Positions 1-64,000 of a stretch of DNA of 64,000 bases are shown one piece after another; the first letter of the stretch is position 1; each line of letters opens with the position of its first letter. The notes under the pieces were generated by a model that worked only from the letters and a program-made list of their open reading frames with translations, searched no databases and was not told the origin of the DNA. The stretch comes from Syntrophomonadaceae bacterium (GTDB lineage: Bacteria; Bacillota; Dethiobacteria; DTU022; UBA8154), in assembly GCA_003556225.1 (NCBI GenBank), contig PWRN01000027.1:10019-74018 (forward strand). The letters run 5' to 3'. Position numbers and translations under genes: made by a program.

Positions 1-3000
1 AACGAAGCCTGCTCCGCCGGGACCGGGTCCTTCCTGGAAGAAGCCGCCCAGGAATCCCTGGAAGTATCCATGACAGAAATCGCCCCCCTGGCGCTCCAGG
101 CCACTTTGCCTCCCGATTTTAATGATCAATGCGCTGCCTTCATCGGTAGCGATATCAAAACGGCCGTGCAGGAAGGTATCAACACCAACGATATCCTGGC
201 CGGCCTGGTCTACTCCATCTGCCAAAATTACTTGACGCGCGTGAAGGGCAGCCGGCCCGTGGGACAAAAGGTTTTCATGCAGGGGGGCGTCTGCTACAAT
301 CACGCCATCCCCGTGGCCATGGCCGCCTTGCTGGAAAAACCTATCGTTGTACCGCCGGAACCCGGCCTGATGGGCGCTTTCGGCGTGGCGCTGGAAGTCC
401 AGGCAAAAATTAAAGACGGGTTCATCCCGGAAAAGCAGTACCAGCTGGCAGAACTGGCCCGGCGAGAAATTACCTATGAGCGCAGTTTTATCTGCAAAGG
501 GTCGGACAACTGCGATCGCAAGTGCCCGGTGAAGGTGTTGAGCATTAACGGCAAACGCTATCCCTTTGGCGGCGCCTGCAGCAAGTACAGCAATGCCCGC
601 AAAACAGGGGGCAGCCAGGTCCAGGGGCGGGACTATGTTTTTGAGCGGGAAAAGCTTCTCTTTGCGCAGCAGCCCCCGGGCCAGGACAAACCGCTGCGGG
701 GGAAAACCGTGGGCATCAATCGCTCTCTCTTGACCCATACCTTTTATCCCCTCTACCATCACTTTTTTTCCACCCTGGGCTTTGACCTGGTGATTCCCAG
801 GGAAAAAGACCCTACGGCGATCATCCGGCAGGGCGCTTCCTTCTGTTACCCCGTGGAGCTCTCCCACAGTTTTTTCGCCGGGCTCCTCAAGGAACACCCG
901 GATTATATCTTCTTGCCCCAGGTACGCGGTCTCCCGGTCACGGATCACGGCAGGGTCGGCACCATCTGCCCCTTGGCCCAGGCCGAGCCCTATTACTTGA
1001 AAGCCGCTTTCCCGGAGCTCTACGAAAATGGGAACGTGCTGACGCCGGTCCTTGATTTTTCCAGGGGTTTCCAGGCCGCCCTGCAGCCTTTCGTGCAGCT
1101 GGGCAAAAGCCTGGGCGCAACCGCTGCCGCAGCGAAAGAGGCTTACCTGGGCGCCGTCTCCCGGCAGGAGCACTTTATTACCCGGCTCAAGGAGCGGGGG
1201 AACCTCCTGCTGGCCGAGCTGCAGGCCAACCCGGAGAAAAAAGCCATCGTGCTCTTCGGCCGCGCCTATAACGCTTTTACCACGGCTGCCAACCTGGGCA
1301 TCTCCCAGAAGTTTGCCTCCCGGGGCCTGGATATCATCCCCTGCGACTTTTTGCCCTACGAAGGAGAAGAATCCTTCCACAACATGTACTGGGCCAGCGG
1401 GCAGATGAACATCCAGGCCGCCCGGTTGGTGCAGCGGCACCCGCAGCTTTTCGGGGTCTTTATCTCCAATTTCAGCTGTGGGCCCGATTCATTCATCGTG
1501 GGCTACTTCCGTGAAATCATGGGAAACAAACCTTCCTTAACCCTGGAGCTGGACAGCCATTCCTCCGATGCCGGCCTGGACACGAGAATAGACGCCTTCC
1601 TGGATATTATCGAGGGGTACCTGAAAACGCAAACCGTAACCGCCGGGCGCGCCTCCCGCGGGAACGTGCCGCGCCCCAGGGCGATCCTGGAAAAAGGGGC
1701 CATCTATTTGCAGCTGCCCTCGGGAGAAAAGCGGCCCCTGGATCATCCGAAGGTGAAGCTGCTCCTGCCCTCCATGGGCAAGGAAAGCACCTCCCTGATG
1801 GCTTCGTCCATCCAGTACAAGGGCATTCAGGCCATTACCGTGCCGGAGCCGGGTGAAAAGGAACTGACCCTGGGGCAGGGCCACAGTAACTGCAAGGAGT
1901 GCCTTCCCCTGCAGCTCACCGTCGGCAGCCTGCTGCGCTACCTGGAAGAACACCCCCTGGAACCGGACGAAAACCTGATCTATTTCATGCCGGATACGTC
2001 GGGTCCTTGTCGTTTCGGGCAGTACCAGGTGTTCATCAACCAGCTGCTGAACAGGCTGGAGATTCCCAACGTCACGACCCTCTCCCTGAGCTCCGACAAC
2101 AGCTACGGCGGCCTGGGCACCGATTTTACCGTGCGGGCCTGGACTGCCCTGATCACCGCCGATGTATTATCCGAGGTTTACAGCACCCTGCTGACCCTGG
2201 CCCAGGACCGCGCAGAGGCTTTCGCTGTTTACCAGGACGTGTACCGGGAGCTCCTGTTCTCATTTGCCCACCACGGGAAAAAGGAAATCTACAAAACCCT
2301 GGAAGCCGCGGCTTTCCGCCTGGGGCAGATCCCCTTGACGAATTCCCCCGACGACACGCCGAAAATCGCCTTGCTGGGAGAGATTTACGTGCGGAGCGAC
2401 AGTTTTTCCCGACAAAATCTCGTCGAATACTTCGCGGACCACGGCATTATTGCCAGGGTCGCCCCCATCAGCGAGTGGTTGTATTACACGGATTACCTGC
2501 TGCAGAACAACCTGCTGCAAAACTATACCCGGATGGCCCAGTTCAAAAACCGCCTGCAGCAACCCGTAAAACGGCGGATCGAGAAACGCATTAAAAAGAT
2601 CTTCGCTCAAACCGACCTCTATGAATACCACCTGGTGCGGGTGGATCACCTCATGGATGTGGGTTCCAACTATATGATGCCGCAGCTCACCGGCGAAGCC
2701 ATCCTGACCTTATCCTGCGCCATCGCGGAGATCGTCGACCAGGTTAGCGGCGCCGTGGCCCTGGGTCCTTTTGGGTGCATGCCCAACCGCATCGCGGAAG
2801 CAATCACCAGCAAGGCGTTCACGGAGAGAAGGCTCTACCGGCCTAACGGCCGGGAACTGCCGCCAGCCATCCTGGAAGAACAGCCCCATCTCCCCTTTAT
2901 GGCCATTGAAACCGATGGCAGTGTTTTTCCCCAGGTGGTGGAAGCGCGACTGGAAAGCTTCATCCTGCAGGTGAAGCGCCTGCACCAGTTCGTCAAGCAG

Positions 3001-3024
3001 ATAGAATCAAAAGCCCGCGTCTAA
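1..3024 (+). CDS. acyl-CoA dehydratase activase-related fusion protein, C-terminal 984+ aa (BadF/BadG/BcrA/BcrD-type ATPase region followed by HgdB/DUF2229-like domain); 5' end lies upstream of the window
   Basis: Frame 1 is open from nt 1 with no stop before the first Met, so the gene continues upstream. The composition resembles the long 'CoA-substrate-specific enzyme activase' fusions common in Clostridia. The Cys-rich segment CKGSDNCDRKC and overall length fit that family. Confidence 0.55.
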   Translation, partial: NEACSAGTGSFLEEAAQESLEVSMTEIAPLALQATLPPDFNDQCAAFIGSDIKTAVQEGINTNDILAGLVYSICQNYLTRVKGSRPVGQKVFMQGGVCYNHAIPVAMAALLEKPIVVPPEPGLMGAFGVALEVQAKIKDGFIPEKQYQLAELARREITYERSFICKGSDNCDRKCPVKVLSINGKRYPFGGACSKYSNARKTGGSQVQGRDYVFEREKLLFAQQPPGQDKPLRGKTVGINRSLLTHTFYPLYHHFFSTLGFDLVIPREKDPTAIIRQGASFCYPVELSHSFFAGLLKEHPDYIFLPQVRGLPVTDHGRVGTICPLAQAEPYYLKAAFPELYENGNVLTPVLDFSRGFQAALQPFVQLGKSLGATAAAAKEAYLGAVSRQEHFITRLKERGNLLLAELQANPEKKAIVLFGRAYNAFTTAANLGISQKFASRGLDIIPCDFLPYEGEESFHNMYWASGQMNIQAARLVQRHPQLFGVFISNFSCGPDSFIVGYFREIMGNKPSLTLELDSHSSDAGLDTRIDAFLDIIEGYLKTQTVTAGRASRGNVPRPRAILEKGAIYLQLPSGEKRPLDHPKVKLLLPSMGKESTSLMASSIQYKGIQAITVPEPGEKELTLGQGHSNCKECLPLQLTVGSLLRYLEEHPLEPDENLIYFMPDTSGPCRFGQYQVFINQLLNRLEIPNVTTLSLSSDNSYGGLGTDFTVRAWTALITADVLSEVYSTLLTLAQDRAEAFAVYQDVYRELLFSFAHHGKKEIYKTLEAAAFRLGQIPLTNSPDDTPKIALLGEIYVRSDSFSRQNLVEYFADHGIIARVAPISEWLYYTDYLLQNNLLQNYTRMAQFKNRLQQPVKRRIEKRIKKIFAQTDLYEYHLVRVDHLMDVGSNYMMPQLTGEAILTLSCAIAEIVDQVSGAVALGPFGCMPNRIAEAITSKAFTERRLYRPNGRELPPAILEEQPHLPFMAIETDGSVFPQVVEARLESFILQVKRLHQFVKQIESKARV

Positions 3025-3099
3025 GCGGGGACGAAACGAAAACGGCGCAAAGATTTTTCCTGGCGAACAGCCAGCTGACCAAGACAAGGGGGGGCCCGG

Positions 3100-3567
3100 A
3101 TGTACAAAATTCTGTTGGCAACGGATGGATCGGAGCACGCGTTTAAAACCATAGGTAAAGCCGCGCAGTTGTTAAAAATGCTCCAGGGCAGCGTCACGGT
3201 GCTTTCCGTGGTGGAAGATGTGCCTGTTTACAAGGGCCTGGGCGGCCTTTCCGCCAGGGAAACGGAGCTGCTGCATCAAAGTATCGAACAGGTCGCCCGG
3301 GAAGGGCTGGATAAAACGAAGCAAACCCTGGCAGAGAACGGGATTGAAGCCAATACCCTGCTGCGCATGGGACAAGCTGCAGACGTGATCTGCGAGGTGG
3401 TGGAAGAAGATGGTTACGACATGGTCATTGTGGGAGATACCGGCTTCGGGGGGATCAAGGAACTTTTCCTGGGGAGCGTGAGCAACAAGGTTGCCCACAA
3501 GGCCAAGGCAGATGTGCTGATCATCAAGTGGATGTACCAGTCAATTGAAGGCCGACCGGAAATTTAA
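3100..3567 (+). CDS. universal stress protein (UspA family)
   Basis: 155 aa with an N-terminal ILLATDGSE motif and a C-terminal VIVGDTGFGGIKELFLGSVSNKVAHKAKADVLIIK typical of UspA. A strong SD (AAGGGGGGG) sits 5 nt upstream of the ATG. Confidence 0.75.
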   Translation: MYKILLATDGSEHAFKTIGKAAQLLKMLQGSVTVLSVVEDVPVYKGLGGLSARETELLHQSIEQVAREGLDKTKQTLAENGIEANTLLRMGQAADVICEVVEEDGYDMVIVGDTGFGGIKELFLGSVSNKVAHKAKADVLIIKWMYQSIEGRPEI

Positions 3568-3794
3568 AGGTAATTGGCCAGCAGGAAGAGCAACCCGGCG
3601 GCAACCGCAACTTTCAGCAGCTGAAAATTCATCACCTTGCGGTATGCTTTTTCCTGCTCTTCATCCAGGTCTTTCTTGTTTTTGGCCTGGCGAATGGTTG
3701 CCACCCGCTGCCTGGTGACGCCTCGCATCACCTGGATGGCGCTGATGATCAACCAAAAAGCCAGGGCTCCTGTAATAATGCGCAGGGGGGACAT
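3564..3794 (-). CDS. small hypothetical membrane protein (76 aa, two hydrophobic segments)
   Basis: ORF with two predicted TM helices, convergent with and overlapping uspA by 4 nt. No recognisable family. Confidence 0.3.
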   Translation of the reverse strand: MSPLRIITGALAFWLIISAIQVMRGVTRQRVATIRQAKNKKDLDEEQEKAYRKVMNFQLLKVAVAAGLLFLLANYL

Positions 3795-3920
3795 GCATAT
3801 CCCGTCCTTTCTGCTCTCCTACCGTAGGATTCCACGGGCGCGAGCGCCCGAACGGTCAAGCCCGGGGCTGACAACTCAAGCCCACCGTGCAGCGGTGCGG
3901 CAGCCAGCCCCGGGCTCTTC

Positions 3921-4991
3921 TTATAAAGGTTTGTCTTCCGGAAGTTTTTCTCCCAGGGCCAGCCTGCAGAGGTCGCTGATCATGTAGTTGTCTAAACCGG
4001 CCGCGTGGGCTTTTTCATGCAGGCTCTTAAAACACATGGGGCACAGGTAGACCATGGCTTCGGCCTCCTTGTCCCGGGCATCGGCGATGTTCTTATCTTT
4101 AAAGGGCTCGATATTTTTGCCCCGGGGAAAGAGCTTCAGATTGGGGCCGGCGGCCTCCACGCCGCAGCACAGGGCATCAATGCCGTCGTATTTCCGCTTC
4201 ACCCGCTCAACCCCGATCAGGGAGAAGATCTCCTGGAGCGTGTTTTCCACTTCGGCCGGGGTATGACGCGAAGCACAGGGCCTCTGGTAGGCCACTTTCA
4301 TCTTCAAAGGGGTAATACGGTCCTGGTGTTCCTGCAGGTAATCCCGCAGGTATTCAAAAAAGTGCACGACCTTAAAAGGTACGTCGATGCCGGCCCGGGG
4401 CGCGATGTCCTGCAGCAGGGCATAACAGTCCTCGTGCACGAAGATAATCTCCTCTGCCCCAGACTGGGCCAGGTTATCCACGGTCTTTTGCATGCGCTGG
4501 TGCATGATGGACTCGTTTCCCATGTGGGTGAAGAGGACATGGCAAAAATAAGGCAGGCCTTTCAAAATGGTCAGATCTTCAAACAGCTGGCCCTGGGGCG
4601 CCCAGGGCATGTTTCCCGTCATCACGCAGAGAGACATCACCTTTCCCTTGATATCTATCGGACGCGGCTCACTTTTCGCTTCAAAGCGCTCGGACATCTG
4701 CTGGAGTAGCGCACCATCGGCGAAATCTCCATCCTCCTCCAACCGCTTTAGAATCAAGTCGAAGGGACGCGCTTCCTTGCTGCAGTACTCGTTGCAGGCA
4801 AAGCAGGTGATGCAATCATGGAGCCAGTCCACCTCGTCGCCCTGGACGAGTTTTTGAAATTCCTTTCCCGCTTCCTCCGGGGAAAACTCCATGTAGCTGC
4901 ATTTTGCCAAACAATCCCCGCAAAAATCACAACGTGCTGCGTCGAACAAGTGGATCACCGCCGTTTCTAAGAGTGGGTTGTTATGCTTCAA
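3921..4991 (-). CDS. (Fe-S)-binding oxidoreductase with a 4Fe-4S ferredoxin motif and two CCG cysteine-rich domains (HdrD/GlpC/GlcF-like)
   Basis: CDFCGDCLAKC and CITCFACNEYC give two CxxCxxCxxxC motifs. The C-terminal ALCCGVEAAGP and YLCPMCF motifs are CCG-domain signatures. Confidence 0.6.
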   Translation of the reverse strand: MKHNNPLLETAVIHLFDAARCDFCGDCLAKCSYMEFSPEEAGKEFQKLVQGDEVDWLHDCITCFACNEYCSKEARPFDLILKRLEEDGDFADGALLQQMSERFEAKSEPRPIDIKGKVMSLCVMTGNMPWAPQGQLFEDLTILKGLPYFCHVLFTHMGNESIMHQRMQKTVDNLAQSGAEEIIFVHEDCYALLQDIAPRAGIDVPFKVVHFFEYLRDYLQEHQDRITPLKMKVAYQRPCASRHTPAEVENTLQEIFSLIGVERVKRKYDGIDALCCGVEAAGPNLKLFPRGKNIEPFKDKNIADARDKEAEAMVYLCPMCFKSLHEKAHAAGLDNYMISDLCRLALGEKLPEDKPL

Positions 4992-6004
4992 TCAAAAGCC
5001 AGTTCCTCGATCTCCTTGGTTTTTTCCCGCCGCATCAAGTTCTCTACCGCCTGCCAGGGTTCCGTGTCTTCAAAGAGGATTCCATACATTTCCCGGGTGA
5101 TAGGCATTTCCACGTGATGTACGCGGGAGAGGGCTGCCGCGGCCCTGGTGGTTTTGATCCCTTCTGCCACCATCTTCATGGAGGCCGTGATTTCAGCCAG
5201 GCTTTCCCCCTGCCCCAGCCGTAATCCCACTTGGCGATTCCGGCTGTGGGTGCTGGAACACGTTACAAACAAATCGCCGACGCCGGTTAAACCGCTGAAG
5301 GTCCTGCTCTTGGCGCCCAGGGATAACCCCAGGCGGGTGATCTCCACCAGCCCCCGGGTCAGCAGGGCGGCTTTTGTGTTGTCTCCAAATTTCAGCCCTT
5401 CACACACACCGGCACCGATAGCAATAATGTTTTTCAGCGCACCCCCCAGCTCTACCCCGACCACATCCGGGTTAGTGTAGACCCGGAAGTACCGGGTCAT
5501 GAATAAATTTTGGATAAGTTCTGCAGTTTTACGGTTCGTGGAGGCGACGACCGTCGCCGCGGGGAAAAAGCGGCTGACTTCTTCGGCATGGTTGGGCCCG
5601 GAAAGCACGACCAGTCTTTCCGGGTCCAGGGCGGGCAGATTTGCCAGGATTACCTGGGAGAGGCGTTCTTGGGTGTCTTCCGTGAGTCCTTTGGCCGTAT
5701 TCACCACGATACTTTCATCTTCCAGGTTTTCTTGAACGTTTTTGACCATCTCTCCCAAAGCGTGGGAAGGAACAGAGAGCACGATCACGCGTTTTCCCCT
5801 GACGGCTTGCGCTAAATCTACTGTTAACTGGATTTGCTCGGGCAGCCTAATGCCCGGCAAATACTCCACGTTTTCCCCTGCTTCCACCATCTTCTGAAAC
5901 AGTTCTTCCCGGCGCGCCCACAGGTGTACACGGTATCCTTTATTCGCCAGCAGGATGGCCAGGCAGGTCCCCCAGCTTCCAGCGCCAATTACTCCAATTT
6001 CCAT
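4988..6004 (-). CDS. gpsA: NAD(P)H-dependent glycerol-3-phosphate dehydrogenase
   Basis: MEIGVIGAGSWGTCLAILLA Rossmann motif, 338 aa. Conserved der-plsY-gpsA synteny. Confidence 0.9.
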   Translation of the reverse strand: MEIGVIGAGSWGTCLAILLANKGYRVHLWARREELFQKMVEAGENVEYLPGIRLPEQIQLTVDLAQAVRGKRVIVLSVPSHALGEMVKNVQENLEDESIVVNTAKGLTEDTQERLSQVILANLPALDPERLVVLSGPNHAEEVSRFFPAATVVASTNRKTAELIQNLFMTRYFRVYTNPDVVGVELGGALKNIIAIGAGVCEGLKFGDNTKAALLTRGLVEITRLGLSLGAKSRTFSGLTGVGDLFVTCSSTHSRNRQVGLRLGQGESLAEITASMKMVAEGIKTTRAAAALSRVHHVEMPITREMYGILFEDTEPWQAVENLMRREKTKEIEELAFD

Positions 6005-6019
6005 CGACCTAAATCCTTT

Positions 6020-6619
6020 CTATGATCGAAATTGATGCTTCTTCTCCAGGCGCGGCTCTGTTCCCTGCAGCAGTCTCTTGATATTCGCTCCATGCCTCCA
6101 GAGAATAATCAGGCAAATAATCAGCCCGTAAAGGAGATGACTGCGCAGTTCCGGGCTCAGCACCATTAAGACAGGAATGGCAATGCTCCCAACGATGGAG
6201 CCCAGGGAGACAAAGCGAGTTAGAAAAATCACCCCGGCCACGAAAGCGACAACCCCGATCGTCGGCAAGAAGGCGAAGCCCAGAAAGAAGCCCAGGGTGG
6301 TGGCAACGCCTTTCCCTCCCCGGAATTTTAAGAAGACCGGCCAGTTATGGCCCGCAATCACCGCCAGGCCGCAGAGCAAGACAAAGCCCGGATCAGCGAC
6401 GAGCCGGGGAACGGTTGCGGCCACGATCCAGCCCTTGAGGGCGTCCAGGAGCAGCACGACCAGGGCGGCCTTCAGACCCATCAAACGAGCCACGTTAGTT
6501 GCACCGGGGTTTCCGCTGCCCACGCTGCGGATATCTATGCCTCTGAAACCTTTCACGAAAAGGTAAGCAAAGGAAATGGACCCCAGGAGGTAAGAACAAA
6601 CCAGCAGCATGATTTCCAT
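6020..6619 (-). CDS. plsY: glycerol-3-phosphate acyltransferase PlsY
   Basis: 199-aa polytopic membrane protein with GSGNPGATNVAR and HNWPVFLKFRGGKGVAT motifs characteristic of PlsY. Confidence 0.85.
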   Translation of the reverse strand: MEIMLLVCSYLLGSISFAYLFVKGFRGIDIRSVGSGNPGATNVARLMGLKAALVVLLLDALKGWIVAATVPRLVADPGFVLLCGLAVIAGHNWPVFLKFRGGKGVATTLGFFLGFAFLPTIGVVAFVAGVIFLTRFVSLGSIVGSIAIPVLMVLSPELRSHLLYGLIICLIILWRHGANIKRLLQGTEPRLEKKHQFRS

Positions 6620-6623
6620 CGCG

Positions 6624-7958
6624 TCAACTATCCCCTTTTCGACTCCGGGATTTTAAATAGAACTTCAGCGGTGTGCCCGCAAAGTCAAAGGCTTCCCTCA
6701 ACCGGTTCTCCAGGTAGCGCAGGTAGGAAAAATGAACCAGTGCCGGGTTGTTGACAAAGAGCAGGAAAGCCGGGGGACATTTGTTCGTCTGGGTCCAGTA
6801 ATAAATGCGTCCCTGCTTTCCTTTCGACGTCGGTATGGGATTAACGCTCTGGGCGTCTTCCAGTAGGCGGTTCAAAAGCGGTGTGGGTATCCTGCGGGTG
6901 TAGTTTTCATAGATCCGGGGAAACAGCTTAAAGAGTTGGTGGAGCCGGCGCACTTCATAAATGGAGGTGAAAACAACGGGGGCAAAAGAGACGAATTTCA
7001 GCGCGCTGCGCACCTGCTGCACGGCTTCCTTTCCCCCGGTTTGGCGCAAATACGCCTCCACCAGGTCCCATTTATTCAAGGCCAGGACCAGGGCTTTCCC
7101 TTGATCCAGGATATAGCCGGCGATTTTCTGGTCCTGCACCGTCACCCCTTCCTGGGCTTCCAGCAGTAACAGGGCGATATCGGCCTGTTCAATCGCGCGC
7201 AGGGAGCGCATCACGCTGTAGTACTCCAGGTTCTCCCTAACCCGGCTTTTTTTCCTGATCCCTGCCGTATCGATGAAGCGGTAGCGGGTTCCCTCTTTCT
7301 CAATCCAGGAATCAATGGAGTCCCGGGTGGTTCCCGGTTGGGCGCTGACGATGGTTCGGGCCTCCCCCAGCAAGGCGTTCACGAAAGAAGATTTTCCCAC
7401 GTTGGGTCGGCCGACCACGGCCACCTTGATTTGCGGTTCCATCACCAGGGAGGGTTCTTGAGTACGTCCTGGTAAAAGAGAAACAATTTCATCCAGGAGG
7501 TCGCCGATATTGAGGCCGTGGGCCGCGGAGATCCCCAGCGGCTCGCCAAAACCAAGCTCATAAAAATCGTGCACCGTTTGCGTCGGCGATTCAATTTTGT
7601 TCACCGCCAGGATCACCTTTTTCCCCTGGCGGTGGAGCAAGTTGGCCACTTCCCGGTCCAGGGAACTAGGTCCTTGCCTGCCGTCTACGAGAAAGATGAT
7701 CACCTGCGCTTCCTCGATGGCCAGCAGGGCTTGCTTATGAACCTCTGTCTCCATGTCTCCCGCCTGCGTAAAGGTTAATCCACCGGTATCCATCACGCCG
7801 AATTCATATTCCAGCCAGGAAGCCCGTTCATAAATGCGATCCCGCGTAACCCCGGAAGATTTCTCTTCAATGGCCCTGCGGCCGCCAACCAGTCGATTGA
7901 AGAGGGTTGATTTTCCTACATTGGGCCGACCGACAATGGCCACTAATGGCGTTGGCAT
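6624..7958 (-). CDS. der: ribosome-biogenesis GTPase Der (EngA), tandem GTPase domains
   Basis: Two G-domains (VAIVGRPNVGKSTLFN and VAVVGRPNVGKSSFVNAL) plus a KH-like C-terminus, 444 aa. Confidence 0.9.
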   Translation of the reverse strand: MPTPLVAIVGRPNVGKSTLFNRLVGGRRAIEEKSSGVTRDRIYERASWLEYEFGVMDTGGLTFTQAGDMETEVHKQALLAIEEAQVIIFLVDGRQGPSSLDREVANLLHRQGKKVILAVNKIESPTQTVHDFYELGFGEPLGISAAHGLNIGDLLDEIVSLLPGRTQEPSLVMEPQIKVAVVGRPNVGKSSFVNALLGEARTIVSAQPGTTRDSIDSWIEKEGTRYRFIDTAGIRKKSRVRENLEYYSVMRSLRAIEQADIALLLLEAQEGVTVQDQKIAGYILDQGKALVLALNKWDLVEAYLRQTGGKEAVQQVRSALKFVSFAPVVFTSIYEVRRLHQLFKLFPRIYENYTRRIPTPLLNRLLEDAQSVNPIPTSKGKQGRIYYWTQTNKCPPAFLLFVNNPALVHFSYLRYLENRLREAFDFAGTPLKFYLKSRSRKGDS

Positions 7959-9301
7959 GTTGGAACCTTCTTCCTCCCGGTGATATTTGAGGCGTGGTTT
8001 GCCAGGAAAATGCGCAAGTCCTGGAGCGCCTCGACCGGGATAAGGGGCACATTCAGGTATCGAGAGAGGTGATCCACGGCATAACCGTCCAGGAAAAGGC
8101 GGCTGTTCTCTTTCAACATGGTAGAGGAGACAAAAACGTAATCGCCGAGCGCTTGGCCTGCCAGGGCCTTCAGGAGATCGCTACCCGTCAATAAACCGGC
8201 GACAGAAACTTCTTCCCCCCAAAAAATGCTGGGCACCGCGTGGAGCTGCACCTCCAGGTTTTTCGTCTTGCGAAGTTCCGCGGCAAAAGCGCTGAGCAAG
8301 GGTTCGGCCAGGGTACCCGTCACCAGGGAAACCCGCGTTTTTTGCGGCATTTCCGGCAAAGGGCCCTGCTTCTGCCAGCTCGCCAGTTCCCGGATAAAGA
8401 GCCTGCTCATCCCCACGCCGTTTTCCAGCTGCGCGTAAGGGCCATAATGTTCATGGGCCGGCAGTTCCTTGCCGGTGAGGTAATAGAATTCGTCTGCCAT
8501 ATAAACGAAAGGAGTGCCGTATGTTTCCAGGTACGCTTCCTGTTTGGGGACCACCCGGGCGAAGAGCGCTTCCGCCGTTTGCGCGCTCACGCGCTGCAGG
8601 GGGAAAAGATCCTCCCGGTGCCGGGAAAGGCCCACGGGAACAATCGCCAGGGTCTCCAGGGCGGGATAAAGGGCTGAGAGATCAGCCAGGGTCTGTTCCA
8701 GGACGTCGCCATCGTTAATGCCCGGGCACAACACGATTTGTCCGTGCATCTTGATGCCGGCACGGGCCAGGATCTGCATCTGCCGTAAGATGGCGCCGGC
8801 CCGGGGATTTCTCATCATCTGTCGGCGCACGGCAGGGTTGGTTGCGTGCACAGAGAGATACAGCGGGGAGATCCGCCGCTTGATCATGCGCTGCAAATCC
8901 AGTTGTCCCGCATTGGTGAGAGAAATGTAGTTGCCGTATAAAAAAGACAGCCTGTAATCGTCGTCTTTTTCATAGAGCGATTCCCGCAATCCTTCAGGCT
9001 GCTGGTCCACGAAGCAGAAAATGCAATTATTGCGGCATTTTCGCAGGGGGCCCAGGGTAGAGTTGGCGAAAACCAGCCCGGGATCCTCGTCGTACTGCTT
9101 CTGCAGGCGCAGTTCAACCCGGCGGCCGTTTTTCTTCACCACGGTGAAGAGGAGTTCTTTCTCTGCTGTAAGGTATTTATAATCAATAATATCATGGAGA
9201 ACCCGGTCATCAATCCTAGAAAGACGATCGCCGGGCGCGATCCCGGCTTTTTCTGCTGGAGAATGGGGGTTGACCTGGCAAATAACAAAATCACTGCTCA
9301 T
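7943..9301 (-). CDS. PDZ domain plus radical-SAM-like (CX3CX2C) DUF512 protein
   Basis: N-terminal PDZ-like segment, CRNNCIFCF cysteine triad, long DUF512-type C-terminal region. This is the usual neighbour upstream of der in Clostridia. Start placed at the internal ATG (9301), which has a GAGG SD 7 nt upstream; the ORF track extends to 9334. Confidence 0.65.
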   Translation of the reverse strand: MSSDFVICQVNPHSPAEKAGIAPGDRLSRIDDRVLHDIIDYKYLTAEKELLFTVVKKNGRRVELRLQKQYDEDPGLVFANSTLGPLRKCRNNCIFCFVDQQPEGLRESLYEKDDDYRLSFLYGNYISLTNAGQLDLQRMIKRRISPLYLSVHATNPAVRRQMMRNPRAGAILRQMQILARAGIKMHGQIVLCPGINDGDVLEQTLADLSALYPALETLAIVPVGLSRHREDLFPLQRVSAQTAEALFARVVPKQEAYLETYGTPFVYMADEFYYLTGKELPAHEHYGPYAQLENGVGMSRLFIRELASWQKQGPLPEMPQKTRVSLVTGTLAEPLLSAFAAELRKTKNLEVQLHAVPSIFWGEEVSVAGLLTGSDLLKALAGQALGDYVFVSSTMLKENSRLFLDGYAVDHLSRYLNVPLIPVEALQDLRIFLANHASNITGRKKVPTCQRH

Positions 9302-9517
9302 GATGGAACCTCGCGGTCTCGAAAATTCTTGCATATTATTCTACCTGCCATATTATCCTATATTTTTTCGCCTGCTGTCAAGGGAATGAGTCCCAGGCCA
9401 AAGAAATACCCGGCTGTGCAAAACCGGGTATTAATTGTTACGGCCAGTTTTCGAGGGCAGACTGCGCTGCACCCTTGCCTGTTGGACAGGCGGCCGCCGG
9501 CGGCGTGCTTCGGTTTC

Positions 9518-11938
9518 CTACTTCTCCTCGTCCTCACCGTTTGTATAGTCTTCCTGATTGAACAGGTCGCCAAAGACATCCCCCAGAGTCACACCCTGGT
9601 TATCCGAGTCCCCTGGCTGGTTGGAATGGGCAGAAAAATCCCGGGGGGCTGGACTGGCTTCTTTGATGCTTAAACTAATCCTCTTCCCCTGGGAATTGAT
9701 TTCCAATATTTTTACTTTAACTTCTTCCCCTTCCTGGATAATCTCCGAAGGGTGCTTGACGTGAAAGTCCGCCATCTGGGAGATGTGGACCAACCCTTCC
9801 ACCCCGGGCATCAGCTCCACGAAGGCGCCGAAGTTCACGATCCGGGTCACTTTTCCTTCGACGATGTCGCCCTCATGAAACGTTTCGCTGATCTGGGACC
9901 AGGGATCGGGCTGGGCCTGCCGCACGCTGAGGCTGATTCGTTCTCGTTCGGGGATGACTTCAAGGACCTTGACCTTGATCTCTTCACCCACGCTGAGCAC
10001 TTCCTGGGGATGACCCACTCTCTGCCAGGATACTTCAGAAATATGGACCAGTCCATCTATGCCGCCCACATCGACAAAGGCGCCAAAATCGGTTAATCGT
10101 TTGACCACCCCGTTGATGATGGCATCTTCTTCCAGAGCGCTGATGGTTTTCTGCTTCTGTTCGTCCGCCTCTACTTCCAACAATTTTTTCCGGGAGAGGA
10201 TCACTTTATCGCGCTCCCGGTTCAGTTCAATAATGTTGAAGGATAATTCCTGGCCCAAAAATGTTTGAAAATCCGGGATGTACCTGACATCAACCAGGGA
10301 CCCCGGCATAAACCCTTCAATACCGCTGCCCAGGTTTACGATGATCCCGGCGGGGACCACGTCTTTGACCAGCCCTTCCATGCGCTTGCCGCTTTCCAGG
10401 GCCTCGTTCAGTTCTTTCCAGCGTCTCTCCCGCGCCAGTCGTTTCTGTGAAACAATGATCTTATCTTCCTGCTCGTTTATTTTTAGTACGAGGACGTCGA
10501 CATCATCGCCCTCCGAAAATGTATCTTTCAGCGTGGCGCCGCCTTCCAGGAGAAGTTCGGCCTTGGGAAGAACAGCGTCTGACTTCCAGCCGATATCCAC
10601 CAGCAGCTGGTCGTCTTCAACCAGGACCACCTTCCCCGTGACCACATCCCCCGGTCGGTATTCCTTTACGTCCTGCTGGTAGGGAAAGCTGTCTTCTGGA
10701 TCCACTGCTGCTTCCTGCCCCGCTTCCCCTTCGGCAGGACCGGCTGTTTCTTCCAGACTGGCTTCTCCTGCGGAGATGCCTTCTTCTTCCTGCTCGCCGG
10801 TTTCTTCCTGCAGGCTTTCTTCCTGCAAGCTGGCCCCTTCCTGCCCAATAGTCTCTTCCTGCTCGCCGGTTTCTTCCTGCAGGCTTTCTTCCTGCAAGCT
10901 GGCCCCTTCCTGCCCAATAGTCTCTTCCTGCTCGACGGTCTCTTCCTGCTCGACGGCTTTTTCCTGGTCGCTGGACCCTTCCTGCGGGTTTTCTTCCTGC
11001 AAGCTGCTCTCCTCTTGCTTGCTTTCTTCTTCCGGGCTGCTTTCTTCCTCTGACCGAATCTCAAAATTCTCGTTTTCCATGCGATCCATAACCTCCTTTA
11101 TCGTCCAATCCGGGGTAGATGCTCCTGCAGTGACCCCAACTTTTGTGATCCCTACCAACCACCGGCTGGAGATTTCCTCTGCACCCGTAATCTGGTAGGT
11201 TTTTATCATTTCACGGCAAACTCTTGCTAATTTCTCTGTGTTGGAACTTTTCCGGTCCCCCACAACCAGCATTAAGTCTACCGCTGAAGCCAGTTTTGCC
11301 GCTGCATTTTGTCGCAAAACCGTAGCTTTGCAAATGGTCTTGTAGGTATCCAGCTCGGTATAGATGCTCTTGAGCATGGCCGCCACGTTTAAGAACTCTT
11401 TTTCTCTTTGCGTGGTTTGCGAAATCAGGACAGCCTTTCCCGGGATGGACAGCTGGTGGATGCTTTCATCCTCCCCGGGTGCGATCACCATGGCCCCTTC
11501 ACCGGCCCAGCCTAAAAGAGCCTGGACCTCGGGGTGTTCGCGGTTCCCGTAGATGAGAATCTTGTACCCCTTGATCGAAAAATTATGGGCAATCTTCTGC
11601 AGGCGCTTGACATAGGGACACGTGGCGTCGATGACTTCGATATTTTTTTCCCTGGACAAACGTTCCAGGATCTCCGGGGTCGCGCCATGCGTGCGGATGA
11701 TAACCGTCCCGCTTTTGATTTCATCGAGCTTCGAAAATACTTTTACACCTTTTTGCGCCAAAAAATTTGCAACCTTTTCATTGTGCACCAGGGGGCCGAA
11801 TGTACTGACATCTTTCCCCATTTCCACGTGGTGCAGGGTCAATTCCAGCGCGTTTTTTACCCCGTCACAGAAACCGGCATGCTCTGCAAGGTAAACCTGA
11901 ATGGAAACGTACCCCCTCAAGGAGTCAAAGAGACCCAC
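9518..11938 (-). CDS. ispH-rpsA: bifunctional 4-hydroxy-3-methylbut-2-enyl diphosphate reductase (IspH/LytB) / ribosomal protein S1 fusion with a long acidic repeat linker
   Basis: N-terminal AEHAGFCDGVKNA...TCPYV...ISQTT motifs of IspH, C-terminal four S1 domains (GxV, FGAFV motifs). Conserved cmk-plsC-(ispH/S1)-der order. Start is uncertain: the ORF track extends to 12277 but that part overlaps plsC. Candidates are the TTG at 11920, forming TTGA with the plsC stop, or the GTG at 11938. Confidence 0.85.
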   Translation of the reverse strand: MGLFDSLRGYVSIQVYLAEHAGFCDGVKNALELTLHHVEMGKDVSTFGPLVHNEKVANFLAQKGVKVFSKLDEIKSGTVIIRTHGATPEILERLSREKNIEVIDATCPYVKRLQKIAHNFSIKGYKILIYGNREHPEVQALLGWAGEGAMVIAPGEDESIHQLSIPGKAVLISQTTQREKEFLNVAAMLKSIYTELDTYKTICKATVLRQNAAAKLASAVDLMLVVGDRKSSNTEKLARVCREMIKTYQITGAEEISSRWLVGITKVGVTAGASTPDWTIKEVMDRMENENFEIRSEEESSPEEESKQEESSLQEENPQEGSSDQEKAVEQEETVEQEETIGQEGASLQEESLQEETGEQEETIGQEGASLQEESLQEETGEQEEEGISAGEASLEETAGPAEGEAGQEAAVDPEDSFPYQQDVKEYRPGDVVTGKVVLVEDDQLLVDIGWKSDAVLPKAELLLEGGATLKDTFSEGDDVDVLVLKINEQEDKIIVSQKRLARERRWKELNEALESGKRMEGLVKDVVPAGIIVNLGSGIEGFMPGSLVDVRYIPDFQTFLGQELSFNIIELNRERDKVILSRKKLLEVEADEQKQKTISALEEDAIINGVVKRLTDFGAFVDVGGIDGLVHISEVSWQRVGHPQEVLSVGEEIKVKVLEVIPERERISLSVRQAQPDPWSQISETFHEGDIVEGKVTRIVNFGAFVELMPGVEGLVHISQMADFHVKHPSEIIQEGEEVKVKILEINSQGKRISLSIKEASPAPRDFSAHSNQPGDSDNQGVTLGDVFGDLFNQEDYTNGEDEEK
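10791..10928. repeat. perfect tandem direct repeat, 2 x 69 bp, inside the ispH-rpsA linker (encodes EETIGQEGASLQEESLQEETGEQ twice)
   Basis: Nucleotides 10791-10859 and 10860-10928 are identical base for base. They are followed by shorter degenerate GAA/CAG-rich repeats up to about 11090. Confidence 0.9.
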
Positions 11939-12498
11939 TGCTTTCTTATTTCTTCCATAATCTGCGCGGAGATTTCTTCCAGCGAACCTTTTCCGCTTCC
12001 CTGGAAGACGACTGGTGCGCCGATGGCGACCCGGATGCGCTTGAACGGTCCGGGAGGCCACTTGATCGCCACCGGCACCACGGGTTTTTGACTTTTCATG
12101 GCGATGAGGGCGGCGCCCTGCAAGGGCTTGCCCAGCTCCCCGGTTTTTATCCTCGTGCCTTCCGGGAATAAACCGACAACCCCGCCTTCCTCTAAGATCC
12201 GCAGTGCCTGGCGTATGGCCTTGCGGTCGGCCGTACTCCGCCTGACCGGAAAGGCTCCCATTTTCTTGATGATCCATCCCAAAAACCGGATGTGAAACAA
12301 TTCTTCCTTTGCCATGAAATGGACTTTATTTTTCGCTGGAATGATACAGCCTGCCAGGGGAGGATCAAACCAGCTCGTGTGGTTGGCGCAAATGATAAAC
12401 GGCCCCCGGGGAGGGAGATGATTTTTTCCGGAAATGCTGTACCCGAATAAAGTCCTGAAGAGGAGATTAAAAAATGCGTGAAAAAACCGGTAAATCAT
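11917..12498 (-). CDS. plsC: 1-acyl-sn-glycerol-3-phosphate acyltransferase
   Basis: Has the acyltransferase NHTSWFDP (HxxxxD) motif and the FPEGTR motif. Start taken at the Met just after the cmk stop; the ORF track extends to 12522. Confidence 0.8.
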   Translation of the reverse strand: MIYRFFHAFFNLLFRTLFGYSISGKNHLPPRGPFIICANHTSWFDPPLAGCIIPAKNKVHFMAKEELFHIRFLGWIIKKMGAFPVRRSTADRKAIRQALRILEEGGVVGLFPEGTRIKTGELGKPLQGAALIAMKSQKPVVPVAIKWPPGPFKRIRVAIGAPVVFQGSGKGSLEEISAQIMEEIRKQWVSLTP

Positions 12499-12500
12499 CG

Positions 12501-13217
12501 CTAACGAACCTCGCCGGAACAACCCTTTTTCTGCAAGTCGCGGGTGGCAGACCGAATCATCTCGAGGAGTTTTTGCACAACCTCCTCAAAGCTAAACGCA
12601 GTAGTATCGATCACACAGGCATCCGGTGCCGCCCGCAAAGGATCGTCTTCTCGCTCCTGGTCGATACGGTCACGCATGGCGATCTCTTCCAGGAGTTCTT
12701 CAAACGGGACTTCCACGTTCTTTTCTTTCATTTCCAACCATCTTCTCCTGGCCCGCTCTTCCACGTCTGCAGATAGAAAAAACTTGAAGGGCGCCCCTGT
12801 CAGCACGTTCGTGCCGATGTCACGACCTTCCATGATAATTCCGCCCGTTTTTTTGGCGATGGCCCGCTGTAAATGGACCAGTTCCTTGCGGACCTCCGGA
12901 GACTTGGCCACCATGGAAACCTTTTGATTCACCCGGGGGGCACGTATCTCTTCCGTAATATCATCTCCATCCATCACGATACGGTTTCCCAGGTTATCGT
13001 CGTACACAACTTCCAGCTTGCAGTTCTTCGTTAAATGGGAGAGCATCTGACCGTCGTTCACATCGACACCTTCGTTCAGCGCTTTCAGTGTAATGGCCCG
13101 ATACATGGCTCCTGTATCGAGATAGACCAGACCCAAGCGCCTGGCTACCTCCTTGGCAACGCTGCTTTTACCGGCTCCTGCCGGGCCGTCAATGGCAATC
13201 TGCACACAACATACCAC
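12501..13217 (-). CDS. cmk: cytidylate kinase
   Basis: IAIDGPAGAGKSSVAK P-loop, 238 aa. Synteny with plsC and the S1 gene. Confidence 0.9.
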   Translation of the reverse strand: MVCCVQIAIDGPAGAGKSSVAKEVARRLGLVYLDTGAMYRAITLKALNEGVDVNDGQMLSHLTKNCKLEVVYDDNLGNRIVMDGDDITEEIRAPRVNQKVSMVAKSPEVRKELVHLQRAIAKKTGGIIMEGRDIGTNVLTGAPFKFFLSADVEERARRRWLEMKEKNVEVPFEELLEEIAMRDRIDQEREDDPLRAAPDACVIDTTAFSFEEVVQKLLEMIRSATRDLQKKGCSGEVR

Positions 13218-13285
13218 CTTGTGTATTACTTCGCGAACGCTGCAGGTCTTTCCTCTTAAATAACTAGGAATTAAAGAAAGAACCG

Positions 13286-13648
13286 TTATTGCGTCAACAG
13301 GTCTTGCCTCAAGCTCATTGCGCCCTTCAAATAAAAATGCCGGATATCTTCAGTCTTTTTCGAGGAATTGATCAGTATGAGCACTCGAATACACCTGGGA
13401 AGAGATCCCGGCACATCAATTTCCAGTGAACAAAAAAGGGGTACATATTTCCAACCCAGCTGCCGCGCCGCTTCGGCTGGGTGCACCGCATTTAAATCCT
13501 GTGTCATCGTGAAATAAACCGCACAGATGTCTTCCAGGCTTACGCTGTTACCGGCCGTCATCTCCACTAAAAGTTGTTTTGTCGCTTCGAGTATTTCCCC
13601 GGGATCATTTGCAGCAACATCGATCGCACCTCTGATTCCCCGCACCAT
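13286..13648 (-). CDS. aroH: monofunctional chorismate mutase, AroH type
   Basis: MVRGIRGAIDV... is strongly similar in pattern to B. subtilis AroH (MMIRGIRGATTV...). About 120 aa. Confidence 0.75.
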   Translation of the reverse strand: MVRGIRGAIDVAANDPGEILEATKQLLVEMTAGNSVSLEDICAVYFTMTQDLNAVHPAEAARQLGWKYVPLFCSLEIDVPGSLPRCIRVLILINSSKKTEDIRHFYLKGAMSLRQDLLTQ

Positions 13649-13762
13649 AGCTCCTTGCACCATCCTACCACCTTTAGCTTAAACACTCTACATTATGAAT
13701 CATATACCATCTTGGATAGATTTACAACCCTAATTTCATAGCATCCCCCTGGACTTTAGCGG

Positions 13763-14296
13763 CTATTTGCTGCTTTCTTTTAAACGTGCCAGGAGTCTTT
13801 CCCGGTGCAGATCGTACACTTTAAACAAAAAACGTTCCGCTTCCTTGCTGCTCAATTTAATCGAAGGCGGTTCCAGGATCTCAATCTTTCGAAATTCTTC
13901 CCGCAGGACAAACCGCAGGATATCTTCTATGGTATCGGCACGGACCCGTATTTCCAGCGGTGCGAAGGCGACATCTTCATCTTTATGTTCATCGTAAAGG
14001 CTGTAGATTTCCCCCAAATCGATACTCTCGACCTGGATTCCCTGCAAGGGCATGTTTCGCCAGAGGGCGATTTGCTGCTCCCTGATTTCTTCCGCGACCG
14101 CTTCTGTCTTTTTCCGACCGAAAAAAAACCGGGCCGGGCGAGGGTTACCGCGATAATCAAAGCGAATTTTAAAGGTAAGCTTTGCCGGCTTCTCCTCTTC
14201 GATTCTTTCCACGGGCGGCTCGTCTTTTTTCCTTTTCTCTCTTAAATCCCTGCTGTCCAGATCGGGCTTAAACACAAGCCAACCCTCCTTGATCAT
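13763..14296 (-). CDS. hypothetical protein (positional equivalent of Bacillus ypuI between scpB/rluB and cmk)
   Basis: Charged 177-187-aa ORF with no recognisable motif. Assigned only from position and coding-like composition. Confidence 0.35.
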   Translation of the reverse strand: MIKEGWLVFKPDLDSRDLREKRKKDEPPVERIEEEKPAKLTFKIRFDYRGNPRPARFFFGRKKTEAVAEEIREQQIALWRNMPLQGIQVESIDLGEIYSLYDEHKDEDVAFAPLEIRVRADTIEDILRFVLREEFRKIEILEPPSIKLSSKEAERFLFKVYDLHRERLLARLKESSK

Positions 14297-14391
14297 GAGA
14301 AATGATCGCACTTTCCTGGCAGGCACTGTGCGTCAAGCTGTTCTTAAAAGAGTTCGAGAAAAGCACAAAATATCCTGCTGGAAAGGCCCCT

Positions 14392-15144
14392 TCAGCTGGA
14401 ATTTTGCGAAAATGGCGCCGTCAAGTTAACTTTATCATACAGCCTTTGCGCTTCAGCCTGACTTAAGTGCCGATACGAACCGGGTGGCAGGCTTCCCACT
14501 CCCAGGCCTGCAAAGGAAATCCGTTTCAAGTAGAGCACAGGATGGCCGATCTGCTGACACATGCGCTTGATTTGCCGCTTTTTGCCCTCGTGAACCGTGA
14601 GGGTGAGCCAGGTCGTCTTCTCCTCTTGATTCACCCGGCGGATTGCTGCCCGGGCCGGGGCAATTTTTTCTTTGCCCAGGATCATCCCTTCGCGAAAGGA
14701 TTTCAACTTTTTGGCTGGAACAATTCCTTGCGTCAAGGCCAGGTATGTCTTCTCAACCTGGTAGCGGGGATGCATCAAGCGGGAAGCCAGTTCCCCGTCA
14801 CTGGTCATGAAGAGGATTCCCTCGGTATCGAAATCGAGACGGCCGACGTAAAGAAGGTGTTGATCGGAATAAACAGGTAAGAGATCAAAAACGGTGGGCC
14901 GGCCAAAGGGATCCCTGCGGGTTGTCAAGCAGCCCGCAGGTTTGTGCAGCAGGATGTAGCGGTATGCCGTTTTCATCCTGACCCTGCGGTTGTCGACAGC
15001 GACGGTATCCTCCCGGGTGTTTACTTTTATGCCCATGGCCGTAACGGTTTCACCGTTTACTTTGACCCTTCCCTCCCGGATCATTTTTTCTGCTTCCCGC
15101 CGGGAAGCAAGCCCTGCCATGGAAAGGTATTTTTGGAGGCGCAC
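14392..15144 (-). CDS. rluB: 23S rRNA pseudouridine synthase RluB family (S4 domain plus PseudoU_synth_2)
   Basis: S4 motif LQKYLSMAGLASRREAEKMIREGRVKVNG and catalytic region HRLDFDTEGIL. Start set at GTG 15144, which has a GGAGAAG SD 5-10 nt upstream; the ORF track extends to 15252. Confidence 0.8.
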   Translation of the reverse strand: MRLQKYLSMAGLASRREAEKMIREGRVKVNGETVTAMGIKVNTREDTVAVDNRRVRMKTAYRYILLHKPAGCLTTRRDPFGRPTVFDLLPVYSDQHLLYVGRLDFDTEGILFMTSDGELASRLMHPRYQVEKTYLALTQGIVPAKKLKSFREGMILGKEKIAPARAAIRRVNQEEKTTWLTLTVHEGKKRQIKRMCQQIGHPVLYLKRISFAGLGVGSLPPGSYRHLSQAEAQRLYDKVNLTAPFSQNSS

Positions 15145-15279
15145 CGTCTTCTCCAAGCACTCACTTCCCCAGAACCACGGATCACCCACAGCACGATTCT
15201 GCTTGCCGGGGACATTTTCGTGGGTGTAATCAAATCCCGGTATTCCGACCATCGGGCACTGCCCGGGTCACGGCGAGGG

Positions 15280-15921
15280 TCAGCGCCCCTGTTCGCTGCT
15301 GTCTGCCTGTTCCCCGAAGAGATGCCCTGTTTCCTTGTTATAAAAAGTTTCCAGTTCAGCGAGATCTTGAACGCCAAAATAATTGAAAAATTCTTCCGTT
15401 GGCCGATACAAAAAAGGTCTCCCCAAACCTTCCCTGCGACCGGCAATTTCCACAAAACCCCTTTTGATCAAGTTCTCGATTACGCCGTCTGTTTTAACGC
15501 CCCGAATATGTTCCACCTCCAACCGGGTCACCGGTTGTTTCAGGGCAATGATCACCAGGGTTTCGAGAGCCGCCTGGGATAAAGGCAGTGAAATACAGCT
15601 TTCATCAAAAAGTGTTTCGATCTTTTGGGCGGCTTCGGGTTTTGTGCCCAGCTGGTACCCTTCGGGCCGTTCCAGCAAAATCAATCCCCGGTTTTGATTT
15701 TCCAGTTCCCGCCGCAGCCGGGTGATCGCCTCCAAAACTTCTTGCTCCGTCGCGGCAAGCATCTTTTGCAGCTGCGCCAGGGAAAGCGGCTCGCTGCTGG
15801 CAAATAATCCCGCCTCCAGGACAGCCTGCAGGGAAATCGCCAAGAAAATCACCCCTTCCTGGCAGTATGGTTTTTGTGTTATACGTTTATTCCCTCGAAG
15901 GTGGGGATCCATCGGTTCCAT
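15280..15921 (-). CDS. scpB: segregation and condensation protein B
   Basis: Winged-helix ScpB pattern (LEAGLFASSEPLSLAQL, then VKTDGVIENLIKRGFVE). Overlaps the end of scpA as is usual. The true start may be the GTG at 15852. Confidence 0.8.
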   Translation of the reverse strand: MEPMDPHLRGNKRITQKPYCQEGVIFLAISLQAVLEAGLFASSEPLSLAQLQKMLAATEQEVLEAITRLRRELENQNRGLILLERPEGYQLGTKPEAAQKIETLFDESCISLPLSQAALETLVIIALKQPVTRLEVEHIRGVKTDGVIENLIKRGFVEIAGRREGLGRPFLYRPTEEFFNYFGVQDLAELETFYNKETGHLFGEQADSSEQGR

Positions 15922-16717
15922 CAGCGTGATTTTCCCCGTTTGCTTTCATCACCTGGATAGAGCTGAAAGGCCGGCACTGGCTTAAACGCACCTGGCCCCT
16001 CCTTGCCAGCTCCAGGAGGGCAAAAAAGGTCACCACCACCTCAGCTTTGTTCCCTCGTTTTTTAATAAATTCTTCAAAGGTCAATATGGCTTTTTTGAGA
16101 TTTTTAAAGCGCTCCATGATGCGCCGGATGGTATCCCGAAAAGAAAGGTTTTCCTCGGGCACAGGGACAGGCTCCGGGAGCTTCAGCTCTTTCTCCCGGC
16201 GCCGTCTTAAGTTTACCACGGCCTGCTTGAGGCTGTCATAAGCGAGGGGGTAGATCATTTTTTGGTGGTTAATCAGCATGATCTTCTGCGAAGGGCCGGA
16301 ACGCAAAAAAACCCTCTGCTGGCCGTCCTGCCGCTTGAAAAGTTCAAGGGCAATGGTTTTTGCTTTCCTGTACTCTAACAAACAGCGCACCAGCTCTTCC
16401 TTGGAACCAAAATAAAGGTCCGTCTCTTCTCTGTCCGTGAACCTGGTGGACAGGCTGGGCAAGAGCAAGCGCGATTTAAGCTGGAGGAGCGCTGCGGCCA
16501 TCACCAAGAATTCGCCGGCCAGGTCGACTTCGAGCTGCTGCATGGATTGGATGTACGCCAGGTACTGGTTGGTAATTTTACCCAGGGGAATTTCCCAGAT
16601 ATCCACTTCTTCCCGCTGAATGAGATGAAAAAGCAGGTCGAACGGGCCTTCAAAAACGGGGAGGGCGATCTGGTACCCTTCCGTTCCCTTTGGCCAGACC
16701 TTGACCGCACCAGGCAC
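15887..16717 (-). CDS. scpA: segregation and condensation protein A
   Basis: FEGPFDLLFHLIQREEVDIWEIPL N-terminal ScpA signature, 276 aa. Confidence 0.8.
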   Translation of the reverse strand: MPGAVKVWPKGTEGYQIALPVFEGPFDLLFHLIQREEVDIWEIPLGKITNQYLAYIQSMQQLEVDLAGEFLVMAAALLQLKSRLLLPSLSTRFTDREETDLYFGSKEELVRCLLEYRKAKTIALELFKRQDGQQRVFLRSGPSQKIMLINHQKMIYPLAYDSLKQAVVNLRRRREKELKLPEPVPVPEENLSFRDTIRRIMERFKNLKKAILTFEEFIKKRGNKAEVVVTFFALLELARRGQVRLSQCRPFSSIQVMKANGENHADGTDGSPPSRE

Positions 16718-16731
16718 TTGTGAATTTTGTT

Positions 16732-17733
16732 CTAGGTAAGCCCCATGGCTGATCGCACCTCTTTCATCGTGGTCTGGGCCGTTCGCCTGGCCTGTTCTCC
16801 TCCTCGGGCCAGCACTTCATCCACGAGCTGCGGCTTGCTTTCAATCTCTTTTCTACGATGGTAGATCGGCTCCATGTATTCTTTCATTTTTCCAGCCAGG
16901 AGGTTTTTGCACTGCACGCATCCAATGGCCCCATCACGACATTCTTGTGCGATGGCTGCTGCTTCCCGGGCATTGAAAATTCGCTGAAAAGCAAAGACGC
17001 TGCAAATCTCGGGGTTTCCAGGGTCATCTTTCCTGATGCGCGCGGGATCGGTAATCATCATGCGCACTTTTTCCGGTATTTTTTCCGGGGAGATGGCAAT
17101 TTCGATATAGTTGTTATAGCTCTTGCTCATTTTCCGCTTGTCCAAACCGGGAATAGTTTTGAATTCGTTGAGCAGGGTTTCCGGTTCAGGAAAAACTTGC
17201 TTGCCGTAGAGGTGATTGAACCTGCGGGCCACCTCCCGGGTCAGCTCTATATGGGGCGCCTGGTCTTCTCCCACCGGCACGGCGTTGGCCTTGTAGATGA
17301 GGATATCCGCCGCTTGCAGGAGGGGATAGCCCAGGAAACCATATGTTGCCAGGTTACGTCCTTCCATCTGCTGCATCTGTTCCTTGTACGTGGGACACCG
17401 CTCCAGCCAGGATAAAGGTGTAAGCATGGAAAAAAGCAGGTGCAATTCTGCGTGCTCGACCACATCGGACTGTTTAAACAGCGTCGCTTTTTCCGGGTCA
17501 ATTCCACAGCTCAACCAATCCATGACCATCTCGCGGATATCTTCCTGGATGTTCCCGGGATCCTCGTAGGAGGTCGTTAATGCATGCCAGTCCACCACGC
17601 AGAAATAGCAGTCGTACTGATCCTGCAAGTTTATCCAGTTTTCCAGGGCACCGAAAAGGTTCCCCAGGTGTAATCGACCCGTCGGCCGCATGCCGCTTAG
17701 AATAATACCCTTCTTGGCTGCCAAAAATACCAT
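16732..17733 (-). CDS. trpS: tryptophan--tRNA ligase
   Basis: Class I HIGH variant (GMRPTGRLHLGN) and KMSKS motif, 333 aa. Confidence 0.9.
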   Translation of the reverse strand: MVFLAAKKGIILSGMRPTGRLHLGNLFGALENWINLQDQYDCYFCVVDWHALTTSYEDPGNIQEDIREMVMDWLSCGIDPEKATLFKQSDVVEHAELHLLFSMLTPLSWLERCPTYKEQMQQMEGRNLATYGFLGYPLLQAADILIYKANAVPVGEDQAPHIELTREVARRFNHLYGKQVFPEPETLLNEFKTIPGLDKRKMSKSYNNYIEIAISPEKIPEKVRMMITDPARIRKDDPGNPEICSVFAFQRIFNAREAAAIAQECRDGAIGCVQCKNLLAGKMKEYMEPIYHRRKEIESKPQLVDEVLARGGEQARRTAQTTMKEVRSAMGLT

Positions 17734-17756
17734 TCCTTTCCCGCGATGTTTGCAGT

Positions 17757-18410
17757 TTATAGAAAATAATGACCGGTGAGAATTAAGATCAGCAAATTGA
17801 TCCCCCCGATAATGAACGAGGCGATGGGAAGCAGGATCCGGGGCAATAACCCCAGGACCAGCAGCAAGATCAGCAAAAACGGCCCATAGGCCTCAAAACT
17901 CTGGTAGTAATGCGCATAGCCCCGGGGTAAAAAAGACCGGACAATTTTTGAACCGTCCAGGGGAGGCAGGGGCACAAAGTTAAAGATGGCCAAAAAGACG
18001 TTGATAAAAACGACCCAGATCAAGATGCCTTCCAGGATACCCGGCGTAGCCCAGCGGTAAAGAGAAGGAAGGTTCCCCGTGGTCAAGAACAATATCAGTG
18101 CGGCGGCAAAAGCCAGCAGCAAATTCGTTCCCGGCCCGGCCAGGGAAACCCAGAACAATCCCTTTTCCCGGTGGCGGAAATGGAAGGGGTTAATGGGAAC
18201 CGGACGGGCCCACCCAAACCCGACCATCATGACCATCAAGGTGCCAAGGGGATCCAGGTGAGAAATAGGGTTTAATGTCATACGCCCCGCATTTTTAGCG
18301 GTCGCATCGCCCCAGGCATACGCCATGCGAGCATGAGCATATTCATGAAAGGTCAGGGCAATCAACAGCGCCGGTATGCGGTAAAGCAGGTCAATTCCCG
18401 AGAAAAACAT
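17757..18410 (-). CDS. site-2 protease family zinc metalloprotease (peptidase M50, short form)
   Basis: HEYAHA zinc-binding motif within a TM helix plus several further TM segments. Start taken at the internal Met MFFSGID. Confidence 0.6.
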   Translation of the reverse strand: MFFSGIDLLYRIPALLIALTFHEYAHARMAYAWGDATAKNAGRMTLNPISHLDPLGTLMVMMVGFGWARPVPINPFHFRHREKGLFWVSLAGPGTNLLLAFAAALILFLTTGNLPSLYRWATPGILEGILIWVVFINVFLAIFNFVPLPPLDGSKIVRSFLPRGYAHYYQSFEAYGPFLLILLLVLGLLPRILLPIASFIIGGINLLILILTGHYFL

Positions 18411-18478
18411 CTTCCGTCTCCTTTCTTCTGCGCCAATATCTGAAAAGATATGAGGAGCGCTGCCCATGCGGGTTAGAT

Positions 18479-19633
18479 CTACCGCTGCGACAGGGTAGGG
18501 CTATTTTTTCTGATCACCATGTACTGGCCGATGTGCCGGGCAAAGGACTTACCCTGGCCGTAGACCAGCAGCAGCGGAAAGGCTTCTTCCGGCAAGTTTT
18601 TAAATAAATGCGCCAGGCGATAATCGGTGATGAATTCTTCTTCCAGGGCGTGGAGCAGGGCAGGGATCCGCTCCCGCAAACGAAAAATAATATCCCGCTG
18701 CTTTTTCTTCAGTCGCATTACGTATAACAGGTATTTCAAGTCATGTTCCGGGGTTTCATCAAAAATCATCGTCAAGTACAGGGCTGTAAGGTCGATCTTC
18801 CTGCGAGCAAACGATGAAGCGCTCTCTTTCTCCTGCAGGATGCGCTCCAAGGCCCGCAGGTTGTCAAGCATTCTTTGGCTAAAGCGGGTGCGTGGGAAAA
18901 GCACTTCTAAGAGGCCGAGCTCCTCCAGGCGTGACAGTACGGCAACAGGGGACGGTTCCCTGAAGATCAAAAATGCTTCCTCGTACAACCTTCCTTTGCT
19001 CAAGCGGCTGGTCAAATGGTTATGGCCGGCCGCAACTAACTGGTGGTATGTTTCTGTTTCAAGTTCGAATTGATACCTCTGTTCACAGCGCACGGCCCGA
19101 AAAACCCGGACTGGCTCGTCCACAAAACTGAGCTTGTAAAGAACGCGAATCAGCCCCTGTTCCAGGTCATCCTTTCCGCGAAAATAATCGTACAGTTGCC
19201 CGTAGGTGTCCGTATTCAAGGAACAGGCCATGGTATCGATCGTAAAATCCTGGTTATACATATCACTCTTTAAAAATACGTCGTCTCCAGGCGCTTCGTC
19301 CAGGGTTTTTAAAGAAAATTCCCGCCTGGCGGTGGTCATTTTCACCACGGTATGGTCTTGCAAAAAAAAATCTGCCGTTCCGAATTTCTCCATGACCTGC
19401 AGTCGGCCTTCAAAGAGCTTGTGTAAGCGATGAGCAAAATCAACGGCCGAGCCGTCAATTAACAAAGAAATTTCTGGACTGGGTTGATGGAGAAAAAGGT
19501 CTCGCACAACGTCTCCCACGGCATAGATCCGGGACCCGCCGCAACGGGCGCAGTAACTGCAGAGGTAAAACAATATTTGCAGGTCCCTGGAGAGGCGCTC
19601 GTTGATTAAGGGAAGGAGATTGGTCATTACCAT
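18479..19633 (-). CDS. tRNA nucleotidyltransferase / poly(A) polymerase family protein (PcnB/CCA-like head domain)
   Basis: The VGDVVRDLFL...DIDLLIDG segment corresponds to the Pol-beta-like nucleotidyltransferase GGxVRD/DxD head motif. 384 aa. Confidence 0.6.
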   Translation of the reverse strand: MVMTNLLPLINERLSRDLQILFYLCSYCARCGGSRIYAVGDVVRDLFLHQPSPEISLLIDGSAVDFAHRLHKLFEGRLQVMEKFGTADFFLQDHTVVKMTTARREFSLKTLDEAPGDDVFLKSDMYNQDFTIDTMACSLNTDTYGQLYDYFRGKDDLEQGLIRVLYKLSFVDEPVRVFRAVRCEQRYQFELETETYHQLVAAGHNHLTSRLSKGRLYEEAFLIFREPSPVAVLSRLEELGLLEVLFPRTRFSQRMLDNLRALERILQEKESASSFARRKIDLTALYLTMIFDETPEHDLKYLLYVMRLKKKQRDIIFRLRERIPALLHALEEEFITDYRLAHLFKNLPEEAFPLLLVYGQGKSFARHIGQYMVIRKNSPTLSQR

Positions 19634-19745
19634 GAACCCTTTCAGCTTATTCCAAGCGGGGCAATTTTTGACCGATACGAATGCGCAACTGCATGCACGT
19701 TCCCATTATACCATATCGTGGTAAGGGAACAAATAACCGGAAACA

Positions 19746-19767
19746 TAAAAAAACCTGGTGACCAGGT
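19746..19767 (-). terminator. candidate intrinsic terminator (minus strand): 7-bp stem AACCUGG/CCAGGUU, 3-nt loop, followed by a U7 tract
   Basis: The plus strand reads aaaaaaaCCTGGTgaCCAGGTT. On the minus strand this gives a hairpin followed by TTTTTTT. Confidence 0.4.
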
Positions 19768-19785
19768 TTACGCAAGAACAAACTC

Positions 19786-19943
19786 TTTGTTCCCTGCTTG
19801 CCCTCAACGCAAATCCGATTTGCCTTTACATAAAAGACTTTGGCTGTCCAATTTAGTCAGGTTTCGCGCCGTTTTCCTGCTTGCCCTCAGCGAGCACCGC
19901 AACATGATTAGTCGCAAATCCAGTGGCTGAGGGGAAGCAGGGA
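19786..19943. repeat. three copies (two direct, one inverted) of a roughly 22-nt motif TTCCCTGCTTGCCCTCAxCG with an associated CGCAAATCC element, in a noncoding region
   Basis: 19786-19808 and 19871-19893 are direct copies; 19922-19943 is the reverse complement of the same motif. Together they can form about 20-bp alternative stems. Confidence 0.5.
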
Positions 19944-20044
19944 AACAAGGGTTTATGTCTGAGCAAGCTTGATCATAAAGTAAAGAAATATGCTCCCATG
20001 TATAGAGAAAGATGCCGTGAGCACGGCTGCAGGGGCTCTTTTCG

Positions 20045-21361
20045 TTAGCTGGGAAACGGGGGAACCACGCCGTAGATTAAATGGGGAGATTCAACCTTTT
20101 CATCGCAGATATCAAAGGCATTTGCCAGTTCTTTGCTGGCATTTTTCAAGGAAGCTTCATTGTTCGCATGCACAAAGGCCAGGGTTTCGCCCTTGACCAC
20201 GCTGTCTCCGATTTTGCGGTTTAAGACCACACCCACCTCTGGCCGGATCTGCTGATCTTTGTACATACGCCCCACGCCCAGCCAGACGGCAGCCCGGCCC
20301 ACCCGTTTGGCATCAATTTCACAGAGATAACCCGCTTTTTTTGCTTTCACTTTATGAACAATCCGGGCTTTCGGATAGAGATCCGTGTTTTCCAGGTATG
20401 CGACCTCTCCCCCCTGCGCCTTGACGGTATCTTTAAGCTTCTGGTAGGCGCTGCCGTTTTTCAGCAGTTTTTCCGCCTGCTCCTGGCCTTCTTCGGGATT
20501 TCTTACTTTGCCCACCATGGCAAACATGTAACCGGCCAGCTGCACGCAAAGCCGTTCCACATCCCAGGGCCCTTGACCCTGCAGCACTTTCACCGCTTCG
20601 ATGACCTCCAGGGCATTTCCAACAGCGAAACCCAGGGGCTGGCTCATATCAGAAACAACAGCGACCACGCGGCGGTCCATGTCCTTCCCGATCCTTACGA
20701 GAATCTCGGCCAGGTTGAACGCGTCATCAAGGCCTTCCATGAAAGCCCCGCGCCCCGCCTTGATATCCAGCAAAATGGCCTGGGTTCCCGCGGCCATTTT
20801 TTTACTCATGATGGACGCCGCAATCAGGGAGATGTTTTCTACCGTTCCCGTCACGTCTCGCAAGGCGTAAAGCTTCCCTTCAGCCGGGGTTAACCCCTCG
20901 GTTTGCATCATGATCGCCAGGTTATTGTCCTGGACGATCTCTTTAAAACGCTGGATGGAAAGCCGGGCATTAAAGCCGGGAATACTCTCCAGTTTATCGA
21001 TGGTGCCCCCTGTAAAGCCCAACCCGCGGCCCGAAATTTTTGCCACCGGGATTCCTGCGGCAGCAACGATGGGGGTCAAAATGAGGGTCACCTTGTCGCC
21101 AACCCCGCCGCTGCTGTGCTTGTCCACCACGGTTTTACCCAGGGATGAAAAATCAAGCACTTCTCCGGAATAGGCCAGCGCCGTGGTGAGGGCATTGGTT
21201 TCCTTGGCGTTTAAACCCCGAAAATAAATGGCCATCAGCAGCGAAGCCATCTGGTAGTCCGGTATGGACCCGGTATTGTATTCATGGATCAGAAATTGGA
21301 TTTCCTCGGGAGACAGGCTTTGGCCGTCTCGCTTTTTAATAATCAAATCCAATGCTTGCAT
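20045..21361 (-). CDS. pdp: pyrimidine-nucleoside phosphorylase
   Basis: KHSSGGVGDKVTLILTPIVAA and GRGLGFTGGTIDKLESIPGF motifs of thymidine/pyrimidine-nucleoside phosphorylase, 438 aa. Confidence 0.85.
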   Translation of the reverse strand: MQALDLIIKKRDGQSLSPEEIQFLIHEYNTGSIPDYQMASLLMAIYFRGLNAKETNALTTALAYSGEVLDFSSLGKTVVDKHSSGGVGDKVTLILTPIVAAAGIPVAKISGRGLGFTGGTIDKLESIPGFNARLSIQRFKEIVQDNNLAIMMQTEGLTPAEGKLYALRDVTGTVENISLIAASIMSKKMAAGTQAILLDIKAGRGAFMEGLDDAFNLAEILVRIGKDMDRRVVAVVSDMSQPLGFAVGNALEVIEAVKVLQGQGPWDVERLCVQLAGYMFAMVGKVRNPEEGQEQAEKLLKNGSAYQKLKDTVKAQGGEVAYLENTDLYPKARIVHKVKAKKAGYLCEIDAKRVGRAAVWLGVGRMYKDQQIRPEVGVVLNRKIGDSVVKGETLAFVHANNEASLKNASKELANAFDICDEKVESPHLIYGVVPPFPS

Positions 21362-21364
21362 GGT

Positions 21365-22540
21365 TTACTCCTTATAGTTGAGATCCCGGGCAAAGCTGAC
21401 CCCTTCCAGCGATGCGGCAACACCCAGCAGGTCGGCAACTGTTGCTCCAAGGTCCGCAAAACTCTGGCGGGTGCCTAAAGAAATCGCCTTGACCTGCCGG
21501 CCGTAAACCAGCAGGGGAACATACTCCCTGGTGTGATCCGTGCCTGCAAAGGTCGGGTCGCAGCCGTGGTCAGCCGTGATAAAAAGCACATCTTCCTCGT
21601 GTAAGCGGCTGATGAAAGCCCTTAAAAATTGATCAAAAACTTCCAGCGCCCCCAAAAACCCCTTCACATCATTGCGGTGACCGTAGAGCATATCAAAATC
21701 AACCAGGGTCGCCCAGATGATCCCCCGAAAGGGTTGTTCGATACACCCCATCAAGCTTTGCATGATGCCTTTGTTACCCCGGTCTTGCTGGTGCCGCGTG
21801 ATTCCCTGTCCTGAAAAAATATCGTAGGCTTTGCCAACAACCCATACCTCGAGCCCGGCCTGGCTTACGGCATCCAACAAGGTCGGTGCGGGAGGCGGCA
21901 AAGAAAAGTCTTTCCGGTTCTCGGTGCGAAAGAAATGACCGGCCGATCCCTGAAAAGGGCGGGCAATCACCCTGCCCACGGCATGTTCCCCCAGGAAAAT
22001 CTCCTTCCGCGCCTTTACACACCAATCATAAAGGGTTTCCACGGGAACCACATCTTCGTGGGCTGCAACCTGGAAGACGCTGTCTGCTGAAGTATAGACG
22101 ATGGGCCGTCCAGTTTCCAGGTGCGCCTTACCCAGGTGGTTAATGATTTCCGTTCCCGATGCAGCCAAGTTGCCAAGGACCCTTTTTCCCACGTAGGCTT
22201 CAAAGGGAGTGATCACCGCTTCGGGAAAGCCTTGAGGATAAACGGGGAACGGTTGATCCACGGGAACACCTGCAAGTTCCCAGTGGCCGGAGATGGTATC
22301 CTTGCCGCGGGAACGCTGGGCCATTTTACCATAGGCGCCCCGGATCTGCGGGGTTGTCTCCAGGGACTCCACCAGTTCCCCCAGACCCAGGGAGACGAGG
22401 CCCGGCAGGGAATAACCTGGAGAAGCGGAGAGAACATGGCCCAGGGTATTGCTGCCCTCATCCCCGTACAGGTACGCATCGGGCAAGGCACCCACCCCCA
22501 GGCCGTCCAATACCAGGATTACGATACGATGCACGTTCAT
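21365..22540 (-). CDS. deoB: phosphopentomutase
   Basis: MNVHRIVILVLDGLGVGALPDA N-terminus and metal-binding motifs of the alkaline-phosphatase-like DeoB. 391 aa, adjacent to pdp. Confidence 0.9.
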   Translation of the reverse strand: MNVHRIVILVLDGLGVGALPDAYLYGDEGSNTLGHVLSASPGYSLPGLVSLGLGELVESLETTPQIRGAYGKMAQRSRGKDTISGHWELAGVPVDQPFPVYPQGFPEAVITPFEAYVGKRVLGNLAASGTEIINHLGKAHLETGRPIVYTSADSVFQVAAHEDVVPVETLYDWCVKARKEIFLGEHAVGRVIARPFQGSAGHFFRTENRKDFSLPPPAPTLLDAVSQAGLEVWVVGKAYDIFSGQGITRHQQDRGNKGIMQSLMGCIEQPFRGIIWATLVDFDMLYGHRNDVKGFLGALEVFDQFLRAFISRLHEEDVLFITADHGCDPTFAGTDHTREYVPLLVYGRQVKAISLGTRQSFADLGATVADLLGVAASLEGVSFARDLNYKE

Positions 22541-22602
22541 GTGATCACCCGTTTCCTAGCCCGGCGCTGGAAAAGGCTGGTCTGCAGTTCGCGGCAGCAC
22601 GT

Positions 22603-23490
22603 CTAGGCGCGAGGATGAGCCTGGTCATACACTTCCTTGATTTTCTTCCGCGTCAGCTGGGTGTAAATCTGAGTCGTGGAGATATCCGCATGACCCAGCA
22701 TCTCCTGGACTGAACGCAAATCTGCGCCATTTTCCAGCAAGTGGGTCGCGAAAGAATGGCGCAGCGTATGCGGCGTAATCTCTGCATTAATGCCTGCCCG
22801 GAGAACATACTTTTTTAATATCTTCCAGAACCCCTGCCGGGTTAAACGTTTACCGTGCTGGTTGAGAAAAAGTGCCTTTTCGTCCTGGTTCTTCAATAAT
22901 TTTCTGCGGCTGCGTGCTAAATAATCCTGCAAGCAATGGATGGCGACGGATCCCAGCGGGATCATTCTCTCTTTTCCACCTTTGCCATCACAGCGCAAGA
23001 ACCCCATTTTGATGTTGGCATGATTGAGGTTCAAGGACACCAGTTCAGAAACGCGGATCCCGGTCGCGTAGATGAGCTCCAGCATGGCTTTATCCCTGGT
23101 GCCAATTTCACAATTGGTCTGGGGTTGTTCCAGCAGAAGTTCGATATCGCTAAAGGAGAGCACATGGGGCAGTTTCTTTTCCATTCTCGGGGTTTCGAGC
23201 TCGATGGCGGGGTTTTCCTGAATAAACTGTTCTTTTAAAAGGAACTGGTAAAAGGATCGCAGGGAAGCGAGACTTCGGCCGATGGATGAAGGGGCCAGGC
23301 CGTTTTCTTGCTGCAGGTTTAAATAATCGCTGATCTGCTTCCTGGAAGTCTCTTTGAAGCATTGCACGTTGTTTTTTTGCAAGAAAGCCACATATTTTTT
23401 CAGGTCTCGCTGGTAAGACTCCAGGGTATTGTCGGCAAGTCCTTTTTCCACGGAAAGATGATAAATATATTCTTTCAAAAGCTGCTCCAT
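22603..23490 (-). CDS. xerD: site-specific tyrosine recombinase XerD (XerC/D family)
   Basis: C-terminal catalytic residues R...HTLRHSFATHLLENGADLRSVQEMLGHADISTTQIYT (R-H-R-Y). 295 aa, next to deoB as for Bacillus ripX. Confidence 0.8.
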   Translation of the reverse strand: MEQLLKEYIYHLSVEKGLADNTLESYQRDLKKYVAFLQKNNVQCFKETSRKQISDYLNLQQENGLAPSSIGRSLASLRSFYQFLLKEQFIQENPAIELETPRMEKKLPHVLSFSDIELLLEQPQTNCEIGTRDKAMLELIYATGIRVSELVSLNLNHANIKMGFLRCDGKGGKERMIPLGSVAIHCLQDYLARSRRKLLKNQDEKALFLNQHGKRLTRQGFWKILKKYVLRAGINAEITPHTLRHSFATHLLENGADLRSVQEMLGHADISTTQIYTQLTRKKIKEVYDQAHPRA

Positions 23491-23733
23491 CCGGTAATAA
23501 CCCCTTTACGATAATTCCGCGGCCTGGTGATTAGACCCGTCCAGGAAAAAACCGGTTATGTTCCTGCTTGCCATGAACCCACGGGATTGAAACGAAAAAA
23601 GAAAACCCTCGCGCAACTTTCTTGCCAGATTGCGCAACAATAACCAACTATTCCACGCGGCTGGTTAAAAACCCTTTAAAAATGTTTTGTCGGGATAACA
23701 ATCTTTTCATATCTTTAACCACAGTAGAAGACC

Positions 23734-24291
23734 CTACAATCCCAGGTATTGCCGTGCCATCAGCAGGCCGACAATGGTTTTTCCGTCTTCCACAACCCCG
23801 CTTTGAATTTTGGCGAGCCCTTCTTTCAGGGGAAAACTTTCCAGTAAAATAAATTCATCGTCCGGCTGGGCCACGGTCTTTTTTACTAGATCTTGTGCCA
23901 GGTAGATGTGAATCACTTCGCTGGAAAAGCCCGGCGACGGATAAAACGAAGTAAGCTTCACCAGTTTGTTGCTCGCAAACCCGATCTCTTCGGCCAATTC
24001 CCTTTGCGCACAGGCTTCCAGTGTTTCCCCTTTCTCGATCAGGCCCGCCGGTATTTCCAAGAGAACTTTCTCGGCAGCTTTCCTAAACTGGCGGATACAA
24101 AGCACTTCCTGATTATCATTGATAGGAATGATCGCCACCGCTCCTGCGTGCTCCACGATTTCACGCTTGCTTTCGTTGTCGTCGGGCAGGAGCACCTCAT
24201 CCACGCGCACGGTAACCACCTTACCGCGAAAGGGATAACTGGAGCGCAGCGTTTTTTCTTCAAGCTCCACCAGGAACACCTCTTTTCTCAT
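23734..24291 (-). CDS. nudF: ADP-ribose pyrophosphatase (Nudix hydrolase)
   Basis: Nudix box GLIEKGETLEACAQRELAEEIG (GX5EX7REUXEEXGU), 185 aa. Confidence 0.7.
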   Translation of the reverse strand: MRKEVFLVELEEKTLRSSYPFRGKVVTVRVDEVLLPDDNESKREIVEHAGAVAIIPINDNQEVLCIRQFRKAAEKVLLEIPAGLIEKGETLEACAQRELAEEIGFASNKLVKLTSFYPSPGFSSEVIHIYLAQDLVKKTVAQPDDEFILLESFPLKEGLAKIQSGVVEDGKTIVGLLMARQYLGL

Positions 24292-24372
24292 CGTATTTAT
24301 GCCGGAACCGGTTTTGGGCCCGGCAGGGCATTACTTCTCTCCCGCTTCCTGCGCAGGTTGATTTTCCAGTCG

Positions 24373-25233
24373 TCACGGTTTATCTCGCAGCTTCAGCAGC
24401 CGGGCCGCATTTAAGCCCAGGATCTTTCTTTTACCTTCTTCCGACAGGGGAAGCCCTTCGATGGTTTCAATGTTCTTTTTGATGGAGGGAACAGCCGGCC
24501 AATCGGTCCCAAAAATGGTCTTGGAAGACAGTCTTTCCAGCCCGGGGAGATACTGCAACAAATTTTGGGGAGGCAATCCGGCAATCTCCAGGTAGACGTT
24601 TCGATGGAGTTGGGCCAGGAATGCGGCTTTGTCATACCAGAACCCGCGACCGCTGTGGACCAGCAAAATGGTTAGATGAGGAAAATCCACCGCCACATCG
24701 TCCCAGTAAATGGGGTCGGCATAGCGCAGCCTTGTCCAGGGAAAAATCGAACTGCCCGTATGAGACATGATCACGATTCCCCGGTCCTGGGCTACCTGGT
24801 AGAGGGGGTACAGCCGGCGGTCATGGGGATAAAAATGCTGGTACGAGGGAAGCAGTTTGAGTCCCCACATCTGCAGATCTTCCAGGCAGTAGAGGAGCTC
24901 TTCTTCCGGCCGGGTGACCAGGTACGGATTAATATTGGCAAAAGGGATCAGCCGGGGGTGGTTTTGACAGAATGCCGCCACGTATTCATTGGAGGTCATC
25001 CCCGTGGAGATCGGGGAAGATTCGGCCAGGCAAACCCCGTAATCGACGCCGTTTTCTTTTAAGAGCTCAGAAAGTTTGCCCGGGTCAATTTCTCCCCGGG
25101 AATCTGATACCCTATCCAGGCCGCTTCCCCGCGGGACAAAACTTTCGATCCATTCCCAAACAAAAGGTTTCGTCATCTCCCGGCTGCCCACGTGGAGGTG
25201 GAAGTCTATGACCAGGTCATTGCTGCCCGCCAT
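24373..25233 (-). CDS. amidohydrolase-2 family metal-dependent hydrolase (TIM barrel)
   Basis: N-terminal IDFHLHV and later HTG/HSG metal-ligand pattern typical of amidohydrolase_2. Confidence 0.55.
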   Translation of the reverse strand: MAGSNDLVIDFHLHVGSREMTKPFVWEWIESFVPRGSGLDRVSDSRGEIDPGKLSELLKENGVDYGVCLAESSPISTGMTSNEYVAAFCQNHPRLIPFANINPYLVTRPEEELLYCLEDLQMWGLKLLPSYQHFYPHDRRLYPLYQVAQDRGIVIMSHTGSSIFPWTRLRYADPIYWDDVAVDFPHLTILLVHSGRGFWYDKAAFLAQLHRNVYLEIAGLPPQNLLQYLPGLERLSSKTIFGTDWPAVPSIKKNIETIEGLPLSEEGKRKILGLNAARLLKLRDKP

Positions 25234-25272
25234 ACCTGCACACATCCTTTACATATCGCGCTGGACCGAGAA

Positions 25273-26418
25273 CTAAACTCGGCCTTTTAAGACTTCATTG
25301 GCCAGCACAAGTCGTTGAATTTCACTGGTGCCCTCGTAAATTTGCATGATCTTGGCATCCCGCATGTATTTCTCCATGGGGTAATCCTTCATGTAGCCGT
25401 AACCGCCCATCACCTGCAGGGCTTCGGTGGTGACTTCCATGGCCATATCCCCGGCAAAAGCCTTGGACATGGCAGAATGGGCCGACAGGCGTTTTTCCTG
25501 TTTATCAACTTTAAAAGCCGCCTGCAGCACCAGCAGCCTGGCTGCTTCAATTTTCATGGCCATATTTGCCAGCTTGAATTGAATGGCCTGGAAAGAGCTG
25601 ATAGGCTTCCCGAACTGCTCTCGCTCCCGGGCATAGCTCACGGCACGCTCATATGCCGCCCGGGCGATACCCACGGCCATGGCCCCGACCATGGGGCGTG
25701 AAATATCCAGGGTGGTCATGGCAATGCGAAAACCGCCGCCTTCCTGGCCTAAAACATTCTCTTCCGGCACGAAGACATCTTCAAAGAGGACTTCCGTGGT
25801 ATTGGAGGCCCGGATACCCATTTTATTCTCTTTTTTCCCGGGCTCCAGGCCGGGAAAATCGCGTTCTAACACGAGCGCCGTGAGCCCCCGCGCGCCGCGG
25901 GAGCGGTCAACGGTGGCAAAAACGGTGTAATAGTCTGCAATGCCCCCGTTGGTGATGAAACACTTCCGTCCGTTGATCATGTACCCCTTGTCCACCTTCT
26001 TGGCCAGGGTAGAAATGGCGGCGGCGTCAGAGCCCGCACCCGGCTCCGTTAGGCAGAACGCGGCAAATTTCCCCTCAGACAGAGGGGTTAAGTATTTTTC
26101 TTTTTGCTCGTGGCTCCCGCCCACCAGGATGGGGTAAGCGGCCAGGGAATTGGCTGCAGCGCTGGTTGTGATCCCGGCGCAGCCCCGGGACAGCTCTTCT
26201 ACCACCAGGCAGGAGGTCACACAGTCCATCCCGCCTCCGCCGTATTCTTCAGGGATCGTCATGGTGCTGTATCCCTGGTAGATCATTTCTTTGAGCAGGT
26301 CGATGGGTGTTTCATTTTCCTCGTCGTACTTGGCCGCAACGGGAATCATGGCTTTTTCCGCATACTCGCGGGCGGCTTTTTTCATGTCTACCTGTTCGGG
26401 CGTAAAGTCAAAGTTCAT
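25273..26418 (-). CDS. acyl-CoA dehydrogenase (short/medium-chain, butyryl-CoA dehydrogenase-like)
   Basis: Full-length ACAD architecture with YGGGG, FCLTEPGAGSDA, GGYGY and a C-terminal EGTSEIQRLV catalytic glutamate region. Start taken at the internal Met MNFDFTPEQ. Confidence 0.8.
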   Translation of the reverse strand: MNFDFTPEQVDMKKAAREYAEKAMIPVAAKYDEENETPIDLLKEMIYQGYSTMTIPEEYGGGGMDCVTSCLVVEELSRGCAGITTSAAANSLAAYPILVGGSHEQKEKYLTPLSEGKFAAFCLTEPGAGSDAAAISTLAKKVDKGYMINGRKCFITNGGIADYYTVFATVDRSRGARGLTALVLERDFPGLEPGKKENKMGIRASNTTEVLFEDVFVPEENVLGQEGGGFRIAMTTLDISRPMVGAMAVGIARAAYERAVSYAREREQFGKPISSFQAIQFKLANMAMKIEAARLLVLQAAFKVDKQEKRLSAHSAMSKAFAGDMAMEVTTEALQVMGGYGYMKDYPMEKYMRDAKIMQIYEGTSEIQRLVLANEVLKGRV

Positions 26419-26606
26419 TGTTGTTGCTTGCCTTAACCGGATCGTTAAAGCAAGTGACACCTCCTTTTCTTGCTGCTTCTTTTTTACTATTCTTCATTAT
26501 CCTATCGGCTCCCGCCGGCTTATTATCCCGTTGAAGTGGCCAGGATGCAGTTTCGGTGTTCACCCTGCTTCAGGGCAATTTTCTCGTCTAAAACTGCCAG
26601 ATAAGA

Positions 26607-28295
26607 TCATGTTCTTCCCTGGTCTTTTTCCAGTAACTTTTCGGCGTGGCGTTTTGTAATTTCGCTGCTCTCTTCGCCTCCCAGCATGCGGGCGATTTCT
26701 TCAATACGCATGTTTGTGTCCAGGTATTTCAGCCGGGTTACCGTGCGGTTGCTGCTGAATTCTTTGTAAATGTTATACTGGTGATGGGCTTTTCCGGCAA
26801 TATGAGGGCTGTGGGTGACACAAACCACCTGGTGATACGCGCTAAGATCCGCCAGTTTTTCAGCCACCCGCTGGATGGTTTTCCCCCCGATCCCGCTGTC
26901 GATTTCATCAAAGATCAATGTGGGAATATGATCCTGTTCAGCCAAAATGCTCTTCAAGGCCAGCATGACCCGGGCCATTTCCCCGGCAGAAATAATCCTG
27001 GACAGGGGTTTCGCTTCTTCACCCGGGTTTGCCGAAAACAAAAACTCCACGTTTTCTTTCCCCAGGCGATCGGGCGTTTCCTTCTGGCGGAAAGAAACCT
27101 GGAATTTTCCGCCCGCGATCCCCAGTTCCTGCAGCAATTCGATCACCAGCGATTCGATGGTCTCTGCGGCGTCTTTCCTTTTTGCAAAGAGAGCAGCAGC
27201 ACGAAGCTTCATCTGCTCCTCGATGGCTTGCCGTTCCCTCTCCAGGGCTGTTAAACGGGCTTCACTATTTTCCAGGTCTTCGATCTCCTTTTGACATCTT
27301 TCTTGAAAGGCCCGCACCTCCTGTACCGTTTGACCGTATTTTCTTTTTAAGTTTCGATAGATTTCCAGGCGGTCCTCCGTCTCCTGGCGTTCCTCCGCTG
27401 AAAAGTTGAGACGGTCCTGGTAACGGAAGAGCTCGTGACTTAACTCCGTCAATCCTGTAGAAGCTTCTTCCAGGACTTCCGCATACCCTTGAAACTCCGG
27501 ATCAAAGCGGCTGAGCATAAGCAGCTCCTCTTTTATGCGATTGATTCGATCCAAAACCGGTATTGTTTCAGACTCACCCTGGTAGAGTTCATGGTACGCC
27601 CGGTGAACCGCCGCGAGCAGTTTCTCCTGGTTATCCAGCAGGGAAAGCTTCTGCTGCAGGCGCTCTTCTTCCTGCGGATCCAGGGCGGCGGCTGCGATCT
27701 CATCCCGCTGGTAAGACAACAGCTCCAACTTACGGGCCCGTTCTTGGGGATTCTCTCCCAGCGCCTTTAACGCCTGCTGAATTTTCTGCCTTTTCTGGTA
27801 GAGAGACTGCCAATGTTCTCTCTCCTCTAGCAACGCCTCTCCGCCGAACTCATCCAGCAGGAGGAGATTTTGCTCCGCATGCAGCAAGGATTGATGGCTG
27901 TGCTGCCCGTGTAAGTCCACCAGGAAGCGTCCTATTTCCTTCAGGGTAGAGAGCGGCACCATGCGGGCATTCACCCGGCAAACGTTGCGCCCGCTTGCGG
28001 ATATCTCCCGGGAAAGAATCAAGTTCTCCGCGGGTTCAACCCCGATCTCCTGCAGTTTCATCGCCAGGGCCGGCTGGACCCCGGACCACGTAAAAGCCGC
28101 TTCGATCACGGCCTTGTCAAAACCGGAGCGAATCTGCTCGCTGGAAGCCCTTTCCCCCAAGAGCAGGCTGATCGCACCCACCACGATGGATTTCCCGGCC
28201 CCCGTTTCACCGGTTAAGACATTCAAACCCGGGTAGAGGTCAAAAGAAAGTTCTTCGATTAACGCGAAATTTTTCATCGATAAAAAAACCAGCAA
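26607..28295 (-). CDS. recN: DNA repair protein RecN
   Basis: Walker A GETGAGKSIVVGAISLLLG, long coiled-coil, C-terminal signature and Walker B. 562 aa. Confidence 0.9.
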   Translation of the reverse strand: MLVFLSMKNFALIEELSFDLYPGLNVLTGETGAGKSIVVGAISLLLGERASSEQIRSGFDKAVIEAAFTWSGVQPALAMKLQEIGVEPAENLILSREISASGRNVCRVNARMVPLSTLKEIGRFLVDLHGQHSHQSLLHAEQNLLLLDEFGGEALLEEREHWQSLYQKRQKIQQALKALGENPQERARKLELLSYQRDEIAAAALDPQEEERLQQKLSLLDNQEKLLAAVHRAYHELYQGESETIPVLDRINRIKEELLMLSRFDPEFQGYAEVLEEASTGLTELSHELFRYQDRLNFSAEERQETEDRLEIYRNLKRKYGQTVQEVRAFQERCQKEIEDLENSEARLTALERERQAIEEQMKLRAAALFAKRKDAAETIESLVIELLQELGIAGGKFQVSFRQKETPDRLGKENVEFLFSANPGEEAKPLSRIISAGEMARVMLALKSILAEQDHIPTLIFDEIDSGIGGKTIQRVAEKLADLSAYHQVVCVTHSPHIAGKAHHQYNIYKEFSSNRTVTRLKYLDTNMRIEEIARMLGGEESSEITKRHAEKLLEKDQGRT

Positions 28296-28394
28296 GGCAG
28301 TACCTCCATCAGCAACCTCGCAGCAGGGAAAGACATCATCCCTGCTTCCTTCGTCTCCAGGAACCGAAGGGACATCCCGTTCTTGTTCCTGCCG

Positions 28395-29256
28395 CTACGC
28401 ATCCATTAACTTGTCATGCAAAAGTTTATAAAAGTTGTTCCCGCGAAAATTCACCACCCGGGTCACGCAGCTCGCTTTTTGTACTTTGATCACATCCTGG
28501 TATTGCAAGGCAAACCCTTCCTGTCCGTCAAAAGTGAGGAAAACTTCTCCCTGTTTTGTCGCGACGTTAACGGTCACCAGGTCTTCCATGTGAACAACGA
28601 CCGAACGCTGGTATAAGAGGTGCGGGCAGATGGGGGTAATGACCAGGGCCTTTAACATGGGGTTTAAGATCGGGCCTCCCGCGGACAGGGAGTAACCTGT
28701 CGAACCGGTCGGACTGGCGATGATCATCCCATCGCCGGGGTAACACTCCAAAAAATCATCGTTTACGTATGTATTTAGCCTGATGATCCTGGAAAAAGGT
28801 CCCCGGGAGATAATCACATCGTTCAAAGAAATAAAGGACTTGTATGGCTGGCCGTGGCGGAACACGTCCGCCTGGAGCATCATCCGTTCACCCAGCAGGT
28901 AATCTCCCTGGATTAATAGTTCCAGGTAATGCTCCAGCTCCGGGACTTCAATCTCTGCCAAAAACCCTTTATGTCCCATGTTAACCCCCAGCATGGGAAG
29001 ATCCATGTGGGCCAGTTCCCTGGATACCCGCAAAAAAGTGCCATCGCCGCCCACGACAATGACAACGTCCACCATTGCAGGCCATTTCTCCAGTTGCTTG
29101 ATCGGTGAAGGTAGGTGCAGCAAGGGAGAGCTTTCCGGTACGATGTAAACGGGGACACCGTGTTTAGCAAAAAACGATTGAATGCTTGCAATGACCGCAT
29201 GGGTATTCTTTTTTTGCCAGTTGGGTATTACGCCAATGCCTTTAAACAGGTTCCAT
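28395..29256 (-). CDS. nadK: NAD kinase; the 5' end appears frameshifted (ATG at 29256 is out of frame with the main ORF; about 44 in-frame N-terminal codons lack any canonical start)
   Basis: GGDGT motif and NE/D-short motifs in the 28395-29123 ORF. The NadK-like N-terminus GIGVIPNWQKKNTHAVIASIQSFFAKHGVPVYIV continues in frame upstream to a TGA at 29256-29258, with no ATG/GTG/TTG in between. The overlapping ATG (29256-29254) followed by GAACCTGTT would join this frame if one base were removed from the TTT/AAA run near 29244. Confidence 0.7.
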
Positions 29257-29301
29257 CACCCTCGAAGTTTAATCGAAAAAACACGTTCCACCGCCGCGTT
29301 C

Positions 29302-30153
29302 TTATCGCCGGGGAGTCGCTTCCTCTTTCTTTGCAAAGTAGCGATGAGCTTCATCAACCACAGCCCTGACCCACGGCTCGATTCCCTGCTGGCCGGGGAA
29401 ACGGTCCTTTGCGTGATCGTGTTTGAAATAAGCGAAAAACTCGATATTGCCCCGGGGGCCCTGCACCGGGGAATACGTGAAGCCTTGCAGCCCGTACTGC
29501 AGTTGCGCCGCAGCAGCGGTGATCTTCATGAGTATTTCTCGATGCACCGCGGCGTTTTTTATCACACCTTTTTTCCCGACCTGGGCTTTTTGGGCCTCGA
29601 ACTGTGGTTTGACCAGGCAGATGACTTCTTTGACCGGGAAGCTGGCCACCGTGGGCAAAATGTGCCGCAGGGAGATAAAGGATACATCGATGAGTGCCAG
29701 GTCCGGCTTTCTATCCAGATGTTCCCGTTTCAAGTCCCGGGCATTAAATCGTTCCAGGTTTACAACGCGGGGATGGTTTCTCAGCGCCCAAGCCAGTTGG
29801 CCAAAACCTACATCCAGGGCATAGACTAGGGACGCGCCGTGTTGGAGAGCACAATCGGTAAACCCTCCCGTTGACGCCCCAATATCGAGAACGATTTTTC
29901 CTGCAAGTACAACCCGGAATTCACGCAGCGCCTTCTCAAGCTTCAGGCCGCCGCGGCTGACGAAGGGGTGCAGCGGCTTTTTCAGCTTGATTTCTGCAGA
30001 TACCGGGACCGAAAAGCCGGGTTTATCTTTCACGATACCGTCAACCAGCACATTGCCCGCCATGATTTCTGCCCGGGCCCGGTTTCTCGTGTCCACCAGC
30101 TTCATGCGCAAAAGCAGGTTATCCAGGCGATCTTTTTCCGTGCGCCCTTTCAT
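29302..30153 (-). CDS. tlyA: TlyA-family rRNA (cytidine-2'-O)-methyltransferase (S4 plus FtsJ-like domains)
   Basis: S4 domain (RLDNLLLRMKLVDTRNRARAEIMAGNVLVDG) followed by a SAM-MTase motif (VLDIGASTGGFTDCAL). Start at the internal Met avoids overlap with dxs. Confidence 0.8.
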   Translation of the reverse strand: MKGRTEKDRLDNLLLRMKLVDTRNRARAEIMAGNVLVDGIVKDKPGFSVPVSAEIKLKKPLHPFVSRGGLKLEKALREFRVVLAGKIVLDIGASTGGFTDCALQHGASLVYALDVGFGQLAWALRNHPRVVNLERFNARDLKREHLDRKPDLALIDVSFISLRHILPTVASFPVKEVICLVKPQFEAQKAQVGKKGVIKNAAVHREILMKITAAAAQLQYGLQGFTYSPVQGPRGNIEFFAYFKHDHAKDRFPGQQGIEPWVRAVVDEAHRYFAKKEEATPRR

Positions 30154-30163
30154 GGGAACTCCC

Positions 30164-32065
30164 TTAGACTCTCTCTCGAATTTTACAGAGTTTTTTTGCC
30201 TCCTGGACAATACTTCCGGCCGTAAGGCCAGCGCTCTCCAGGATTTGATCCCGGCTGCCATGACCGGTGCAGGGATCATCTACGCCCATCAGCTTCACCC
30301 GGAGATCCGCTAATCCTTTTTCCGCAAACAATTCCAGCACCGCGCTGCCAAAACCGCCCCGGGTAACTCCTTCTTCTACTGTCAGGATATTTTTACATTG
30401 TTTTGCCCGCCCGCAGATGAGTTCATCATCCAGGGGAACGATAAAACGCGGATTCAAGACACAGGCTTTTATGCCCGCTTTCAGAAGGGATTCATGGGCT
30501 TCCAGGGCGGCTTGCACCATGGAACCCATGGCCAGGATCAAGAGATCATGGCCTTCCTTGAGCACTTTGCCTCGGCCGTAAGCCAGCTCACAGGGTTCCG
30601 GGGGGAGAGGTTCTGCGGCCGGGCCCCGGGGGTAACGAATCGCCGAAGGCGAGTCCAGGGTCAAGGCCAGCTTCAACATTGCCGTTAATTCCGTACCGCT
30701 TCCAGGAGCCATCAGGGTGATACCCGGCTGATGACGTAAATAAGCCACGTCAAATAGACCGTTATGGGTCTCTCCATCTTCGCCCACAAGTCCTGCCCGA
30801 TCCACGGCGAAAAGCACCGGCAGCCCCTGCAAGCAGACATCATGCAGGATCTGGTCATACGCCCGCTGCAAAAAAGTACTGTAGATCGCCACGACCGGTT
30901 TAAAACCCTCGGCAGCCAGTCCCGCTGCCATGGTTACCGCGTTTTGCTCAGCGATACCCACGTCGATAAACCGCTGCGGCCATTTGGCAGCGAAAGATTC
31001 CAGCCCTGTTCCCGCAGTCATAGCCGCGGTCAGGGCGATGATGGAAGCGTCTTCTGCTGCCAGCTGGTGTAAGGTCGCACTGAATAGCTGGCTGTATGTA
31101 AAAGGATTGCGCTTGGGAGGGAACCTGCCGGTTTGCGGATCAAATTTTCCCACACCGTGAAATTTTTGGGGTGCTTCTTCTGCCGGTTTGTACCCTTTAC
31201 CCTTCGTTGTCACGGTATGGATTAATACCGGCCCCTTGATGGTCTTGGATTGGCGGAACAGTTCCTGGAGCTGCAGAATATTGTGGCCATTAATGGGTCC
31301 CAGGTAGGTAAACCCTAACTCTTCAAACAGGATGCCGGGAACAAGCAGATACTTGACACTGTCCTTGATGCGCTCGGCGGAACGAACCATGGTTTTACCG
31401 ATATGGGGAATGCGTCCCAGGACATGTTCCAGGTCCTCTTTAAGCCTGGAGTATTTCGGATCTGTGCGCAAGCGGGCCAGGTAAGAAGGCAGGCCGCCCA
31501 CGTTCTCGTTGATGGAAAGTTCGTTGTCGTTTAAGACGACGATCAGGTCGGTATTGGCAACACCGGCATAGTTAAGGGCTTCAAACGCCATTCCGCCGGT
31601 TAAGGCGCCGTCACCGATGACGGCAATCACGTGATTCGTTTGCTGTTTTAAATCTCTGGCCCGGGCGATCCCCAACGCGGCAGACAACGAGGTGCTGCTG
31701 TGCCCCACGTTGAAGACGTCGTAGATGCTTTCATCTCTCCTGGGGAAACCACAGATCCCGCCAAAACTGCGGATTTGTTTAAATTGTTCCCGGCGACCCG
31801 TGATGATTTTATGCGCATAAGACTGGTGTCCCACATCCCAGATCACCCGGTCTTCCGGGAGGTTAAACACACTGTAGAGGGCCAAAGTTAATTCGACCAC
31901 ACCAAGGCTTGAAGCCAGGTGCCCTCCCCGTTGAGCGATCACAGAAACAATTAACCGGCGTATTTCCGCGGCAATACGCTCCAGCTCTTGCACGCTGCAC
32001 TTTTTTAAATCTCCGGGTTCGTTGATGCTTTCCAGGAGCAAACTCAAAGCAATACCCACTTCCAC
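30164..32065 (-). CDS. dxs: 1-deoxy-D-xylulose-5-phosphate synthase
   Basis: TPP-binding GHSSTSLSAALGIA and GDGALTGGMAFEALN motifs plus a transketolase-like C-terminus. 633 aa. Confidence 0.9.
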   Translation of the reverse strand: MEVGIALSLLLESINEPGDLKKCSVQELERIAAEIRRLIVSVIAQRGGHLASSLGVVELTLALYSVFNLPEDRVIWDVGHQSYAHKIITGRREQFKQIRSFGGICGFPRRDESIYDVFNVGHSSTSLSAALGIARARDLKQQTNHVIAVIGDGALTGGMAFEALNYAGVANTDLIVVLNDNELSINENVGGLPSYLARLRTDPKYSRLKEDLEHVLGRIPHIGKTMVRSAERIKDSVKYLLVPGILFEELGFTYLGPINGHNILQLQELFRQSKTIKGPVLIHTVTTKGKGYKPAEEAPQKFHGVGKFDPQTGRFPPKRNPFTYSQLFSATLHQLAAEDASIIALTAAMTAGTGLESFAAKWPQRFIDVGIAEQNAVTMAAGLAAEGFKPVVAIYSTFLQRAYDQILHDVCLQGLPVLFAVDRAGLVGEDGETHNGLFDVAYLRHQPGITLMAPGSGTELTAMLKLALTLDSPSAIRYPRGPAAEPLPPEPCELAYGRGKVLKEGHDLLILAMGSMVQAALEAHESLLKAGIKACVLNPRFIVPLDDELICGRAKQCKNILTVEEGVTRGGFGSAVLELFAEKGLADLRVKLMGVDDPCTGHGSRDQILESAGLTAGSIVQEAKKLCKIRERV

Positions 32066-32071
32066 CAGGAA

Positions 32072-32707
32072 TTAACCGCGCCTTTGCTGCTGCGTGTTGG
32101 TTCCCCAAAAGGTAATTTTATCCATAGCTGTTAAAACCCGCGCCGCCGCAAAAACCACTTCCGTGGAATGATTGATCGCCAGGTACTTTCCCACGGCCTT
32201 TCCGCCTACGGTTATCGCGGCAATCATCCCCGCGAGAAAGATATTCAAGTACAGTTCGTTTATCCCCGGTCGGAGAAAGGCGAGGTTGATAATGATAAAG
32301 GCCCCGATGGTACCACTGATCACACCGCTGATATCCCCGATCACATCGTTACAAAAATTAGCCACTTTTTCAGCGTTTTTTACCAAATAGATTCCTTTTT
32401 TGGCGCCGTATATTTTTTTCGACGCCTTGGAGTGAAAGGGCATTTCATCCGCTGCCGCCACAGCCGTTCCAATGGTATCAAACAGGATTCCGATAAAAAT
32501 AATCATAAAAAGGATCAGGAAAGAAACAATGGTGGAATTGATCCCCTGCACGAGCAACCGGGTGATCAGAGCTAAACCAGAAGCCAAAAAAAAAGTCCAG
32601 ATACTGGCCTTAAGGATCCAGCGAACCGTTCTCTGCTTTCTCTGGGTTTGCTTGCTGTTGGCCAATACCCCCAACACCTCATAAGTAATAAAGGACTTAG
32701 GTGGCAA
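32072..32707 (-). CDS. oapA: DUF21 (CNNM-type) transmembrane-domain protein; candidate OLE-associated protein A
   Basis: About 200 aa with four predicted TM helices and no CBS/CorC domains, lying between the OLE-like noncoding interval and dxs. This matches the described oapA context. Confidence 0.55.
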   Translation of the reverse strand: MPPKSFITYEVLGVLANSKQTQRKQRTVRWILKASIWTFFLASGLALITRLLVQGINSTIVSFLILFMIIFIGILFDTIGTAVAAADEMPFHSKASKKIYGAKKGIYLVKNAEKVANFCNDVIGDISGVISGTIGAFIIINLAFLRPGINELYLNIFLAGMIAAITVGGKAVGKYLAINHSTEVVFAAARVLTAMDKITFWGTNTQQQRRG

Positions 32708-33346
32708 TCATGTGAGTAAACTTTACGGCTTCAGGTCCAGCAGGTTTTCCCAGATGCCTACCTCGCTGTTGCCAGCGGGCAGTTTCCTTTTAAAGACATC
32801 TCTGCCGTGTTGCCAGCGGCAGGGCTGGATTGCCACTAAGACCGCACTTTAATCCCCACATGATCTCCCACAGGTGGGAACAGTCTAGGAGTTTTCCTCG
32901 ATAGTGCATTTACGCTTCCTAGCCTCTTTTGCAGTCCTGGTTTCCTAAGGCAGGTTGCTGCCTTTCTCCCCGCAGGACCACTCAAGGCAGGCTACACTGT
33001 GCCCAGCGTCTGCCGCACACAGGTTCTAGCCTAAGCCGTAGCGCTTTCCCAGTAAGGCAATTAACCACGAACTTAGGTCTCCACGAAGGTAGGGTCAACG
33101 CCTACATGCCTTTGTAGATCGCCCCATCCTTCTTAACTCCCAGCACCAACCCCCGACTGGGCTTCGGCAGCCGGCACCAGGAACTTCATTGATGTGCCCT
33201 TTGGCGGATTTTTAGGCCCGCCTTCAGAAGCGTTTGCCTAACTAGAATACTGCACCACCTATGTCCCAAGTTAATTATAGCACACTGCCTTATTAATCTC
33301 AAGATTTTGCCAAATGCTTGCCCGTGATCATCGATCTGGCAATCCC
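32708..33346 (-). ncRNA. ole: candidate OLE (ornate large extremophilic) RNA; exact ends unknown
   Basis: 639-nt interval with no ORF of 60 aa or more in the gene direction, rich in local hairpins (e.g. AGGCAG-GTTG-CTGCCT, CTGCCG-N9-CGGCAG). It is flanked by ispA upstream and a DUF21 membrane-protein gene plus dxs downstream, within the nusB-folD-xseAB-ispA-[ole]-oapA-dxs-tlyA-nadK-recN arrangement that defines the OLE locus. RNase P, tmRNA and SRP core motifs were searched by eye and not found. Confidence 0.6.
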
Positions 33347-34273
33347 TCAGTAATCCCTGTAAAAAACAAACCCGGTGATTTCCTGCAGGGCCCGGGCCGC
33401 ATCTCCGTAGGGCGCCAGAAGCAACATGGCCTGGCGATAGAGCTCGTCTCGCTTATCCATGGTTTTTTGCAGGCCCTGCGCTGCTACATAGGTGGCCTTT
33501 TCGCGCTGTGCATCCATCCCGCCAGCTTTACCCATTTTGTCCCGATCTCCCTGCACATCAAGGAGATCATCCACCAGCTGAAACGCTTCACCCAACAGTG
33601 AGCCGAAGCGGCCCAGGCGGGAGAGGTCCTCCTCCCGGCCTCCTCCCAGCAGCACACCGGCTCGCAGGGAGGCCTCGATCAACGCGCCGGTCTTTTTCTG
33701 GTTAATATAAGCAATCACTTCCTGGCCAGGATTTTTCCCTTCAGATTCCATATCGACAACCTGGCCCCCGATCATGCCGTTTACACCGGAAGACCGGGCG
33801 ATTTCATAAATCACCCGCAGCCGGGTTTCAGGCGCGACGTGCAGTGCATAAGCAGGAGAAAAAGGATCAGGGCCCGCTGCAGGATTGCGGCTACTTAAAA
33901 TCTCAAATGCCAGGGTCAACAAGGCATCTCCGGCCAGGATGGCAATAGCTTCACCATAGACCTTGTGGCAGGTCGGCTGACCCCTCCTGTAGGCATCGTC
34001 GTCCATGGCGGGCAGATCGTCGTGGATCAAGGAATAAGTGTGAATAAACTCTACGGCACATGCCGCCGGCACGGCCTGGGAGGTGCTTTCCGTGAAGAGC
34101 TCCGCGGCAAGCAGGAGCAAGGCGGGGCGGATGCGCTTTCCTCCTGCAAAAACGCTGTAGCGCATGGCCTTATGAATGTTTTCCGGGTAACAGTCCTCTG
34201 CGGGCAGATACAGGTCCATGGCCTGCTCCACAAGCGCAACCTGCTTCTTGAAACGCTCCGGGTGATTTTTCAT
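33347..34273 (-). CDS. ispA: farnesyl diphosphate synthase (geranyltranstransferase)
   Basis: First and second Asp-rich motifs (LIHDDLPAMDDDAYRRG and QLVDDLLDV), 308 aa. Confidence 0.85.
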   Translation of the reverse strand: MKNHPERFKKQVALVEQAMDLYLPAEDCYPENIHKAMRYSVFAGGKRIRPALLLLAAELFTESTSQAVPAACAVEFIHTYSLIHDDLPAMDDDAYRRGQPTCHKVYGEAIAILAGDALLTLAFEILSSRNPAAGPDPFSPAYALHVAPETRLRVIYEIARSSGVNGMIGGQVVDMESEGKNPGQEVIAYINQKKTGALIEASLRAGVLLGGGREEDLSRLGRFGSLLGEAFQLVDDLLDVQGDRDKMGKAGGMDAQREKATYVAAQGLQKTMDKRDELYRQAMLLLAPYGDAARALQEITGFVFYRDY

Positions 34274-34312
34274 GCGGCAAATCCTCGCCTCCTGGAAGAC
34301 TCCATTGTCTCT

Positions 34313-34576
34313 TTAAAAAGGATCATCCTCGCTGCTGAATTCTACTTTTGTCCCGTCTTCGAGCAGCAGCTCAACCTTTTCTTCCGCCTGACTCAGGATG
34401 TTTTTGCAGTGTTGGGTCAACTTCATCCCTTCCTGGAAGTTTTGCAGGGTTTCATCGAGGGTTAGCTCTTCCTTCTCCAGTTTTTCAACGGTGCTTTCCA
34501 GTTTTTTAATGGCCTCTTCAAAGGTTAAGTCTTCTAAAGGTTTTTTCGCCAAGGCAAATCTTCCTTCCTTAAACAA
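34313..34576 (-). CDS. xseB: exodeoxyribonuclease VII small subunit
   Basis: 87-aa coiled-coil protein (LTFEEAIKKLESTVEKLE...) immediately downstream of xseA. Confidence 0.85.
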   Translation of the reverse strand: MFKEGRFALAKKPLEDLTFEEAIKKLESTVEKLEKEELTLDETLQNFQEGMKLTQHCKNILSQAEEKVELLLEDGTKVEFSSEDDPF

Positions 34577-34593
34577 TTTAACCCGGGATAGAG

Positions 34594-35811
34594 TTACTCG
34601 CCTGTTTTTTCAATTTCTTTGACCAGGCAGCGGGCCCGCCCATCGACAAAAATGACTTCTATTTCACGATTTTCTCTCAGAAGGCTGATGCCCTTGATCA
34701 GCTGCTGGTTTTCATCCACAACCAGGGCAAATCCCCGTCCCAAAACCCGCATCGGATCTAACGCCTGCAGGCGATCTTCCAGGTTTTTTACCGTGGCGCG
34801 CTTCAGCTGTAAATCGTATTTGATACCACGTGACATCCTCAACCATAGCTCATCAATCCTCTGCAGGTGGTAATAGATCTTATCTCGCAAATACCGGTGG
34901 AACCTGGCACTGGAAAGGTGCTTCAGCAGATGCAAGCGGCCTGCCAGGCTGTTTTTAACAGCGCGTTCCAAACGAACCTTCATGACCTGGACCTGTTTTT
35001 CCAGCTCATTCCTATCGGGAGCAATAAGCTCCGCCGCGGCAGTAGGCGTTGAAGCCCTGCAGTCGGCGACAAAATCTGCGATGGTAAAATCCGTTTCGTG
35101 ACCCACTGCTGAAATCACGGGAGTTCTTGCTTGAAAGATGGCCCGGGCAACGCCTTCATCATTAAAAGACCACAGCTCTTCCAGGGAACCACCCCCGCGG
35201 GTTATGACCAGCACATCAAATTCTCCCCGCCGGTCCATCACTTCCAGGGCCTGGACGATTTGTGCGGCAGAATCCTTTCCCTGGACAGCGACAGGATAGA
35301 TGGTCAACTGTATAAAAGGAAATCTCCGTCGCAGTGTTGTAATGAAATCTCGAACCGCTGCGCTGCCGGGCGAGGTGATTACGCCAACGTTCCCTGGAAT
35401 AGAGGGCAAGGGCTTTTTGTGCGCCGCATCAAAAAGCCCTTGTTCTTGCAATTTTTCTTTGAGCTGTTCAAAAGCCTGGTAGAGCGCCCCCTGTCCTTCG
35501 GGTTCCAGTTCCTCGATATAAAGTTGAAAATACCCGCCGCGTTCATAAATCGAGGTGCTGCCCCTGGCAATCACGCTCATGCCCTCGGCCGGTAAAAAGG
35601 TCAGATGTCTGTTCTTTTGTCTAAAAAAAACGGCCCGTAAGATCTGCTCCTCTTCTTTTAATGTAAAATACATATGCCCCGAGGGCTTGTGGTGTTTGAA
35701 ATTCGATATTTCACCCAGGACCTGGATGTCCTGTAAAAGGGCGTCTTGAAATAATATCTCTTTGAGGTAGCGGTTAACCTGGGATACACGGTAAATGGCA
35801 TCCTTTTTCAT
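34594..35811 (-). CDS. xseA: exodeoxyribonuclease VII large subunit
   Basis: N-terminal OB-fold (VSQVNRYLKEIL...GEISNFKHHKPSGHMYFTLKEE) and catalytic domain. 405 aa. Confidence 0.9.
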   Translation of the reverse strand: MKKDAIYRVSQVNRYLKEILFQDALLQDIQVLGEISNFKHHKPSGHMYFTLKEEEQILRAVFFRQKNRHLTFLPAEGMSVIARGSTSIYERGGYFQLYIEELEPEGQGALYQAFEQLKEKLQEQGLFDAAHKKPLPSIPGNVGVITSPGSAAVRDFITTLRRRFPFIQLTIYPVAVQGKDSAAQIVQALEVMDRRGEFDVLVITRGGGSLEELWSFNDEGVARAIFQARTPVISAVGHETDFTIADFVADCRASTPTAAAELIAPDRNELEKQVQVMKVRLERAVKNSLAGRLHLLKHLSSARFHRYLRDKIYYHLQRIDELWLRMSRGIKYDLQLKRATVKNLEDRLQALDPMRVLGRGFALVVDENQQLIKGISLLRENREIEVIFVDGRARCLVKEIEKTGE

Positions 35812-36650
35812 AACAGTTTACAAGCCTCGACCAAATTGTCTAAAAGCATTGCAATCGTTACGGGGCCAACGCCGCCCGTGATCGGGGTAATCCAACTGGC
35901 CTTTTCCTGCGCTTCACCGTGGTCCACGTCGCCCACCAGGCGAGTGCCAACCTGGCTCAGGCCGACGTCCACCACGATCGCGCCTTCTTTAACCATATCC
36001 CCTGTAATGGTATAGGGATGCCCCACAGCCACCACCAGGATGTCCGCTTGCTTGGTGAAGGCGGAAAGGTCCGGGGTCTGAGAATGGATGATGCTCACAG
36101 TTGCATTTCTTTCCAGCAGCATGAAGGCTACCGGTTTTCCTACAAGCTGGCTGCGCCCGACGACAACGGCCCTTTTGCCTTCAATCTTTTCACCGGTTGA
36201 GTCAATCAGCTTGATAATACCCTTGGCCACGAAAGGCGGCATATGGTGTTCCCCGATCAAGAAGTCTCCCATATTTATAAAATGCAGTCCTTCGACATCT
36301 TTGCGCGGTTCCACGATCTGTGAGATCAGGGTATGGTCCAGGTGAGGCGGTAGAGGATGGATGTTGATCCCGTGGACAAGATCGGTTTCATTGAGCCGTT
36401 CGATCAGGTGGACGATTTCTTCGTCTGTTGTGGTTTCGGGTAGGTTAAAAACCCGGCACTTGATCCCGAGTTGCCGGCACGTTCTTTCTTTCAATTGCGC
36501 AATATGCACCCGGCCGACGGGACTTTTCACGACAAGAATCGCCAAACCCGGTGTAATGCCTTTATCTGCATGCAAGGACTGGATATCTTGTTTGATTTTT
36601 TCCTTGACCTCGATTGCAGCCTGTTCTCCATTAATGATTTTTGCGGTCAT
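35808..36650 (-). CDS. FolD-family methylenetetrahydrofolate dehydrogenase/cyclohydrolase paralogue 1, divergent at conserved active-site motifs
   Basis: FolD fold with GRSQLVGKPVAFML, ADILVVAVG, GAIVVDVG and PITGGVGPVTIAML. Canonical motifs are altered: SxxYVxxK becomes VGRVHIAQLK, VQLPLP becomes NIHPLPP, DVDG becomes DVEG, and PCTP becomes PPFVAK. Confidence 0.7.
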   Translation of the reverse strand: MTAKIINGEQAAIEVKEKIKQDIQSLHADKGITPGLAILVVKSPVGRVHIAQLKERTCRQLGIKCRVFNLPETTTDEEIVHLIERLNETDLVHGINIHPLPPHLDHTLISQIVEPRKDVEGLHFINMGDFLIGEHHMPPFVAKGIIKLIDSTGEKIEGKRAVVVGRSQLVGKPVAFMLLERNATVSIIHSQTPDLSAFTKQADILVVAVGHPYTITGDMVKEGAIVVDVGLSQVGTRLVGDVDHGEAQEKASWITPITGGVGPVTIAMLLDNLVEACKLL

Positions 36651-36766
36651 TTTCGACCCCCTAGCGGCATTTCCAGCTTTGAGGCCAGCTGTGCAATCCC
36701 CTGGCCCCAAAGCTCACCACTTCACGGTTGAAATGCCTTATCTTCAAAGAACTCAACTTTTTTCGT

Positions 36767-37621
36767 TCAGCTTTCAAGATGTTTTTTAAACGCTTGCAGC
36801 GCATTCCACATCAACATGGTAATGGTGATGGGTCCTACGCCTCCAGGAACCGGCGATATCCAGCTCGCGACCTCCTTGGCCTGGTCAAAATCCACGTCAC
36901 CTACGAGCCTGTCCCCTACCTGGGTTACGCCTACATCGATCACGATGGCACCAGGTTTGATCCAGTCACCCTTGACCAACCCTGTCTGGCCCGCAGCAGC
37001 GACCAGGATATCCGCTTCGCGACAAATGTCCGCCAAGCCCACTGTTTTTGAATGACAGAGGGTTACGGAGGCATTTCTTCGCAGCAGAATCAGGGCCAGG
37101 GGCTTGCCCACGATGTTGCTGCGGCCAATCAAAACGGCGGACTTTCCATAGACCGGTTGCGTCGTATGTTCGATCATATGCAAAATACTGTGTGCCGTGC
37201 AGGCAATGAAGCCTTCTTCGTCGCTGAACAGCTTGCCCATATTAATGGGGTGCGTGCCGTCAATGTCTTTTTCAGGATCTATCGCGTTTAAGATGACGCG
37301 TTCGTCAAGGTGGTCCGGCAGGGGCAGCTGGACCATGAACCCATGGATTTTTTCGTCCTCGTTGAGTTCTTCTATCACCTCGAACAAATCATCCTGGGAG
37401 ATATCCTCAGGCAACCGCCGGACCTCTGAATAGAACCCCAGCTTTTTACTCTGCTTTTCTTTGTTGGTAACATATGACAGGGAAGCAGGATTTTGCCCGA
37501 CCAAGACAACGGCAAGACCGGGAGTCAGGCCCGTTTCATCATAGATGCGGCCCAACTCTTTCACAATTTCTGTGCGGACGCTTTCTGCCACTTCATCCCC
37601 TTTAATCAGGTTGGCGGGCAT
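36767..37621 (-). CDS. folD: bifunctional methylenetetrahydrofolate dehydrogenase/cyclohydrolase, paralogue 2
   Basis: Canonical PASLSYVTNKEK, MVQLPLP, DIDG, GRSNIVGKPLALIL and PVPGGVGPITITML motifs. The PCTP motif is replaced by ACTAHS. Confidence 0.8.
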   Translation of the reverse strand: MPANLIKGDEVAESVRTEIVKELGRIYDETGLTPGLAVVLVGQNPASLSYVTNKEKQSKKLGFYSEVRRLPEDISQDDLFEVIEELNEDEKIHGFMVQLPLPDHLDERVILNAIDPEKDIDGTHPINMGKLFSDEEGFIACTAHSILHMIEHTTQPVYGKSAVLIGRSNIVGKPLALILLRRNASVTLCHSKTVGLADICREADILVAAAGQTGLVKGDWIKPGAIVIDVGVTQVGDRLVGDVDFDQAKEVASWISPVPGGVGPITITMLMWNALQAFKKHLES

Positions 37622-37633
37622 CCAGCATACCTC

Positions 37634-38518
37634 CTAACTCTGGTTTAACCAGATCGCTGCCTCAACGGTATTATAAAGCAGCATGGTGACGGTCATCGGG
37701 CCTACTCCCCCCGGTACCGGGGTAATATAAGAAGCTTTTTCCGCAACGGGTTCATAATCAACGTCTCCAGCCAGGCGGAAACCGCTCTTTTTCGATGAAT
37801 CTGGAACACGATTAACACCGACGTCAATCACCACGGTGCCTTCGTTTACCATATCTGCCGTGATCGCATTTGGACGCCCCATGGCAGCCACCAAAATATC
37901 CGCTTGCTTGGTATAATAGCTGATGTCCTTGGCCCCGGTATGAACCACGGTAACGACGGCATTGGCCCCTTCTGCTTTTTGCATTAAAATCGCGGCTAAA
38001 GGTTTTCCAACAATATTGCTGCGTCCACAAACAACGACGTGTTTCCCGGCGGGATCATTCCCGGAGCGGACCAGGAGCTGCTTTACGCCGTGGGGCGTGC
38101 AGGGTAGGGGACAGGGCTCTCCCCGCAGCAATTTGCCCAGGTTAACGGGATGAAAACCGTCTACATCTTTTTCCGGTGAAATATAACCGATGACGCGGTC
38201 AACGCTGATGTGGTCCGGTAGGGGAAGCTGGACAAGAATACCACTGATTTTCGGGTCCTTGTTCAGTCCATCAACGGTCTTCAATACCTCTTCTTCTGTC
38301 GCATCTGCCGGCAGTCGAATGGTCTCTTCATACAAGCCGATCTCTTCGCATCCCTTTGCTTTGCTGGTGACATACGAAACCGAAGCGGGATCTTCACCCA
38401 CAAGCACGACACCCAGTCCGGGAACAATACCCTTCTCCTTCAATTCAGCGACTTTTTGCTTTAACTCTCCCCTGATTTCTTCTGCGACCTGTTTTCCGGA
38501 AATAACTTTTGCTGCCAT
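37634..38518 (-). CDS. folD: bifunctional methylenetetrahydrofolate dehydrogenase/cyclohydrolase, canonical copy
   Basis: All FolD hallmarks are present: PASVSYVTSKAK, LVQLPLP, DVDGFHPVNLG, PCTPHG, GRSNIVGKPLAAIL, PVPGGVGPMTVTML. Confidence 0.85.
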   Translation of the reverse strand: MAAKVISGKQVAEEIRGELKQKVAELKEKGIVPGLGVVLVGEDPASVSYVTSKAKGCEEIGLYEETIRLPADATEEEVLKTVDGLNKDPKISGILVQLPLPDHISVDRVIGYISPEKDVDGFHPVNLGKLLRGEPCPLPCTPHGVKQLLVRSGNDPAGKHVVVCGRSNIVGKPLAAILMQKAEGANAVVTVVHTGAKDISYYTKQADILVAAMGRPNAITADMVNEGTVVIDVGVNRVPDSSKKSGFRLAGDVDYEPVAEKASYITPVPGGVGPMTVTMLLYNTVEAAIWLNQS

Positions 38519-38547
38519 TGTTCAACCTCCTTGATTTTATAATATCC

Positions 38548-41500
38548 TTATGCTTGAAGACCTTTTTCCTCAAAATACTGCACGAACCATTTTTCTACGC
38601 TATCCACCCATTTCTCCGCCTGGAATGCAGCCACGTGATTAAGGGGTAAGCTGAAGGCAATCTTGCCTTTCGCCTGCGCAAAATCCTGGACGGTACAAAT
38701 GGGTCGCCCCCCCGGCCAGAAATAGCCTTCATCCGCGGCATCCAGGGTTGTGCCTTTAAAGATGGGCGCCAGGGTGCGGATTTCTTCCCAAACATCTTCC
38801 AGGGATTTGATTTTTTGTTGATAGCCCATGTATTCCATCAGCTTGATGAGTATTTCCCAGTTTTCTCGGCCCGTCAGCGGCTTTATGGCCGGATTGATTT
38901 TTTGGATCAAGCGCTCGCTGTTGGTGTAACTTCCCGTGGTTTCTGCAAAAGAAGCGGCCGGAAGAACGACATCGGCTTTTTTTGCAATCTCCGTCAAAAA
39001 AAGATCCTGCACGACCAGCAGTTCAGCCTGGGCCAGTTTGTCGATCCAGGCGCTCTTAATATCTTCGCCGAAAACGAAAACACCTTTAATGGTCTTCTTT
39101 TCCAGCCCTTCCAGGACCTGCTGCGTGTTTTTCCCTGCTGCCGGGGGAACCTCTGTCTTCCACTTATCGGAGAACTTGCTGCGGATCTCGGGATCGTCCG
39201 CCTGCTGGTAACCGGTTAAATAACGGGTCGAAACACCCATATCCAGCATACCCTGGCTGTTGCACCGCTCCCGCAGGAAGATAATGCCGCGGCGAGGTTT
39301 ACCAACTTTTCCAAGCAGGGTCACAAAGCCGGCCAACAGCTGCGCCGCTTCCGGGGCCAGGTTATTGCTCCCCATGACCAGCATGGGAGTCTTCGCGGCG
39401 GCATAGCGCTCCACCAGGTCGGCAATATCTTGTTCTGTTATCCCGCTGCCGGAGAGCAGCTCATCCATGGATTGCTTACTCAGCCAGGCCTCCAGGGTGG
39501 CAAAATTCTCTGTGTACTCTTGCACGAAGGCCTGGTCTACCAACCCTTTTTCTTTTAAATAAAGGAGCAGGGCGGCAAACAGGGAAACCGAAGCCTGGTC
39601 CTCGGCCTTTAAAAATCGGGCGGCGTACTTCTTCAACTTCACGTCTCGATTGTCGACCACCCATAATGTTGCCCCTTTCTCCACCGCTTGCTTGATTTTC
39701 AAGGCGGCGATGGGATAGTCAGGAAAATCCGCGCCCACGGTCAGGATAAAGTCCGCCGTGCCAATTTCTTCGTACGAGTTGGTCGATGCGTCCCAACCGA
39801 ACATTTCTGCCAGGGGATTTACAGGTTCCGCTGTGCTGTTAATGTTGTTTGTTCCCAGGGTTGCCCGGGCAAACTTCTGGATGAGATAGCTTTCTTCATT
39901 ACTGTGCCTGGGGCTGGAAAAAACAGCCAGGCTTTCTCCTCCAAAACGGGCCTTCAGGGATTTAAACTTCTTGGTAATATGCACCAGCGCATCTTCCCAG
40001 GAGGTTTCCCTTAGTTGTCCGTTTTCACGGATCAGGGGCTTGCGAATCCGCTCCGGGCTGTTGACGTATTCGAAACCAAACCGACCTCGTTTACAGAGTA
40101 ACCCCTGGTTGACCGGGCCTTCCCCGGGCACAACCCGGGCCAGCGTATCCCCGATCGTTTCAATGTTAATGCTGCATCCCACCCCGCAATATCCACAGGT
40201 GGAAGCCGTATGCTTCAGTTCCCAGGGGGCCGGCTTGGTGAAAGGCATCCGCTCAACCAGGGCTCCCGTGGGACAAACCGCCACGCACTGCCCGCACGTG
40301 ACACAACTGGTTTCTTCCAGGGGGAGGTCCAGCGAGGGGCTAACATAGGCATCAAATCCCCGGTTCACCAGCCCCAATGCTTCGGCACCGATCACCTCTG
40401 CACAGGTTCGCACACAAAGGCCGCAGAGGATGCATTTATTGGGTTCACGGAAAATGAAGGGATGTTCTTCATTTTCGTAATCGTGTTTTTCACCCATGAT
40501 TCTCTCGGGATGGGCATCGTATTCCGTCGCATAAGATCTCAGCCTGCATTCAAAAACATCCAGGCAGCCACACTCCAGGCAGCGCTCCCCGTCCTTGGAA
40601 GCGCTCTCCGGCGTTAATCCTTTCTCCACTTCCCGGAAATTTTTCACGCGGACTTCCGCGGGGACCAGGGGCATCTTGACTTTTTCCACGGTCTCCAGGT
40701 CAGCAAAATCTTCCTCGGTAAGCCCTTCCTTGATAATATTATAGTGCGTCTTGTAGGGCATGACCTCTCCGTTTAAGTAATGATTGACAACCTCTGCCGC
40801 TCGTTTTCCGGCGGCAATGGCATCAATAGCAATGGCCGGGCCGGTCACAGCATCACCGCCAGCGAAAACCCCGGGCACGTTGGTCAAGAACGTATCTTCC
40901 TGAATATCGATGGTATTCCATTTATTGGTTCCCACATCATCTTTGATCTTGTCAATCACAACGTCCTGGCCGATGGCAGCGATAATCGTGTCCACTTCCA
41001 CGGTAAAAAAGGAATCGGGAATGGGAACGGGGCGGCGCCTTCCGGATTCGTCGGGTTCCCCGAGTTCCATTCTCTGGCAGACCACCCGCTGCGCCTGGCC
41101 CTCGCCCTCAATCTGCACGGGGTTGGCCAGCAGGTGCAGTTCAACGCCTTCTTCATCGGCTTCGATGACTTCAATTTCCTGTGCAGGCATTTGTTCCCGG
41201 GCCCTGCGGTAGATCACCATCACCTGGTCAGCGCCGAGACGCTTGGCAGTGCGGGCGGCGTCCATGGCCGTGTTCCCGCCGCCAATAACTGCAACCTTGC
41301 TCCCCAGGGTCACTTCTTCATTTAACATCACGGCCCTTAAGAACTCGGTGCCGCCCTGCACGCCCGGCATATCCTCGCCCGGCACACCCATCCTGCGGCT
41401 GTTTTGAGCTCCAATGGCCAGGTAGACTGCGTCGTAACCGTTCTTGAAAAGGTAGTCGATGGTGAAATCTTCTCCCAGCTGCAGCCCTGTCTTGGCCTCC

Positions 41501-42273
41501 ACGCCCAGGTCCAGCACCAGCTGGATTTCCGCGCCCAAGACAGCCTTGGGGAGCCTGTACTCTGGAATACCATAGCGCAGCATCCCTCCCAGCTCGGGCA
41601 GGGCTTCAAAAATGGTCACCTGGTGCCCGCTGCGCCTCAAGAAATACGCCGCAGTAATGCCGGCAGGCCCTGACCCGACCACGGCGACTTTCTTGCCCGT
41701 TTCAGGAGCCACGGCAGGCAGGTAGGGTTCTTCACTGGCCAGGTCCAGGTCCCCGATCAACCGCTTCATGTAGCGAATGGCCACGGGTCCTTCCTTCAAG
41801 TTGCGCCGGCAGTCTTCCTCGCAGGGAGCAGGGCAAACCCGACCGATAGAAGCCGGAATGGGCATGAACTCCTTGACCAGGATCAAGGCATCCCGGTACT
41901 GCTTGTTGGCGACCAGGGCGGCATATCCCTGGGCATCACAGTTGGCGGGACAGGCCATGACACATGGAGCCCGACAGTCCCCGCTGTGATCAGAGAGAAT
42001 AAGTTCCAAGGCCAGCTTGCGGGCCTTGCGAATTTTTTCATTTTCCGTTTGAACCACCATGCCATCTGTTACTTTTGTTGCACAGGCTCTCAGCAACCTG
42101 GGCATCCCTTCGATCTCTACCAGGCACAGGCCGCAAGAAGCATAGACATCCGTATTGCCACTGAAACATAGCGTCGGAATATGAATACCGTGTTCCGTCG
42201 CGATATCCAATACGGTTTGGTCCGAAAGGCCGGCAAGTTCACGGCCATTGATATTTAGTCTGACTTGACTCAT
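38548..42273 (-). CDS. 1241-aa multidomain Fe-S flavoprotein: 2Fe-2S ferredoxin N-terminus, GltD/NfnB/SfrB-like NAD(P)H-FAD oxidoreductase, two [4Fe-4S] ferredoxin motifs, and a formate-dehydrogenase/NuoG-like molybdopterin-fold domain lacking the catalytic Cys/Sec
   Basis: NuoG/HndD-type N-terminus (NINGRE...HIPTLCF...CGLC). Dinucleotide folds VAVVGSGPAGITAAYFL and VAVIGGGNTAMDAA. CLECGC/CILCGLCVRTC/CVTCGQCVAVCPTG clusters. Fdh-type CGYCGVGCS...LCKRGRF motif. Where FdhF carries CARVCHGPS (Sec/Cys-His), this protein has STAEPVNPLAEM, and the C-terminal MopB_CT portion is short. Confidence 0.7.
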   Translation of the reverse strand: MSQVRLNINGRELAGLSDQTVLDIATEHGIHIPTLCFSGNTDVYASCGLCLVEIEGMPRLLRACATKVTDGMVVQTENEKIRKARKLALELILSDHSGDCRAPCVMACPANCDAQGYAALVANKQYRDALILVKEFMPIPASIGRVCPAPCEEDCRRNLKEGPVAIRYMKRLIGDLDLASEEPYLPAVAPETGKKVAVVGSGPAGITAAYFLRRSGHQVTIFEALPELGGMLRYGIPEYRLPKAVLGAEIQLVLDLGVEAKTGLQLGEDFTIDYLFKNGYDAVYLAIGAQNSRRMGVPGEDMPGVQGGTEFLRAVMLNEEVTLGSKVAVIGGGNTAMDAARTAKRLGADQVMVIYRRAREQMPAQEIEVIEADEEGVELHLLANPVQIEGEGQAQRVVCQRMELGEPDESGRRRPVPIPDSFFTVEVDTIIAAIGQDVVIDKIKDDVGTNKWNTIDIQEDTFLTNVPGVFAGGDAVTGPAIAIDAIAAGKRAAEVVNHYLNGEVMPYKTHYNIIKEGLTEEDFADLETVEKVKMPLVPAEVRVKNFREVEKGLTPESASKDGERCLECGCLDVFECRLRSYATEYDAHPERIMGEKHDYENEEHPFIFREPNKCILCGLCVRTCAEVIGAEALGLVNRGFDAYVSPSLDLPLEETSCVTCGQCVAVCPTGALVERMPFTKPAPWELKHTASTCGYCGVGCSINIETIGDTLARVVPGEGPVNQGLLCKRGRFGFEYVNSPERIRKPLIRENGQLRETSWEDALVHITKKFKSLKARFGGESLAVFSSPRHSNEESYLIQKFARATLGTNNINSTAEPVNPLAEMFGWDASTNSYEEIGTADFILTVGADFPDYPIAALKIKQAVEKGATLWVVDNRDVKLKKYAARFLKAEDQASVSLFAALLLYLKEKGLVDQAFVQEYTENFATLEAWLSKQSMDELLSGSGITEQDIADLVERYAAAKTPMLVMGSNNLAPEAAQLLAGFVTLLGKVGKPRRGIIFLRERCNSQGMLDMGVSTRYLTGYQQADDPEIRSKFSDKWKTEVPPAAGKNTQQVLEGLEKKTIKGVFVFGEDIKSAWIDKLAQAELLVVQDLFLTEIAKKADVVLPAASFAETTGSYTNSERLIQKINPAIKPLTGRENWEILIKLMEYMGYQQKIKSLEDVWEEIRTLAPIFKGTTLDAADEGYFWPGGRPICTVQDFAQAKGKIAFSLPLNHVAAFQAEKWVDSVEKWFVQYFEEKGLQA

Positions 42274-42331
42274 GCGCTTAACTCCACCCCTTTACTGTTA
42301 AATATGAACATGGTTTTGAGCACTTTTTTTA

Positions 42332-44110
42332 TTATTCCACGATTACCGAGTCAAAATTACAGGCATCGAAGCAGTTCCCGCACTTTATGCACTTTTCCTG
42401 TTCGATCACGTGCACTTCCTTCTTCTCACCCGTAATCGCTTCCGTGGGACAGCGCTTCACACAGCGCGTACAGCCGGTGCAGAGTTCCGGGTCAATGGTA
42501 TAGGTGAGCAGTTCGCGGCAAACCTTGGCCGGACACCGTTTATCCATGATATGGGCTTCGTATTCATCCCGGAAATAAAGCAGCGTCGATAAGACAGGAT
42601 TTGGTCCGGTTTGACCCAATCCACAAAGGGCCCCTTCCTTGACGTTCAAGGCAATTTCTTCCAGCAGCTCCAGTTCTTCGGGCTGAGATTTGCCCTCGGT
42701 GATCCTGTTTAAGATTTCCAGCATCCGTTTCGTTCCCAGGCGGCAGTGGACACATTTTCCGCAGGATTCGTTCTGGACAAAATTCAAGAAGAAACGGGCC
42801 ATATCCACCATGCAGGTCGTTTCGTCCATCACGATCATCCCACCGGAACCCATGATCGCTCCCGTTTTCACCAGGGATTCGTAGTCAACGGAAGTATCCA
42901 GCAAACTCTCTGGAACACACCCACCCGAGGGGCCACCCAGCTGGACGCCTTTGAATTTCTTATCGTCCCTGATGCCTCCGCCTACTCCAAAGATGACGTC
43001 CCGCAAGGAGATACCCATGGGAACTTCGATCAAGCCCCCCCGCTTCATCTTACCGGCCAGGGCAAACACCTTTGTTCCCTTGCTTTTTTCCGTTCCAAAG
43101 GCAGCGAATTTTTCTGCGCCGTTGTAGATGATCCAGGGCACGTTGGCAAAGGTTTCCACGTTGTTGATGCAAGTGGGTTTCTGCCATAATCCCTTCTCCG
43201 CCGGGAAGGGGGGTTTTAAGCGCGGCATCCCGCGCTCTCCTTCCAGGGAGGCGATCAGTGCGGTTTCTTCACCGCATACAAAGGCTCCCGCCCCTTTCTT
43301 GATCTTCATGTGAAACGAAAAGTCTGTCCCGAGAATGTTGTCTCCCAGCAAGCCGGCTTCCTTTGCGTCTTTCATCGCGATTTCCAGGCGGGTAATGGCC
43401 AGGGGATATTCGGCCCGAACATAAACATGACCTTCATTTGAACCGACAGCATAGGCAGCCAGTAGCATTCCTTCCACGATGGCGTGCGGATCACCCTCAA
43501 TGATACTACGGTCCATGAAGGCCCCGGGGTCTCCTTCATCGGCGTTGCAGACAATGTACTTTTTATCTCCCGGGTTTTGCCGGGTAAAGCGCCATTTTAA
43601 ACCAGTGGGAAAACCGGCTCCGCCCCGCCCCCGCAGGCCGGATTTTAGAACTTCTTCGATCACATCTTCGGGGGTCATTTCTTTCAATGCTTTTTCCAGG
43701 GCCTTGTACCCGTCGCGTTCCCTGTATTCTTCCAGGGATTCCGGGTTGATGATGCCGCAATTGCGCAGGGAAATGCGGTTTTGGGTCCCCACAACCCCCT
43801 CCCTTTCCTCGTTCATGAGCAGGTCAGCCACGGGTTGACCCTGAACCAGGTGCTCATTCACGATGCGGGCGGCATTTTCTTCTGTGACGTCACCGTAAGA
43901 AAAAAGCTTGCCATCGGGCGTGATCACATCCACGATGGGTTCGCGGTAGCACATCCCGACACAGCCGGTTTTTTCCAGGGATACATCGATGTCAGCTTTT
44001 TCCAGCTCTTTTTCCAGCACATCGTACGTCTTGTACCCACCGGCGGCAATCCCGCAGGTACTGAGTCCTACTTTGACTAAAGTTTTATCGTGATCGTGCA
44101 ATACAGACAC
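42332..44110 (-). CDS. NuoF/HndC/HydB-like NADH-binding FMN flavoprotein subunit with an N-terminal thioredoxin-like [2Fe-2S] region and C-terminal 2x[4Fe-4S]
   Basis: GRGGAGFPTGLKW (FMN/NADH site), the cluster-N3 motif ESCGKCVHCRLG, and C-terminal CTGCTRCVKRCP...CIKCGNCFDAC ferredoxin motifs. 592 aa. Confidence 0.8.
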   Translation of the reverse strand: MSVLHDHDKTLVKVGLSTCGIAAGGYKTYDVLEKELEKADIDVSLEKTGCVGMCYREPIVDVITPDGKLFSYGDVTEENAARIVNEHLVQGQPVADLLMNEEREGVVGTQNRISLRNCGIINPESLEEYRERDGYKALEKALKEMTPEDVIEEVLKSGLRGRGGAGFPTGLKWRFTRQNPGDKKYIVCNADEGDPGAFMDRSIIEGDPHAIVEGMLLAAYAVGSNEGHVYVRAEYPLAITRLEIAMKDAKEAGLLGDNILGTDFSFHMKIKKGAGAFVCGEETALIASLEGERGMPRLKPPFPAEKGLWQKPTCINNVETFANVPWIIYNGAEKFAAFGTEKSKGTKVFALAGKMKRGGLIEVPMGISLRDVIFGVGGGIRDDKKFKGVQLGGPSGGCVPESLLDTSVDYESLVKTGAIMGSGGMIVMDETTCMVDMARFFLNFVQNESCGKCVHCRLGTKRMLEILNRITEGKSQPEELELLEEIALNVKEGALCGLGQTGPNPVLSTLLYFRDEYEAHIMDKRCPAKVCRELLTYTIDPELCTGCTRCVKRCPTEAITGEKKEVHVIEQEKCIKCGNCFDACNFDSVIVE

Positions 44111-44133
44111 CTCCCAGGTCCCTTTGCTTTGGA

Positions 44134-44652
44134 TTATTCATTTTCATTTTGCTCATCTGTTTTTCCTCGAAAATCCTTCAATATCTTACGGGTCGACTTT
44201 GGTGTTAACATCGCATAGGTTTCACCATCAATTAACATCACCGGGGAAAGACTGCAGCAGCCAATACAGGCGACTTCTTCATAAGTAAACAATCCATCAC
44301 CGGTTGTTTCCCCGCCTTTAATACCCAGCTCATCCGTGATCGTATTACCCACCAGCTTTGCGCCGTTAACATGGCAGGCCGTGCCAACGCATAGCATGAT
44401 GGTGTGCTTCCCCTTGGGCTGCAGGCGAAACTGGGCATAAAAAGTGGCGATGCCGTAAATTTTTGCGGGTGACACCCCCAGCTGATCACCGAGATACCCG
44501 ATGCCTTCTTTAGGAACGTAATCAAGTGCTTCCTGGATGTCCTGGAGGATCGGAATGATCGCACTGGGATCGCCCTTGTACGTATCCAGGACGCGGTCAA
44601 TCGTTTCATAAGGTATGGCTTCGGACTCCAGGGATTTCTCTGTTGCGGCCAT
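44134..44652 (-). CDS. NuoE/HndA/HydC-like thioredoxin-fold [2Fe-2S] subunit
   Basis: CVGTACHVNGA...CIGCCSLSPVM cysteine pattern of NuoE-type 2Fe-2S proteins. About 170 aa. Confidence 0.8.
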   Translation of the reverse strand: MAATEKSLESEAIPYETIDRVLDTYKGDPSAIIPILQDIQEALDYVPKEGIGYLGDQLGVSPAKIYGIATFYAQFRLQPKGKHTIMLCVGTACHVNGAKLVGNTITDELGIKGGETTGDGLFTYEEVACIGCCSLSPVMLIDGETYAMLTPKSTRKILKDFRGKTDEQNENE

Positions 44653-44869
44653 AAAAACAACTCCTTTTCTAATATAGTTCAAAAAGATTGACGCATTGTT
44701 TCAAGTAAAATGCAAAAAAAGAACAAGCAGCGTGAAACCTGGACGAAACAACAGTACTGCTAATTGATCCTTCGAGATGGTAAAAATATTTTTAAATTTA
44801 TAATTTAAAATTTCGTCGCCAAGCGGAAATATCCTCTCTCCCCCTAAAATTCGCAATATTCTTTCTTGA

Positions 44870-45823
44870 TTATGCTGTGCTCAGCAGTTGTACTGCCAGC
44901 AGCGCCGGACCGACAGCGCTGTCCCCGGCAAAACGCGGTGAAGGAAAATAGAACGAGAGCGAGGGAAGGCCTTCCATCAATCTCCTGCGAATAAAGGCGT
45001 TGGAGGCAACTCCCCCCACCACCAGGACCTCCTGGAGCGCTTTGTCATCGGCGGCCCTCCGCAGCACTTCGATCAAGCTGTGGGCGATGGCAACTTCGAC
45101 TCCCCGGGCAGCCTCAGCAGCCGGAGCGCCGCCTTCCAGAGCCCTTTCCACAAAGGTAGCGGGCCCTGAAAAGCTAATGTCATATCCTTTGACAGAAACG
45201 GGGACTTTTAAACCACCCTGGGTATTCCCGGCCGCCAGCTTCTCCAGCTCTCTACCCGCTGGAAAAGAAAGACCGAGCTTCACGCCCACTCGATCAATAA
45301 ACTGCCCCGCATTCAAATCATTGGTGCCGCCCAGCAGATGAATATCCATGCCGCGCCGCGGGTTCCTCACAGCTTCGACCAGTTCCGTCGTCCCGCCGGA
45401 AAGGTGCAGGGATAAAAAATGGTTCGAAGGGCATTTGGAGTTCCAGAAACCTGTCTCAATATGTCCTTCCTGGTGACTGAAGCCATAAAACGGAACTTGC
45501 AAAAAAGAGGCCAGACAGCGACCGTAACTTTCACCCACCTGGAAAACCGGCATGTAAGAACCTTCCAGGGGGCGAGGCTTCACAGAGGCGGCAATGCAGC
45601 GGATGGAAACACCCTGGAGCTTCGAAAAAATGTCTTCCCAGATTTCAGGCATGTTTTTGATATGCTGAAACACCGCCTCGGATTGCCGTAAGCCCTTTCC
45701 CCCCTTGATCACCTCTAGCGTGATCCTCTTTTCCTGGACCAGCACCGCTTCCTGGTCGGGTTCTTTCTGCAGCACGGCCAGGGATGTAACATAATTCGAG
45801 GTATCAATGCCAAGGATGTACAT
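44870..45823 (-). CDS. Kae1/TsaD (glycoprotease, peptidase M22) family protein, divergent paralogue
   Basis: LGIDTS N-terminus, HQEGH metal motif, and VVGGVASNAFIRRRL matching the GGVAANxxLR motif of TsaD. Short at 317 aa. Confidence 0.5.
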   Translation of the reverse strand: MYILGIDTSNYVTSLAVLQKEPDQEAVLVQEKRITLEVIKGGKGLRQSEAVFQHIKNMPEIWEDIFSKLQGVSIRCIAASVKPRPLEGSYMPVFQVGESYGRCLASFLQVPFYGFSHQEGHIETGFWNSKCPSNHFLSLHLSGGTTELVEAVRNPRRGMDIHLLGGTNDLNAGQFIDRVGVKLGLSFPAGRELEKLAAGNTQGGLKVPVSVKGYDISFSGPATFVERALEGGAPAAEAARGVEVAIAHSLIEVLRRAADDKALQEVLVVGGVASNAFIRRRLMEGLPSLSFYFPSPRFAGDSAVGPALLAVQLLSTA

Positions 45824-45824
45824 G

Positions 45825-46235
45825 CTAAAATTCTCCTTTTAGGTGTTTCCTGATCCTGTCGAGAACACCATTGACAAAACGACTCGCTTCTTCATCCTGG
45901 TAGATTTTGGCCAGTTCGATGGCTTCGTTAATGGATACCTTTTCCGGAATTTCCTCAACATACATGATCTCATAAATTCCGATGCGCAGGATATTGCGCA
46001 CCACGGGTGAGAGTCGATCCAGTTTCCAGTTGATTAAATGTTCCTTCAATATGCGGTCCAGTTCACCGCGGTGTTGTAAAATTCCCTGGAAAGAAGAACG
46101 AAAGTAGGCCGTTTCCTGGGCTCGTTCAGCTATTCCCTGCAGAAAATAGTTCTCCACGTCTTCCGGTTCATTTTCTCCAATCTCAATCATAAAGAGCGCT
46201 TTAAATAAATTTTCCCTGGCCCTCCTCCGCTTCAA
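45825..46235 (-). CDS. nusB: transcription antitermination factor NusB
   Basis: 136 aa with MKRRRARENLFKALF and the NusB helical pattern. Lies downstream of asp23/amaP/DUF2273 as in Bacillus yqhY-yqhZ. Confidence 0.85.
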   Translation of the reverse strand: MKRRRARENLFKALFMIEIGENEPEDVENYFLQGIAERAQETAYFRSSFQGILQHRGELDRILKEHLINWKLDRLSPVVRNILRIGIYEIMYVEEIPEKVSINEAIELAKIYQDEEASRFVNGVLDRIRKHLKGEF

Positions 46236-46282
46236 CGCATGAACTCCCTTCTCAACACAAAAAAATCCCCCTGGCGGCAGTC

Positions 46283-46507
46283 TTAATAGGGATCTCTCCT
46301 GTTCCAGAATCTATACACCAATCGCTGTAAGCTTTCCTGCTTCTCAATCCTGGCTCCCAGGTATACACCCACCAGCACGCAGAGAATGATAAAGATCCCT
46401 GTCCAAAAACCAAACAGGGCGATGGTCAGGGCGACGATCAGGCCGATCAAGCCTCCCAGAACTTTCCCCCAATTTTCAGAAACAAAATGATAAAGGCTCT
46501 CTTTCAA
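46283..46507 (-). CDS. small integral membrane protein (DUF2273-like)
   Basis: 74 aa with two TM helices. It is the usual small gene between asp23/amaP and nusB. Confidence 0.55.
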   Translation of the reverse strand: MKESLYHFVSENWGKVLGGLIGLIVALTIALFGFWTGIFIILCVLVGVYLGARIEKQESLQRLVYRFWNRRDPY

Positions 46508-46522
46508 TGCGGTTTCACACCT

Positions 46523-47098
46523 TTAACGAACATTTTTTTGAACCTTCTCATGGGCTATGTTTTCTACTAATACCTTGATTTCAGCAACATTGTAGCCGCT
46601 GATTTCCTGGACGTACGCCTTAACCTTCTCCTGCAGCTCCGAGGCGAGTCCGGGGATGGGGATATCGGGGATGGGTTGAATGCGCAAATAGATCACGAGG
46701 CCTTGTTCTGTAGATTCTGTCCTGGTGCTGACCTCCCGGATCCCTTTCACGGAACGAGCCGCCATTAAGACCATGTTTTCCACCGCTTTTAAAGAGATCC
46801 GCACCTCGCCCATTTCAGAAAAACTGGTCACGCTGCTAAATTCTTTCTCTTTCTCTTTCTCTTTCTTTGAGGTAAAGACCGCGATCAAAATAATGCCCAG
46901 CACGAACACAATAAAACCGAACAAGGTATAGCTGAAATTGCCTACAAGGAAGCCGAGATTGATACCCAGGAGAGCAACTTCACCCAGTAGACCAAAGGTT
47001 ACGAGGATAATGATAAGGCCGAACAGTGAAATCAGGACTCCCAGGAGCGTGTATAATAACTTCCTTACGGTTTGCATATGCACTGTTCTCCTTTCCAA
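46523..47098 (-). CDS. amaP: alkaline shock response membrane anchor protein AmaP-like
   Basis: N-terminal TM helices followed by a soluble domain. Lies immediately downstream of an Asp23-family gene. A KEKEKEKE repeat is present. Confidence 0.55.
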   Translation of the reverse strand: MERRTVHMQTVRKLLYTLLGVLISLFGLIIILVTFGLLGEVALLGINLGFLVGNFSYTLFGFIVFVLGIILIAVFTSKKEKEKEKEFSSVTSFSEMGEVRISLKAVENMVLMAARSVKGIREVSTRTESTEQGLVIYLRIQPIPDIPIPGLASELQEKVKAYVQEISGYNVAEIKVLVENIAHEKVQKNVR

Positions 47099-47154
47099 AT
47101 TTAAAGCTAACCTCCTGGATAAGTCCAGGAGGTCAGCCGTGCCTTAAAATATTA

Positions 47155-47550
47155 TTATTTTATTCCCTCTTCTTCCGTCTGTGCTTGTGGGAAGTTTACT
47201 CCCTGCACGTGCACATTGACCTTGATCACTTTCAAGCCGGTCATGGATTCGATGGCCTTTTTAACATTTTCTTGCACGGACCAGGCTACATCGGGAATCC
47301 TGGAGCCGTAACTAACGATTAAATACAAATCCACGGCGGCTTCTTCTTCCCCTACTTCAACTTTTACCCCCTTGGAGAGGTTCTTGCGACCTAAAGCTTC
47401 TGCAATACCTCCGACGATGCCACCGCTCATGTACGCGACACCCTCCACTTCCGTTGCAGCCAGTCCGGCAATGATTGAAACAACTTCATCGGCAATGCGA
47501 ATTGAGCCCAACTCTGAAGGGAGAGTCTTGCCTGCTTCAGCCATTTTCAT
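47155..47550 (-). CDS. Asp23/Gls24 family alkaline-shock/envelope-stress protein
   Basis: IRIADEVVSIIAGLAATEVEGVAYM DUF322 signature, 131 aa. Confidence 0.8.
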   Translation of the reverse strand: MKMAEAGKTLPSELGSIRIADEVVSIIAGLAATEVEGVAYMSGGIVGGIAEALGRKNLSKGVKVEVGEEEAAVDLYLIVSYGSRIPDVAWSVQENVKKAIESMTGLKVIKVNVHVQGVNFPQAQTEEEGIK

Positions 47551-47591
47551 ACCTCCTTCTGATTAGTGTAATGGGCTTCGTAATCTTCTTA

Positions 47592-47621
47592 ATTATACCA
47601 AAAAGATCGCCTCACTTCAAA
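47592..47621 (-). promoter_or_regulatory. candidate sigma-A promoter for the asp23 operon: -35 TTGAAG (47621-47616), 18-nt spacer, -10 TATAAT (47597-47592)
   Basis: Read from the minus strand, roughly 45 nt upstream of the asp23 start. Confidence 0.3.
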
Positions 47622-47679
47622 CCTGTTTACTGCCCCCTGGCGCATTTTTATTCCGCAGGGAAAACGTCCTGTGCTCCAA

Positions 47680-47711
47680 GACAAAAGCGCTCTTTGCCGA
47701 GCGCTTTTGTC
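47680..47711. other. perfect 13-bp inverted repeat GACAAAAGCGCTC-N6-GAGCGCTTTTGTC (hairpin; possible terminator or operator)
   Basis: Exact palindrome arms at 47680-47692 and 47699-47711. Lies 40 nt downstream of the minus-strand zinc-ribbon gene and upstream of the asp23 promoter candidate. No clean U-tract follows on either strand. Confidence 0.4.
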
Positions 47712-47752
47712 TAAATCTCGGGCCAACGAAAAACCTTTCGCGAAGAAACCGT

Positions 47753-48202
47753 TTATTCCCTGTCGTCGTCTTCCTCCAGGTCTTCTTCTAGCGCTGCATC
47801 CCAGTCTTCATCGCTGGTAAAGACGACCTTGCCGCAGCCGGGACAAAGCACTTCCAGGGCTTCCTCGTCTTCCAGGATATCTTCATCGATGGCAACTTCC
47901 TGGTGACACTCCGGGCACTCTACGGTGAAGGGAACATCATAGATGTCTTCATCATAGTCGTCGAACAATTCATCTTCCGCTTCCATGTACCCTTCTTCCA
48001 GGTCTGAAAGATCTTCATCCAGGGCCTCAACATAAGAAAATAATTCGTCGTGATCATCTCTGACCTCTTCCAGGGAATCGACAATATCCTCGATAACCAT
48101 GATGATCTGGCGAATGATCTTTCCTTCCTTGGTATCATCATTTATGCCAAGACCTTCCGCCAGGCCTTTCAAGTAACCCAGCTTTGAATTTAAATCTTCC
48201 AT
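47753..48202 (-). CDS. hypothetical highly acidic protein with a CPECH...CPGCG zinc-ribbon
   Basis: About 150 aa, Asp/Glu-rich, with two CxxC pairs. Start placed after efp so the genes do not overlap. Confidence 0.4.
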   Translation of the reverse strand: MEDLNSKLGYLKGLAEGLGINDDTKEGKIIRQIIMVIEDIVDSLEEVRDDHDELFSYVEALDEDLSDLEEGYMEAEDELFDDYDEDIYDVPFTVECPECHQEVAIDEDILEDEEALEVLCPGCGKVVFTSDEDWDAALEEDLEEDDDRE

Positions 48203-48221
48203 TTTCACATACCTCCTCTTA

Positions 48222-48779
48222 TTATACCCGTTCCAGGTAGTTACCGGTCCGGGTATCGATCCGTAAAACATCTCCTTCACTGATAAAAAAGGGGACTTGC
48301 ACCACCAACCCGGTTTGGAGCTTTGCCGGTTTGCTGCCGCCTGATGCCGTATCTCCTTTGTACGCCGGATCCGTTTCGATCACTTCCAGTTCAACGGAAT
48401 GCGGCAGCTCGATGCCGATATTCTCCTCTTTAAAGAAAAGCATACTGATTTTCATATTTTCTTTCAAGAACTTTAGATTGTCGCCCAGTTGATCAGCATG
48501 GAGCGAAAACTGTTCATAGCTTTCCGTATTCATGAAAAAATATTCTTCTCCCGAGTTGTAGAGATACTCCATCTCCCTGCGTTCAATCATCGCTCGTGCC
48601 AATTTTTCGCCGGCACGGAATGTTTTTTCGGTAATCGAACCTGTGCGCATATTTTTTAATTTGGAACGCACAAAAGCAGCTCCCTTGCCCGGCTTGACAT
48701 GTTGGAAATCCATGACCATGTATACTTCGCCTTCCAGCTCAATCGTTAAACCTGTTTGAAAATCATTTGTTGAGATCAT
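48222..48779 (-). CDS. efp: translation elongation factor P
   Basis: 185 aa. The [15 protein letters not shown] loop contains the conserved modified Lys region. Confidence 0.9.
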
Positions 48780-48808
48780 CCATTGAATCCCTCCCCGGCG
48801 GGTTTAAT

Positions 48809-49927
48809 CTATTGATGGTAGGTTAATATTTTCGCGCTCCGGGTGAGCCGTTCGGGTCCACTGCTGCGCAGCAGCACCAAGTCTTCCAGGCGAATGCCCC
48901 CCCAATCTCGATAATAGAGGCCCGGCTCAATGGAAAACACCATTCCCGGTTCCAGGTTCCCCTGCCCTCGAGGTGAAAGGGAAGGTTTTTCGTGGACTTC
49001 CAACCCGATGCCATGGCCCAGGCCGTGACCAAATTGTTCCTCACAGCCCTGTTCATGAAAAAATTGCCTCACCCGGGCATCCACTTCCGTGACAGCAACC
49101 CCGGGTTTAATATATTGAAACGCCAGTTCCTGTGCTTCCATGACAAGGTTAAATCTCTCTTCCTGGATCCCATCGGGCTTTCCTACAACCAGGGTGCGGG
49201 TCATATCCGAGCAGTAGCCCCCGGATACGGCCCCAAAATCCAGGGTAACCAGCTCGTTTTCCCGGATAATCTTTTTTGTGGCGACACCGTGAGGCAAAGC
49301 TGAACGAGGCCCGGATGCCACGATGAGGGGAAAGGGAATTCTTTCCGCACCTTTTTTTCGAAGCAGATATTCCAGCTCACAGGCGACATCGAATTCGCTG
49401 ACGCCCGGACGGATGAAGGGAAGCACCTGCTGGAATGCACTGTCGGCAATACGGACCGCCGCAATGATATACTCAATTTCATCGTCAGTTTTCATGGCCC
49501 GGAGTGTTTCCACAAGGCCGTTTGCCGCAAGTAATTGCAACCTTTCCCCGGATTTTTCCGCAAGTTTTTTAAAGGCTTTTACCGACAGGTACTCCTCTTC
49601 CACAGCCAGGGCGCGAATCCCTTCCCGGGCTAAAAAGCTCATGATTTTTTCGTAATCCAGACCCCCGTCGATCTTCACGGTTTCGAACAGTGGAGATTGT
49701 GTTCGTGCCTGGTCAAGGTAGCGAAAATCTGTAAAGAGGTATGACCGCTGGGGCGTCACCAGCAAAAACCCGTTGGTGCCTGTGAAACCGCTGAGGTACT
49801 GGATGTTGGGCGGATGATTGATCAGGACGGCACCGGCCCCTTGATCCAGCAGTTTCTCTCTCACGCGCTCCAGTCTTTGGATCCCCACCACCCTCTCCCG
49901 GCCTGCACACTGCCCTGACGCCCTCAT
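48809..49927 (-). CDS. Xaa-Pro aminopeptidase / M24 family peptidase (YqhT-like)
   Basis: Creatinase N-domain plus the M24 metal-ligand region HGLGHGIGLEVHE. Adjacent to efp and aroQ as for Bacillus yqhT. The exact start is uncertain. Confidence 0.8.
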   Translation of the reverse strand: MRASGQCAGRERVVGIQRLERVREKLLDQGAGAVLINHPPNIQYLSGFTGTNGFLLVTPQRSYLFTDFRYLDQARTQSPLFETVKIDGGLDYEKIMSFLAREGIRALAVEEEYLSVKAFKKLAEKSGERLQLLAANGLVETLRAMKTDDEIEYIIAAVRIADSAFQQVLPFIRPGVSEFDVACELEYLLRKKGAERIPFPLIVASGPRSALPHGVATKKIIRENELVTLDFGAVSGGYCSDMTRTLVVGKPDGIQEERFNLVMEAQELAFQYIKPGVAVTEVDARVRQFFHEQGCEEQFGHGLGHGIGLEVHEKPSLSPRGQGNLEPGMVFSIEPGLYYRDWGGIRLEDLVLLRSSGPERLTRSAKILTYHQ

Positions 49928-50376
49928 TTTTTTTCGATGAGCTCGCTAATGGCCCGCAAGGCCAGCAGGTAACTTGCGGGGCCGAACCCACATACCTGTC
50001 CTTGCACAACTGGTGCAATGACAGATCGATTTCGAAATTCTTCGCGGCTGTAAATGTTGGTCAGGTGCACTTCTACCGCCGGGATGGCCACCGCGGCCAG
50101 GGCATCCCTGATGGCCAGGCTGTAGTGGGTGTAAGCCCCGGGGTTAATGATGATCCCCTGGTACTGCAGCAGCGCTTCATGGATCCAATCGATAATCACA
50201 CCTTCGCTGTTGCTTTGTCGAATATCAAGTTCCAGCTCCAGCTTCTTCCCCTCTGCAATCAGTAAATCATTGATATCTTTGAGGGTTTTTGTTCCATAAA
50301 GCGATCTTTCCCTCGAACCCAGCAGGTTGAGATTGGGGCCGTGGATAACCAGGATGCGTTTCTTTTTGTCCTTCAT
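49924..50376 (-). CDS. aroQ: type II 3-dehydroquinate dehydratase
   Basis: ILVIHGPNLNLLGSRE and INPGAYTHYSLAIRDA motifs, 150 aa. Confidence 0.9.
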   Translation of the reverse strand: MKDKKKRILVIHGPNLNLLGSRERSLYGTKTLKDINDLLIAEGKKLELELDIRQSNSEGVIIDWIHEALLQYQGIIINPGAYTHYSLAIRDALAAVAIPAVEVHLTNIYSREEFRNRSVIAPVVQGQVCGFGPASYLLALRAISELIEKK

Positions 50377-50502
50377 GAGGTACTCCTCTGCACCAGGATT
50401 TCTGACAGGCTGATTTCTTCACGCTTTTGAAGCTTTTTGTTAATTTCCACTTCCCGGCGTAAATTCCTGCCGATACTGTATAAAAGCCAACATTTCTCCG
50501 GA

Positions 50503-51057
50503 TTATTCCAGTGCATGCTGCAGCAAGACCACGATTTCTTCCGCGATCTCCTCCGGGTTTCTCGCTGTCGTCTTGACCTGGAAATCTGACTTCAGGTATT
50601 GATCCCTGCGCTCCTGGAGCAGGATGCGAATGCGCTCCTGCAAGCGACCTTCTTGCAGCAGCGGGCGATCCTTTTTATCTCTAAGTCTTTGCCAGGCCTC
50701 TTCCGGGCTGACCTCCAAATAAACAATCACCCCCACACGCTGCAAGGCAGCAATGTTGTCATGGCGCAGCACGACCCCTCCTCCGGTAGAAATAACACAG
50801 CTCTCCCGGGGAAGCCCCACCAGCTCCTGGACAACCTTGCTCTCTACCTGGCGGAAATACGCTTCCCCATACAGGTCGAAGATCTGTGAGATGGTCATGC
50901 CGGTTTTAAGTTCGATTATCTCATCCGTCTCCAGGAAATTCAAACCAAGCCGTCCTGCCAGCAAGCGGCCGATCGTCGTTTTCCCCGCCCCCATGAATCC
51001 GGTTAGTACGATGTTTTTGTTGGTTCCGACATTTTTTCGGTCCTGCTTGTTTCGCAT
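50503..51057 (-). CDS. aroK: shikimate kinase
   Basis: P-loop GFMGAGKTTIGRLLA and LID region, 184 aa. Confidence 0.85.
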   Translation of the reverse strand: MRNKQDRKNVGTNKNIVLTGFMGAGKTTIGRLLAGRLGLNFLETDEIIELKTGMTISQIFDLYGEAYFRQVESKVVQELVGLPRESCVISTGGGVVLRHDNIAALQRVGVIVYLEVSPEEAWQRLRDKKDRPLLQEGRLQERIRILLQERRDQYLKSDFQVKTTARNPEEIAEEIVVLLQHALE

Positions 51058-51150
51058 GTTTCTTCTTCCTTTAACCCTTTTTTTTCGCCGCGGTGAAGCC
51101 CCCGTCCTTACCTCTTCTCTTTGCTCAAGCCCGCCGGGAAGGAGAATGGA

Positions 51151-51615
51151 TTACCAGTACTCCGGGGGTTCCCTGGAGAGGCGCACCCTCCCCGTCACCG
51201 GGGTCATAATGATATAGTATTTCCCGCCGCTCCTGGATTCCAGCGTCACGGTGCCTCCACTGCTGGGTCTACCCTTGTAATTAAAATATACAGAGGGAGG
51301 CGTTCCCGGGAACGTGGTTGTCCCAAAATAATTGATGCCGGCAGGAAGCTCAATGCAGTGCGTTCCGGTACTGAAGCGCAGGGCATAGCAATTCGCGTAT
51401 AGATAAAAAACAACTTCACTGTGTTTTCCGCTGGCAATGGCATCCACTCTCGCCTCTCTCAGGTGAACTGCCAGCTCATCTGCTGCGGACTGAAGACTCC
51501 AGCTTTCCAGCGACGGCCAGGCCAGCACGGCGATACTTACAACAAGGGTCAGCAAAGAGAGGACAATGAGGACTTCAAGGATCGTGAATCCCGGGCTGAC
51601 CTGCCGGTTTTTCAT
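51151..51615 (-). CDS. GspH/FimT-family pseudopilin (prepilin-type N-terminal cleavage/methylation domain)
   Basis: GFTILEVLIVLSLL prepilin signature after the internal Met. The ORF track extends to 51711. Confidence 0.6.
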   Translation of the reverse strand: MKNRQVSPGFTILEVLIVLSLLTLVVSIAVLAWPSLESWSLQSAADELAVHLREARVDAIASGKHSEVVFYLYANCYALRFSTGTHCIELPAGINYFGTTTFPGTPPSVYFNYKGRPSSGGTVTLESRSGGKYYIIMTPVTGRVRLSREPPEYW

Positions 51616-51634
51616 CAAACAGTTTACTCGACCC

Positions 51635-52567
51635 TTAAGGTAAAGCATGAGCAGGCCCCCAACGTTTCGTCCCGGGTATAATGGAAAGCGTACGCTTGTG
51701 CTGTAAATCATGAACTCCTGTGCTGGCTTCTAGAACGATTTCTTCTGAAAAAACGTAGGTCCCCGCTTCGACCAGTTCTGCTCCCTGTTCGTTCCGTACC
51801 GGCTGGAGAAATTGCACGCGGATTCCCTCGGGGCCGGATCCCCGCAAATGCAGGCGGGCATCTAGCCCGGAAAGGATCACTTCTCCTCGAAAAACAAGGG
51901 TTTCCGCCGAGAGTTCCACGCTGCAGTCTTCTATGAACAAACTGGGAACATTTTCAAAAAATACCTGGGGGGCCCGGTAGGCATAATGGGCGCAACAATG
52001 TGCGGCCTGGGCGCTTTCGTAAACGGCGACGGCCCCGTCATCCTGCTCGGCCGCATCCATCAGCAGTTCCCCGCTGTCTGCATCAATCCATTCCAGGGAG
52101 ACTGCGTCCAGGGCATCGGCAGGGGTCGAAGGCACCGTCTTGAATTGGAGGAATAGCGATTCCTGGACATGTCCGCGATTCCCCGCGGCATGGATCTTTA
52201 CCCACTGACCCCGGTTTTCTCCCGCAATATGCTCCACTGTCACATCCGTCTTTCCCTGCTCCATATCCCGGGAAAAGCCATCCTGAAATGCGGGGGCTTG
52301 TTTTAACACCCCCAGGGCTAACTCAACACCGGAAAGGGCATAATAATAAGCGGTGAGATTCTTCTCATGTTTCACGGTGATCCTGCTGTCAATCAGACTT
52401 AGCTGCAGCAGGGCACCGCCCAGCACGAGCATGACACTGAAGAGAATCAAGACGGTGATCAGGGCAGAGCCTTTGGAGTTCACCCCGGACAAGAACCGCG
52501 GCTGGTTGTCCCCCTCGTTACAGGTTTCGCACCTGGAAAGACCCCCGCAGGGCATAATAATCATCAC
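51635..52567 (-). CDS. PilX-like minor pilin / pilus assembly protein (N-terminal hydrophobic PilX_N-like segment)
   Basis: GSALITVLILFSVMLVLGGALLQL N-terminal segment. The real start is probably internal (around 52470) because the first roughly 30 codons are unlikely. Confidence 0.5.
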   Translation of the reverse strand: MMIIMPCGGLSRCETCNEGDNQPRFLSGVNSKGSALITVLILFSVMLVLGGALLQLSLIDSRITVKHEKNLTAYYYALSGVELALGVLKQAPAFQDGFSRDMEQGKTDVTVEHIAGENRGQWVKIHAAGNRGHVQESLFLQFKTVPSTPADALDAVSLEWIDADSGELLMDAAEQDDGAVAVYESAQAAHCCAHYAYRAPQVFFENVPSLFIEDCSVELSAETLVFRGEVILSGLDARLHLRGSGPEGIRVQFLQPVRNEQGAELVEAGTYVFSEEIVLEASTGVHDLQHKRTLSIIPGTKRWGPAHALP

Positions 52568-52979
52568 CTTGTCCCCCTGAGATGTAGTAACCTAGCATGC
52601 CCCGCTGGGCGCAAAAAGTAAATTGCAAGTCCTTGATCTGGTAGGCGATCTTGTTTTCCACGAAGTTGGTGAACAAGACAATCTCTTCGCCTTTCAGCTT
52701 GATCGCATAGCCATTGTCGTCTTCAGGTAACGTAAAGCGAATCTCCGTGGGGCTGGGGACAACCAGGGTCTGGGCATAACGAACTTCCCGGAAAATAAAA
52801 TCTGCTGCGATGCGCACATTCTGCTGCACATCAACGTTTTCCCTGCCGGTTTCATACGCGCGAACTCCAAAGAAAAACAAGGAATAAGCGGCGACAAAGA
52901 TGAGGCTCATGATGGCCATGACAATGACGCATTCCAGCAGGGTGAACCCTTTACGCTGATGCTGAAGGGTAGAAATCAT
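52518..52979 (-). CDS. PilW-like pseudopilin (prepilin N-terminal domain)
   Basis: KGFTLLECVIVMAIMSLIF type IV pilin signature. Confidence 0.55.
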   Translation of the reverse strand: MISTLQHQRKGFTLLECVIVMAIMSLIFVAAYSLFFFGVRAYETGRENVDVQQNVRIAADFIFREVRYAQTLVVPSPTEIRFTLPEDDNGYAIKLKGEEIVLFTNFVENKIAYQIKDLQFTFCAQRGMLGYYISGGQGDDYYALRGSFQVRNL

Positions 52980-52987
52980 TACGTTTC

Positions 52988-53455
52988 CTAATCCTTTACA
53001 AAAGAAGTGAAGACAACGGCAAGGTCCGGGGAGCCCTGGCTGCGGTAATGGGCTTCCACGGTAATTTTCAAAACATCGACAGGATAGCCGCTGGCCTGCA
53101 AGGACTGCGCTTCAAGCTGCAGGGAGTGGAACATATCCTCAAATCCCGGCACGGGATCAGAATCGACCCGGGCGATCTCCCCGGGGCGAGAAAAATCTGG
53201 GTTTATACTGCAGGCATAATCCCAAAGCTCATCATAGGACATGGCTCGAAGGCTTTCCATCTGCTCCTGGGCCAGCCCCGCCAGCTGGGTTCTTTTCGCG
53301 TTTAAGCCGCAATAAGCGTAACTGTTCAGCAGCAGTGATAACAAAGAGACGCCTACCAATCCCAGCAGGGCCAGGGCGATAAGAACTTCCACGAGTGAAA
53401 ATCCCCGTTGACAGCCGGGGGAAAACGGGGAAACCCTTTTCATAACGCCCCTCAT
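52988..53455 (-). CDS. PilV-like pseudopilin (prepilin N-terminal domain)
   Basis: RGFSLVEVLIALALLGLVGVSLL type IV pilin signature. Confidence 0.55.
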   Translation of the reverse strand: MRGVMKRVSPFSPGCQRGFSLVEVLIALALLGLVGVSLLSLLLNSYAYCGLNAKRTQLAGLAQEQMESLRAMSYDELWDYACSINPDFSRPGEIARVDSDPVPGFEDMFHSLQLEAQSLQASGYPVDVLKITVEAHYRSQGSPDLAVVFTSFVKD

Positions 53456-53493
53456 GAGGACCTCCCGTGACCAGAATGGACAAGCCGATTTAT

Positions 53494-54636
53494 TTACACG
53501 TATGCAAATAATTCAAACATGGGGAGAAGCACGGAAATGACAACAAGGCCGACAATAACTGCCATAAAAAGGATTAAGGCCGGTTCCAGGATGGCGCCCA
53601 GGCGGTTCAACGTGTGTTCTACGTCTTGCTCATAAAAGGAGGCAGACCTTCCCAGCAGGTGATCCAGGGTCCCGGTTTGTTCGCCTGTTTGTACCAGGCC
53701 AATCACCATGGGAGGGAAAGCGTTTGTGCGGGCAAGGGCATCGGCAACACTGGATCCATGTACGATCCTTGTTTTGCTCTGCTCAATTTTGGTTTTAAAT
53801 ACCCTGTTGTCTGTCACCTGGCCGGCGAGCTCCAGGGCCAGCAGCAGGTCTACTCCACTGCTTAACATGGTTCCCAGGGTTCGGCAAAACGTGGCGACAA
53901 GAGTCTTGCGGTAAAAAGCGCTTACAAAAGGAATGGAAAAGAAGAGGCGATCTTTTGCATACATGCCTTTTTCTGTTTTCAAAGCCAGGCGACAGGCGAA
54001 AAACAGCAGGAGCAAAGATAGGATCAAAAGATGCCAGTGTTTTGCTCCGACCTGGCCCAGGAAAAGGACCGTCCGGGTCAGCAAGGGCAGTTCAGCTCCC
54101 ATACCTAAAAACACGCTTTCAAAGCGGGGCACAACAAAAGAAAAGAGAAAAAGAACCACCAGGACCAGGACGCCGGCGATAATCTTGGGATAAGCGGTGG
54201 CCGACTTGATATTTTGCTCCAAATTGTGTTGTTTTTCAAAGTGCACACTCAACCGCTGCAGGGCCACGTCCAGTTTTCCACTGTTTTCTCCTGCCTGGAT
54301 CATGCGGATGAAAATCGCGGGGAAAACGTGGTCCTGCTGCTTGAAAGCGTCGGAAATTGATACGCCTGCTTCAACTTGCGCCGCAATGGTTTCCAATATT
54401 TTTTTCAACCCGTGACTGCGTGCTTCATGGCTAACAAGCCGTAAACTTGCCGTGACAGGCAGCCCGGCTTCTGTCATGGTTGCAATCCGGGTTGAAATAT
54501 CCATCAACTGGTTGGCTTTCAAGCGAGGCCGGAACAGGGGTAACGAGATGGGTGTGTAACCTATCTTTTTCCATTTACTGATGAACCCGCCTGCCGTATT
54601 GTGGGGGGATTGCTGCTTTCCTCGAGACTCGAGCAC
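53494..54636 (-). CDS. pilC: type IV pilus / type II secretion platform protein (GspF/PilC family)
   Basis: Two T2SSF repeats, polytopic, about 380 aa. Confidence 0.8.
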   Translation of the reverse strand: MLESRGKQQSPHNTAGGFISKWKKIGYTPISLPLFRPRLKANQLMDISTRIATMTEAGLPVTASLRLVSHEARSHGLKKILETIAAQVEAGVSISDAFKQQDHVFPAIFIRMIQAGENSGKLDVALQRLSVHFEKQHNLEQNIKSATAYPKIIAGVLVLVVLFLFSFVVPRFESVFLGMGAELPLLTRTVLFLGQVGAKHWHLLILSLLLLFFACRLALKTEKGMYAKDRLFFSIPFVSAFYRKTLVATFCRTLGTMLSSGVDLLLALELAGQVTDNRVFKTKIEQSKTRIVHGSSVADALARTNAFPPMVIGLVQTGEQTGTLDHLLGRSASFYEQDVEHTLNRLGAILEPALILFMAVIVGLVVISVLLPMFELFAYV

Positions 54637-55008
54637 GTTTGCCTCCTGGAGTGGTTCCTTGAGTAGGTCCCGGTTAAATCCTTTGCTTTGAAAGAATAAC
54701 TTGCCTTGCCTGCAGCATGCATTTTCGAGGAATCGCCGGCGCCGGTGAAGTGAGAGGGTGCTGCACTGGAACTCCCATTAGTATTCGACCGATCCCCGGC
54801 ATTTCCTGCCTGGTCGTTTCCATCAGGGAGCAATGATCAAATATTTTTTTTGATCGAGATCGTGATCATCTCTATAATCATTAGCATGATTCTTGTCATT
54901 CTGGTAATCCCGGCAGTCTTCTACCCTAAAAGATCATCTGACAGCGACAGGGACCTGGAAAGTACCTGTGGCATCTGGTTCTCCTGTCCCGGGCTGGAAA
55001 AAGCGCTG

Positions 55009-56166
55009 CTAAAACGCCGAGTAGGCCACCCGCATCACTTCATCTAACGTCGTCACTCCCTCCTTGCTTCGCCTGATTCCATCCTGTATAAAGGGAATCA
55101 TGCCTTTCGCTACCGCACAGTTGCGGATCGTATCCGTATTCGAAGAACTCCGAATCATTTGGCGCATTTCTTCATCTACAGGCATGATTTCGTGAATGGC
55201 CGTTCTTCCTTTAAACCCTGTGCCGCTACAGGCCGCGCAGCCCTTGCCTTGATAAAGCCGGGTGACTTCCTTCCCGGGATAACTTGCCTCTATCATGGCC
55301 AGATCTGTGGGTGAGGGTTCGTAACTGTCTCGACAGTGCAGGCAGATCAAGCGCACCAACCGCTGCGAGACAATGCCAACCAGGGAAGCGGTCAAGAGAT
55401 AGGGTTTAACACCCATGTCGAGCAGGCGAGTGATGGAGCGAACCGCGTCATTTGTATGAAGTGTGGAAAAAACCAGGTGCCCGGTCAAGGCTGCCCGCGT
55501 CACAATTTCCGCTGTTTCCGTATCCCGGATTTCCCCCACCATGATGATATCGGGATCTTGCCTTAAAGCTGAACGGAGGGTCGCGGCGAAGGTTAATCCA
55601 ATCCTGGAGTTAACCTGGACCTGGTTGATTCGCTCGAGACGATATTCCACGGGATTTTCCACGGTTAAAATATTCTTTTCAGGGCTATTTAAGTATTGCA
55701 GCGTTGAATAAAGCGTGGTCGTCTTTCCACATCCCGTGGGGCCGGTTACCAGGACCATGCCATATGGATTGTCTAAAAAACGATAATAGCGCTCCAGGTT
55801 AAGCGGGCTGAAGCCCAGGGCCTCCAGGGGGCGAACAACTTTTTCTGGATTGAGCACCCGTAAAACCAGTTTCTCTCCATGAACCGTGGGGAGTGATGAC
55901 ACACGAATATGTATGGTTTTTTCTGCAACCTCGACGTGGATGCTCCCATCCTGCGGCAATCGTCTTTCTGCGATATCCATTCCCGCCAGCAACTTCACCC
56001 GGGAGATCACCTGCGCCATTACATCTTTGCTGCATGGGGGCAAATCCCTCAAGGCACCGTCAATACGGTGCCGAACCTGGAGTTTGTCTGCACAGGGTTC
56101 AAGATGAATATCGCTGGCATCGTGGCGAACCCCCGTATCAATTAACGTGTTAACCCACTGCACCAC
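55009..56166 (-). CDS. pilB: type IV pilus assembly ATPase (GspE/PilB family, short form)
   Basis: Walker A VLVTGPTGCGKTTTLYS, Asp box, Walker B (IIMVGEIRD), His box, and tetracysteine CLHC...CAAC. Start placed at the GTG pair 56166/56163. The ORF track extends to 56427, but that N-terminus is Arg/Gly-rich low complexity. Confidence 0.7.
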   Translation of the reverse strand: MVQWVNTLIDTGVRHDASDIHLEPCADKLQVRHRIDGALRDLPPCSKDVMAQVISRVKLLAGMDIAERRLPQDGSIHVEVAEKTIHIRVSSLPTVHGEKLVLRVLNPEKVVRPLEALGFSPLNLERYYRFLDNPYGMVLVTGPTGCGKTTTLYSTLQYLNSPEKNILTVENPVEYRLERINQVQVNSRIGLTFAATLRSALRQDPDIIMVGEIRDTETAEIVTRAALTGHLVFSTLHTNDAVRSITRLLDMGVKPYLLTASLVGIVSQRLVRLICLHCRDSYEPSPTDLAMIEASYPGKEVTRLYQGKGCAACSGTGFKGRTAIHEIMPVDEEMRQMIRSSSNTDTIRNCAVAKGMIPFIQDGIRRSKEGVTTLDEVMRVAYSAF

Positions 56167-56447
56167 CGATGCTTCAAAACCCGCTGAGGCCCCGTCCGGT
56201 TTCGTTTTCCCGGCGCCGGGGGACGAAATTCCGAGATACTCCCCCCCGGTGCCAGGGCTATCTTGCAAAAAACCCCCGGCGCGATTCGTTTTTCTCTTCA
56301 CCGACAACCCTCCCCCGCGCTCGCGTTTCAATGTCAGAATTCTGGCACAGTGTCGCTGTTCTCGTTCTCCCCGACCGGCACAAGGCACGGTACATAAAAA
56401 AAGCAGGATCCTTAATCCTGGGATCACACGGTTACAAAAATGCCTTC

Positions 56448-57341
56448 CTATTTCACGGCAGCCAGGAGGGCTTTTTCCATCTCAAGTGCGGGGGCCTTTT
56501 CCCCGGTAAATATTTCGAAGGCCTGGAGACCCTGCCCGAGAAGCATATCCAGCCCGTTAATCCCCGCTGCACCCTGGTTCCTGGCCCAATCCAGGAAAGG
56601 AGTGATTTGGGGTTCATATCGCAGGTCAATAACGGTGCAGTGAGGTGCAAGTTGCGCCCCGGAGAACCGGTCCCACGCAAAGGGTTCGCTGCTCAGGGCA
56701 TGGACGATCATCGTAGAACGCTTCATGGCAGCGCAGAGCGCGTTCTTCTCCAGGGAAACAACGTGCACGTGTTTTCTGGAAAGTCGCTGTTCCCGGATTA
56801 AAAGCTCCGCCAGCTCCCGGGCTTTCCGCTCGGTGCGATTGGCGATGGTCAGTTCCTGCAGGGGGAAATGCGAAAGGGAAAATGCCACGGCTTTAGCCGC
56901 TCCTCCCGCTCCCAGCAAGCAAACCGTTTCCGCTTCCTTCCTGCGCTGCACGTTTTTCTCTAATAAAAAAGAAAAACCGAACACATCCGTGTTGTAACCT
57001 TTTAGTGTGCCGTTTTCGTTGCGCACCGTGTTCACAGCCCCGAGAAAAAGAGCTTCTGCTGAATGTTCATCCAGAAGGGGGAAAATGTTCTCTTTATGGG
57101 GTGCCGTCACGTTGATTCCGGAAATGTTCAGCGCAGGTAGCGCCCGCACGGCATCCTGCAGCTTTTCCGGGCTGACTCTAAAGGGCAGGTAGCAGTGATT
57201 TAACCCCCGCGCAATGAACCCGGCATTTTGCAGCACTGGAGAGAGCGAGTGCTCCACCGGGTCCCCGAAAAGGCCAAAAACCCTGGTTTTCCCATCTATC
57301 GTCAATCTTTCCTGCAGCTCCTTTATTGCCTTCCCGGGCAT
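56448..57341 (-). CDS. aroE: shikimate dehydrogenase
   Basis: SPVLQNAGF N-terminal motif and GAGGAAKAVAF NADP Rossmann motif, 297 aa. Confidence 0.85.
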   Translation of the reverse strand: MPGKAIKELQERLTIDGKTRVFGLFGDPVEHSLSPVLQNAGFIARGLNHCYLPFRVSPEKLQDAVRALPALNISGINVTAPHKENIFPLLDEHSAEALFLGAVNTVRNENGTLKGYNTDVFGFSFLLEKNVQRRKEAETVCLLGAGGAAKAVAFSLSHFPLQELTIANRTERKARELAELLIREQRLSRKHVHVVSLEKNALCAAMKRSTMIVHALSSEPFAWDRFSGAQLAPHCTVIDLRYEPQITPFLDWARNQGAAGINGLDMLLGQGLQAFEIFTGEKAPALEMEKALLAAVK

Positions 57342-57847
57342 TTGTCGATATAACCCTTTTTGCGCAGGCCAAACAAGACCGCTTTTTCAAACTGCCGCAT
57401 GAATTTCGTTCCGATGAATTCTCTTTTATTTAACGGTGCAACCAAAATGGTATGCAGGCCCAGTCGGTTGCCTCCTAACACATCGGTAAAAACCTGGTCG
57501 CCCACCACCACGGCTTCAGTGGGATCCAGGGCCATGATCTCCAGTGCCTTGCGAAAGGCCCCTCGTCTTGGCTTTACGGCCTGCCAGACCGCCGGAACAT
57601 CAAATTGCTCCGAAAGCCCTTCCCCTCGTCTCAGGTTGTTGTTGGAGACAATGCAGACTTTGAAGCCGGCTTCCTTGGCCTGTTCGATCCAGGCCAGGAC
57701 TTCCGGTGCAATAGCATTGTCATTCCAGGGAACAAGGGTATTATCCAGGTCTGTAATAATACCTCGAATCCCTGCCGCACGAAGCCGCTGTAAATCAATT
57801 TCATGGATATCTTGCACGATTTCCTTGGGACACAAAAAGAACCACAT
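57323..57847 (-). CDS. yqeG: YqeG-family HAD-IIIA phosphatase
   Basis: ITDLDNTLV (DxDxT) and VSNN...GDQVFTDVLGGN motifs. Directly upstream of aroE as for Bacillus yqeG. Confidence 0.7.
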   Translation of the reverse strand: MWFFLCPKEIVQDIHEIDLQRLRAAGIRGIITDLDNTLVPWNDNAIAPEVLAWIEQAKEAGFKVCIVSNNNLRRGEGLSEQFDVPAVWQAVKPRRGAFRKALEIMALDPTEAVVVGDQVFTDVLGGNRLGLHTILVAPLNKREFIGTKFMRQFEKAVLFGLRKKGYIDKCPGRQ

Positions 57848-57925
57848 CTTAAATCTCCTCCATCCAGAAGCGAACATCCCCCGTTGCTTTTATTATAACA
57901 CAGTGGGCAAACCGCGCGTCACCGC

Positions 57926-59281
57926 TCAGAACGATACCGCCCGGTATTTCTGGATAAAATAATCCATCAGTTCATATCCTTTTTCGAAAAACAGCCCTCC
58001 TGCTGCAAAGGGCTCGCTAAATTCGCCCCCGGGGTTAGAAAGATCTGCTCCCTTGTGGCAAATCACAAAGGGGACGGCCTCCCGGGTATGGGTGCGCAGG
58101 GATAAAGGGGTGGGGTGATCCGATAAGACCATCACCTTGAAATCAGGGAAATCCTGCAGGCCGGCAATGATTTCTTTGACCACCTTTTCATCGATCTCCT
58201 CGATGGCGCGAATCTTGGTTTCCAGCTCCCCGCGATGACCGGCTTCGTCCGGTGCTTCCACGTGCACGTAGACAAAATCTTTGCCCCCGTGCAGCACATC
58301 CAGGGCGCGGCGCGCTTTCCCGGAAAAATCTGTTGTAATGTTTCCCGTGGCGCCGGGTACGGTTTCCGCCGTTAGCCCGGCACAAATCCCCAGGCCTTTG
58401 ATCAAATCAACCGCAGAGATAACCGACCCGTTCAACCCGTATTTATCCATGAATTTATCCAGGTAAGGGCGTTTGCCCTGCCCCCAGAGCCAGATGGAAT
58501 TTGCGGGTTTTAATCCTTTTTCCAGCCGCGCCCGGTTCACGGGGTGTCCGGGCAAGATGGCGCTGCTGCGGATCATCAAGTCCAGGATCACCCGGCCGGA
58601 TCTGCCCGAAGGCAGGTATGCGCCGATCTCCTGGTTGAATATATCGTGCGGTGGAGTTAAGTCGCAGTTTAACTCTTCCAGGGAATTGCGCCAGATCATG
58701 GCATGCCGATAACTAATCCCGGGGTAAAAACCATGAGCTGCACTCCCCAATTGGTTGGAAATCTCCTGGATAAGCTGAACCGCTTCCGGGGTGCTAATTT
58801 CATCTGCACTGTAATCAAGCATTTTTTTCTTGGCAAAGGGCGTATCATCGGAAAGGGTCACGAGGTTGCAGCGAAAAGCGACATCAGTTCCGTCCAATTG
58901 GATGCCCATGGCAACGGCTTCAATAGGCGAGCGTCCCGTATAATAACGCAGCGGGTCATAGCCAAACACGGAAAGATTGGCTACATCACTTCCCGCCGGC
59001 ATCTGGTCCGGCACGGTCACAACCATCCCGGTTTCTCCCCGCTGCACCAGGCTGTCCATCTGCGGCGTTTGCGCATACTGCAGCGGTGTTTTACCTCCCA
59101 GTTCAGGCAGCGGATAATCAGGCATACCATCGCCCAGGATAACCACGTATTTGATCAAGGCCAGACGCTCCTTTCTGATCTGTCTTTTTATCATATTTCT
59201 GGCATTACCACGCACTTTTTGGTATAATAACCACGGAATAAATACCAGCCCTGCAAGGATAACGGAGAGATAAACGGCCAT
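57926..59281 (-). CDS. cofactor-independent phosphoglycerate mutase family protein (archaeal ApgM-type metalloenzyme)
   Basis: ILGDGMPD N-terminal motif and VLSDHPTP...HT C-terminal motif of the ApgM/PhosphMutase family. The true start is probably an internal Met. Confidence 0.55.
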   Translation of the reverse strand: MAVYLSVILAGLVFIPWLLYQKVRGNARNMIKRQIRKERLALIKYVVILGDGMPDYPLPELGGKTPLQYAQTPQMDSLVQRGETGMVVTVPDQMPAGSDVANLSVFGYDPLRYYTGRSPIEAVAMGIQLDGTDVAFRCNLVTLSDDTPFAKKKMLDYSADEISTPEAVQLIQEISNQLGSAAHGFYPGISYRHAMIWRNSLEELNCDLTPPHDIFNQEIGAYLPSGRSGRVILDLMIRSSAILPGHPVNRARLEKGLKPANSIWLWGQGKRPYLDKFMDKYGLNGSVISAVDLIKGLGICAGLTAETVPGATGNITTDFSGKARRALDVLHGGKDFVYVHVEAPDEAGHRGELETKIRAIEEIDEKVVKEIIAGLQDFPDFKVMVLSDHPTPLSLRTHTREAVPFVICHKGADLSNPGGEFSEPFAAGGLFFEKGYELMDYFIQKYRAVSF

Positions 59282-59792
59282 GAAAGCTTTGATTGTCTAT
59301 TATTCCCACACGGGCAACACCGAAGAAGTGTCCAGCGTCCTGGAGAAATGTCTCTGTGCAAAAGAAGTGGATTGCCACCGCATAAGAATTGTCCTGCAGT
59401 CCGAAAAAAACAAGCATTTATTTCGAAAAATCATTGATGCGCTATCCAGGAAGGTTGCCTCCATTAAAAAATGCCCCTTTGATCCCGGCGAGTATGATTT
59501 TATCTTTCTCGGCACGCCGGTTTGGGCAGCTCAACCGACGCCTTCCGTCAACGCCTTTTTAAAAGATATGCCTGAGCTGCATGGTCAGAAAGTTTGTCCC
59601 TTTGTGACCATGGGAAGCATGGGAGACAAGTTAACTATCGCCACCCTCAGGAAAAAAATTGAAGCCAAGGGGGGCTGCTTCCACGCTGCGCTAAGCTTGA
59701 AAATGGATCAAGGCTTCAGGGATGAACACGTCAATTCCATCGAGCATTTTATTGAGACAAAAGTCATGGCAAATGAGTCGATGCTGCACTGA
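59280..59792 (+). CDS. flavodoxin family protein
   Basis: ALIVYYSHTGNTEE FMN-phosphate-binding loop, 170 aa. One of the few plus-strand genes. Confidence 0.7.
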   Translation: MKALIVYYSHTGNTEEVSSVLEKCLCAKEVDCHRIRIVLQSEKNKHLFRKIIDALSRKVASIKKCPFDPGEYDFIFLGTPVWAAQPTPSVNAFLKDMPELHGQKVCPFVTMGSMGDKLTIATLRKKIEAKGGCFHAALSLKMDQGFRDEHVNSIEHFIETKVMANESMLH

Positions 59793-59850
59793 TGCTCGTT
59801 GGTGCGAGAACCCGCCTGAAATTACCGGCCGGGATTTTTTTGGCACCCGG

Positions 59851-59890
59851 GCCCAGGGGTTAATTCCGATTCCCCTGGGCTTTTCTTTTA
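59851..59890 (+). terminator. intrinsic terminator: stem GCCCAGGGG / CCCCTGGGC (9 bp), 12-nt loop, followed by TTTTCTTTT
   Basis: Lies 59 nt downstream of the flavodoxin stop. It overlaps the last codons of the convergent mltG gene. Confidence 0.5.
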
Positions 59891-60969
59891 TACTCATTGT
59901 GTTCTTCCAGGGTCCGGCTAAAATAATTGGTGCCGCTTCCATCTTCCTTGTAAACGAAATAGAGATAATCTACCTCGGCAGGGAACAAGGTGGCTTCAAT
60001 GGCGTGATAACCAGGTGAGGCAATGGGCCCAGGCGGAAGGCCGGGATGCCGGTACGTGTTATAAGGGGAATCCACTTCGAGATCCTGGTAGGTTAAGAAG
60101 GGCTTAACCTCGCCCAGGGCATACTGCACGGTTGCGCACGACTGCAGGAAAGGCATGCGTTCGCTTGCCAGGCGGTTGTGAAAAACCGCGGCAATGAGGG
60201 GCCGCTCTTCATCCACCCGGGCTTCTTTCTCGACGATGGAAGCCAGGCTAAGGACCTGGTGTAAAGAGAGTTCCATCTCATCCAACCTCTCGAAAAAACT
60301 ACCTTGCAGGGCCTTTTCCAGGCGCGACAGCATGATCACGATGATTTCCTCCGCTGTTGTTTCTTCGAAAACCTCGTAGGTATCCGGGAAGAGGTATCCT
60401 TCCAGCCTGTAAGCGGTCTCCCCGGGAATATGCTCGAGAAAGGGAAACCTTTCTGTATCATCATATTGTACGCATGCTTCCAGGAACGCCTCTGCGGTAA
60501 CGATGCCTTCGACATCGAGCCTGCGGGCGATTTGTTCCACGGCATATCCTTCCGGCACAGTGAAACGAATCCCCTCCTGCAGGATCACGCCCTCCTGGAG
60601 CGTGGTAATAATGTCCTCAAAAGACGTTCCCGGGGCCATCTGGTAGCTGCCCGCCTGAAATCCCGGTTCAGGGCTGAAATAGCGGACATAGAGAAGAAAA
60701 ACAAAGGCGCTGGGAATGATCTCCTCTTCCTCTAAAATTGCGGCAATTTGCCTCGTTGAAGAATTGTACGGGATGACGATTTCCTGCAGTGCTTCGCTAC
60801 CTGGATCCCTTTTCAGGTTCATCATGGCCTGGATTTGCCATGCTGCCCAACCGACCAGGGAAAGGATCACCACAAGGGCAACGGTTAATATGACCAGTAC
60901 CGGGCGCTTCTTAAGCCTGGATACCACTTGCTTCACTCCCCGGGCGGTGATTGAAACCGGGACATACAC
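59860..60969 (-). CDS. mltG: endolytic murein transglycosylase MltG (YceG-like)
   Basis: N-terminal TM anchor, YceG domain with catalytic-region motifs (TIPEG-like FTVPEGY, CATVQYALG). 369 aa. Confidence 0.85.
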   Translation of the reverse strand: MYVPVSITARGVKQVVSRLKKRPVLVILTVALVVILSLVGWAAWQIQAMMNLKRDPGSEALQEIVIPYNSSTRQIAAILEEEEIIPSAFVFLLYVRYFSPEPGFQAGSYQMAPGTSFEDIITTLQEGVILQEGIRFTVPEGYAVEQIARRLDVEGIVTAEAFLEACVQYDDTERFPFLEHIPGETAYRLEGYLFPDTYEVFEETTAEEIIVIMLSRLEKALQGSFFERLDEMELSLHQVLSLASIVEKEARVDEERPLIAAVFHNRLASERMPFLQSCATVQYALGEVKPFLTYQDLEVDSPYNTYRHPGLPPGPIASPGYHAIEATLFPAEVDYLYFVYKEDGSGTNYFSRTLEEHNEYKRKAQGNRN

Positions 60970-60974
60970 GATAT

Positions 60975-61322
60975 TTATTCCTCGTTGTTATCTGTAGAGA
61001 GTAAACGTTCGTACGCAATACCTGCCACCTTCTCCCATTCTTCTTCATCTTCGATCACGTGCAGCAGGGTTTCACCGTTGTCCCCTTCGACAACACGAAA
61101 TATTACGGCTTCCTCTGCATCATGATCTTCCCGCTCACCAGCTTCTTCTTCAGTGTCTTCCTGTTCTCCCTGGGGAGCATTATTCTCCAGGGGAAACAGG
61201 ATCGCGTAATTTAAATCATCTACTTGAAAGTAGTCCAGGACAACAAAATCGAACTGCTCTCCTTCTTCATCCACCAGGGTAATGATTTCTTCCTTTTCAG
61301 TCAAGTAACTCAGTCCTTTCAT
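60975..61322 (-). CDS. DUF1292 family protein (YrzB-like)
   Basis: Acidic 115-aa protein with the ITLVDEEGEQFDFVVLDYF motif typical of DUF1292. Lies between ruvX and mltG as in Bacillus. Confidence 0.7.
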   Translation of the reverse strand: MKGLSYLTEKEEIITLVDEEGEQFDFVVLDYFQVDDLNYAILFPLENNAPQGEQEDTEEEAGEREDHDAEEAVIFRVVEGDNGETLLHVIEDEEEWEKVAGIAYERLLSTDNNEE

Positions 61323-61747
61323 GATTTGTCGTTGCGGCTGCGCTGGTACTGCAGGTAATTATCTAAAATTAACGAGGCCGCCAGCATGTCCACCACCTTT
61401 TTACGGCCTGCACGACGGACATTCCCTTCCAACAGAGCTCGTTGCGCTGCCCGGGTTGTCAGGCGCTCATCCCAGGTTTCCAGCGGTATGGACAGGTTCT
61501 TTTCCAGGTATAATTTAAAGTCCAGCAGTTCTTTTGCTTTCTGCCCCAGGGTACCATTCATATTTACCGGAAACCCGAGAACGATTTTTTGTGCCTCATA
61601 CCTCTCCACCAGCTCTTTGATACGCTTGAGATCGCGGGATAAATTAACACGGAGGATAACTTCGACTCCCTGTGCGGTGATGCCCAGCTCATCACTGACC
61701 GCAACCCCGATTCTCTTTTCCCCTACATCAAAGCACAGGATCCTCAT
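61319..61747 (-). CDS. ruvX: Holliday junction resolvase-like protein RuvX/YqgF
   Basis: MRILCFDVGEKRIGVAVSD RNase H-like N-terminus, 142 aa. Confidence 0.85.
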   Translation of the reverse strand: MRILCFDVGEKRIGVAVSDELGITAQGVEVILRVNLSRDLKRIKELVERYEAQKIVLGFPVNMNGTLGQKAKELLDFKLYLEKNLSIPLETWDERLTTRAAQRALLEGNVRRAGRKKVVDMLAASLILDNYLQYQRSRNDKS

Positions 61748-61861
61748 CGCTGCCCGTCAGCCCCGTTTCCTCGCGAAAATAAAACTACATGGCTCGTAAG
61801 CCTTTTCAGGTTGCGCTGCCGCTTCCCTGCTTATGCTCAGCCAATATCGGATTCACCTGAG

Positions 61862-62827
61862 TTAGAATATTTTTATACAAAACTCCGGACAGGAAACCCC
61901 ACAATATCCGCAAAAAATACAGAGGGAAGGATCTACCTGTACGCGCTGTACATCCTGCTTAAGATGAAGAGCGTCTTGTGGGCAGCGTTCCACGCAACTA
62001 CCGCATCCGCTGCACCAACCTTCGATCACGATGGTGCGTTTCTTTTGGGCCAGGGTATCTAGCAGCGAGGGTGAGAGGGTCCTTCCCTGGGCCAGGTCAA
62101 GGTTTGCATCAAGTTCATCCCGGGAAGACATGCCGATGGCCATGGAGTGAACAAAGTCCAGCTGCTGCACAAAATCGACCGCTCTAACAGCATCCCGGAT
62201 CAGGTGTCCCCCACCCAGCACTTTCATGGCGTAAACACCCATTCCCGCTTGTTCGGCCCGGGCCACCGCGTCTAACATTCCTTCCAGGGAACCGTCCTTG
62301 ATGCCGAGGCCCCGGAAATTGATTAAGGGATGAATTAGATCAATATCCTGAAAATCAATAGCCGCCTCGATCGCGGCTATCGTATGAGAAGAGATCCCAA
62401 CCGCTTGAATGAACCCTTTTTCCCGGGCATTGAGCAAGAAATCCAGGGCAGCCGCATGTCCCTTGAGGGTCAGGGCCGACTCCTGTTCGTGCAGGAGAAA
62501 AATGGGTATCACATCCAGGTCCAGCCCTCTACGAGCCTTTTCCAGGGAGATGCGTGCTCTCTCTTTTGAGTCAGCATAAGTCTTGGTGGCAATCACCGGG
62601 ATCGCTTGAAGGTTTTTAATAGCCAGCTGGAGTTGAAGATAATTTACATACAACTCTGCTGTATCCCAAAAATTAATTCCCCGGTGAAAAGCCTCGACAA
62701 GGAGTTCCGCCCCTTCTTCCGGAGTGAGGTTTGCCTGCAGCGGGCTCATGGGCAACGTGCCAAAGCAAAGCCTGGAAACTTGTAAGCCAGAAGCTCCCAG
62801 TTGGACGGAGAAGCCACGCTCGATCAT
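61862..62827 (-). CDS. aldo/keto reductase fused to a C-terminal 2x[4Fe-4S] ferredoxin domain
   Basis: AKR N-terminus (LCFGT...WDTAELY) plus C-terminal CSGCGSCVERCP and CIFCGYCGVSCP motifs. 321 aa. Confidence 0.7.
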   Translation of the reverse strand: MIERGFSVQLGASGLQVSRLCFGTLPMSPLQANLTPEEGAELLVEAFHRGINFWDTAELYVNYLQLQLAIKNLQAIPVIATKTYADSKERARISLEKARRGLDLDVIPIFLLHEQESALTLKGHAAALDFLLNAREKGFIQAVGISSHTIAAIEAAIDFQDIDLIHPLINFRGLGIKDGSLEGMLDAVARAEQAGMGVYAMKVLGGGHLIRDAVRAVDFVQQLDFVHSMAIGMSSRDELDANLDLAQGRTLSPSLLDTLAQKKRTIVIEGWCSGCGSCVERCPQDALHLKQDVQRVQVDPSLCIFCGYCGVSCPEFCIKIF

Positions 62828-62835
62828 CGCAATCC

Positions 62836-63078
62836 CTACTCGAGTTCTTTTTTCAGGTAAACCCGGACGATTTCTTCGAGCAGTTCGTCTCTTTCCAGTT
62901 TCCTGACGTTGCTGCGGGCATTTTTGTGGCTGGTGATGTAGGTTGGATCCCCGGACAGCAGGTAACCAACCAGTTGATTGATGGGATTGTACCCTTTCTC
63001 TTTTAACGCCTCGTAAACCTCGCTGAGCACATTGCGGGCTTCATTGGTTTCTTCCTCGGCCTTGACATCGAATTTCAT
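62836..63078 (-). CDS. ireB: IreB-family regulatory phosphoprotein (UPF0297, YrzL-like)
   Basis: About 80 aa (MKFDV...[39 protein letters not shown]). Conserved alaS-yrzL-ruvX synteny. Confidence 0.7.
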
Positions 63079-63172
63079 GGTATGATGTAAGTTATTATTA
63101 TTTTGCATGGGAATCCCCTCCAATTATAAGCGCCGCTTGCTCGCTTGCGATCCCACGATTCGATAAAAACCT

Positions 63173-64000
63173 TTAAACCTGGTCCTGCTGTTTTTTTACT
63201 TGGTCCAATACGCTGGAGAGAGCTGCAGGCAGCTTCGCCGCATCTTTGCCTCCGGCCTGGGCCAGGTCCGGTCGCCCACCACCACCGCCGCCGACGATTT
63301 TTGCCGTTTCGCGGATCAACTCACCCGCATGGTAACCTTTTGCAACCAGGTCCCTGGTTACGGCGGCAGCAAGCATCACCTTGTTGTTATTAACCGCACC
63401 CAGCAAAACAACTCCACTACCAATTTTGTCACGTGCGCGATCCAGGTATTCCCGCAATTCATCCATACTTTCAGCTTCAACCTGGGCGCTCAATACCGGA
63501 ATCCCCAGGGAACGATCCGTTTGCTCCACCAGCGCCGATATTTTATCTTGCAGCAGCTGGCTTTGTATTTTTTTTAGCTTCTGCTGCAGCTTCTTCTGGT
63601 TGTCAAAGACCTCCTGGAGCCGGGTCTGAATACTCTCGGGATCGCATTTCAGCAGGGACGATACATCATCGACGATGGATTCTTTTCGGTTGAGATATTC
63701 AAACGCACCAATCCCGCTCAACGCCTCGATCCGGCGCATTCCCGCCCCGACACTGCTTTCAGAAATAATTTTCACGATCCCGATTTCTCCGGTAGCGGAA
63801 ACATGCGTGCCACCGCAGAGTTCCATGGAATAGTCATTTACCTGCACGATACGCACCTGGTCTCCGTATTTTTCATCAAATAGCGCCGTAGCCCCCCTTT
63901 CCAGGGCCTCCCCCATGGTGCTGTAAAAGGTGGCAACAGCTCGATTCTCCATGACCACTTCGTTAACCGTTTTGGCGATGACATCAAGCTCTGCCGGTGT
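63173..64000 (-). CDS. alaS: alanine--tRNA ligase, C-terminal part (editing domain end plus DHHA1-like C-terminal domain); 5' part lies beyond the window end
   Basis: HVSATGEIG editing-domain zinc motif region, C-terminal GGGGGRPDLAQAGG motif. The ORF is open to the window edge. Confidence 0.9.
   Translation of the reverse strand, partial: TPAELDVIAKTVNEVVMENRAVATFYSTMGEALERGATALFDEKYGDQVRIVQVNDYSMELCGGTHVSATGEIGIVKIISESSVGAGMRRIEALSGIGAFEYLNRKESIVDDVSSLLKCDPESIQTRLQEVFDNQKKLQQKLKKIQSQLLQDKISALVEQTDRSLGIPVLSAQVEAESMDELREYLDRARDKIGSGVVLLGAVNNNKVMLAAAVTRDLVAKGYHAGELIRETAKIVGGGGGGRPDLAQAGGKDAAKLPAALSSVLDQVKKQQDQV

Follow-up and report, generated by a model that had tools for sequence, protein, structure and literature searches.

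What occupies the space between ispA and the next gene on the minus strand of a 64,000-nt stretch of Syntrophomonadaceae DNA, hereafter the window, and is it a functional RNA of a known class? The initial annotation read this interval as a locus for OLE RNA, a class that counts thousands of known members, and described it as a structured noncoding element of 640 nt followed by oapA and dxs. OLE is a highly structured bacterial RNA of ~600 nt that acts at the membrane with its partner OapA. We conclude, with a probability of about 95%, that this interval holds the ole gene of an anaerobic member of the Bacillota (Syntrophomonadaceae/Dethiobacteria-like) from a soda lake, and that the next gene is oapA; nothing found here speaks against the family assignment. 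Because the family is curated and a standard tool finds the locus trivially, the novelty of this OLE is low; the family is well studied and already known, the locus adds little that is new, and it is ordinary except for a shortened P9 arm. The coordinates of all features are collected in Table 1.

Table 1. Features of the OLE/oapA locus and its neighbours (positions counted from the first nucleotide of the window)
Feature	Position	Strand	Remarks
dxs	30164-32065	-	TIGR00204, 800 bits
oapA	32072-32665	-	197 aa; TTG start at 32665 (most likely)
Shine-Dalgarno sequence of oapA	32675-32680	-	GAGGTG; 19 nt past the end of P1, 9 nt before TTG
OLE RNA gene	32685-33274	-	RF01071
Structured core, P1 to P1'	32699-33260	-
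P14.1	32760-32780	-	second GCAA loop
P13 hairpin	32802-32822	-	GCAA (GNRA) tetraloop and single bulged G; candidate OapB site
Domain 1 (P3 to P9)	32913-33232	-	closed by P3 and P3.1
Short P9	32922-32988	-	67 nt; tip 32950-32961
P5 and P6 hairpins	33085-33183	-	loops GCCCA and AAAGGCAU
J4a/5 strand of candidate OapC k-turn	33184-33194	-	CAUCAAUGAAG
P4 hairpin	33203-33222	-	A-rich loop CUAAAAAU; aligned to conserved Rfam positions
P3	33226-33232	-	pairs with 32913-32920; 7 bp
P3.1	33235-33240	-	pairs with 32902-32908; 6 bp
P2, 5' strand	33242-33252	-	CUAG palindrome; pairs with 32881-32888 (CUAGACUG)
Predicted sigma-70-type promoter, extended -10	33274-33302	-	TTGAGA, 17 nt, TGcTATAAT
ispA (farnesyl diphosphate synthase)	33347-34273	-	upstream neighbour; NF045485, 327 bits; PF00348
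GltD/FdhA-like fusion	38548-42273	-	1241 aa; Pfam/NCBIfam
nusB	45825-46235	-	Pfam/NCBIfam
Asp23/YqhY protein	47155-47550	-	Pfam/NCBIfam

Identity, candidate binding elements and transcription of the OLE RNA

The window was scanned against Rfam 15 with cmscan, the covariance-model search by which the OLE assignment had been proposed to be checked. RF01071 (OLE) matched the minus strand with 486 bits and an E value of 1.5e-139, against a gathering score of 50 bits. The match was untruncated, covering model positions 1-616 of 616, and RF01071 was the sole Rfam family matching in the whole 64-kb window. The description of the interval as noncoding held, whereas the length of 640 nt given for the RNA did not: the Rfam match spans 590 nt, and the core from P1 to P1' spans 562 nt.

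The interval is also structured, as had been suspected from its richness in hairpins. Compared to 100 dinucleotide-preserving shuffles, whose minimum free energy (MFE) averaged -205.7 ± 6.9 kcal/mol, the 590-nt interval folded at -251.9 kcal/mol (z = -6.66), with none of the 100 shuffles as good as the native sequence. Most of the family helices, P2-P9, were recovered unaided by the MFE structure. P1-P15 are all recognisable in the window RNA, 131 of the 143 Rfam consensus pairs are canonical in its sequence, and nearly all consensus positions of P7 and P8 were aligned by cmscan.

The helices P1, P2, P3.1 and P3, which carry no annotation in the Rfam structure line, were derived from the window sequence. 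Their covariation was scored in a MAFFT alignment, not structure-aware, of 72 distinct OLE sequences comprising the window, genome loci reached via OapA, and metagenome loci reached via a conserved motif outside the tested helices. Across these four helices 90.9% of the cells were paired, compared to 32-48% in slid controls in which the 3' partner was displaced by 1-3 columns; both-side changes were seen in 20 of 27 pairs, and the covariation score was 0.396 versus 0.07-0.12 in the controls. P2 was paired in 99.7-100% of cases and P3 in 92%, with both-side changes in six of the seven P3 pairs and in all six pairs of P3.1. In the same alignment, P7-P9 vary too much to be aligned well by a program that ignores structure. 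P3 and P3.1 combined amount to 13 bp; Lyon and Breaker regard ~12 bp as sufficient to cross a membrane, and P3/P3.1 is the proposed membrane-spanning helix (PMC12265935), a proposal with which the length found here agrees.

We found no sense-strand ORF of at least 60 aa in 32708-33346, as the initial annotation had stated; the longest, of 49 aa, lies at 32836-32985, inside the OLE RNA. Together with a 62-aa antisense ORF at 32929-33117, it is the material from which one might argue that a small protein-coding gene is hidden in the interval and that the RNA structure is incidental. Both ORFs, however, fall within conserved OLE helices, relatives differ by substitutions that compensate one another in base pairing, and no gene is called in the interval in any of four independent assemblies. 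We therefore give a hidden gene hardly any credence.

Candidate sequences for two of the dimer contacts of OLE are present in the window RNA. The A-rich P4 loop constitutes dimer bridge B1 in cryo-EM structures (PMC12286853, PMC12265935), and the inter-molecular contact between L5 and L6 constitutes bridge B2 (PMC12286853); here the loops GCCCA (L5) and AAAGGCAU (L6) are complementary (GCC/GGC) and stand at conserved positions. A candidate OapC k-turn is represented by its two strands where P5 is rooted, CAUCAAUGAAG and GUGGAGA, with an A at the near-invariant G; this is position 33190, where 69 of the 72 OLE sequences have G. The location of the k-turn and its C-helix residues U84/C85 have been published (PMC9723947), and the A at 33190 would be the first nucleotide of the 3-nt k-turn bulge, a position usually tolerant of change. 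The P13 hairpin (CUGCC-G-CUG[GCAA]CACGGCAG) contains both features of a candidate OapB site, i.e., the GNRA loop and the one-nucleotide bulge that OapB requires (PMC7936274). In addition to the CUAG palindrome in the 5' strand of P2, a second CUAG at about 32920-32923 adjoins the 3' strand of P3. Palindromic OapA sites have been reported near P2 and P4a (PMC12265935), and the window palindromes flanking P3/P3.1 are predicted to belong to this published class of OapA-binding sites.

The predicted promoter of the RNA matches 11 of 12 consensus positions, with a TG preceding the -10 hexamer, and places the transcription start at about 33266-33270, a few bases upstream of P1. Among related loci, the same arrangement occurs at the same position in L001, L003, L004 and L007, and is weaker in L005 and L008. 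From ispA to dxs (31900-33600), the minus strand showed no terminator-like site. In Halalkalibacterium halodurans, ole belongs to a large operon, has its own promoter and accumulates as an RNA of ~630 nt (PMC9723947). Since the promoter and the missing terminator match this gene, read-through from OLE into oapA and dxs is likely, and by the same analogy processing to a discrete OLE RNA would be expected. The dxs gene starts 6 nt past the stop codon of oapA, and the two are probably co-transcribed.

Such an arrangement could also be taken to mean that the element is mainly cis-acting, an exceptionally long, structured 5' leader regulating the expression of oapA-dxs, in keeping with the close spacing of the oapA Shine-Dalgarno sequence to P1 (just 19 nt) and of dxs to oapA, and with the lack of a terminator-like site between OLE and oapA. 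Against this, all of the predicted protein-binding elements are kept in the window OLE, and an ornate structure of 560 nt is far larger than any known cis-regulator; we consider a mainly cis-acting leader very unlikely.

For the ole gene favoured here, a mechanism can be carried over by analogy from H. halodurans and two Clostridium species, where it draws on hypotheses in the literature. Its own promoter, and probably read-through from ispA as well, would supply OLE, which would accumulate as a stable RNA of ~600 nt; two copies might dimerise, with contacts at the A-rich P4 loops and between the complementary loops L5 and L6. Dimers of OapA would bind the CUAG palindromes that bracket the 13 bp of P3/P3.1 and anchor the RNA at the membrane, or possibly through it. 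OapB would attach to P13 through its GNRA tetraloop and bulge, and OapC to the basal k-turn of P5. A particle so assembled may help the cell withstand stresses such as alcohols, cold, too much Mg2+ or poor carbon sources, possibly by modulating a divalent-cation transport activity of OapA related to that of CNNM/CorB.

The shortened P9 arm and conservation of the locus

In the distal part of P9, the cmscan alignment placed 8 nt of the window RNA where the consensus has 40 positions. The terminal stem is 7 bp long and capped by a CAAC tetraloop, and neither the cmscan alignment nor folding of P9 revealed a P9.2/P9.3 extension or a palindromic L9.3 loop. When the length of P9 was measured in 93 OLE loci as the distance between its conserved flanks, the distribution was bimodal, with 12 loci at 56-67 nt and the rest at 91-152 nt; the long stems were mostly 95-104 nt, with the majority within 91-109 nt. 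The 12 short-P9 loci represent about eight distinct sequences and include the window, its near-identical copies, L001 and L003. By the same measure P9 is also short in L004 (60 nt) and L007 (58 nt), and it appears short in L005 in the alignment. A GGCC palindrome occupies the tip loop of 50 of the 72 distinct long P9 stems, with GCGC, CGCG, GAUC, AGCU and similar sequences at other long tips; a palindromic tip was found in none of the short stems. The short-P9 loci score 459-488 bits, above the 436 bits of the long-P9 locus L008, in a Rfam model that does not require the L9.3 loop.

Bridge B3, the third contact between the two molecules of the cryo-EM dimers, is made by the L9.3 palindrome, which covaries as a palindrome (PMC12286853). 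Because of this role, and because the short P9 has no palindromic tip, the short-P9 loci would make up a clade without the third bridge; dimerisation in this lineage, if any, would therefore have to use the other two contacts. Shortened P7, P8 and P9 stems have already been described in "variant 1" OLE RNAs (PMC11332333), and a short P9 in an otherwise full-length OLE is a minor variation within a familiar class rather than a novel type of RNA. It is conceivable, though we hold it doubtful, that the window and its Syntrophomonadaceae/Dethiobacteria-like relatives represent a natural bridge-B3-less form, an OLE with high model scores and intact P7, P8, OapA, OapB and OapC elements that is complete but for distal P9 and its kissing loop. 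A clade-wide short P9 in RNAs of otherwise full length bears on which dimer contacts are essential. If the B3-less form is real, the P9 arch would be dispensable for core function, or the oligomeric state would be different in these organisms, and the 562-nt core could serve as a convenient smaller construct for structural work.

OLE is under stronger constraint than its coding neighbours: its DNA is 96.6% identical to that of L003, the nearest relative, and 92.1% identical to that of L001, compared to 86-89% and 70-73%, respectively, for the flanking xseA, ispA, oapA and dxs. Directly upstream of oapA, a full-length OLE of 436-488 bits was found in six of nine related loci; in a seventh locus with OLE, the match is cut off by the contig end. 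The truncated P9, the change of one near-invariant base (A at 33190) and the 12 non-canonical pairs among the 143 of the consensus are what a decaying, non-functional OLE relic might look like, but a relic would hardly match the whole OLE model at 486 bits or be more conserved than its flanking genes in both comparisons. The short P9 is, moreover, retained with compensatory changes in several relatives, and neither the promoter nor oapA shows damage, both being conserved. We regard decay as exceedingly improbable, and retain the reading of the interval as an ole gene.

OapA and the gene neighbourhood

The most likely start of oapA is the TTG at 32665, which yields a protein of 197 aa, in keeping with the size of about 21 kDa expected of OapA. 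The 211 aa assigned in the initial annotation had to be given up, as the corresponding start (TTG 32707) would fall inside the 3' strand of P1. Both the homologues, 31 of which begin at the same basic N-terminus as the 197-aa protein, and three gene calls, in which the same 197-aa product appears in three independent assemblies (L011-L013), favour the shorter form. Kyte-Doolittle analysis revealed four hydrophobic segments, with peaks at about residues 21-39, 44-62, 112-130 and 140-158, and long helices match these segments in an AlphaFold2 model, the confidence of which is moderate (pLDDT 62.8). The DxxxD motif, an OapA hallmark (PMC11332333), is represented by DVIGD at residues 107-111, of which D107 and D111 do not vary across 32 homologues, and five K/R residues within residues 1-16 are conserved among homologues. 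The published hallmarks of OapA are four transmembrane (TM) helices, DxxxD and a basic cytoplasmic face (PMC12265935, PMC11332333). With its four hydrophobic helices, invariant DxxxD and basic N-terminus, the downstream protein was correctly named OapA.

Its designation as a DUF21 protein needs qualification. No Pfam or NCBIfam family matched OapA at default thresholds, and the sole match at a permissive threshold was PF01595 (CNNM, formerly DUF21), with 17.1 bits (E 0.0046) against a cutoff of 28.4. The same family was matched at E <= 0.01 by 22 of 32 OapA family members (best E 4.8e-08), and some database entries among the homologues are named CNNM-domain proteins. Distant kinship is thus upheld, whereas family membership is not. 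No CBS or CorC domains were found in OapA with Pfam/NCBIfam, and the protein stops at residue 197; the initial annotation had likewise noted that CBS domains are absent. When the OapA model was compared with the PDB by Foldseek, the top six matches were MtCorB (7M1U, 7M1T) and the TM domain of CorC (7CFG, 7CFF), with probabilities of 0.91-1.0 and TM-scores of 0.38-0.57 but weak E values of 0.09-0.65, for a model whose pLDDT is 62.8. Sequence searches against PDB chains, using either the single sequence or a 32-sequence profile, returned nothing meaningful, and no solved structure of an OapA was recognised in this way. 7M1U is also the top fold match reported for H. halodurans OapA (Fernando and Breaker, PMC11332333), and OapA has been called "weakly homologous" to the CNNM (DUF21) domain (PMC11332333). 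The window OapA would be a distant CNNM-like protein and is not a Pfam-level member of DUF21; a remote common ancestry of OapA and MpfA/CorB/CorC, with related roles in ion transport, is probable and has been proposed previously (PMC11332333).

Pfam and NCBIfam assignments give the minus-strand gene order as efp, Asp23/YqhY, Asp23-like, DUF2273, nusB, TsaD-like, NuoE-like, NuoF-like, the GltD/FdhA-like fusion, three folD paralogues, xseA, xseB, ispA, OLE, oapA, dxs, tlyA, nadK and a RecN-like SMC ATPase. The downstream series oapA-dxs-tlyA-nadK-recN is therefore as initially annotated, with the RecN-like SMC ATPase in the place of recN. Upstream, nusB, folD, xseA, xseB and ispA are all present as described, but nusB is not adjacent to folD, with ~7.3 kb of redox genes in between. 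The published OLE cluster contains ispA, dxs, xseA/B, folD, nusB, tlyA, recN and yqhY/Asp23 (PMC12265935), and the context in the window is this neighbourhood with a redox/folD block inserted between nusB and xseA, an insertion already recognised in the initial annotation.

No candidate for oapB (KOW/SBB) or oapC (YbxF/L7Ae) was detected among the window ORFs scanned, i.e., all but a few short ones; these two genes are usually located in other parts of the genome. The ORFs scanned within the window likewise included no CNNM-CBS gene of the MpfA type, in agreement with the published anticorrelation.

Contigs 99.9% identical in DNA to the window were found in the JGI sample SL_9KL_010_SED, in two ENA assemblies and in the metagenome-assembled genome (MAG) GCA_007120255.1. 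Among species representatives, the closest are Syntrophomonadaceae MAGs with the label CSSed (91% OapA identity), and OapA homologues further away bear the names Dethiobacter or Dethiobacteria. The sample names SL_9KL_010_SED and CSSed presumably denote soda-lake sediments, which fits the profile of an extremophilic anaerobe. Both the relatives and the samples agree with the original assignment of the window to an OLE-containing anaerobic Firmicute. The locus adds to the known OLE/oapA pairs a further example, from a haloalkaline anaerobe not yet cultured, and its value lies mostly in correct annotation.

In a separate contig, L010, identity falls from 100% to ~50-70% inside OLE, with the junction at around 33100-33150 in window coordinates. 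Strain variation as the source of its P9 difference was ruled out by this abrupt switch. The highly conserved 5' part of OLE can be a crossover point for chimeric metagenome contigs, and synteny around ole should be read with corresponding caution.

Comparison with known systems

Like the full-length OLE RNAs of H. halodurans, and those of C. acetobutylicum and C. botulinum studied by cryo-EM, the window RNA matches the whole covariance model and has the A-rich P4 loop, L5/L6 complementarity, k-turn strands, CUAG palindromes, GNRA loops of P13 and P14.1, and the P13 bulge. It likewise lies upstream of oapA in an ispA...dxs cluster, with a predicted promoter of its own. Unlike these RNAs, it has a P9 that is ~30-40 nt shorter, without the palindromic L9.3 (bridge B3), and an A in place of the near-invariant G at 33190, and its host is an uncultured anaerobe of soda-lake sediment, known from sequence alone.

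The shortened P9 stem is shared with OLE variant 1, which is found mostly in the TANB77 clade. In variant 1, P7 and P8 are also short, P13 often lacks its terminal OapB site, and scores are 310-390 bits (PMC11332333). In contrast, the window RNA has normal P7 and P8, an intact candidate OapB site and a score of 486 bits, although the model behind the variant 1 scores is not quite the same as the Rfam one applied here. Assignment of the window RNA to variant 1 was rejected, since only P9 is short.

As for the protein, the CNNM Mg2+ transporters MpfA/CorB/CorC (7M1U, 7M1T, 7CFG, 7CFF) provide the best fold matches to the OapA model, and OapA is weakly similar to PF01595. The window OapA differs from them in falling below the Pfam threshold, in lacking the CBS pair and the CorC/HlyC domain, and in having four TM helices rather than three; unlike CNNM domains, it carries the DxxxD motif. 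Compared by published features, it resembles the BH2780-type OapA of H. halodurans, being a protein of ~200 aa with four TM helices, DxxxD, a basic N-terminal face and weak CNNM-like similarity, encoded immediately downstream of ole.

Variation within the OLE RNA

Examination of the J4a/5 strand of the putative OapC site, the k-turn strand of the OLE RNA (RF01071), revealed a G-to-A change at window position 33190 on the minus strand, at the bracketed base of CAUC[G]AUGAAG. G occupies this column in 69 of the 72 aligned OLE sequences and is kept in L003 and L001, the two loci most closely related to that of the window.

The length of the P9 stem (32922-32988 in the window) was bimodal among the 93 OLE loci measured, a set drawn in part from the metagenome loci L014-L133. 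Twelve loci (about eight distinct sequences) form a short class of 56-67 nt that lacks the palindromic tip and includes every Syntrophomonadaceae-like relative of the window; the remainder form a long class of 91-152 nt, with a GGCC tip in most. Two ORFs antisense to the OLE RNA, of 62 and 46 aa, both sit inside its conserved helices and are almost certainly spurious, although they run the risk of being mis-annotated as genes.

Contig L010 and the record titles of related loci

The contig L010 (ENA ERZ27301262 k141_2365287) is 100% identical to the window over approximately 4.1 kb, a stretch running from the folD genes across ispA into OLE, of which it covers the first ~130 nt, with a breakpoint at ~33100-33150 in window coordinates; across the remaining OLE, oapA (184 aa in L010) and dxs, identity falls sharply to 50-70%. 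Because L011-L013, three assemblies made independently, run colinear with the window, L010 is probably an assembly chimera whose junction falls in the conserved 5' region of OLE; a true recombinant is less likely.

The OLE-oapA loci of L001 (CAZOOA010000007.1) and L005 (DATIKA010000321.1) are typical, and the record titles read "uncultured Desulfovibrionaceae" and "Candidatus Limnocylindrales", respectively. These titles probably reflect mis-binning or mislabelling, the same suspicion that Fernando and Breaker raised for the small number of OLE hits that fall outside Bacillota (PMC11332333).

Genes in and beyond the OLE neighbourhood

Features in and beyond the OLE neighbourhood, in window coordinates
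Feature	Position	Strand	Context
IspH/LytB fused to four S1 RNA-binding domains, 919 aa	9518-12277	-	
tlyA, longest ORF 325 aa	29302-30279	-	overlaps dxs end by 116 nt
46-aa ORF	32712-32852	+	antisense to OLE
62-aa ORF	32929-33117	+	antisense to OLE
TsaD-like, NuoE-like, NuoF-like, GltD/FdhA-like fusion, three folD	35808-45823	-	nusB-xseA interval
Asp23/YqhY protein, second Asp23-like protein, DUF2273 small membrane protein	46283-47550	-	directly upstream of nusB

The nusB-xseA block, whose GltD/FdhA-like fusion (formate-dehydrogenase-type) spans 1241 aa, has the appearance of a formate/C1 (Wood-Ljungdahl-related) module that was inserted among the genes normally found around OLE. Its three tandem folD paralogues share just 42-47% pairwise identity and are therefore old paralogues rather than products of recent duplication.

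In some OLE clusters argR adjoins recN; here nadK and recN, which meet at 28295-28395 on the minus strand, are just 99 nt apart, and thus no argR/ahrC gene lies between the two. Since the Pfam domains of the longest tlyA ORF begin at residue 51, translation of tlyA probably starts at a codon downstream of the one that opens this ORF. The IspH/LytB-S1 fusion is of a type known in Firmicutes, and its IspH/LytB part belongs to the isoprenoid pathway, as do ispA and dxs flanking OLE. The yqhY gene is among those associated most often with ole (PMC12265935).

Follow-up and report, generated by a model that had tools for sequence, protein, structure and literature searches.

Transhydrogenases of the Stn and Nfn types connect the NADH, NADPH and ferredoxin pools. 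StnABC of Sporomusa ovata has been purified and its structure solved by cryo-EM (8OH5/8OH9; Kremp 2020, PMC7483475; Kumar 2023, PMC10482914). NfnABC of Caldicellulosiruptor saccharolyticus (cryo-EM 9BOV/9BP5; PMC11829005) and the archaeal Tsi NfnABC (9N5U; PMC12018979) belong to the Bfu family; in that naming NfnA is StnC, NfnB is StnB and NfnC is StnA. The PDB identities of the Stn and Nfn structures used below were verified in the structure papers. A linkage of such enzymes to C1 metabolism has precedents. In S. ovata, stnABC lies directly 3' of the WLP cluster, and the methylene-THF dehydrogenase is NADP-specific (PMC7483475). In M. thermoacetica, Nfn (Moth_1517/1518) adjoins FolD (Moth_1516). 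Dethiobacteria MAGs contain the WLP, and their hosts have been proposed to be syntrophic acetate oxidisers.

Here we describe a locus in which stnABC stands directly 5' of three folD genes. It lies in a 64-kb window, the whole stretch of DNA that was analysed, which probably belongs to an uncultured dethiobacterial MAG. A sequence-only reading had presented the arrangement as uncharacterised. This overstated the novelty, because StnC had already been purified and solved and the transhydrogenase-C1 linkage has precedents. The enzyme family is thus a known one, and the exact gene context was not found described in the literature. New here are three conserved types of FolD and an exchange of stnABC for nfnAB at one slot.

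Organization of the locus

Six genes on the minus strand occupy the interval between nusB and the TsaD-like gene on one side and xseA on the other (Table 1). The NuoE-like, NuoF-like and 1241-aa fusion proteins and the three FolDs named in the sequence-only reading were all recovered in place on one strand, with refined starts. The true start of stnA is probably the ATG at 44652 (SD AAAGGAG) and that of folD3 probably the ATG at 36650 (SD AGGGGG); stnB starts with the GTG at 44110, where the public gene call has 44101. The same reading gave gaps of 20-60 bp. The gaps from stnA to folD3 are in fact 23, 58, 29, 12 and 116 bp, and the folD3 stop overlaps the xseA start by 4 bp. Nor does nusB directly adjoin the array, since the TsaD/Kae1-like gene and a 217-bp leader separate it from stnA. 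The TsaD-like protein falls short of the NCBIfam cut-offs (147 vs 207.8). The flanks are the ancestral nusB-folD-xseAB-ispA-dxs housekeeping synteny; the surroundings consist of housekeeping genes, and no WLP genes occur within the 64 kb.

The short gaps, the single overlap and the absence of terminator-like sites from every gap between stnA and xseA make it most likely that stnABC and the three FolD-fold genes are transcribed together. The leader 5' of stnA is likely to contain the promoter. A near-palindrome inside it, ATATTGCGAATtT (44847-44859), recurs as an exact copy 5' of stnA in lineages L082 and L169. An Rfam search of the leader matched no family, and no Rex box was found in it.

Table 1. 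Features of the stn-folD locus and its flanks
Feature	Position	Strand	Description
nusB	45825-46235	-	upstream flank; Pfam NusB
TsaD/Kae1-like paralogue	44870-45823	-	upstream flank; Pfam TsaD
AT-rich leader upstream of stnA, 217 bp	44653..44869	-	sequence read
stnA (NfnC/BfuC)	44134..44652	-	172 aa, NuoE-like thioredoxin-like [2Fe-2S] subunit
stnB (NfnB/BfuB)	42332..44110	-	NuoF-like FMN/NAD(H) subunit
stnC (NfnA/BfuA)	38548..42273	-	NADPH-input subunit, 1241 aa
StnC residues 1-95	41989..42273	-	[FeFe]-hydrogenase/NuoG-type N-terminal [2Fe-2S] domain; Fer2_4 E 7e-19
StnC residues 96-576	40546..41988	-	GltD/NfnB-like insertion; Pfam Fer4_20 + Pyr_redox_2
StnC residues 605-672	40258..40461	-	NuoG/Nqo3-type 2x[4Fe-4S] ferredoxin-like domain; Fer4_Nqo3 + Fer4_7
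StnC residues 687-1241	38551..40215	-	formate-dehydrogenase-like domain, predicted non-catalytic
folD1	37634..38518	-	canonical FolD, 294 aa
folD2	36767..37621	-	second FolD, 284 aa
folD3	35808..36650	-	FolD-fold protein, 280 aa, distinct subfamily
xseA	34594-35811	-	downstream flank; Pfam Exonuc_VII_L
xseB	34313-34552	-	downstream flank; gene call

The StnABC proteins

The redox domains expected of such a module were found in all three proteins. StnA matches 2Fe-2S_thioredx (PF01257; E 1e-48) and aligns over almost its full length with 9BOV_C (E 2.5e-55) and 8OH5_A (E 1.9e-49). StnB begins with a thioredoxin-like 2Fe-2S domain (a weak 2Fe-2S_thioredx match, residues 7-86), continues with Complex1_51K and NADH_4Fe-4S, and ends in a 2x[4Fe-4S] ferredoxin domain (Fer4 dicluster, residues 537-587); its residues 12-592 align with residues 3-584 of 8OH5_B (E 2.6e-277). 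StnC contains Fer2_4, Fer4_20, Pyr_redox_2, Fer4_Nqo3/Fer4_7, Molybdop_Fe4S4 and Molybdopterin, and matches 9BOV_A with 1090 bits and 8OH5_C with 1046 bits (both E 0), which makes the C. saccharolyticus enzyme the top-scoring solved relative of both StnC and StnA. The GltD-like insertion also aligns with the classical NfnB structures 4YLF_B (E 2e-89) and 5JCA_L (E 1e-82). Because the trio matches 8OH5 and 9BOV over the full length, the fusion is the known protein StnC. By homology the trio is an ordinary member of the StnABC (NfnABC, Bfu) family and an orthologue of purified and solved enzymes, which bears out the earlier proposal of an Nfn- or Stn-type NADH/NADPH/ferredoxin module.

The cluster ligands of StnC were compared in an alignment of 12 homologues. 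Invariant in all of them are C36, C47, C50 and C64 of the [2Fe-2S] domain, H96-x3-C-x3-C-x3-CP and C565-x2-C-x-C-x5-C, and the two sets C614/617/620/624 and C657/660/663/667. The GltD-like insertion has two [4Fe-4S] sites, and the translation includes the FAD motif GSGPAG and the NADPH motif GGGNTA (GxGxxA); the motifs of this insertion have been described for S. ovata StnC (PMC7483475). The cluster of Molybdop_Fe4S4 is retained in the formate-dehydrogenase-like domain. StnC thus has more Fe-S sites than the sequence-only reading listed.

The catalytic part of the formate-dehydrogenase-like domain is degraded. Alignments with FdhF (7QV7_S) and the F420-dependent enzyme (F420-FDH, 9T1S_L) place a 5-residue gap exactly at 'rlcha'/'rlxhs', the Sec/Cys-His loop. 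Both dehydrogenases extend 150-210 residues past the end of StnC, in which Pfam finds no PF01568, the C-terminal pterin-binding domain (domain IV). Since the loop is deleted and the last pterin-binding domain is absent, this end of StnC is predicted to be non-catalytic, as had been suggested from the translation. The Stn of S. ovata lacks formate:MV activity (PMC7483475).

Three types of FolD

All three FolDs contain both THF_DHG_CYH Pfam domains, none reaches the NCBIfam equivalog cut-off, and all exceed NusB and XseA in between-genome conservation. FolD1 (domain scores of 213 and 142 bits) has the residue signature S49 Y52 K56 Q100 D125 C147 R173 S174 and two loop insertions on the canonical FolD. 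In a sister assembly, folD1 contains a TAG stop. FolD1 is the most conserved protein of the locus, with 86-89% identity across lineages whose NusB and XseA share about 51-57%. The active site of FolD2 is canonical in the window (Y52-x3-K56, Q100 and D125 are kept). Its orthologues evolve fast (44-72% identity), and eroded active sites are found in L002 (K56C/D125E), L087 (Y52A/D125G/R173H) and L088 (Y52S/D125G).

The catalytic domain of FolD3 scores just 83.6 bits. The protein carries S49R, Q100H with a 1-aa deletion, D125E and C147F/Y, and the Tyr of Y-x3-K is gone (H-[IV]-A-x-L-K); K56, R173, S174 and S197 are retained. This signature marks a small subfamily: it is common to 52 database clusters (at least 53% identity) and missing in every lower match, and alignments of FolD3 to the solved FolDs 3P2O and 3L07 agree with it. 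FolD3 apparently combines a remodelled pterin pocket with intact NADP-site residues. We take the FolDs to be NADP-specific from a few residues of the human enzyme. The three paralogues predicted earlier are all present, although not as equivalent copies: they are distinct conserved types, with FolD2 and FolD3 best read as diverged paralogues under purifying selection.

Gene context in other genomes

Close-clade Stn lineages were found via StnC, so this sample is unbiased for folD. In three of the four further lineages, stnABC lies directly 5' of one or two folD genes at the nusB-xseA site; L002/L169 has the triple array of the window. The close relative L083 has stnABC without folD, with rnf and multihaem cytochromes nearby. 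At 79 more distant StnC loci, which span many phyla, no folD lies within 10 kb, and the stn-folD linkage is therefore lineage-specific. Co-occurrence with folD in other genomes is thus seen within the close clade but not at these distant Stn loci.

In six related species-level lineages, a classical nfnAB, confirmed against 4YLF and 5JCA, replaces stnABC in the slot between nusB and the folD array of the xseA locus, at exactly the same position 5' of FolD1(-FolD2)-FolD3. No NfnA homologue is present at the window locus. Because these Nfn loci were found via FolD3, their folD genes do not count as independent evidence, whereas the identity of the genes 5' of them does. Altogether, at least 11 species-level lineages have stn or nfn 5' of a folD array, and a spacing of 21-118 bp to folD1 is maintained across lineages. 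Part of this conservation is simple vertical inheritance, because folD is ancestral at the nusB-xseA site. The in-place exchange of the analogous Stn and Nfn supports a functional link between transhydrogenase and FolD, and the gene context as a whole supports a coupling of the Stn enzyme to folate C1 metabolism. The proposed link to folD is thus conserved in the close clade and reproduced with NfnAB in sister lineages.

Proposed function and alternatives

[quoted passage not shown] By analogy with the solved enzymes, hydride would be exchanged at the FAD/NADP(H) site of the GltD-like insertion, and the Fe-S chain of StnC would carry single electrons to the FMN of StnB, at which StnAB (NuoF/NuoE-like, HydBC-like) would couple NAD+/NADH with ferredoxin. 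The net reaction would be NADH + 2 Fd(red) + 2 NADP+ + H+ <-> NAD+ + 2 Fd(ox) + 2 NADPH. The formate-dehydrogenase-like end would serve as a structural and Fe-S scaffold and not as a formate dehydrogenase. The stn genes would have entered the conserved nusB-folD-xseA locus by insertion, and there FolD1, with its NADP-type residues, would interconvert methylene-, methenyl- and formyl-THF with NADP(H). Because FolD1 would use NADP(H) beside the transhydrogenase, this C1 step would be tied to NADH and ferredoxin. If the pathway runs reductively (acetogenesis), Stn would supply NADPH; if it runs oxidatively, for example in syntrophic acetate oxidation, Stn would drain NADPH into NADH and reduced ferredoxin. 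What the sequences show is the gene content, the homology, the lost FDH site, the FolD types and the comparative linkage, whereas enzyme activity, co-transcription, flux direction and any functions of FolD2 and FolD3 are inferred.

A genuine Stn could also have come to lie beside folD by historical accident, through insertion into a permissive housekeeping locus, and provide NADPH generally, uncoupled from C1 metabolism. Most Stn loci elsewhere lack a nearby folD, as does L083; the window is purely housekeeping and devoid of WLP genes; the 217-bp leader suggests that the stn genes came with, or gained, a promoter of their own; and A. woodii has Stn yet uses no NADPH in the WLP (Kremp et al., PMC7483475). 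We regard this explanation as unlikely, though a real contender, as two non-orthologous transhydrogenases share the slot 5' of the folD array in the 11 or more lineages, the close spacing to folD1 is kept, the FolD array is expanded in this context only, and Moorella and S. ovata provide precedents.

The shared Nfn activity to which the NfnAB replacement points also speaks against a quite improbable reading, that the enzyme acts in vivo not as a transhydrogenase but as an NADPH-dependent reductase of Fe(III), sulfur/polysulfide or O2, like SfrAB or NsoABCD. Public names of close homologues ('NADPH-Fe(3+) oxidoreductase subunit beta') suggest this, but these are automatic annotations. Nso is highly similar to Stn, and according to Kremp et al. 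(PMC7483475) probably is one; stnABC of L083 is close to rnf and multihaem cytochromes; and such a reductase would fit the Dethiobacter lifestyle, D. alkaliphilus being described as respiring iron and sulfur (PMC10376724). The NuoE/NuoF-like bifurcating module is however complete, including the N-terminal 2Fe-2S and C-terminal dicluster domains, and both characterised bacterial relatives are transhydrogenases. That StnC is a genuine NAD(P)-linked Mo/W formate dehydrogenase, with formate feeding the folate pathway via the FolDs, is effectively refuted by the lost catalytic loop and the missing pterin domain. The Molybdopterin and Molybdop_Fe4S4 matches, JGI annotations ('formate dehydrogenase major subunit') and a TIGR01591 'Fdh-alpha' match would agree with such an enzyme; the latter scores 381 bits, far under the cut-off of 666, and S. 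ovata Stn does not oxidise formate (PMC7483475).

Comparison with known systems

The transhydrogenase reading places the locus next to S. ovata StnABC, which has the same three subunits, gene order and domain architecture. Both share the GxGxxA, H-x3-C-x3-C-x3-CP and C-x2-C-x-C motifs and an FdhF-like domain that is presumably non-catalytic in the window as well, and both are linked to C1-metabolism genes. Identity to the Sporomusa silvacetica locus is moderate, at about 44% for StnC, 65% for StnB and 52% for StnA, and StnC has 1241 aa in the window versus 1172 aa in Sporomusa. The stn genes of the window lie 5' of three FolDs in the nusB-folD-xseA locus, whereas those of S. ovata lie beside metVF. 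NfnABC of C. saccharolyticus has the same reaction and architecture as Stn; its host is a sugar fermenter, and no folD neighbourhood was found among the distant loci scanned. The large subunit of the archaeal Tsi enzyme is shorter (963 aa).

Classical NfnAB (T. maritima 4YLF, P. furiosus 5JCA) has the same net reaction as Stn, and the GltD-like insertion of StnC is a homologue of its NfnB. Unlike the Stn of the window, it consists of two small subunits, bifurcates at the NfnB FAD and lacks both the NuoE/NuoF module and the NuoG/FDH-like domain. Geobacter SfrAB and Thermococcus NsoABCD have GltD-like and FDH/NuoG-like modules as in the window, and homologues of the window protein frequently carry the Sfr name through automatic annotation. 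Sfr has two subunits, with the FDH-like and GltD-like modules separate, and is not known to have NuoE/NuoF partners; in the window both modules are fused, and a complete bifurcating pair of the HydBC type goes with them. Bifunctional FolD (E. coli 1B0A, human MTHFD1 1A4I, C. jejuni 3P2O) shares its domains and Rossmann NADP site with all three FolDs. In contrast to it, FolD3 and the 52 clusters have S49, Y52, Q100, D125 and C147 replaced, in order, by R; H/[IV]; H with the 1-aa deletion; E; and F/Y. Three tandem types of FolD in one operon are unusual.

Locus layout and surroundings

Six consecutive open reading frames, all on the minus strand, make up the stnABC-folD array, and every domain that the sequence-only reading had named for three redox and three FolD proteins was found in them by Pfam. 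The start of stnA was placed at ATG 44652 and that of folD3 at ATG 36650 on the basis of Shine-Dalgarno sequences and public gene calls. With these starts, the gaps from stnA to folD3 are 23, 58, 29, 12 and 116 bp; the spacing of 20-60 bp given earlier holds for the first three and fails for the last two. folD3 and xseA overlap by 4 bp. This overlap and the gene spacing make co-transcription of stnABC and the folD genes plausible. No terminator-like hairpin is present in the gaps from stnA to xseA, and a scan for sigma-70 promoters and intrinsic terminators, with counts not above those of shuffled sequences, returned nothing convincing in the gaps. The Rex operator TTGTGAAnnnnTTCACAA has no site near the operon and its window-wide count equals that expected by chance. 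At the gathering threshold, the OLE RNA is the sole Rfam match in the window, and neither the stnA leader nor the folD2-folD3 gap matches a riboswitch or another known RNA.

A near-palindrome, ATATTGCGAAT(A/T)T, is located at the 5' end of the stnA leader in the window, in a Dethiobacter sp. locus (L082) and in a locus with the same triple FolD array (L169). The 5-3-5 palindrome ATATTGCGAATAT at the start of the leader is exact in L082 and L169, carries one mismatch in the window, and occurs in none of the other fetched loci. The leaders of the Nfn-type loci share another conserved block, GGACTTTTTTGTTATTATGGCGAA. Both ATATTGCGAATAT and GGACTTTTTTGTTATTATGGCGAA are candidate regulatory sites.

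A TsaD/Kae1-like gene and an AT-rich leader of 217 bp lie between nusB and stnA. The TsaD/Kae1-like protein (317 aa) starts 1 nt past the nusB stop and scores 147 bits, well below the NCBIfam TsaD cut-off of 207.8. Its gene occupies this position in the window and L082 only (65% identity), being absent from the related loci L084-L088 and L169-L172, and it probably encodes a divergent paralogue. The rest of the window carries ordinary firmicute housekeeping genes (der, an ispH-S1 fusion, cmk, trpS, scpA, xerD, recN, nadK, dxs, efp and aroQ), and no Wood-Ljungdahl genes are found within its 64 kb. The ispH-rpsA-type fusion is a single 919-aa reading frame that joins IspH/LytB to four S1 RNA-binding domains. 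The OLE RNA is full length (486 bits, E 1.5e-139) and has the classical OLE/oapA setting, with ispA on one side and, on the other, a reading frame for a membrane protein of ~200 aa close upstream of dxs. The region's best sigma-70-like match, TTGAGA-17-TATAAT with an extended TG, precedes the RNA. The GltD-like part of stnC has a raised G+C content of 0.575, compared with about 0.51-0.52 on either side; the Gly/Ala-rich composition of Rossmann folds, and not transfer, is the probable cause.

The window and contig PWYV01000007.1 of a public MAG (GCA_003567715.1; L001) show 18 differences over 23.7 kb. All three differences in stnC are synonymous. In folD1, the public assembly has a TAG stop at codon 146, where the window reads AAG (Lys), as well as the substitution G61D. 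As a result of the TAG, folD1 is called there as two fragments; the stop is either a real nonsense allele or a consensus or assembly error.

Coordinates of features in the window and in the loci compared with it
Feature	Sequence	Coordinates	Strand
stnABC-folD array	window	35808-44682	-
folD1	window	37634-38518	-
folD2	window	36767-37621	-
folD3	window	35808-36650	-
ATATTGCGAATAT, start of stnA leader	window	44847-44859	-
ATATTGCGAATAT, start of stnA leader	L082	7419-7431	
ATATTGCGAATAT, start of stnA leader	L169	1843-1855	
TsaD/Kae1-like gene	window	44870-45823	-
IspH/LytB-S1 fusion	window	9518-12277	-
OLE RNA	window	32685-33274	-
Membrane-protein reading frame beside OLE RNA	window	32072-32707	-
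Promoter-like site before OLE RNA	window	33302-33274	-
Raised G+C, GltD-like part of stnC	window	40001-42000	
folD1 codon 146 (Lys)	window	38083	
folD1 codon 146 (TAG)	L001	14191	
folD1 codon 61	window	38337	
folD1 codon 61 (G61D)	L001	13937	
FolD2::A_deaminase fusion	L082	14714-16171	
Urocanase gene	L082	16535-17146	
stnABC neighbourhood with rnf	L083	14325-23783	

Identity of StnABC

The genes for a NuoE-like protein (StnA; NfnC/BfuC), a NuoF-like protein (StnB; NfnB/BfuB) and a large GltD/NuoG fusion (StnC; NfnA/BfuA) adjoin one another, as seen in the reading frames, the gene calls, and the Pfam and PDB matches. All three products match the solved complexes of Sporomusa ovata (StnABC, 8OH5/8OH9) and Caldicellulosiruptor saccharolyticus (NfnABC, 9BOV/9BP5) over essentially their whole length, which bears out the proposal of an Nfn/Stn-type redox module. 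The matches to S. ovata and C. saccharolyticus reach 1046 and 1090 bits for StnC, E 2.6e-277 and E 2.3e-267 for StnB, and E 1.9e-49 and E 2.5e-55 for StnA, respectively. The PDB codes of the complexes were confirmed against their papers. Identity to the Sporomusa silvacetica locus is about 44% for StnC, 65% for StnB and 52% for StnA.

The domains of each subunit are those of the family. StnA is assigned by Pfam to the NuoE-type thioredoxin-like 2Fe-2S proteins. Pfam matches at residues 7-86, 155-325, 436-520 and 537-587 of StnB include Complex1_51K, NADH_4Fe-4S and a C-terminal 4Fe-4S dicluster; the N-terminal thioredoxin-like 2Fe-2S match is weak, and the alignment to 8OH5_B covers residues 12-592. 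StnB thus carries an N-terminal 2Fe-2S site and a C-terminal 2x[4Fe-4S] site on a NuoF core, the hallmarks of the HydB-type bifurcating module described in PMC10482914. StnC (1241 aa) contains Fer2_4, Fer4_20, Pyr_redox_2, Fer4_Nqo3, Molybdop_Fe4S4 and Molybdopterin domains, which correspond to an N-terminal 2Fe-2S domain, a GltD insertion, a 4Fe-4S dicluster and an FdhF-like C-terminus. It has the FAD motif GSGPAG, an NADPH-type GxGxxA motif (GGGNTA), the motifs H-x3-C-x3-C-x3-CP and C-x2-C-x-C...C, and all cluster cysteines. PMC7483475 gives these diagnostic motifs for S. ovata, and no cluster ligand varies among 12 aligned homologues (46-70% identity). Together, the full-length matches, the diagnostic motifs and the HydB-type domains of StnB place the trio, by sequence, in the Stn/NfnABC (Bfu) family.

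Two other redox systems and formate dehydrogenase share parts with this trio. Classical NfnAB pairs an NfnA subunit with a stand-alone NfnB of about 470 aa. SfrAB has a separate FDH-like SfrA and a GltD-like SfrB, and is not known to have NuoE or NuoF partners. The window has similarity to NfnB, present solely as an internal domain of StnC, and tblastn found no homologue of NfnA (FNR/PyrK-like, 2Fe-2S and FAD) at the locus, so classical NfnAB was rejected. The two modules of an SfrAB-type NADPH:Fe(III) reductase are also represented, fused in the 1241-aa protein that follows the NuoE-like and NuoF-like genes, and this arrangement differs from that of SfrAB. As for a bona fide Mo/W formate dehydrogenase, residues 685-1241 of StnC, searched alone against solved structures, align to genuine enzymes, namely the FdhF of the Thermoanaerobacter kivui HDCR, the F420-dependent FDH and E. 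coli FdhH. A gap of five residues in StnC falls exactly at the Cys/Sec-His loop ('rlcha' of 7QV7_S, 'rlxhs' of 9T1S_L), and the FDH chains run 150-210 residues past the end of StnC. The C-terminal molybdopterin-dinucleotide-binding domain (PF01568) has no Pfam match in StnC, and StnC scores 381 bits with the NCBIfam Fdh-alpha model TIGR01591, against a cut-off of 666. With the catalytic loop deleted, domain IV absent and the family score below its cut-off, this candidate was also rejected. The FDH-like domain had been read as non-catalytic, and the loss of the Sec/Cys-His loop and of the pterin-binding domain agrees with that; the possibility that the protein is an intact Mo/W formate dehydrogenase, raised at the time as an objection, is not borne out by the alignments to solved enzymes. 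In the work of Kremp et al. (PMC7483475), S. ovata Stn showed no oxidation of formate.

Three types of FolD

The FolD copies of the window and of ten related loci were aligned and numbered as in human MTHFD1. Human and E. coli FolD sequences served as references, and the mapping was cross-checked by HMMER alignments to the solved FolDs 3P2O and 3L07. Three types, each a set of orthologues, can be told apart among the copies. Both THF_DHG_CYH domains are present in all three window proteins above the Pfam gathering scores, the weakest being the catalytic domain of FolD3 at 83.6 bits. All three fall short of the NCBIfam FolD equivalog cut-offs, coming nearest with 332.4 against 333 for FolD1 (PRK14186), 326.4 against 333 for FolD2 and 274.2 against 333 for FolD3; the NCBIfam FolD models are clade-specific, and the shortfall is therefore weak evidence for FolD1 and FolD2.

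FolD1 has the canonical residues S49, Y52-x3-K56, Q100, D125 and C147, NADP-type R173/S174, and two loop insertions. It is the most conserved protein of the locus: between the window and L002, L082, L086-L088 and L170-L172, FolD1 is 86-89% identical, compared with about 51-57% for NusB and XseA and about 70% for StnC. Such constraint is unusually strong for a FolD. Recent exchange of folD1 between lineages is an alternative explanation of the high identity. FolD2 is canonical in the window, and like FolD1 it keeps Y52-x3-K56, Q100 and D125; its orthologues are 44-72% identical, and some have lost active-site residues (K56C/D125E in L002, Y52A/D125G/R173H in L087, Y52S/D125G in L088).

FolD3, whose gene is always immediately before xseA, departs from this pattern. 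Its fixed signature consists of S49R, H-[IV]-A-x-L-K in place of Y-x3-K with loss of the Tyr, Q100H with a one-residue deletion, D125E, and C147F/Y; K56, R173, S174 and S197 are retained. Judged by these residues, the label of bifunctional FolD holds for two of the three window proteins. In a search of 5.8 billion proteins, the signature was present in 52 of the 52 best clusters (at least 53% identity), and all lower matches (at most 51%) were canonical. A metagenome scan with the FolD3 alignment gave, among the matches listed, canonical FolDs only (at most 49% identity), the pattern being generic. Confinement of the signature to the 52 clusters identifies FolD3, at the sequence level, as a small subfamily that is conserved rather than decaying. 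Decay of FolD2 and FolD3 into pseudogenes in the window was rejected, as their reading frames are intact and conserved above NusB and XseA between genomes. Mutagenesis of MTHFD1 by the MacKenzie laboratory reportedly showed that cyclohydrolase activity depends on Q100 and K56, and folate binding on D125. Given these roles, it is reasonable to infer that the folate-site chemistry of FolD3 has changed.

Replacement of the transhydrogenase upstream of the FolD array

A scan of species-representative genomes with the StnC alignment gave 80 loci in many phyla, with StnC identities of 35-69%. A folD gene lies within 10 kb of StnC at one of the 80, L002, from a soda-lake 'Syntrophomonadaceae bacterium' MAG (StnC 69% identity). 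The other 79 loci lack folD inside that distance, and linkage to folD is thus no general property of Stn. L002 and L169 are 99.8% identical in DNA and were counted as one lineage. L169, found through FolD3, has the triple FolD array of the window.

Four further loci, L082-L085, were retrieved through StnC homologues and hence are unbiased with respect to folD. Their gene orders are nusB-stnABC-FolD1-xseA in L084 (StnC 59%), nusB-stnABC-FolD2-like-FolD3-xseA in L085 (60%), and nusB-tsaD-like-stnABC-FolD1-FolD2::deaminase in L082 (70%); in L083 (67%), stnABC is without folD and near rnf. The suggestion that homologues elsewhere co-occur with folD is accordingly borne out in L002/L169, L084, L085 and L082, and fails in L083 and in 79 of the 80 scanned loci. 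After stnABC, L083 has genes for a histidine kinase and a response regulator, an rnfC, D, G, E, A cluster, an FNR-like ferredoxin reductase and a multihaem cytochrome, a redox setting unlike that of stnABC in the window. The FolD2-type gene of L082 is called as a 485-aa fusion with an A_deaminase-family C-terminal part and is followed by urocanase instead of FolD3 and xseA. This arrangement hints at a link to histidine/formimino-C1 metabolism; alternatively, the fusion is a frameshift or an assembly join.

Six distinct lineages (L086-L088 and L170-L172; 76-87% DNA identity where alignable) were found through FolD3. In each of the six, a pair of genes takes the place of stnABC after nusB and ahead of the FolD array; the array is FolD1-FolD3 in L086 and FolD1-FolD2-FolD3 in the others. 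The pair of L087 matches the NfnAB of Thermotoga maritima and Pyrococcus furiosus along its entire length (NfnB vs 4YLF_B, E 2e-180; NfnA vs 5JCA_S, E 4e-98), and the pairs of the other five are 85-93% identical to it. An NfnA together with a stand-alone NfnB, the classical arrangement, is therefore present at every one of these loci, several of which come from biogas metagenomes. Since they were found through FolD3, the identity of the upstream genes alone counts as evidence, and the presence of folD does not. Judged by NusB and XseA, the lineages with Stn and those with Nfn lie at about the same distance from the window. This equal distance and the shared slot indicate that Stn and Nfn, which differ in structure and share one net reaction, substitute for one another in place ahead of a common FolD array. 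In-place replacement, in a comparison that covers 11-12 independent lineages only, is the strongest available evidence that transhydrogenase activity itself may be selected beside folD.

A possible C1/redox module

By homology (PMC10482914), NADPH would reduce the FAD that StnC binds in its GltD-like insertion. Electrons would then pass singly along the clusters of StnC to the FMN in StnB, and the StnAB module would split them, reversibly, between NAD+ and ferredoxin. FolD1, with its NADP-type residues, would consume NADPH at the methenyl/methylene-THF step in the reductive direction and produce it in the oxidative direction. Co-expression would tie NADP(H) turnover at this step stoichiometrically to NADH and ferredoxin.

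A broader reading is that the unit of selection is a four-part C1/redox module, in which an interchangeable Nfn or Stn enzyme is joined by three specialised FolD-fold proteins, FolD3 being newly functional. We regard this as unlikely, with perhaps one chance in four. Under the four-part reading, FolD2 would perhaps also have a new function, and the FolD3 subfamily, which retains Lys56 and the NADP-site residues, would have a rebuilt pterin pocket. FolD3 could be a monofunctional dehydrogenase devoid of cyclohydrolase activity, an enzyme acting on another C1-pterin or another substrate, or a heterodimer partner of FolD1; it could also dock on the transhydrogenase for direct hand-over of NADPH. 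If true, a four-part module could help explain a near-equilibrium, reversible methyl branch in syntrophic acetate oxidisers of the Dethiobacteria.

Relation to known systems

Ferredoxin-dependent transhydrogenases set the balance between NADPH, NADH and ferredoxin and let acetogens and syntrophic acetate oxidisers live near the thermodynamic limit. The locus assigns such an enzyme to the Dethiobacteria, a class with some members, from soda lakes as well as biogas reactors, that have been proposed to oxidise acetate syntrophically by a reversed Wood-Ljungdahl pathway. Where relatives of the window proteins carry a name, it is 'Dethiobacter sp.' or that of a soda-lake 'Syntrophomonadaceae' MAG, and these names are the sole basis on which the window was placed taxonomically. 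Genome papers on 'Ca. Syntrophonatronum acetioxidans' and 'Ca. Contubernalis alkaliaceticus' treat the Wood-Ljungdahl pathway; folD, Nfn, Stn, NADPH and transhydrogenase go unmentioned in both. Because two unrelated enzymes with a shared activity are swapped at a single site, the locus offers unusually clean comparative evidence that would tie a transhydrogenase to the NADP-dependent methylene-THF dehydrogenase step. It also draws attention to a small, conserved group of FolD proteins whose active site is altered.

The combination of the fusion protein with a triple folD had been thought uncharacterised. For the fusion this does not stand: enzymes of the Stn/NfnABC (Bfu) family have been purified and assayed and their structures solved (PMC7483475, PMC10482914, PMC11829005, PMC12018979), and the window enzyme belongs to this known family and is no new kind of enzyme. 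For the three-type FolD array it does, in that neither the array, nor the FolD3 subfamily, nor the Stn/Nfn exchange at one locus was found in the searchable literature, which was partially covered. There are earlier cases of transhydrogenase genes linked to C1 genes. In Moorella thermoacetica, Nfn is encoded by Moth_1517/1518 and FolD by Moth_1516, and these consecutive locus tags point to adjacency. In S. ovata, whose methylene-THF dehydrogenase is NADP-specific, stnABC is directly downstream of the Wood-Ljungdahl pathway cluster (PMC7483475).

Follow-up and report, generated by a model that had tools for sequence, protein, structure and literature searches.

Key catalytic and binding residues of FolD are Tyr52, Lys56, Gln100, Leu101, Asp125, Gly273, and Gly276 (PMC3368264), and Lys9 and Arg234 are among its putative substrate-binding residues (PMC6443876). 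In the Escherichia coli enzyme, the substitution Q98H releases Tyr50 from its place and leaves ∼8% of dehydrogenase and ∼1% of cyclohydrolase activity; K54N leaves 19% of dehydrogenase activity and abolishes cyclohydrolase activity (PMC5688156). The transhydrogenase subunits NfnA and NfnB of Moorella thermoacetica are encoded by Moth_1518 and Moth_1517 (PMC4320612). Here we analyze a 64,000-nt stretch of DNA from a Syntrophomonadaceae bacterium (the window), in which the minus strand carries three complete FolD-family genes in head-to-tail order. The coordinates given in a preliminary description of this DNA proved exact, and we refer to its FolD copies 3, 2, and 1 as c3, c2, and c1.

Results

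Three FolD-family genes between stn-like genes and xseA

The FolD genes are located between Stn-type transhydrogenase genes and xseA, and all of these genes together form an apparent operon with the following features.

38548..44652, minus strand: stnA-, stnB-, and stnC-like genes, from domain matches, directly upstream of c3
37634..38518, minus strand: c3, canonical FolD, 294 aa, from Pfam domains, hallmark motifs, and conservation
36767..37621, minus strand: c2, FolD paralogue, 284 aa, from Pfam domains, motifs, and clade
36651..36766, minus strand: c2–c1 spacer, 116 nt, a strong GC-rich hairpin with no U-run after it
35808..36650, minus strand: c1, 280 aa, paralogue with a predicted FolD fold and a remodelled pocket, from Pfam, motifs, and an AF2 model
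34594..35811, minus strand: xseA, from TIGR00237 (464 bits)

Both PF00763 and PF02882 are matched by c1, c2, and c3 with Pfam E-values of 1e-24 to 1e-65, an assignment far beyond chance. The products of the stn-like genes are NuoE-like, NuoF-like, and a 1241-aa fusion of GltD-like and NuoG/Fdh-like parts. The 1241-aa stnC-like protein matches chain C of PDB 8oh5 (8oh5_C, 1046 bits) and a 592-aa stn-like protein matches chain B (8oh5_B, 924 bits), an entry that we take to be the published structure of the Stn complex. As expected of Stn, the predicted genes encode three subunits, with a fusion of ∼1200 aa that lacks a formate-dehydrogenase active site, and the domain architecture of the fusion is that of StnC (PMC7483475).

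Shine–Dalgarno sequences precede c3 (AAGGAGG), c2 (TAGGAGG, 12 nt past the c3 stop), and c1 (TAGGGGG). The stop codon of c1 overlaps the start codon of xseA by 4 nt (ATGA), an arrangement present at every related locus, and xseA has no ribosome-binding site of its own; from its sequence, xseA is predicted to be translationally coupled to c1. The RNA of the c2–c1 spacer folds with −47.9 kcal/mol (z = −4.05 versus shuffled sequences) and has no match in Rfam. Spacers of 60 to 141 nt occur at this position in all related loci, but conservation of the hairpin itself is limited to the close relative L100. The hairpin may serve in processing or stability and so set stn-c3-c2 apart from c1-xseA.

The cassette is old and conserved across a clade of uncultured Bacillota, most of them sporulating

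The array c3-c2-c1-xseA is found again in uncultured Bacillota of soda lakes and digesters that are only distantly related, each time preceded by a transhydrogenase, either StnABC or NfnAB, the NfnAB genes taking the position of Stn in sister lineages. It is conserved in nine independent contexts and maintained across lineages that share only 50 to 70% identity in housekeeping proteins, and the FolD copies are adjacent and co-oriented throughout. The FolD cassette is old and conserved in this clade. Departures from the full order include L092 and L093, where c1 is present and c3 is absent from the locus, L098, where a basal c1-like gene lies beside an ordinary FolD with no transhydrogenase, and L087, from which c2 is missing. 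Outside the clade, a c3-type gene adjoins fhs and thyX. In one metagenome-assembled genome (L004), c3 is broken into two ORFs.

The preliminary description proposed a tandem duplication within the lineage. The three proteins share 41 to 45% pairwise identity, and in our tree each type forms its own clade with 99 to 100% bootstrap support (100 for the c2 type) and no supported pairing between clades. The copies are therefore not recent duplicates, and their conservation as an array across lineages likewise speaks against that proposal. The accompanying picture of three paralogues with graded divergence of the active site agrees with the ORFs, Pfam domains, and motif states found here.

c3 is canonical and c2 is loosening

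All FolD hallmark motifs (PASxxYVxxK, VQLPLP, KDVDG, and PCTP) are found in c3, which is canonical as previously described. Its score against the NCBIfam FolD equivalog NF010783 is 332.4, 0.6 bit short of the cut-off of 333, and its AF2 model has a pLDDT of 95. Across lineages c3 is 88 to 91% identical, versus 50 to 70% for adjoining genes, and its dN/dS is 0.025. Because synonymous sites are saturated (pS ∼0.8 in all genes compared), this likeness reflects extreme constraint and not recent transfer.

The motifs PASLSYVTNK, VQLPLP, and KDIDG of c2 keep Tyr, Lys, Gln, and Asp. PCTPxG is replaced by ACTAHS, in line with the loss of PCTP noted before, and KDVDGFH by KDIDGTH. The scores of c2 are below both NCBIfam FolD cut-offs compared (326.4 against 333 and 337 against 355). 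In orthologues elsewhere, Lys is replaced by Ile, Leu, Cys, or Ala, or the entire GGVGP/GRS NADP site is gone; NADP-binding motifs are missing from the orthologues of L090, L094, L095, and L097. The dN/dS of c2 against L100 is 0.069.

The substrate pocket of c1 is remodelled around an intact NADP site

The c1 counterpart of PASxxYVxxK is SPVGRVHIAQLK. That of VQLPLP is INIH-PLPP, in which Gln100 is replaced by His98 and one residue (Leu101) is deleted after the His; KDVEG replaces Asp125 with Glu120, and PPFVAKG stands in place of PCTP, with Phe140-Val141-Ala142 for Cys-Thr-Pro. The Gln, DVDG, and PCTP changes had been described before; the deletion beside the His is an addition. A reported change of Tyr to His holds in part. 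Tyr52 is lost in gapped and ungapped register alike, but its pairing with His49, found by HMMER and in some MAFFT runs, needs compensating gaps. In the ungapped register, which we favor from the secondary-structure boundaries in the AlphaFold models of c1 and c3, Tyr is opposite Ile50 (Val in most c1-type sequences) and human Ser49 is opposite Arg47. The remodelled pocket of c1 has Arg47, His49, Ile50, Lys54, His98, Glu120, and Phe140-Val141-Ala142. The folate-stacking aromatic residue (pABA ring) is absent, and E. coli Lys9 and Arg234 are replaced by Glu and Gln. All three copies keep the GRSxxVGxP, H-S/T, and GGVGP NADP-binding motifs, which does not support an earlier suggestion of altered NAD/NADP preference.

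These changes are shared by a narrow subfamily (P0001–P0052) of 52 clusters at 90% identity, which collapse into a single cluster at 50% identity in a library of 1.84 billion representative proteins. The alternative motifs are common to all 52 clusters, down to 53 to 57% identity, and are invariant or nearly so. Within the subfamily K54, H98, E120, R166, and GGxGP are invariant, and His98, the Leu deletion, and Glu120 are present in 52 of 52 c1-type sequences versus 0 of 258 canonical ones. In total, 21 positions of c1 are conserved yet unlike canonical FolDs, most of them pocket residues. The PCTP Thr is Val in c1; it is present in 258/258 canonical sequences and, among other non-canonical FolDs, in 27 of 30 listed representatives. 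Two basal members of the clade (P0052 and L098_b) retain PFTP and lack His49.

The match of c1 to the N-terminal Pfam domain reaches 84 bits only, and its scores fall 60 to 290 bits short of the NCBIfam FolD cut-offs across models (for example, 274 against 333 and 276 against 437). The AF2 model of c1 nevertheless has a pLDDT of 93.4, and its best Foldseek matches are FolD structures (TM-score 0.84–0.94). An identical c1 protein is found on 20 contigs, with JGI, ENA, and NCBI as sources among the six listed. The dN/dS of c1 is 0.071, versus 0.138 for xseA and 0.129 for ispA. Both divergent copies are thus under purifying selection, and the fixed, conserved alternatives concentrated in the pocket of c1 are a signature of functional divergence, as the preliminary description proposed, not of decay.

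Discussion

With anatomy, conservation, selection, synteny, and predicted fold as observations, we infer the activities of all three copies from them. From its sequence and synteny, c3 would be a high-flux canonical NADP-dependent bifunctional methylene-THF dehydrogenase/cyclohydrolase, probably cotranscribed with an NADPH/NADH/ferredoxin transhydrogenase that balances its cofactor. Our tentative preference, held at somewhat less than an even chance, is for a cassette in the order [Stn or Nfn transhydrogenase]-c3-c2-c1-xseA in which c3 is canonical, c1 is an NADP(H) oxidoreductase lacking normal cyclohydrolase activity, and c2 is under looser constraint. Selection on c2 appears to persist in this lineage, and in sister lineages c2 may be decaying to a noncatalytic protein or has been lost.

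In this preferred reading, c1 would be an NADP(H)-binding FolD-fold protein with a folate pocket rebuilt through Gln100His, the Leu deletion, Asp125Glu, loss of Tyr52, Ser49Arg, and the change of CTP to FVA, and probably a specialized NADP(H)-linked oxidoreductase acting on a folate or pterin. Most likely c1 still works as an enzyme that binds NADP(H) but has lost normal cyclohydrolase activity, a loss for which the E. coli mutants Q98H and K54N are an experimental analog. Other FolD-like lineages in our representative library lack Lys, Gln, or Asp (K to Q/I/L, Q to N/E/H, D to E), which indicates that loss of bifunctionality recurs in the family. In its simplest version, c1 would be a 5,10-methylene-THF dehydrogenase, essentially monofunctional and with altered kinetics. 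Several features of the sequence argue against so plain a role: Lys54, invariant here, would be dispensable for a pure dehydrogenase and is lost in c2-type and other noncanonical lineages, the PCTP Thr is Val, the pABA-stacking aromatic is gone, and Lys9 and Arg234 have become Glu and Gln. The cell, moreover, already has an NADP-type dehydrogenase in c3. Because of these Lys, Thr, aromatic, and basic-residue states, a changed substrate or reaction, or a ligand-binding nonenzyme, fits about equally well with a plain dehydrogenase. A clean split of dehydrogenase and cyclohydrolase roles between copies does not fit well, as c1 keeps the cyclohydrolase Lys but loses Gln100 and the PCTP Thr.

A possible but rather unlikely alternative is that c1 has been neofunctionalized, its NADP(H) site and Lys/His/Glu(/Arg) pocket serving another substrate or oxidation state, such as formation of 5-methyl-THF from 5,10-methylene-THF by flavin-free reduction, reduction of dihydrofolate or of a 7,8-dihydropterin, or a reaction on a non-folate substrate. 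The changes cluster in the substrate pocket and leave the NADP site untouched, the new His98 and Glu120 are invariant beside the kept Lys54, the putative substrate-binding basic residues are swapped, and linkage to the NADPH-handling Stn or Nfn is conserved. Unlike other noncanonical FolDs, c1 has neither the Tyr nor the near-universal Thr148 nor the backbone position of Leu101, and the longer Glu together with the one-residue deletion could move the pterin relative to the nicotinamide. However, the PFTP of the two basal members and their lack of His49 imply gradual change from a FolD-like state, and Glu can replace Asp as the pterin anchor, so that substrate binding might equally well be unchanged. 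It is unlikely that c1-type proteins are a previously unrecognized enzyme family, derived from FolD, that catalyzes another NADP(H)-linked reaction with a reduced folate or pterin as substrate. If true, the most interesting version would be a flavin-free, direct-hydride 5,10-methylene-THF reductase/methyl-THF dehydrogenase, acting on the same carbon as in FolD hydride transfer; the other would be a substitute for dihydrofolate or dihydropterin reductase. In both versions the gene would be coencoded with FolD and an NADPH-handling Nfn or Stn transhydrogenase.

Also unlikely is that c1 (and c2) are noncatalytic proteins that bind NADP(H) and/or folate and act as sensors or modulate c3, for example through heterodimers, FolD being dimeric. 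The protein MTHFD1L retains an inactive FolD-like domain and has synthetase activity only, and such a role would suit the alteration of four of the seven key residues in c1, the constant adjacency and orientation of the three genes, and the c2 orthologues that remain full-length ORFs in several lineages after losing catalytic and NADP motifs. But the pocket residues of c1 are invariant rather than drifting, its NADP motifs are intact, and its dN/dS is as low as in a working enzyme; L092 and L093 have c1 with no c3 at the locus, and L098 has its c1-like gene and ordinary FolD with no transhydrogenase.

It is very improbable that c1 (or c2) is a back-up FolD in which the Gln100, Tyr52, and Lys-region changes confer insensitivity to a carolacton-type natural inhibitor. 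Carolacton-resistant E. coli mutants are Q98H, K54N, a K54-R55 deletion, and G8S, with Y50 and K54 as key contacts of the inhibitor (PMC5688156), and c1 carries the counterpart of Q98H and lacks Y50. Yet the subfamily is old and universally kept in its clade, its many extra pocket changes go well past the needs of resistance, and no such biosynthetic cluster or inhibitor is known from these anaerobic habitats. Scarcely credible is a reading of c1 and c2 as decaying pseudogenes or assembly artefacts, suggested by the split c3 of L004 and the degenerate c2 of some lineages and refuted for the window by selection and conservation, given intact ORFs with ribosome-binding sites, a confidently predicted fold, identical c1 proteins on many contigs, conserved motifs across the c1-type clusters, and a dN/dS of 0.07.

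Among known systems, canonical bacterial FolD and human MTHFD1 DC301 (PDB 1B0A, 1A4I, 3P2O, and 3L07) share their NADP motifs and predicted two-domain fold with all three copies, and every hallmark residue with c3. Superposed on these structures, the c1 model shows 33 to 42% identity, but c1 lacks Tyr52, Gln100, Leu101, Asp125, and the Cys-Thr-Pro of PCTP, and c2 lacks both Pro residues of PCTP and the following Gly. E. coli Q98H (PDB 5O2A) has the same Gln-to-His change as c1; this laboratory mutant is canonical apart from the one substitution, whereas c1 has ∼20 more fixed changes, a deletion beside the His, and no Tyr. Yeast MTD1 (PDB 1EDZ), a monofunctional NAD-dependent methylene-THF dehydrogenase, carries Thr, Tyr, and Glu where canonical FolD has Lys56, Gln100, and Asp125, and, like the lineages lacking Lys, Gln, or Asp, has the FolD fold with cyclohydrolase residues given up. 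Those lineages keep Tyr and the PCTP Thr, and c1 keeps Lys and loses both; 1EDZ matches c1 weakly (E = 2e-9, residues 40–189). An MTD1-like pattern, with Lys and Gln lost and the aromatic and PCTP Thr kept, agrees with c1 in the loss of Gln only, so c1 may act as a dehydrogenase but outside this pattern, because its Lys is kept and its aromatic and Thr are lost. In M. thermoacetica, as here, transhydrogenase genes adjoin an NADP-dependent FolD, there presumably Moth_1516. The subunit architecture of Sporomusa ovata Stn agrees with that of the stn-like genes in the window (PMC7483475). A single FolD is described at this position in each of these organisms, whereas here two extra, divergent FolD genes precede xseA.

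Gene organization of the FolD cassette

We describe a conserved FolD subfamily of narrow membership whose active site is remodeled and which is encoded inside a conserved cassette of three FolD genes and a transhydrogenase. The preliminary description placed three adjacent FolD paralogs in the window, here called c1, c2, and c3, and all three are complete minus-strand ORFs exactly as reported. Each matches both FolD Pfam domains (E-values 1e-24 to 1e-65) and is preceded by a good Shine–Dalgarno sequence. Their pairwise identity is only 41 to 45%.

FolD and transhydrogenase genes of the window
38548-44652 (-), stn-type genes (NuoE-like, NuoF-like, 1241-aa fusion), upstream of the FolD genes
37634-38518 (-), c3, complete ORF, 294 aa
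36767-37621 (-), c2, complete ORF, 284 aa
35808-36650 (-), c1, complete ORF, 280 aa

The minus-strand order is nusB, a TsaD-like paralog, NuoE-like, NuoF-like, a 1241-aa fusion of GltD with NuoG/Fdh-like sequence, c3, c2, c1, xseA, xseB, ispA, OLE RNA, an OapA-like gene, dxs, tlyA, nadK, and recN; the remainder of the window holds ordinary Firmicutes housekeeping genes. Gaps of 29, 12, and 116 nt separate stnC from c3, c3 from c2, and c2 from c1, respectively, and the c1 stop and xseA start overlap as ATGA. An identical c1 protein is encoded by 20 contigs, which, among those listed, include the soda-lake sediment sample JGI SL_9KL_010_SED, two ENA assemblies, and three NCBI MAGs. In one related locus (L004; GCA_003567715.1, PWYV01000007.1), c3 is called at 8133-9017 as a pair of shorter ORFs (145 and 116 aa), with c2 and c1 intact; this split is probably a frameshift or assembly error of that record.

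The redox proteins match PDB 8oh5, which we take to be the structure of the Stn complex, with 1046 bits for chain C and 924 bits for chain B. The published architecture of StnC is also found in the window's redox genes (PMC7483475). From these matches, the three genes upstream of c3 are predicted to encode an Stn-type transhydrogenase (StnABC). Between nusB and stnA lies a 317-aa paralog of the TsaD/Kae1 family (44870-45823, minus strand), whose scores stay below the cut-offs of both TIGR00329 (147 bits; cut-off 207.8) and the TsaD equivalog (130; cut-off 296). It occurs in the window's lineage and in the more basal locus L098 (1889-2830) and is absent from the Nfn lineages.

The c2–c1 spacer (36651-36766, minus strand) contains a strong hairpin (GAGCUUUGGGGCCAG...CUGGCCUCAAAGCU); the spacer folds at -47.9 kcal/mol (z = -4.05), and no U-run follows the hairpin. 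Because an Rfam search of the spacer returned no riboswitch or known RNA and the hairpin sequence is kept in the closest relative (L100) only, we do not propose a regulatory RNA here; the hairpin may act in mRNA processing or stability. Promoter and terminator scans gave sites no more numerous than in shuffled sequence and were set aside.

Other features of the window
32685-33274 (-), full-length OLE (Ornate Large Extremophilic) RNA; Rfam RF01071, 486 bits, model positions 1-616
32072-32707 (-), membrane-type ORF of roughly 190-200 aa with no or weak Pfam matches, presumably OapA-like
9518-12277 (-), 919-aa fusion of IspH (LytB) with four S1 RNA-binding domains, which we take to be the known clostridial-type ispH-rpsA fusion
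70-3024 (+), 984-aa BcrAD/BadFG-type ATPase with a DUF2229 "CoA enzyme activase" domain, at the window edge
3921-4991 (-), CCG (HdrD-like cysteine-rich) domain protein, adjoining this ATPase
25273-26460, acyl-CoA dehydrogenase

The OLE RNA is flanked by ispA on one side and the membrane-type ORF, upstream of dxs, on the other, presumably the known genomic position of this RNA, and its gap recurs at all related loci.

A FolD subfamily with a remodeled pocket

The motif states described for the three copies are all present in the translated sequences. The c3 motifs are canonical throughout; c2 has ACTAHS where PCTPxG is expected, together with KDIDGTH; and c1 carries SPVGRVHIAQLK, INIH-PLPP, KDVEG, and PPFVAKG. 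The catalytic-helix Tyr is lost from c1 in either alignment register, as had been described, whereas its replacement by His hinges on the register chosen. HMMER and some MAFFT runs pair this Tyr with His49 of c1 through compensating gaps; ungapped alignment places it opposite Ile50 (Val in most relatives), with Arg47 opposite human Ser49. Because the helix C terminus and next strand are in register between AlphaFold models of c1 and c3, and the c1 helix is unbroken from residue 48, the models favor the ungapped register. The c1 model (pLDDT 93.4, pTM 0.91) superposes on FolD structures at TM 0.84 to 0.94.

Fifty-two clusters at 90% identity (P0001-P0052) share the fixed alternative motifs of c1, namely SP.AR.HVARLKERTC, HGINIH-PLPPH, KD[VI]EGLH, P[FY]VAKGI, GRSQLVGKP, and GGVGPVTI; the next sequences below them are canonical FolDs at no more than 51% identity. 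K54, H98, E120, R166, and the GG.GP loop never vary. Comparison with 258 canonical sequences yields 21 positions at which the c1 type is conserved yet differs, and almost all of them lie in or beside the pocket: in human numbering, they include Tyr52, Leu98 (Asn), Val99 (Ile), Gln100 (His), Leu101 (deleted), Asp125 (Glu), Thr148 (Val), Pro149 (Ala), Ile176 (Leu), and Met278 (Val). The core features that the basal members also have are His for Gln with the adjoining deletion, Glu for Asp, Phe for Cys, and the missing Tyr. These fixed pocket motifs, with a c1 dN/dS of 0.071, bear out the suggestion that the copies have diverged in function. A changed NAD/NADP preference, also proposed, is not supported: NADP-type motifs are kept in all three.

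A profile search of 1.84 billion 50%-identity representatives recovered one c1-type sequence (511 bits), followed by a canonical FolD at 349 bits. A genome-contig search with the c1-type alignment returned canonical FolDs, at best 47% identical, with no c1-type locus among the matches listed. Every c1-type member is of metagenome or MAG origin, and the only name attached to any is an automatic "bifunctional FolD."

Age and distribution of the array

Distant c1 relatives (53 to 69% identical) occupy the same cassette, from nusB to xseA, with a transhydrogenase always ahead. StnABC precedes it in the window, L096, and L092/L093, and NfnAB in L087-L091, L094, L095, and L097. Depending on the lineage, the interval from nusB to the FolD genes is thus filled by Stn-type genes or by NfnAB (the latter in, for example, L087, L090, L094, L095, and L097), and this exchange of unrelated NADPH transhydrogenases looks like non-orthologous replacement in situ. 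All three FolD types occur in six lineages; L087 is without c2, and L092/L093 are without c3 at the locus. In L098, which has no transhydrogenase at this place, nusB and the TsaD-like gene are followed by an ordinary FolD, a c1-like gene of basal type, and xseA.

In a neighbor-joining tree of 88 sequences, the c1, c2, and c3 types are each monophyletic (bootstrap 99 to 100), and the pairing of any two is recovered in 0 of 100 replicates; neighbor joining supports no deep order among them. A recent, lineage-specific tandem duplication is rejected as their source by this tree and the low pairwise identities. Since each type is monophyletic and no two pair, any tandem duplication is ancient at best, and part of the set may have been acquired rather than duplicated. 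A literature search for multiple folD copies or the c1 subfamily, incomplete in coverage, found nothing relevant on a triple array, which is absence of evidence only; the "Ca. Syntrophonatronum" paper does not mention folD.

Unequal constraint on the three copies

The copies evolve under distinct regimes.

Divergence of cassette genes (amino acid identity between the four lineages compared; dN/dS against the close relative L100)
c3: identity 88-91%; dN/dS 0.025
c1: identity 55-69%; dN/dS 0.071
c2: identity 46-68%; dN/dS 0.069
xseA: identity 55-64%; dN/dS 0.138
ispA: identity 52-65%; dN/dS 0.129

Ten neighboring genes together give identities of 47 to 70%. Against L100, dS is 0.36 to 0.51, and between the deeper lineages synonymous sites are saturated in every gene (pS ~0.8). 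Because c3 is as saturated as its neighbors, its conservation reflects constraint, and recent horizontal transfer is ruled out. The c3 type is a large, slow-evolving group (at least 120 clusters at 75% identity or more), and in another organism a c3-type gene adjoins fhs and thyX. By every sequence feature tested, c3 is a FolD, yet it falls 0.6 bit below the nearest NCBIfam cut-off.

The c2 type has the signature PASLSYV.N, P[C/S]TA[H/Y]S, and GGVGPITI, and many members have Ile, Leu, Cys, or Ala in place of the catalytic Lys. Orthologs in Nfn lineages (L090 9012-9866, L094 7014-7883, L095 7040-7906, and L097 5985-6842) lack the Asp of KDVDG, GRS, His-Ser, and GGVGP and are still full-length ORFs of 284 to 289 aa. 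Judged by these losses, they would be FolD-fold pseudoenzymes in the making or already repurposed. In the window's sub-lineage, c2 keeps Tyr, Lys, Gln, and Asp under strong selection and may still be catalytic; the family overall appears independent of FolD chemistry.

Possible functions of c1

Key FolD residues are Tyr52, Lys56, Gln100, Leu101, Asp125, Gly273, and Gly276 (PMC3368264); of these, Lys56 and Gln100 prepare the catalytic step, and the substrate is bound by Tyr52 and Asp125 (PMC3368264; PMC6443876). The experiment closest to c1 is the E. coli FolD variant Q98H, which has ~8% dehydrogenase and ~1% cyclohydrolase activity and a Tyr50 free to swing away; K54N has 19% dehydrogenase and zero cyclohydrolase activity (PMC5688156). 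By analogy with these variants, c1 should be without normal cyclohydrolase activity. Because the NADP site, the carboxylate that anchors the pterin, and the fold are retained, the sequence suggests that c1 is an enzyme linked to NADP(H) and acting on a folate-like substrate. On the simplest assumption, c1 would be a modified methylene-THF dehydrogenase.

Such a dehydrogenase, its cyclohydrolase lost, is the reading we tentatively prefer. Three features fit poorly with a plain dehydrogenase-only copy: Lys54, lost in lineages that appear dehydrogenase-only, is invariant in the c1 type; the Thr of PCTP, present in 100% of canonical FolDs and retained by 27 of the 30 further non-canonical representatives listed, is Val in c1; and the aromatic lid is missing. 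A simple dehydrogenase/cyclohydrolase split, one of the possibilities first raised, is not supported, and it is because of these features that we divide our confidence among three readings. A genuinely new reaction or substrate, which these same features leave room for, is less likely than the modified dehydrogenase, and slightly less likely again is a protein that binds ligand without being an enzyme or that acts as a regulatory partner. An inhibitor-resistant back-up is unlikely, as is a pseudogene. c1 has the FolD fold but fails four of the residue tests that define FolD, and should not be labeled a bifunctional FolD.

Significance and comparison with known systems

FolD is usually regarded as one housekeeping enzyme that does not vary, and c1, c2, and c3 all receive the label "bifunctional FolD" from annotation pipelines. 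In these uncultured Wood–Ljungdahl-type anaerobes of soda lakes and digesters, a fixed three-FolD cassette is tied to an NADPH transhydrogenase, and in one member, c1, the active site has been rebuilt and is strongly selected. If c1 has a new activity, pathway reconstructions for cassette carriers would change; for syntrophic acetate oxidizers, the step between methyl-THF and methylene-THF and the way it is redox-coupled are still under question. If c1 is monofunctional or regulatory, it offers a clean natural experiment on the residues behind each FolD half-reaction. It also makes folD gene counts an unsafe basis for inferring C1 flux.

About 30 of the best 150 representatives at 50% identity (among P0416-P0538) are FolD-like proteins without Lys54, Gln98, and/or Asp121. 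In some, K to Q goes together with D to E and GHSEIVGK/CHIAT; in others, Q to N accompanies D to E, or the change is Q to E or H, or K to I. There are therefore several unannotated non-canonical FolD lineages beyond the c1 type.

Adjacency of transhydrogenase and FolD genes has a precedent in Moorella, where NfnAB is Moth_1518/1517 and FolD is, we presume, the neighbor of nfnAB. Yeast MTD1 is the characterized monofunctional example. The combination found in c1, which keeps Lys but has no Tyr, Thr, or Leu at the corresponding positions, is peculiar to it.
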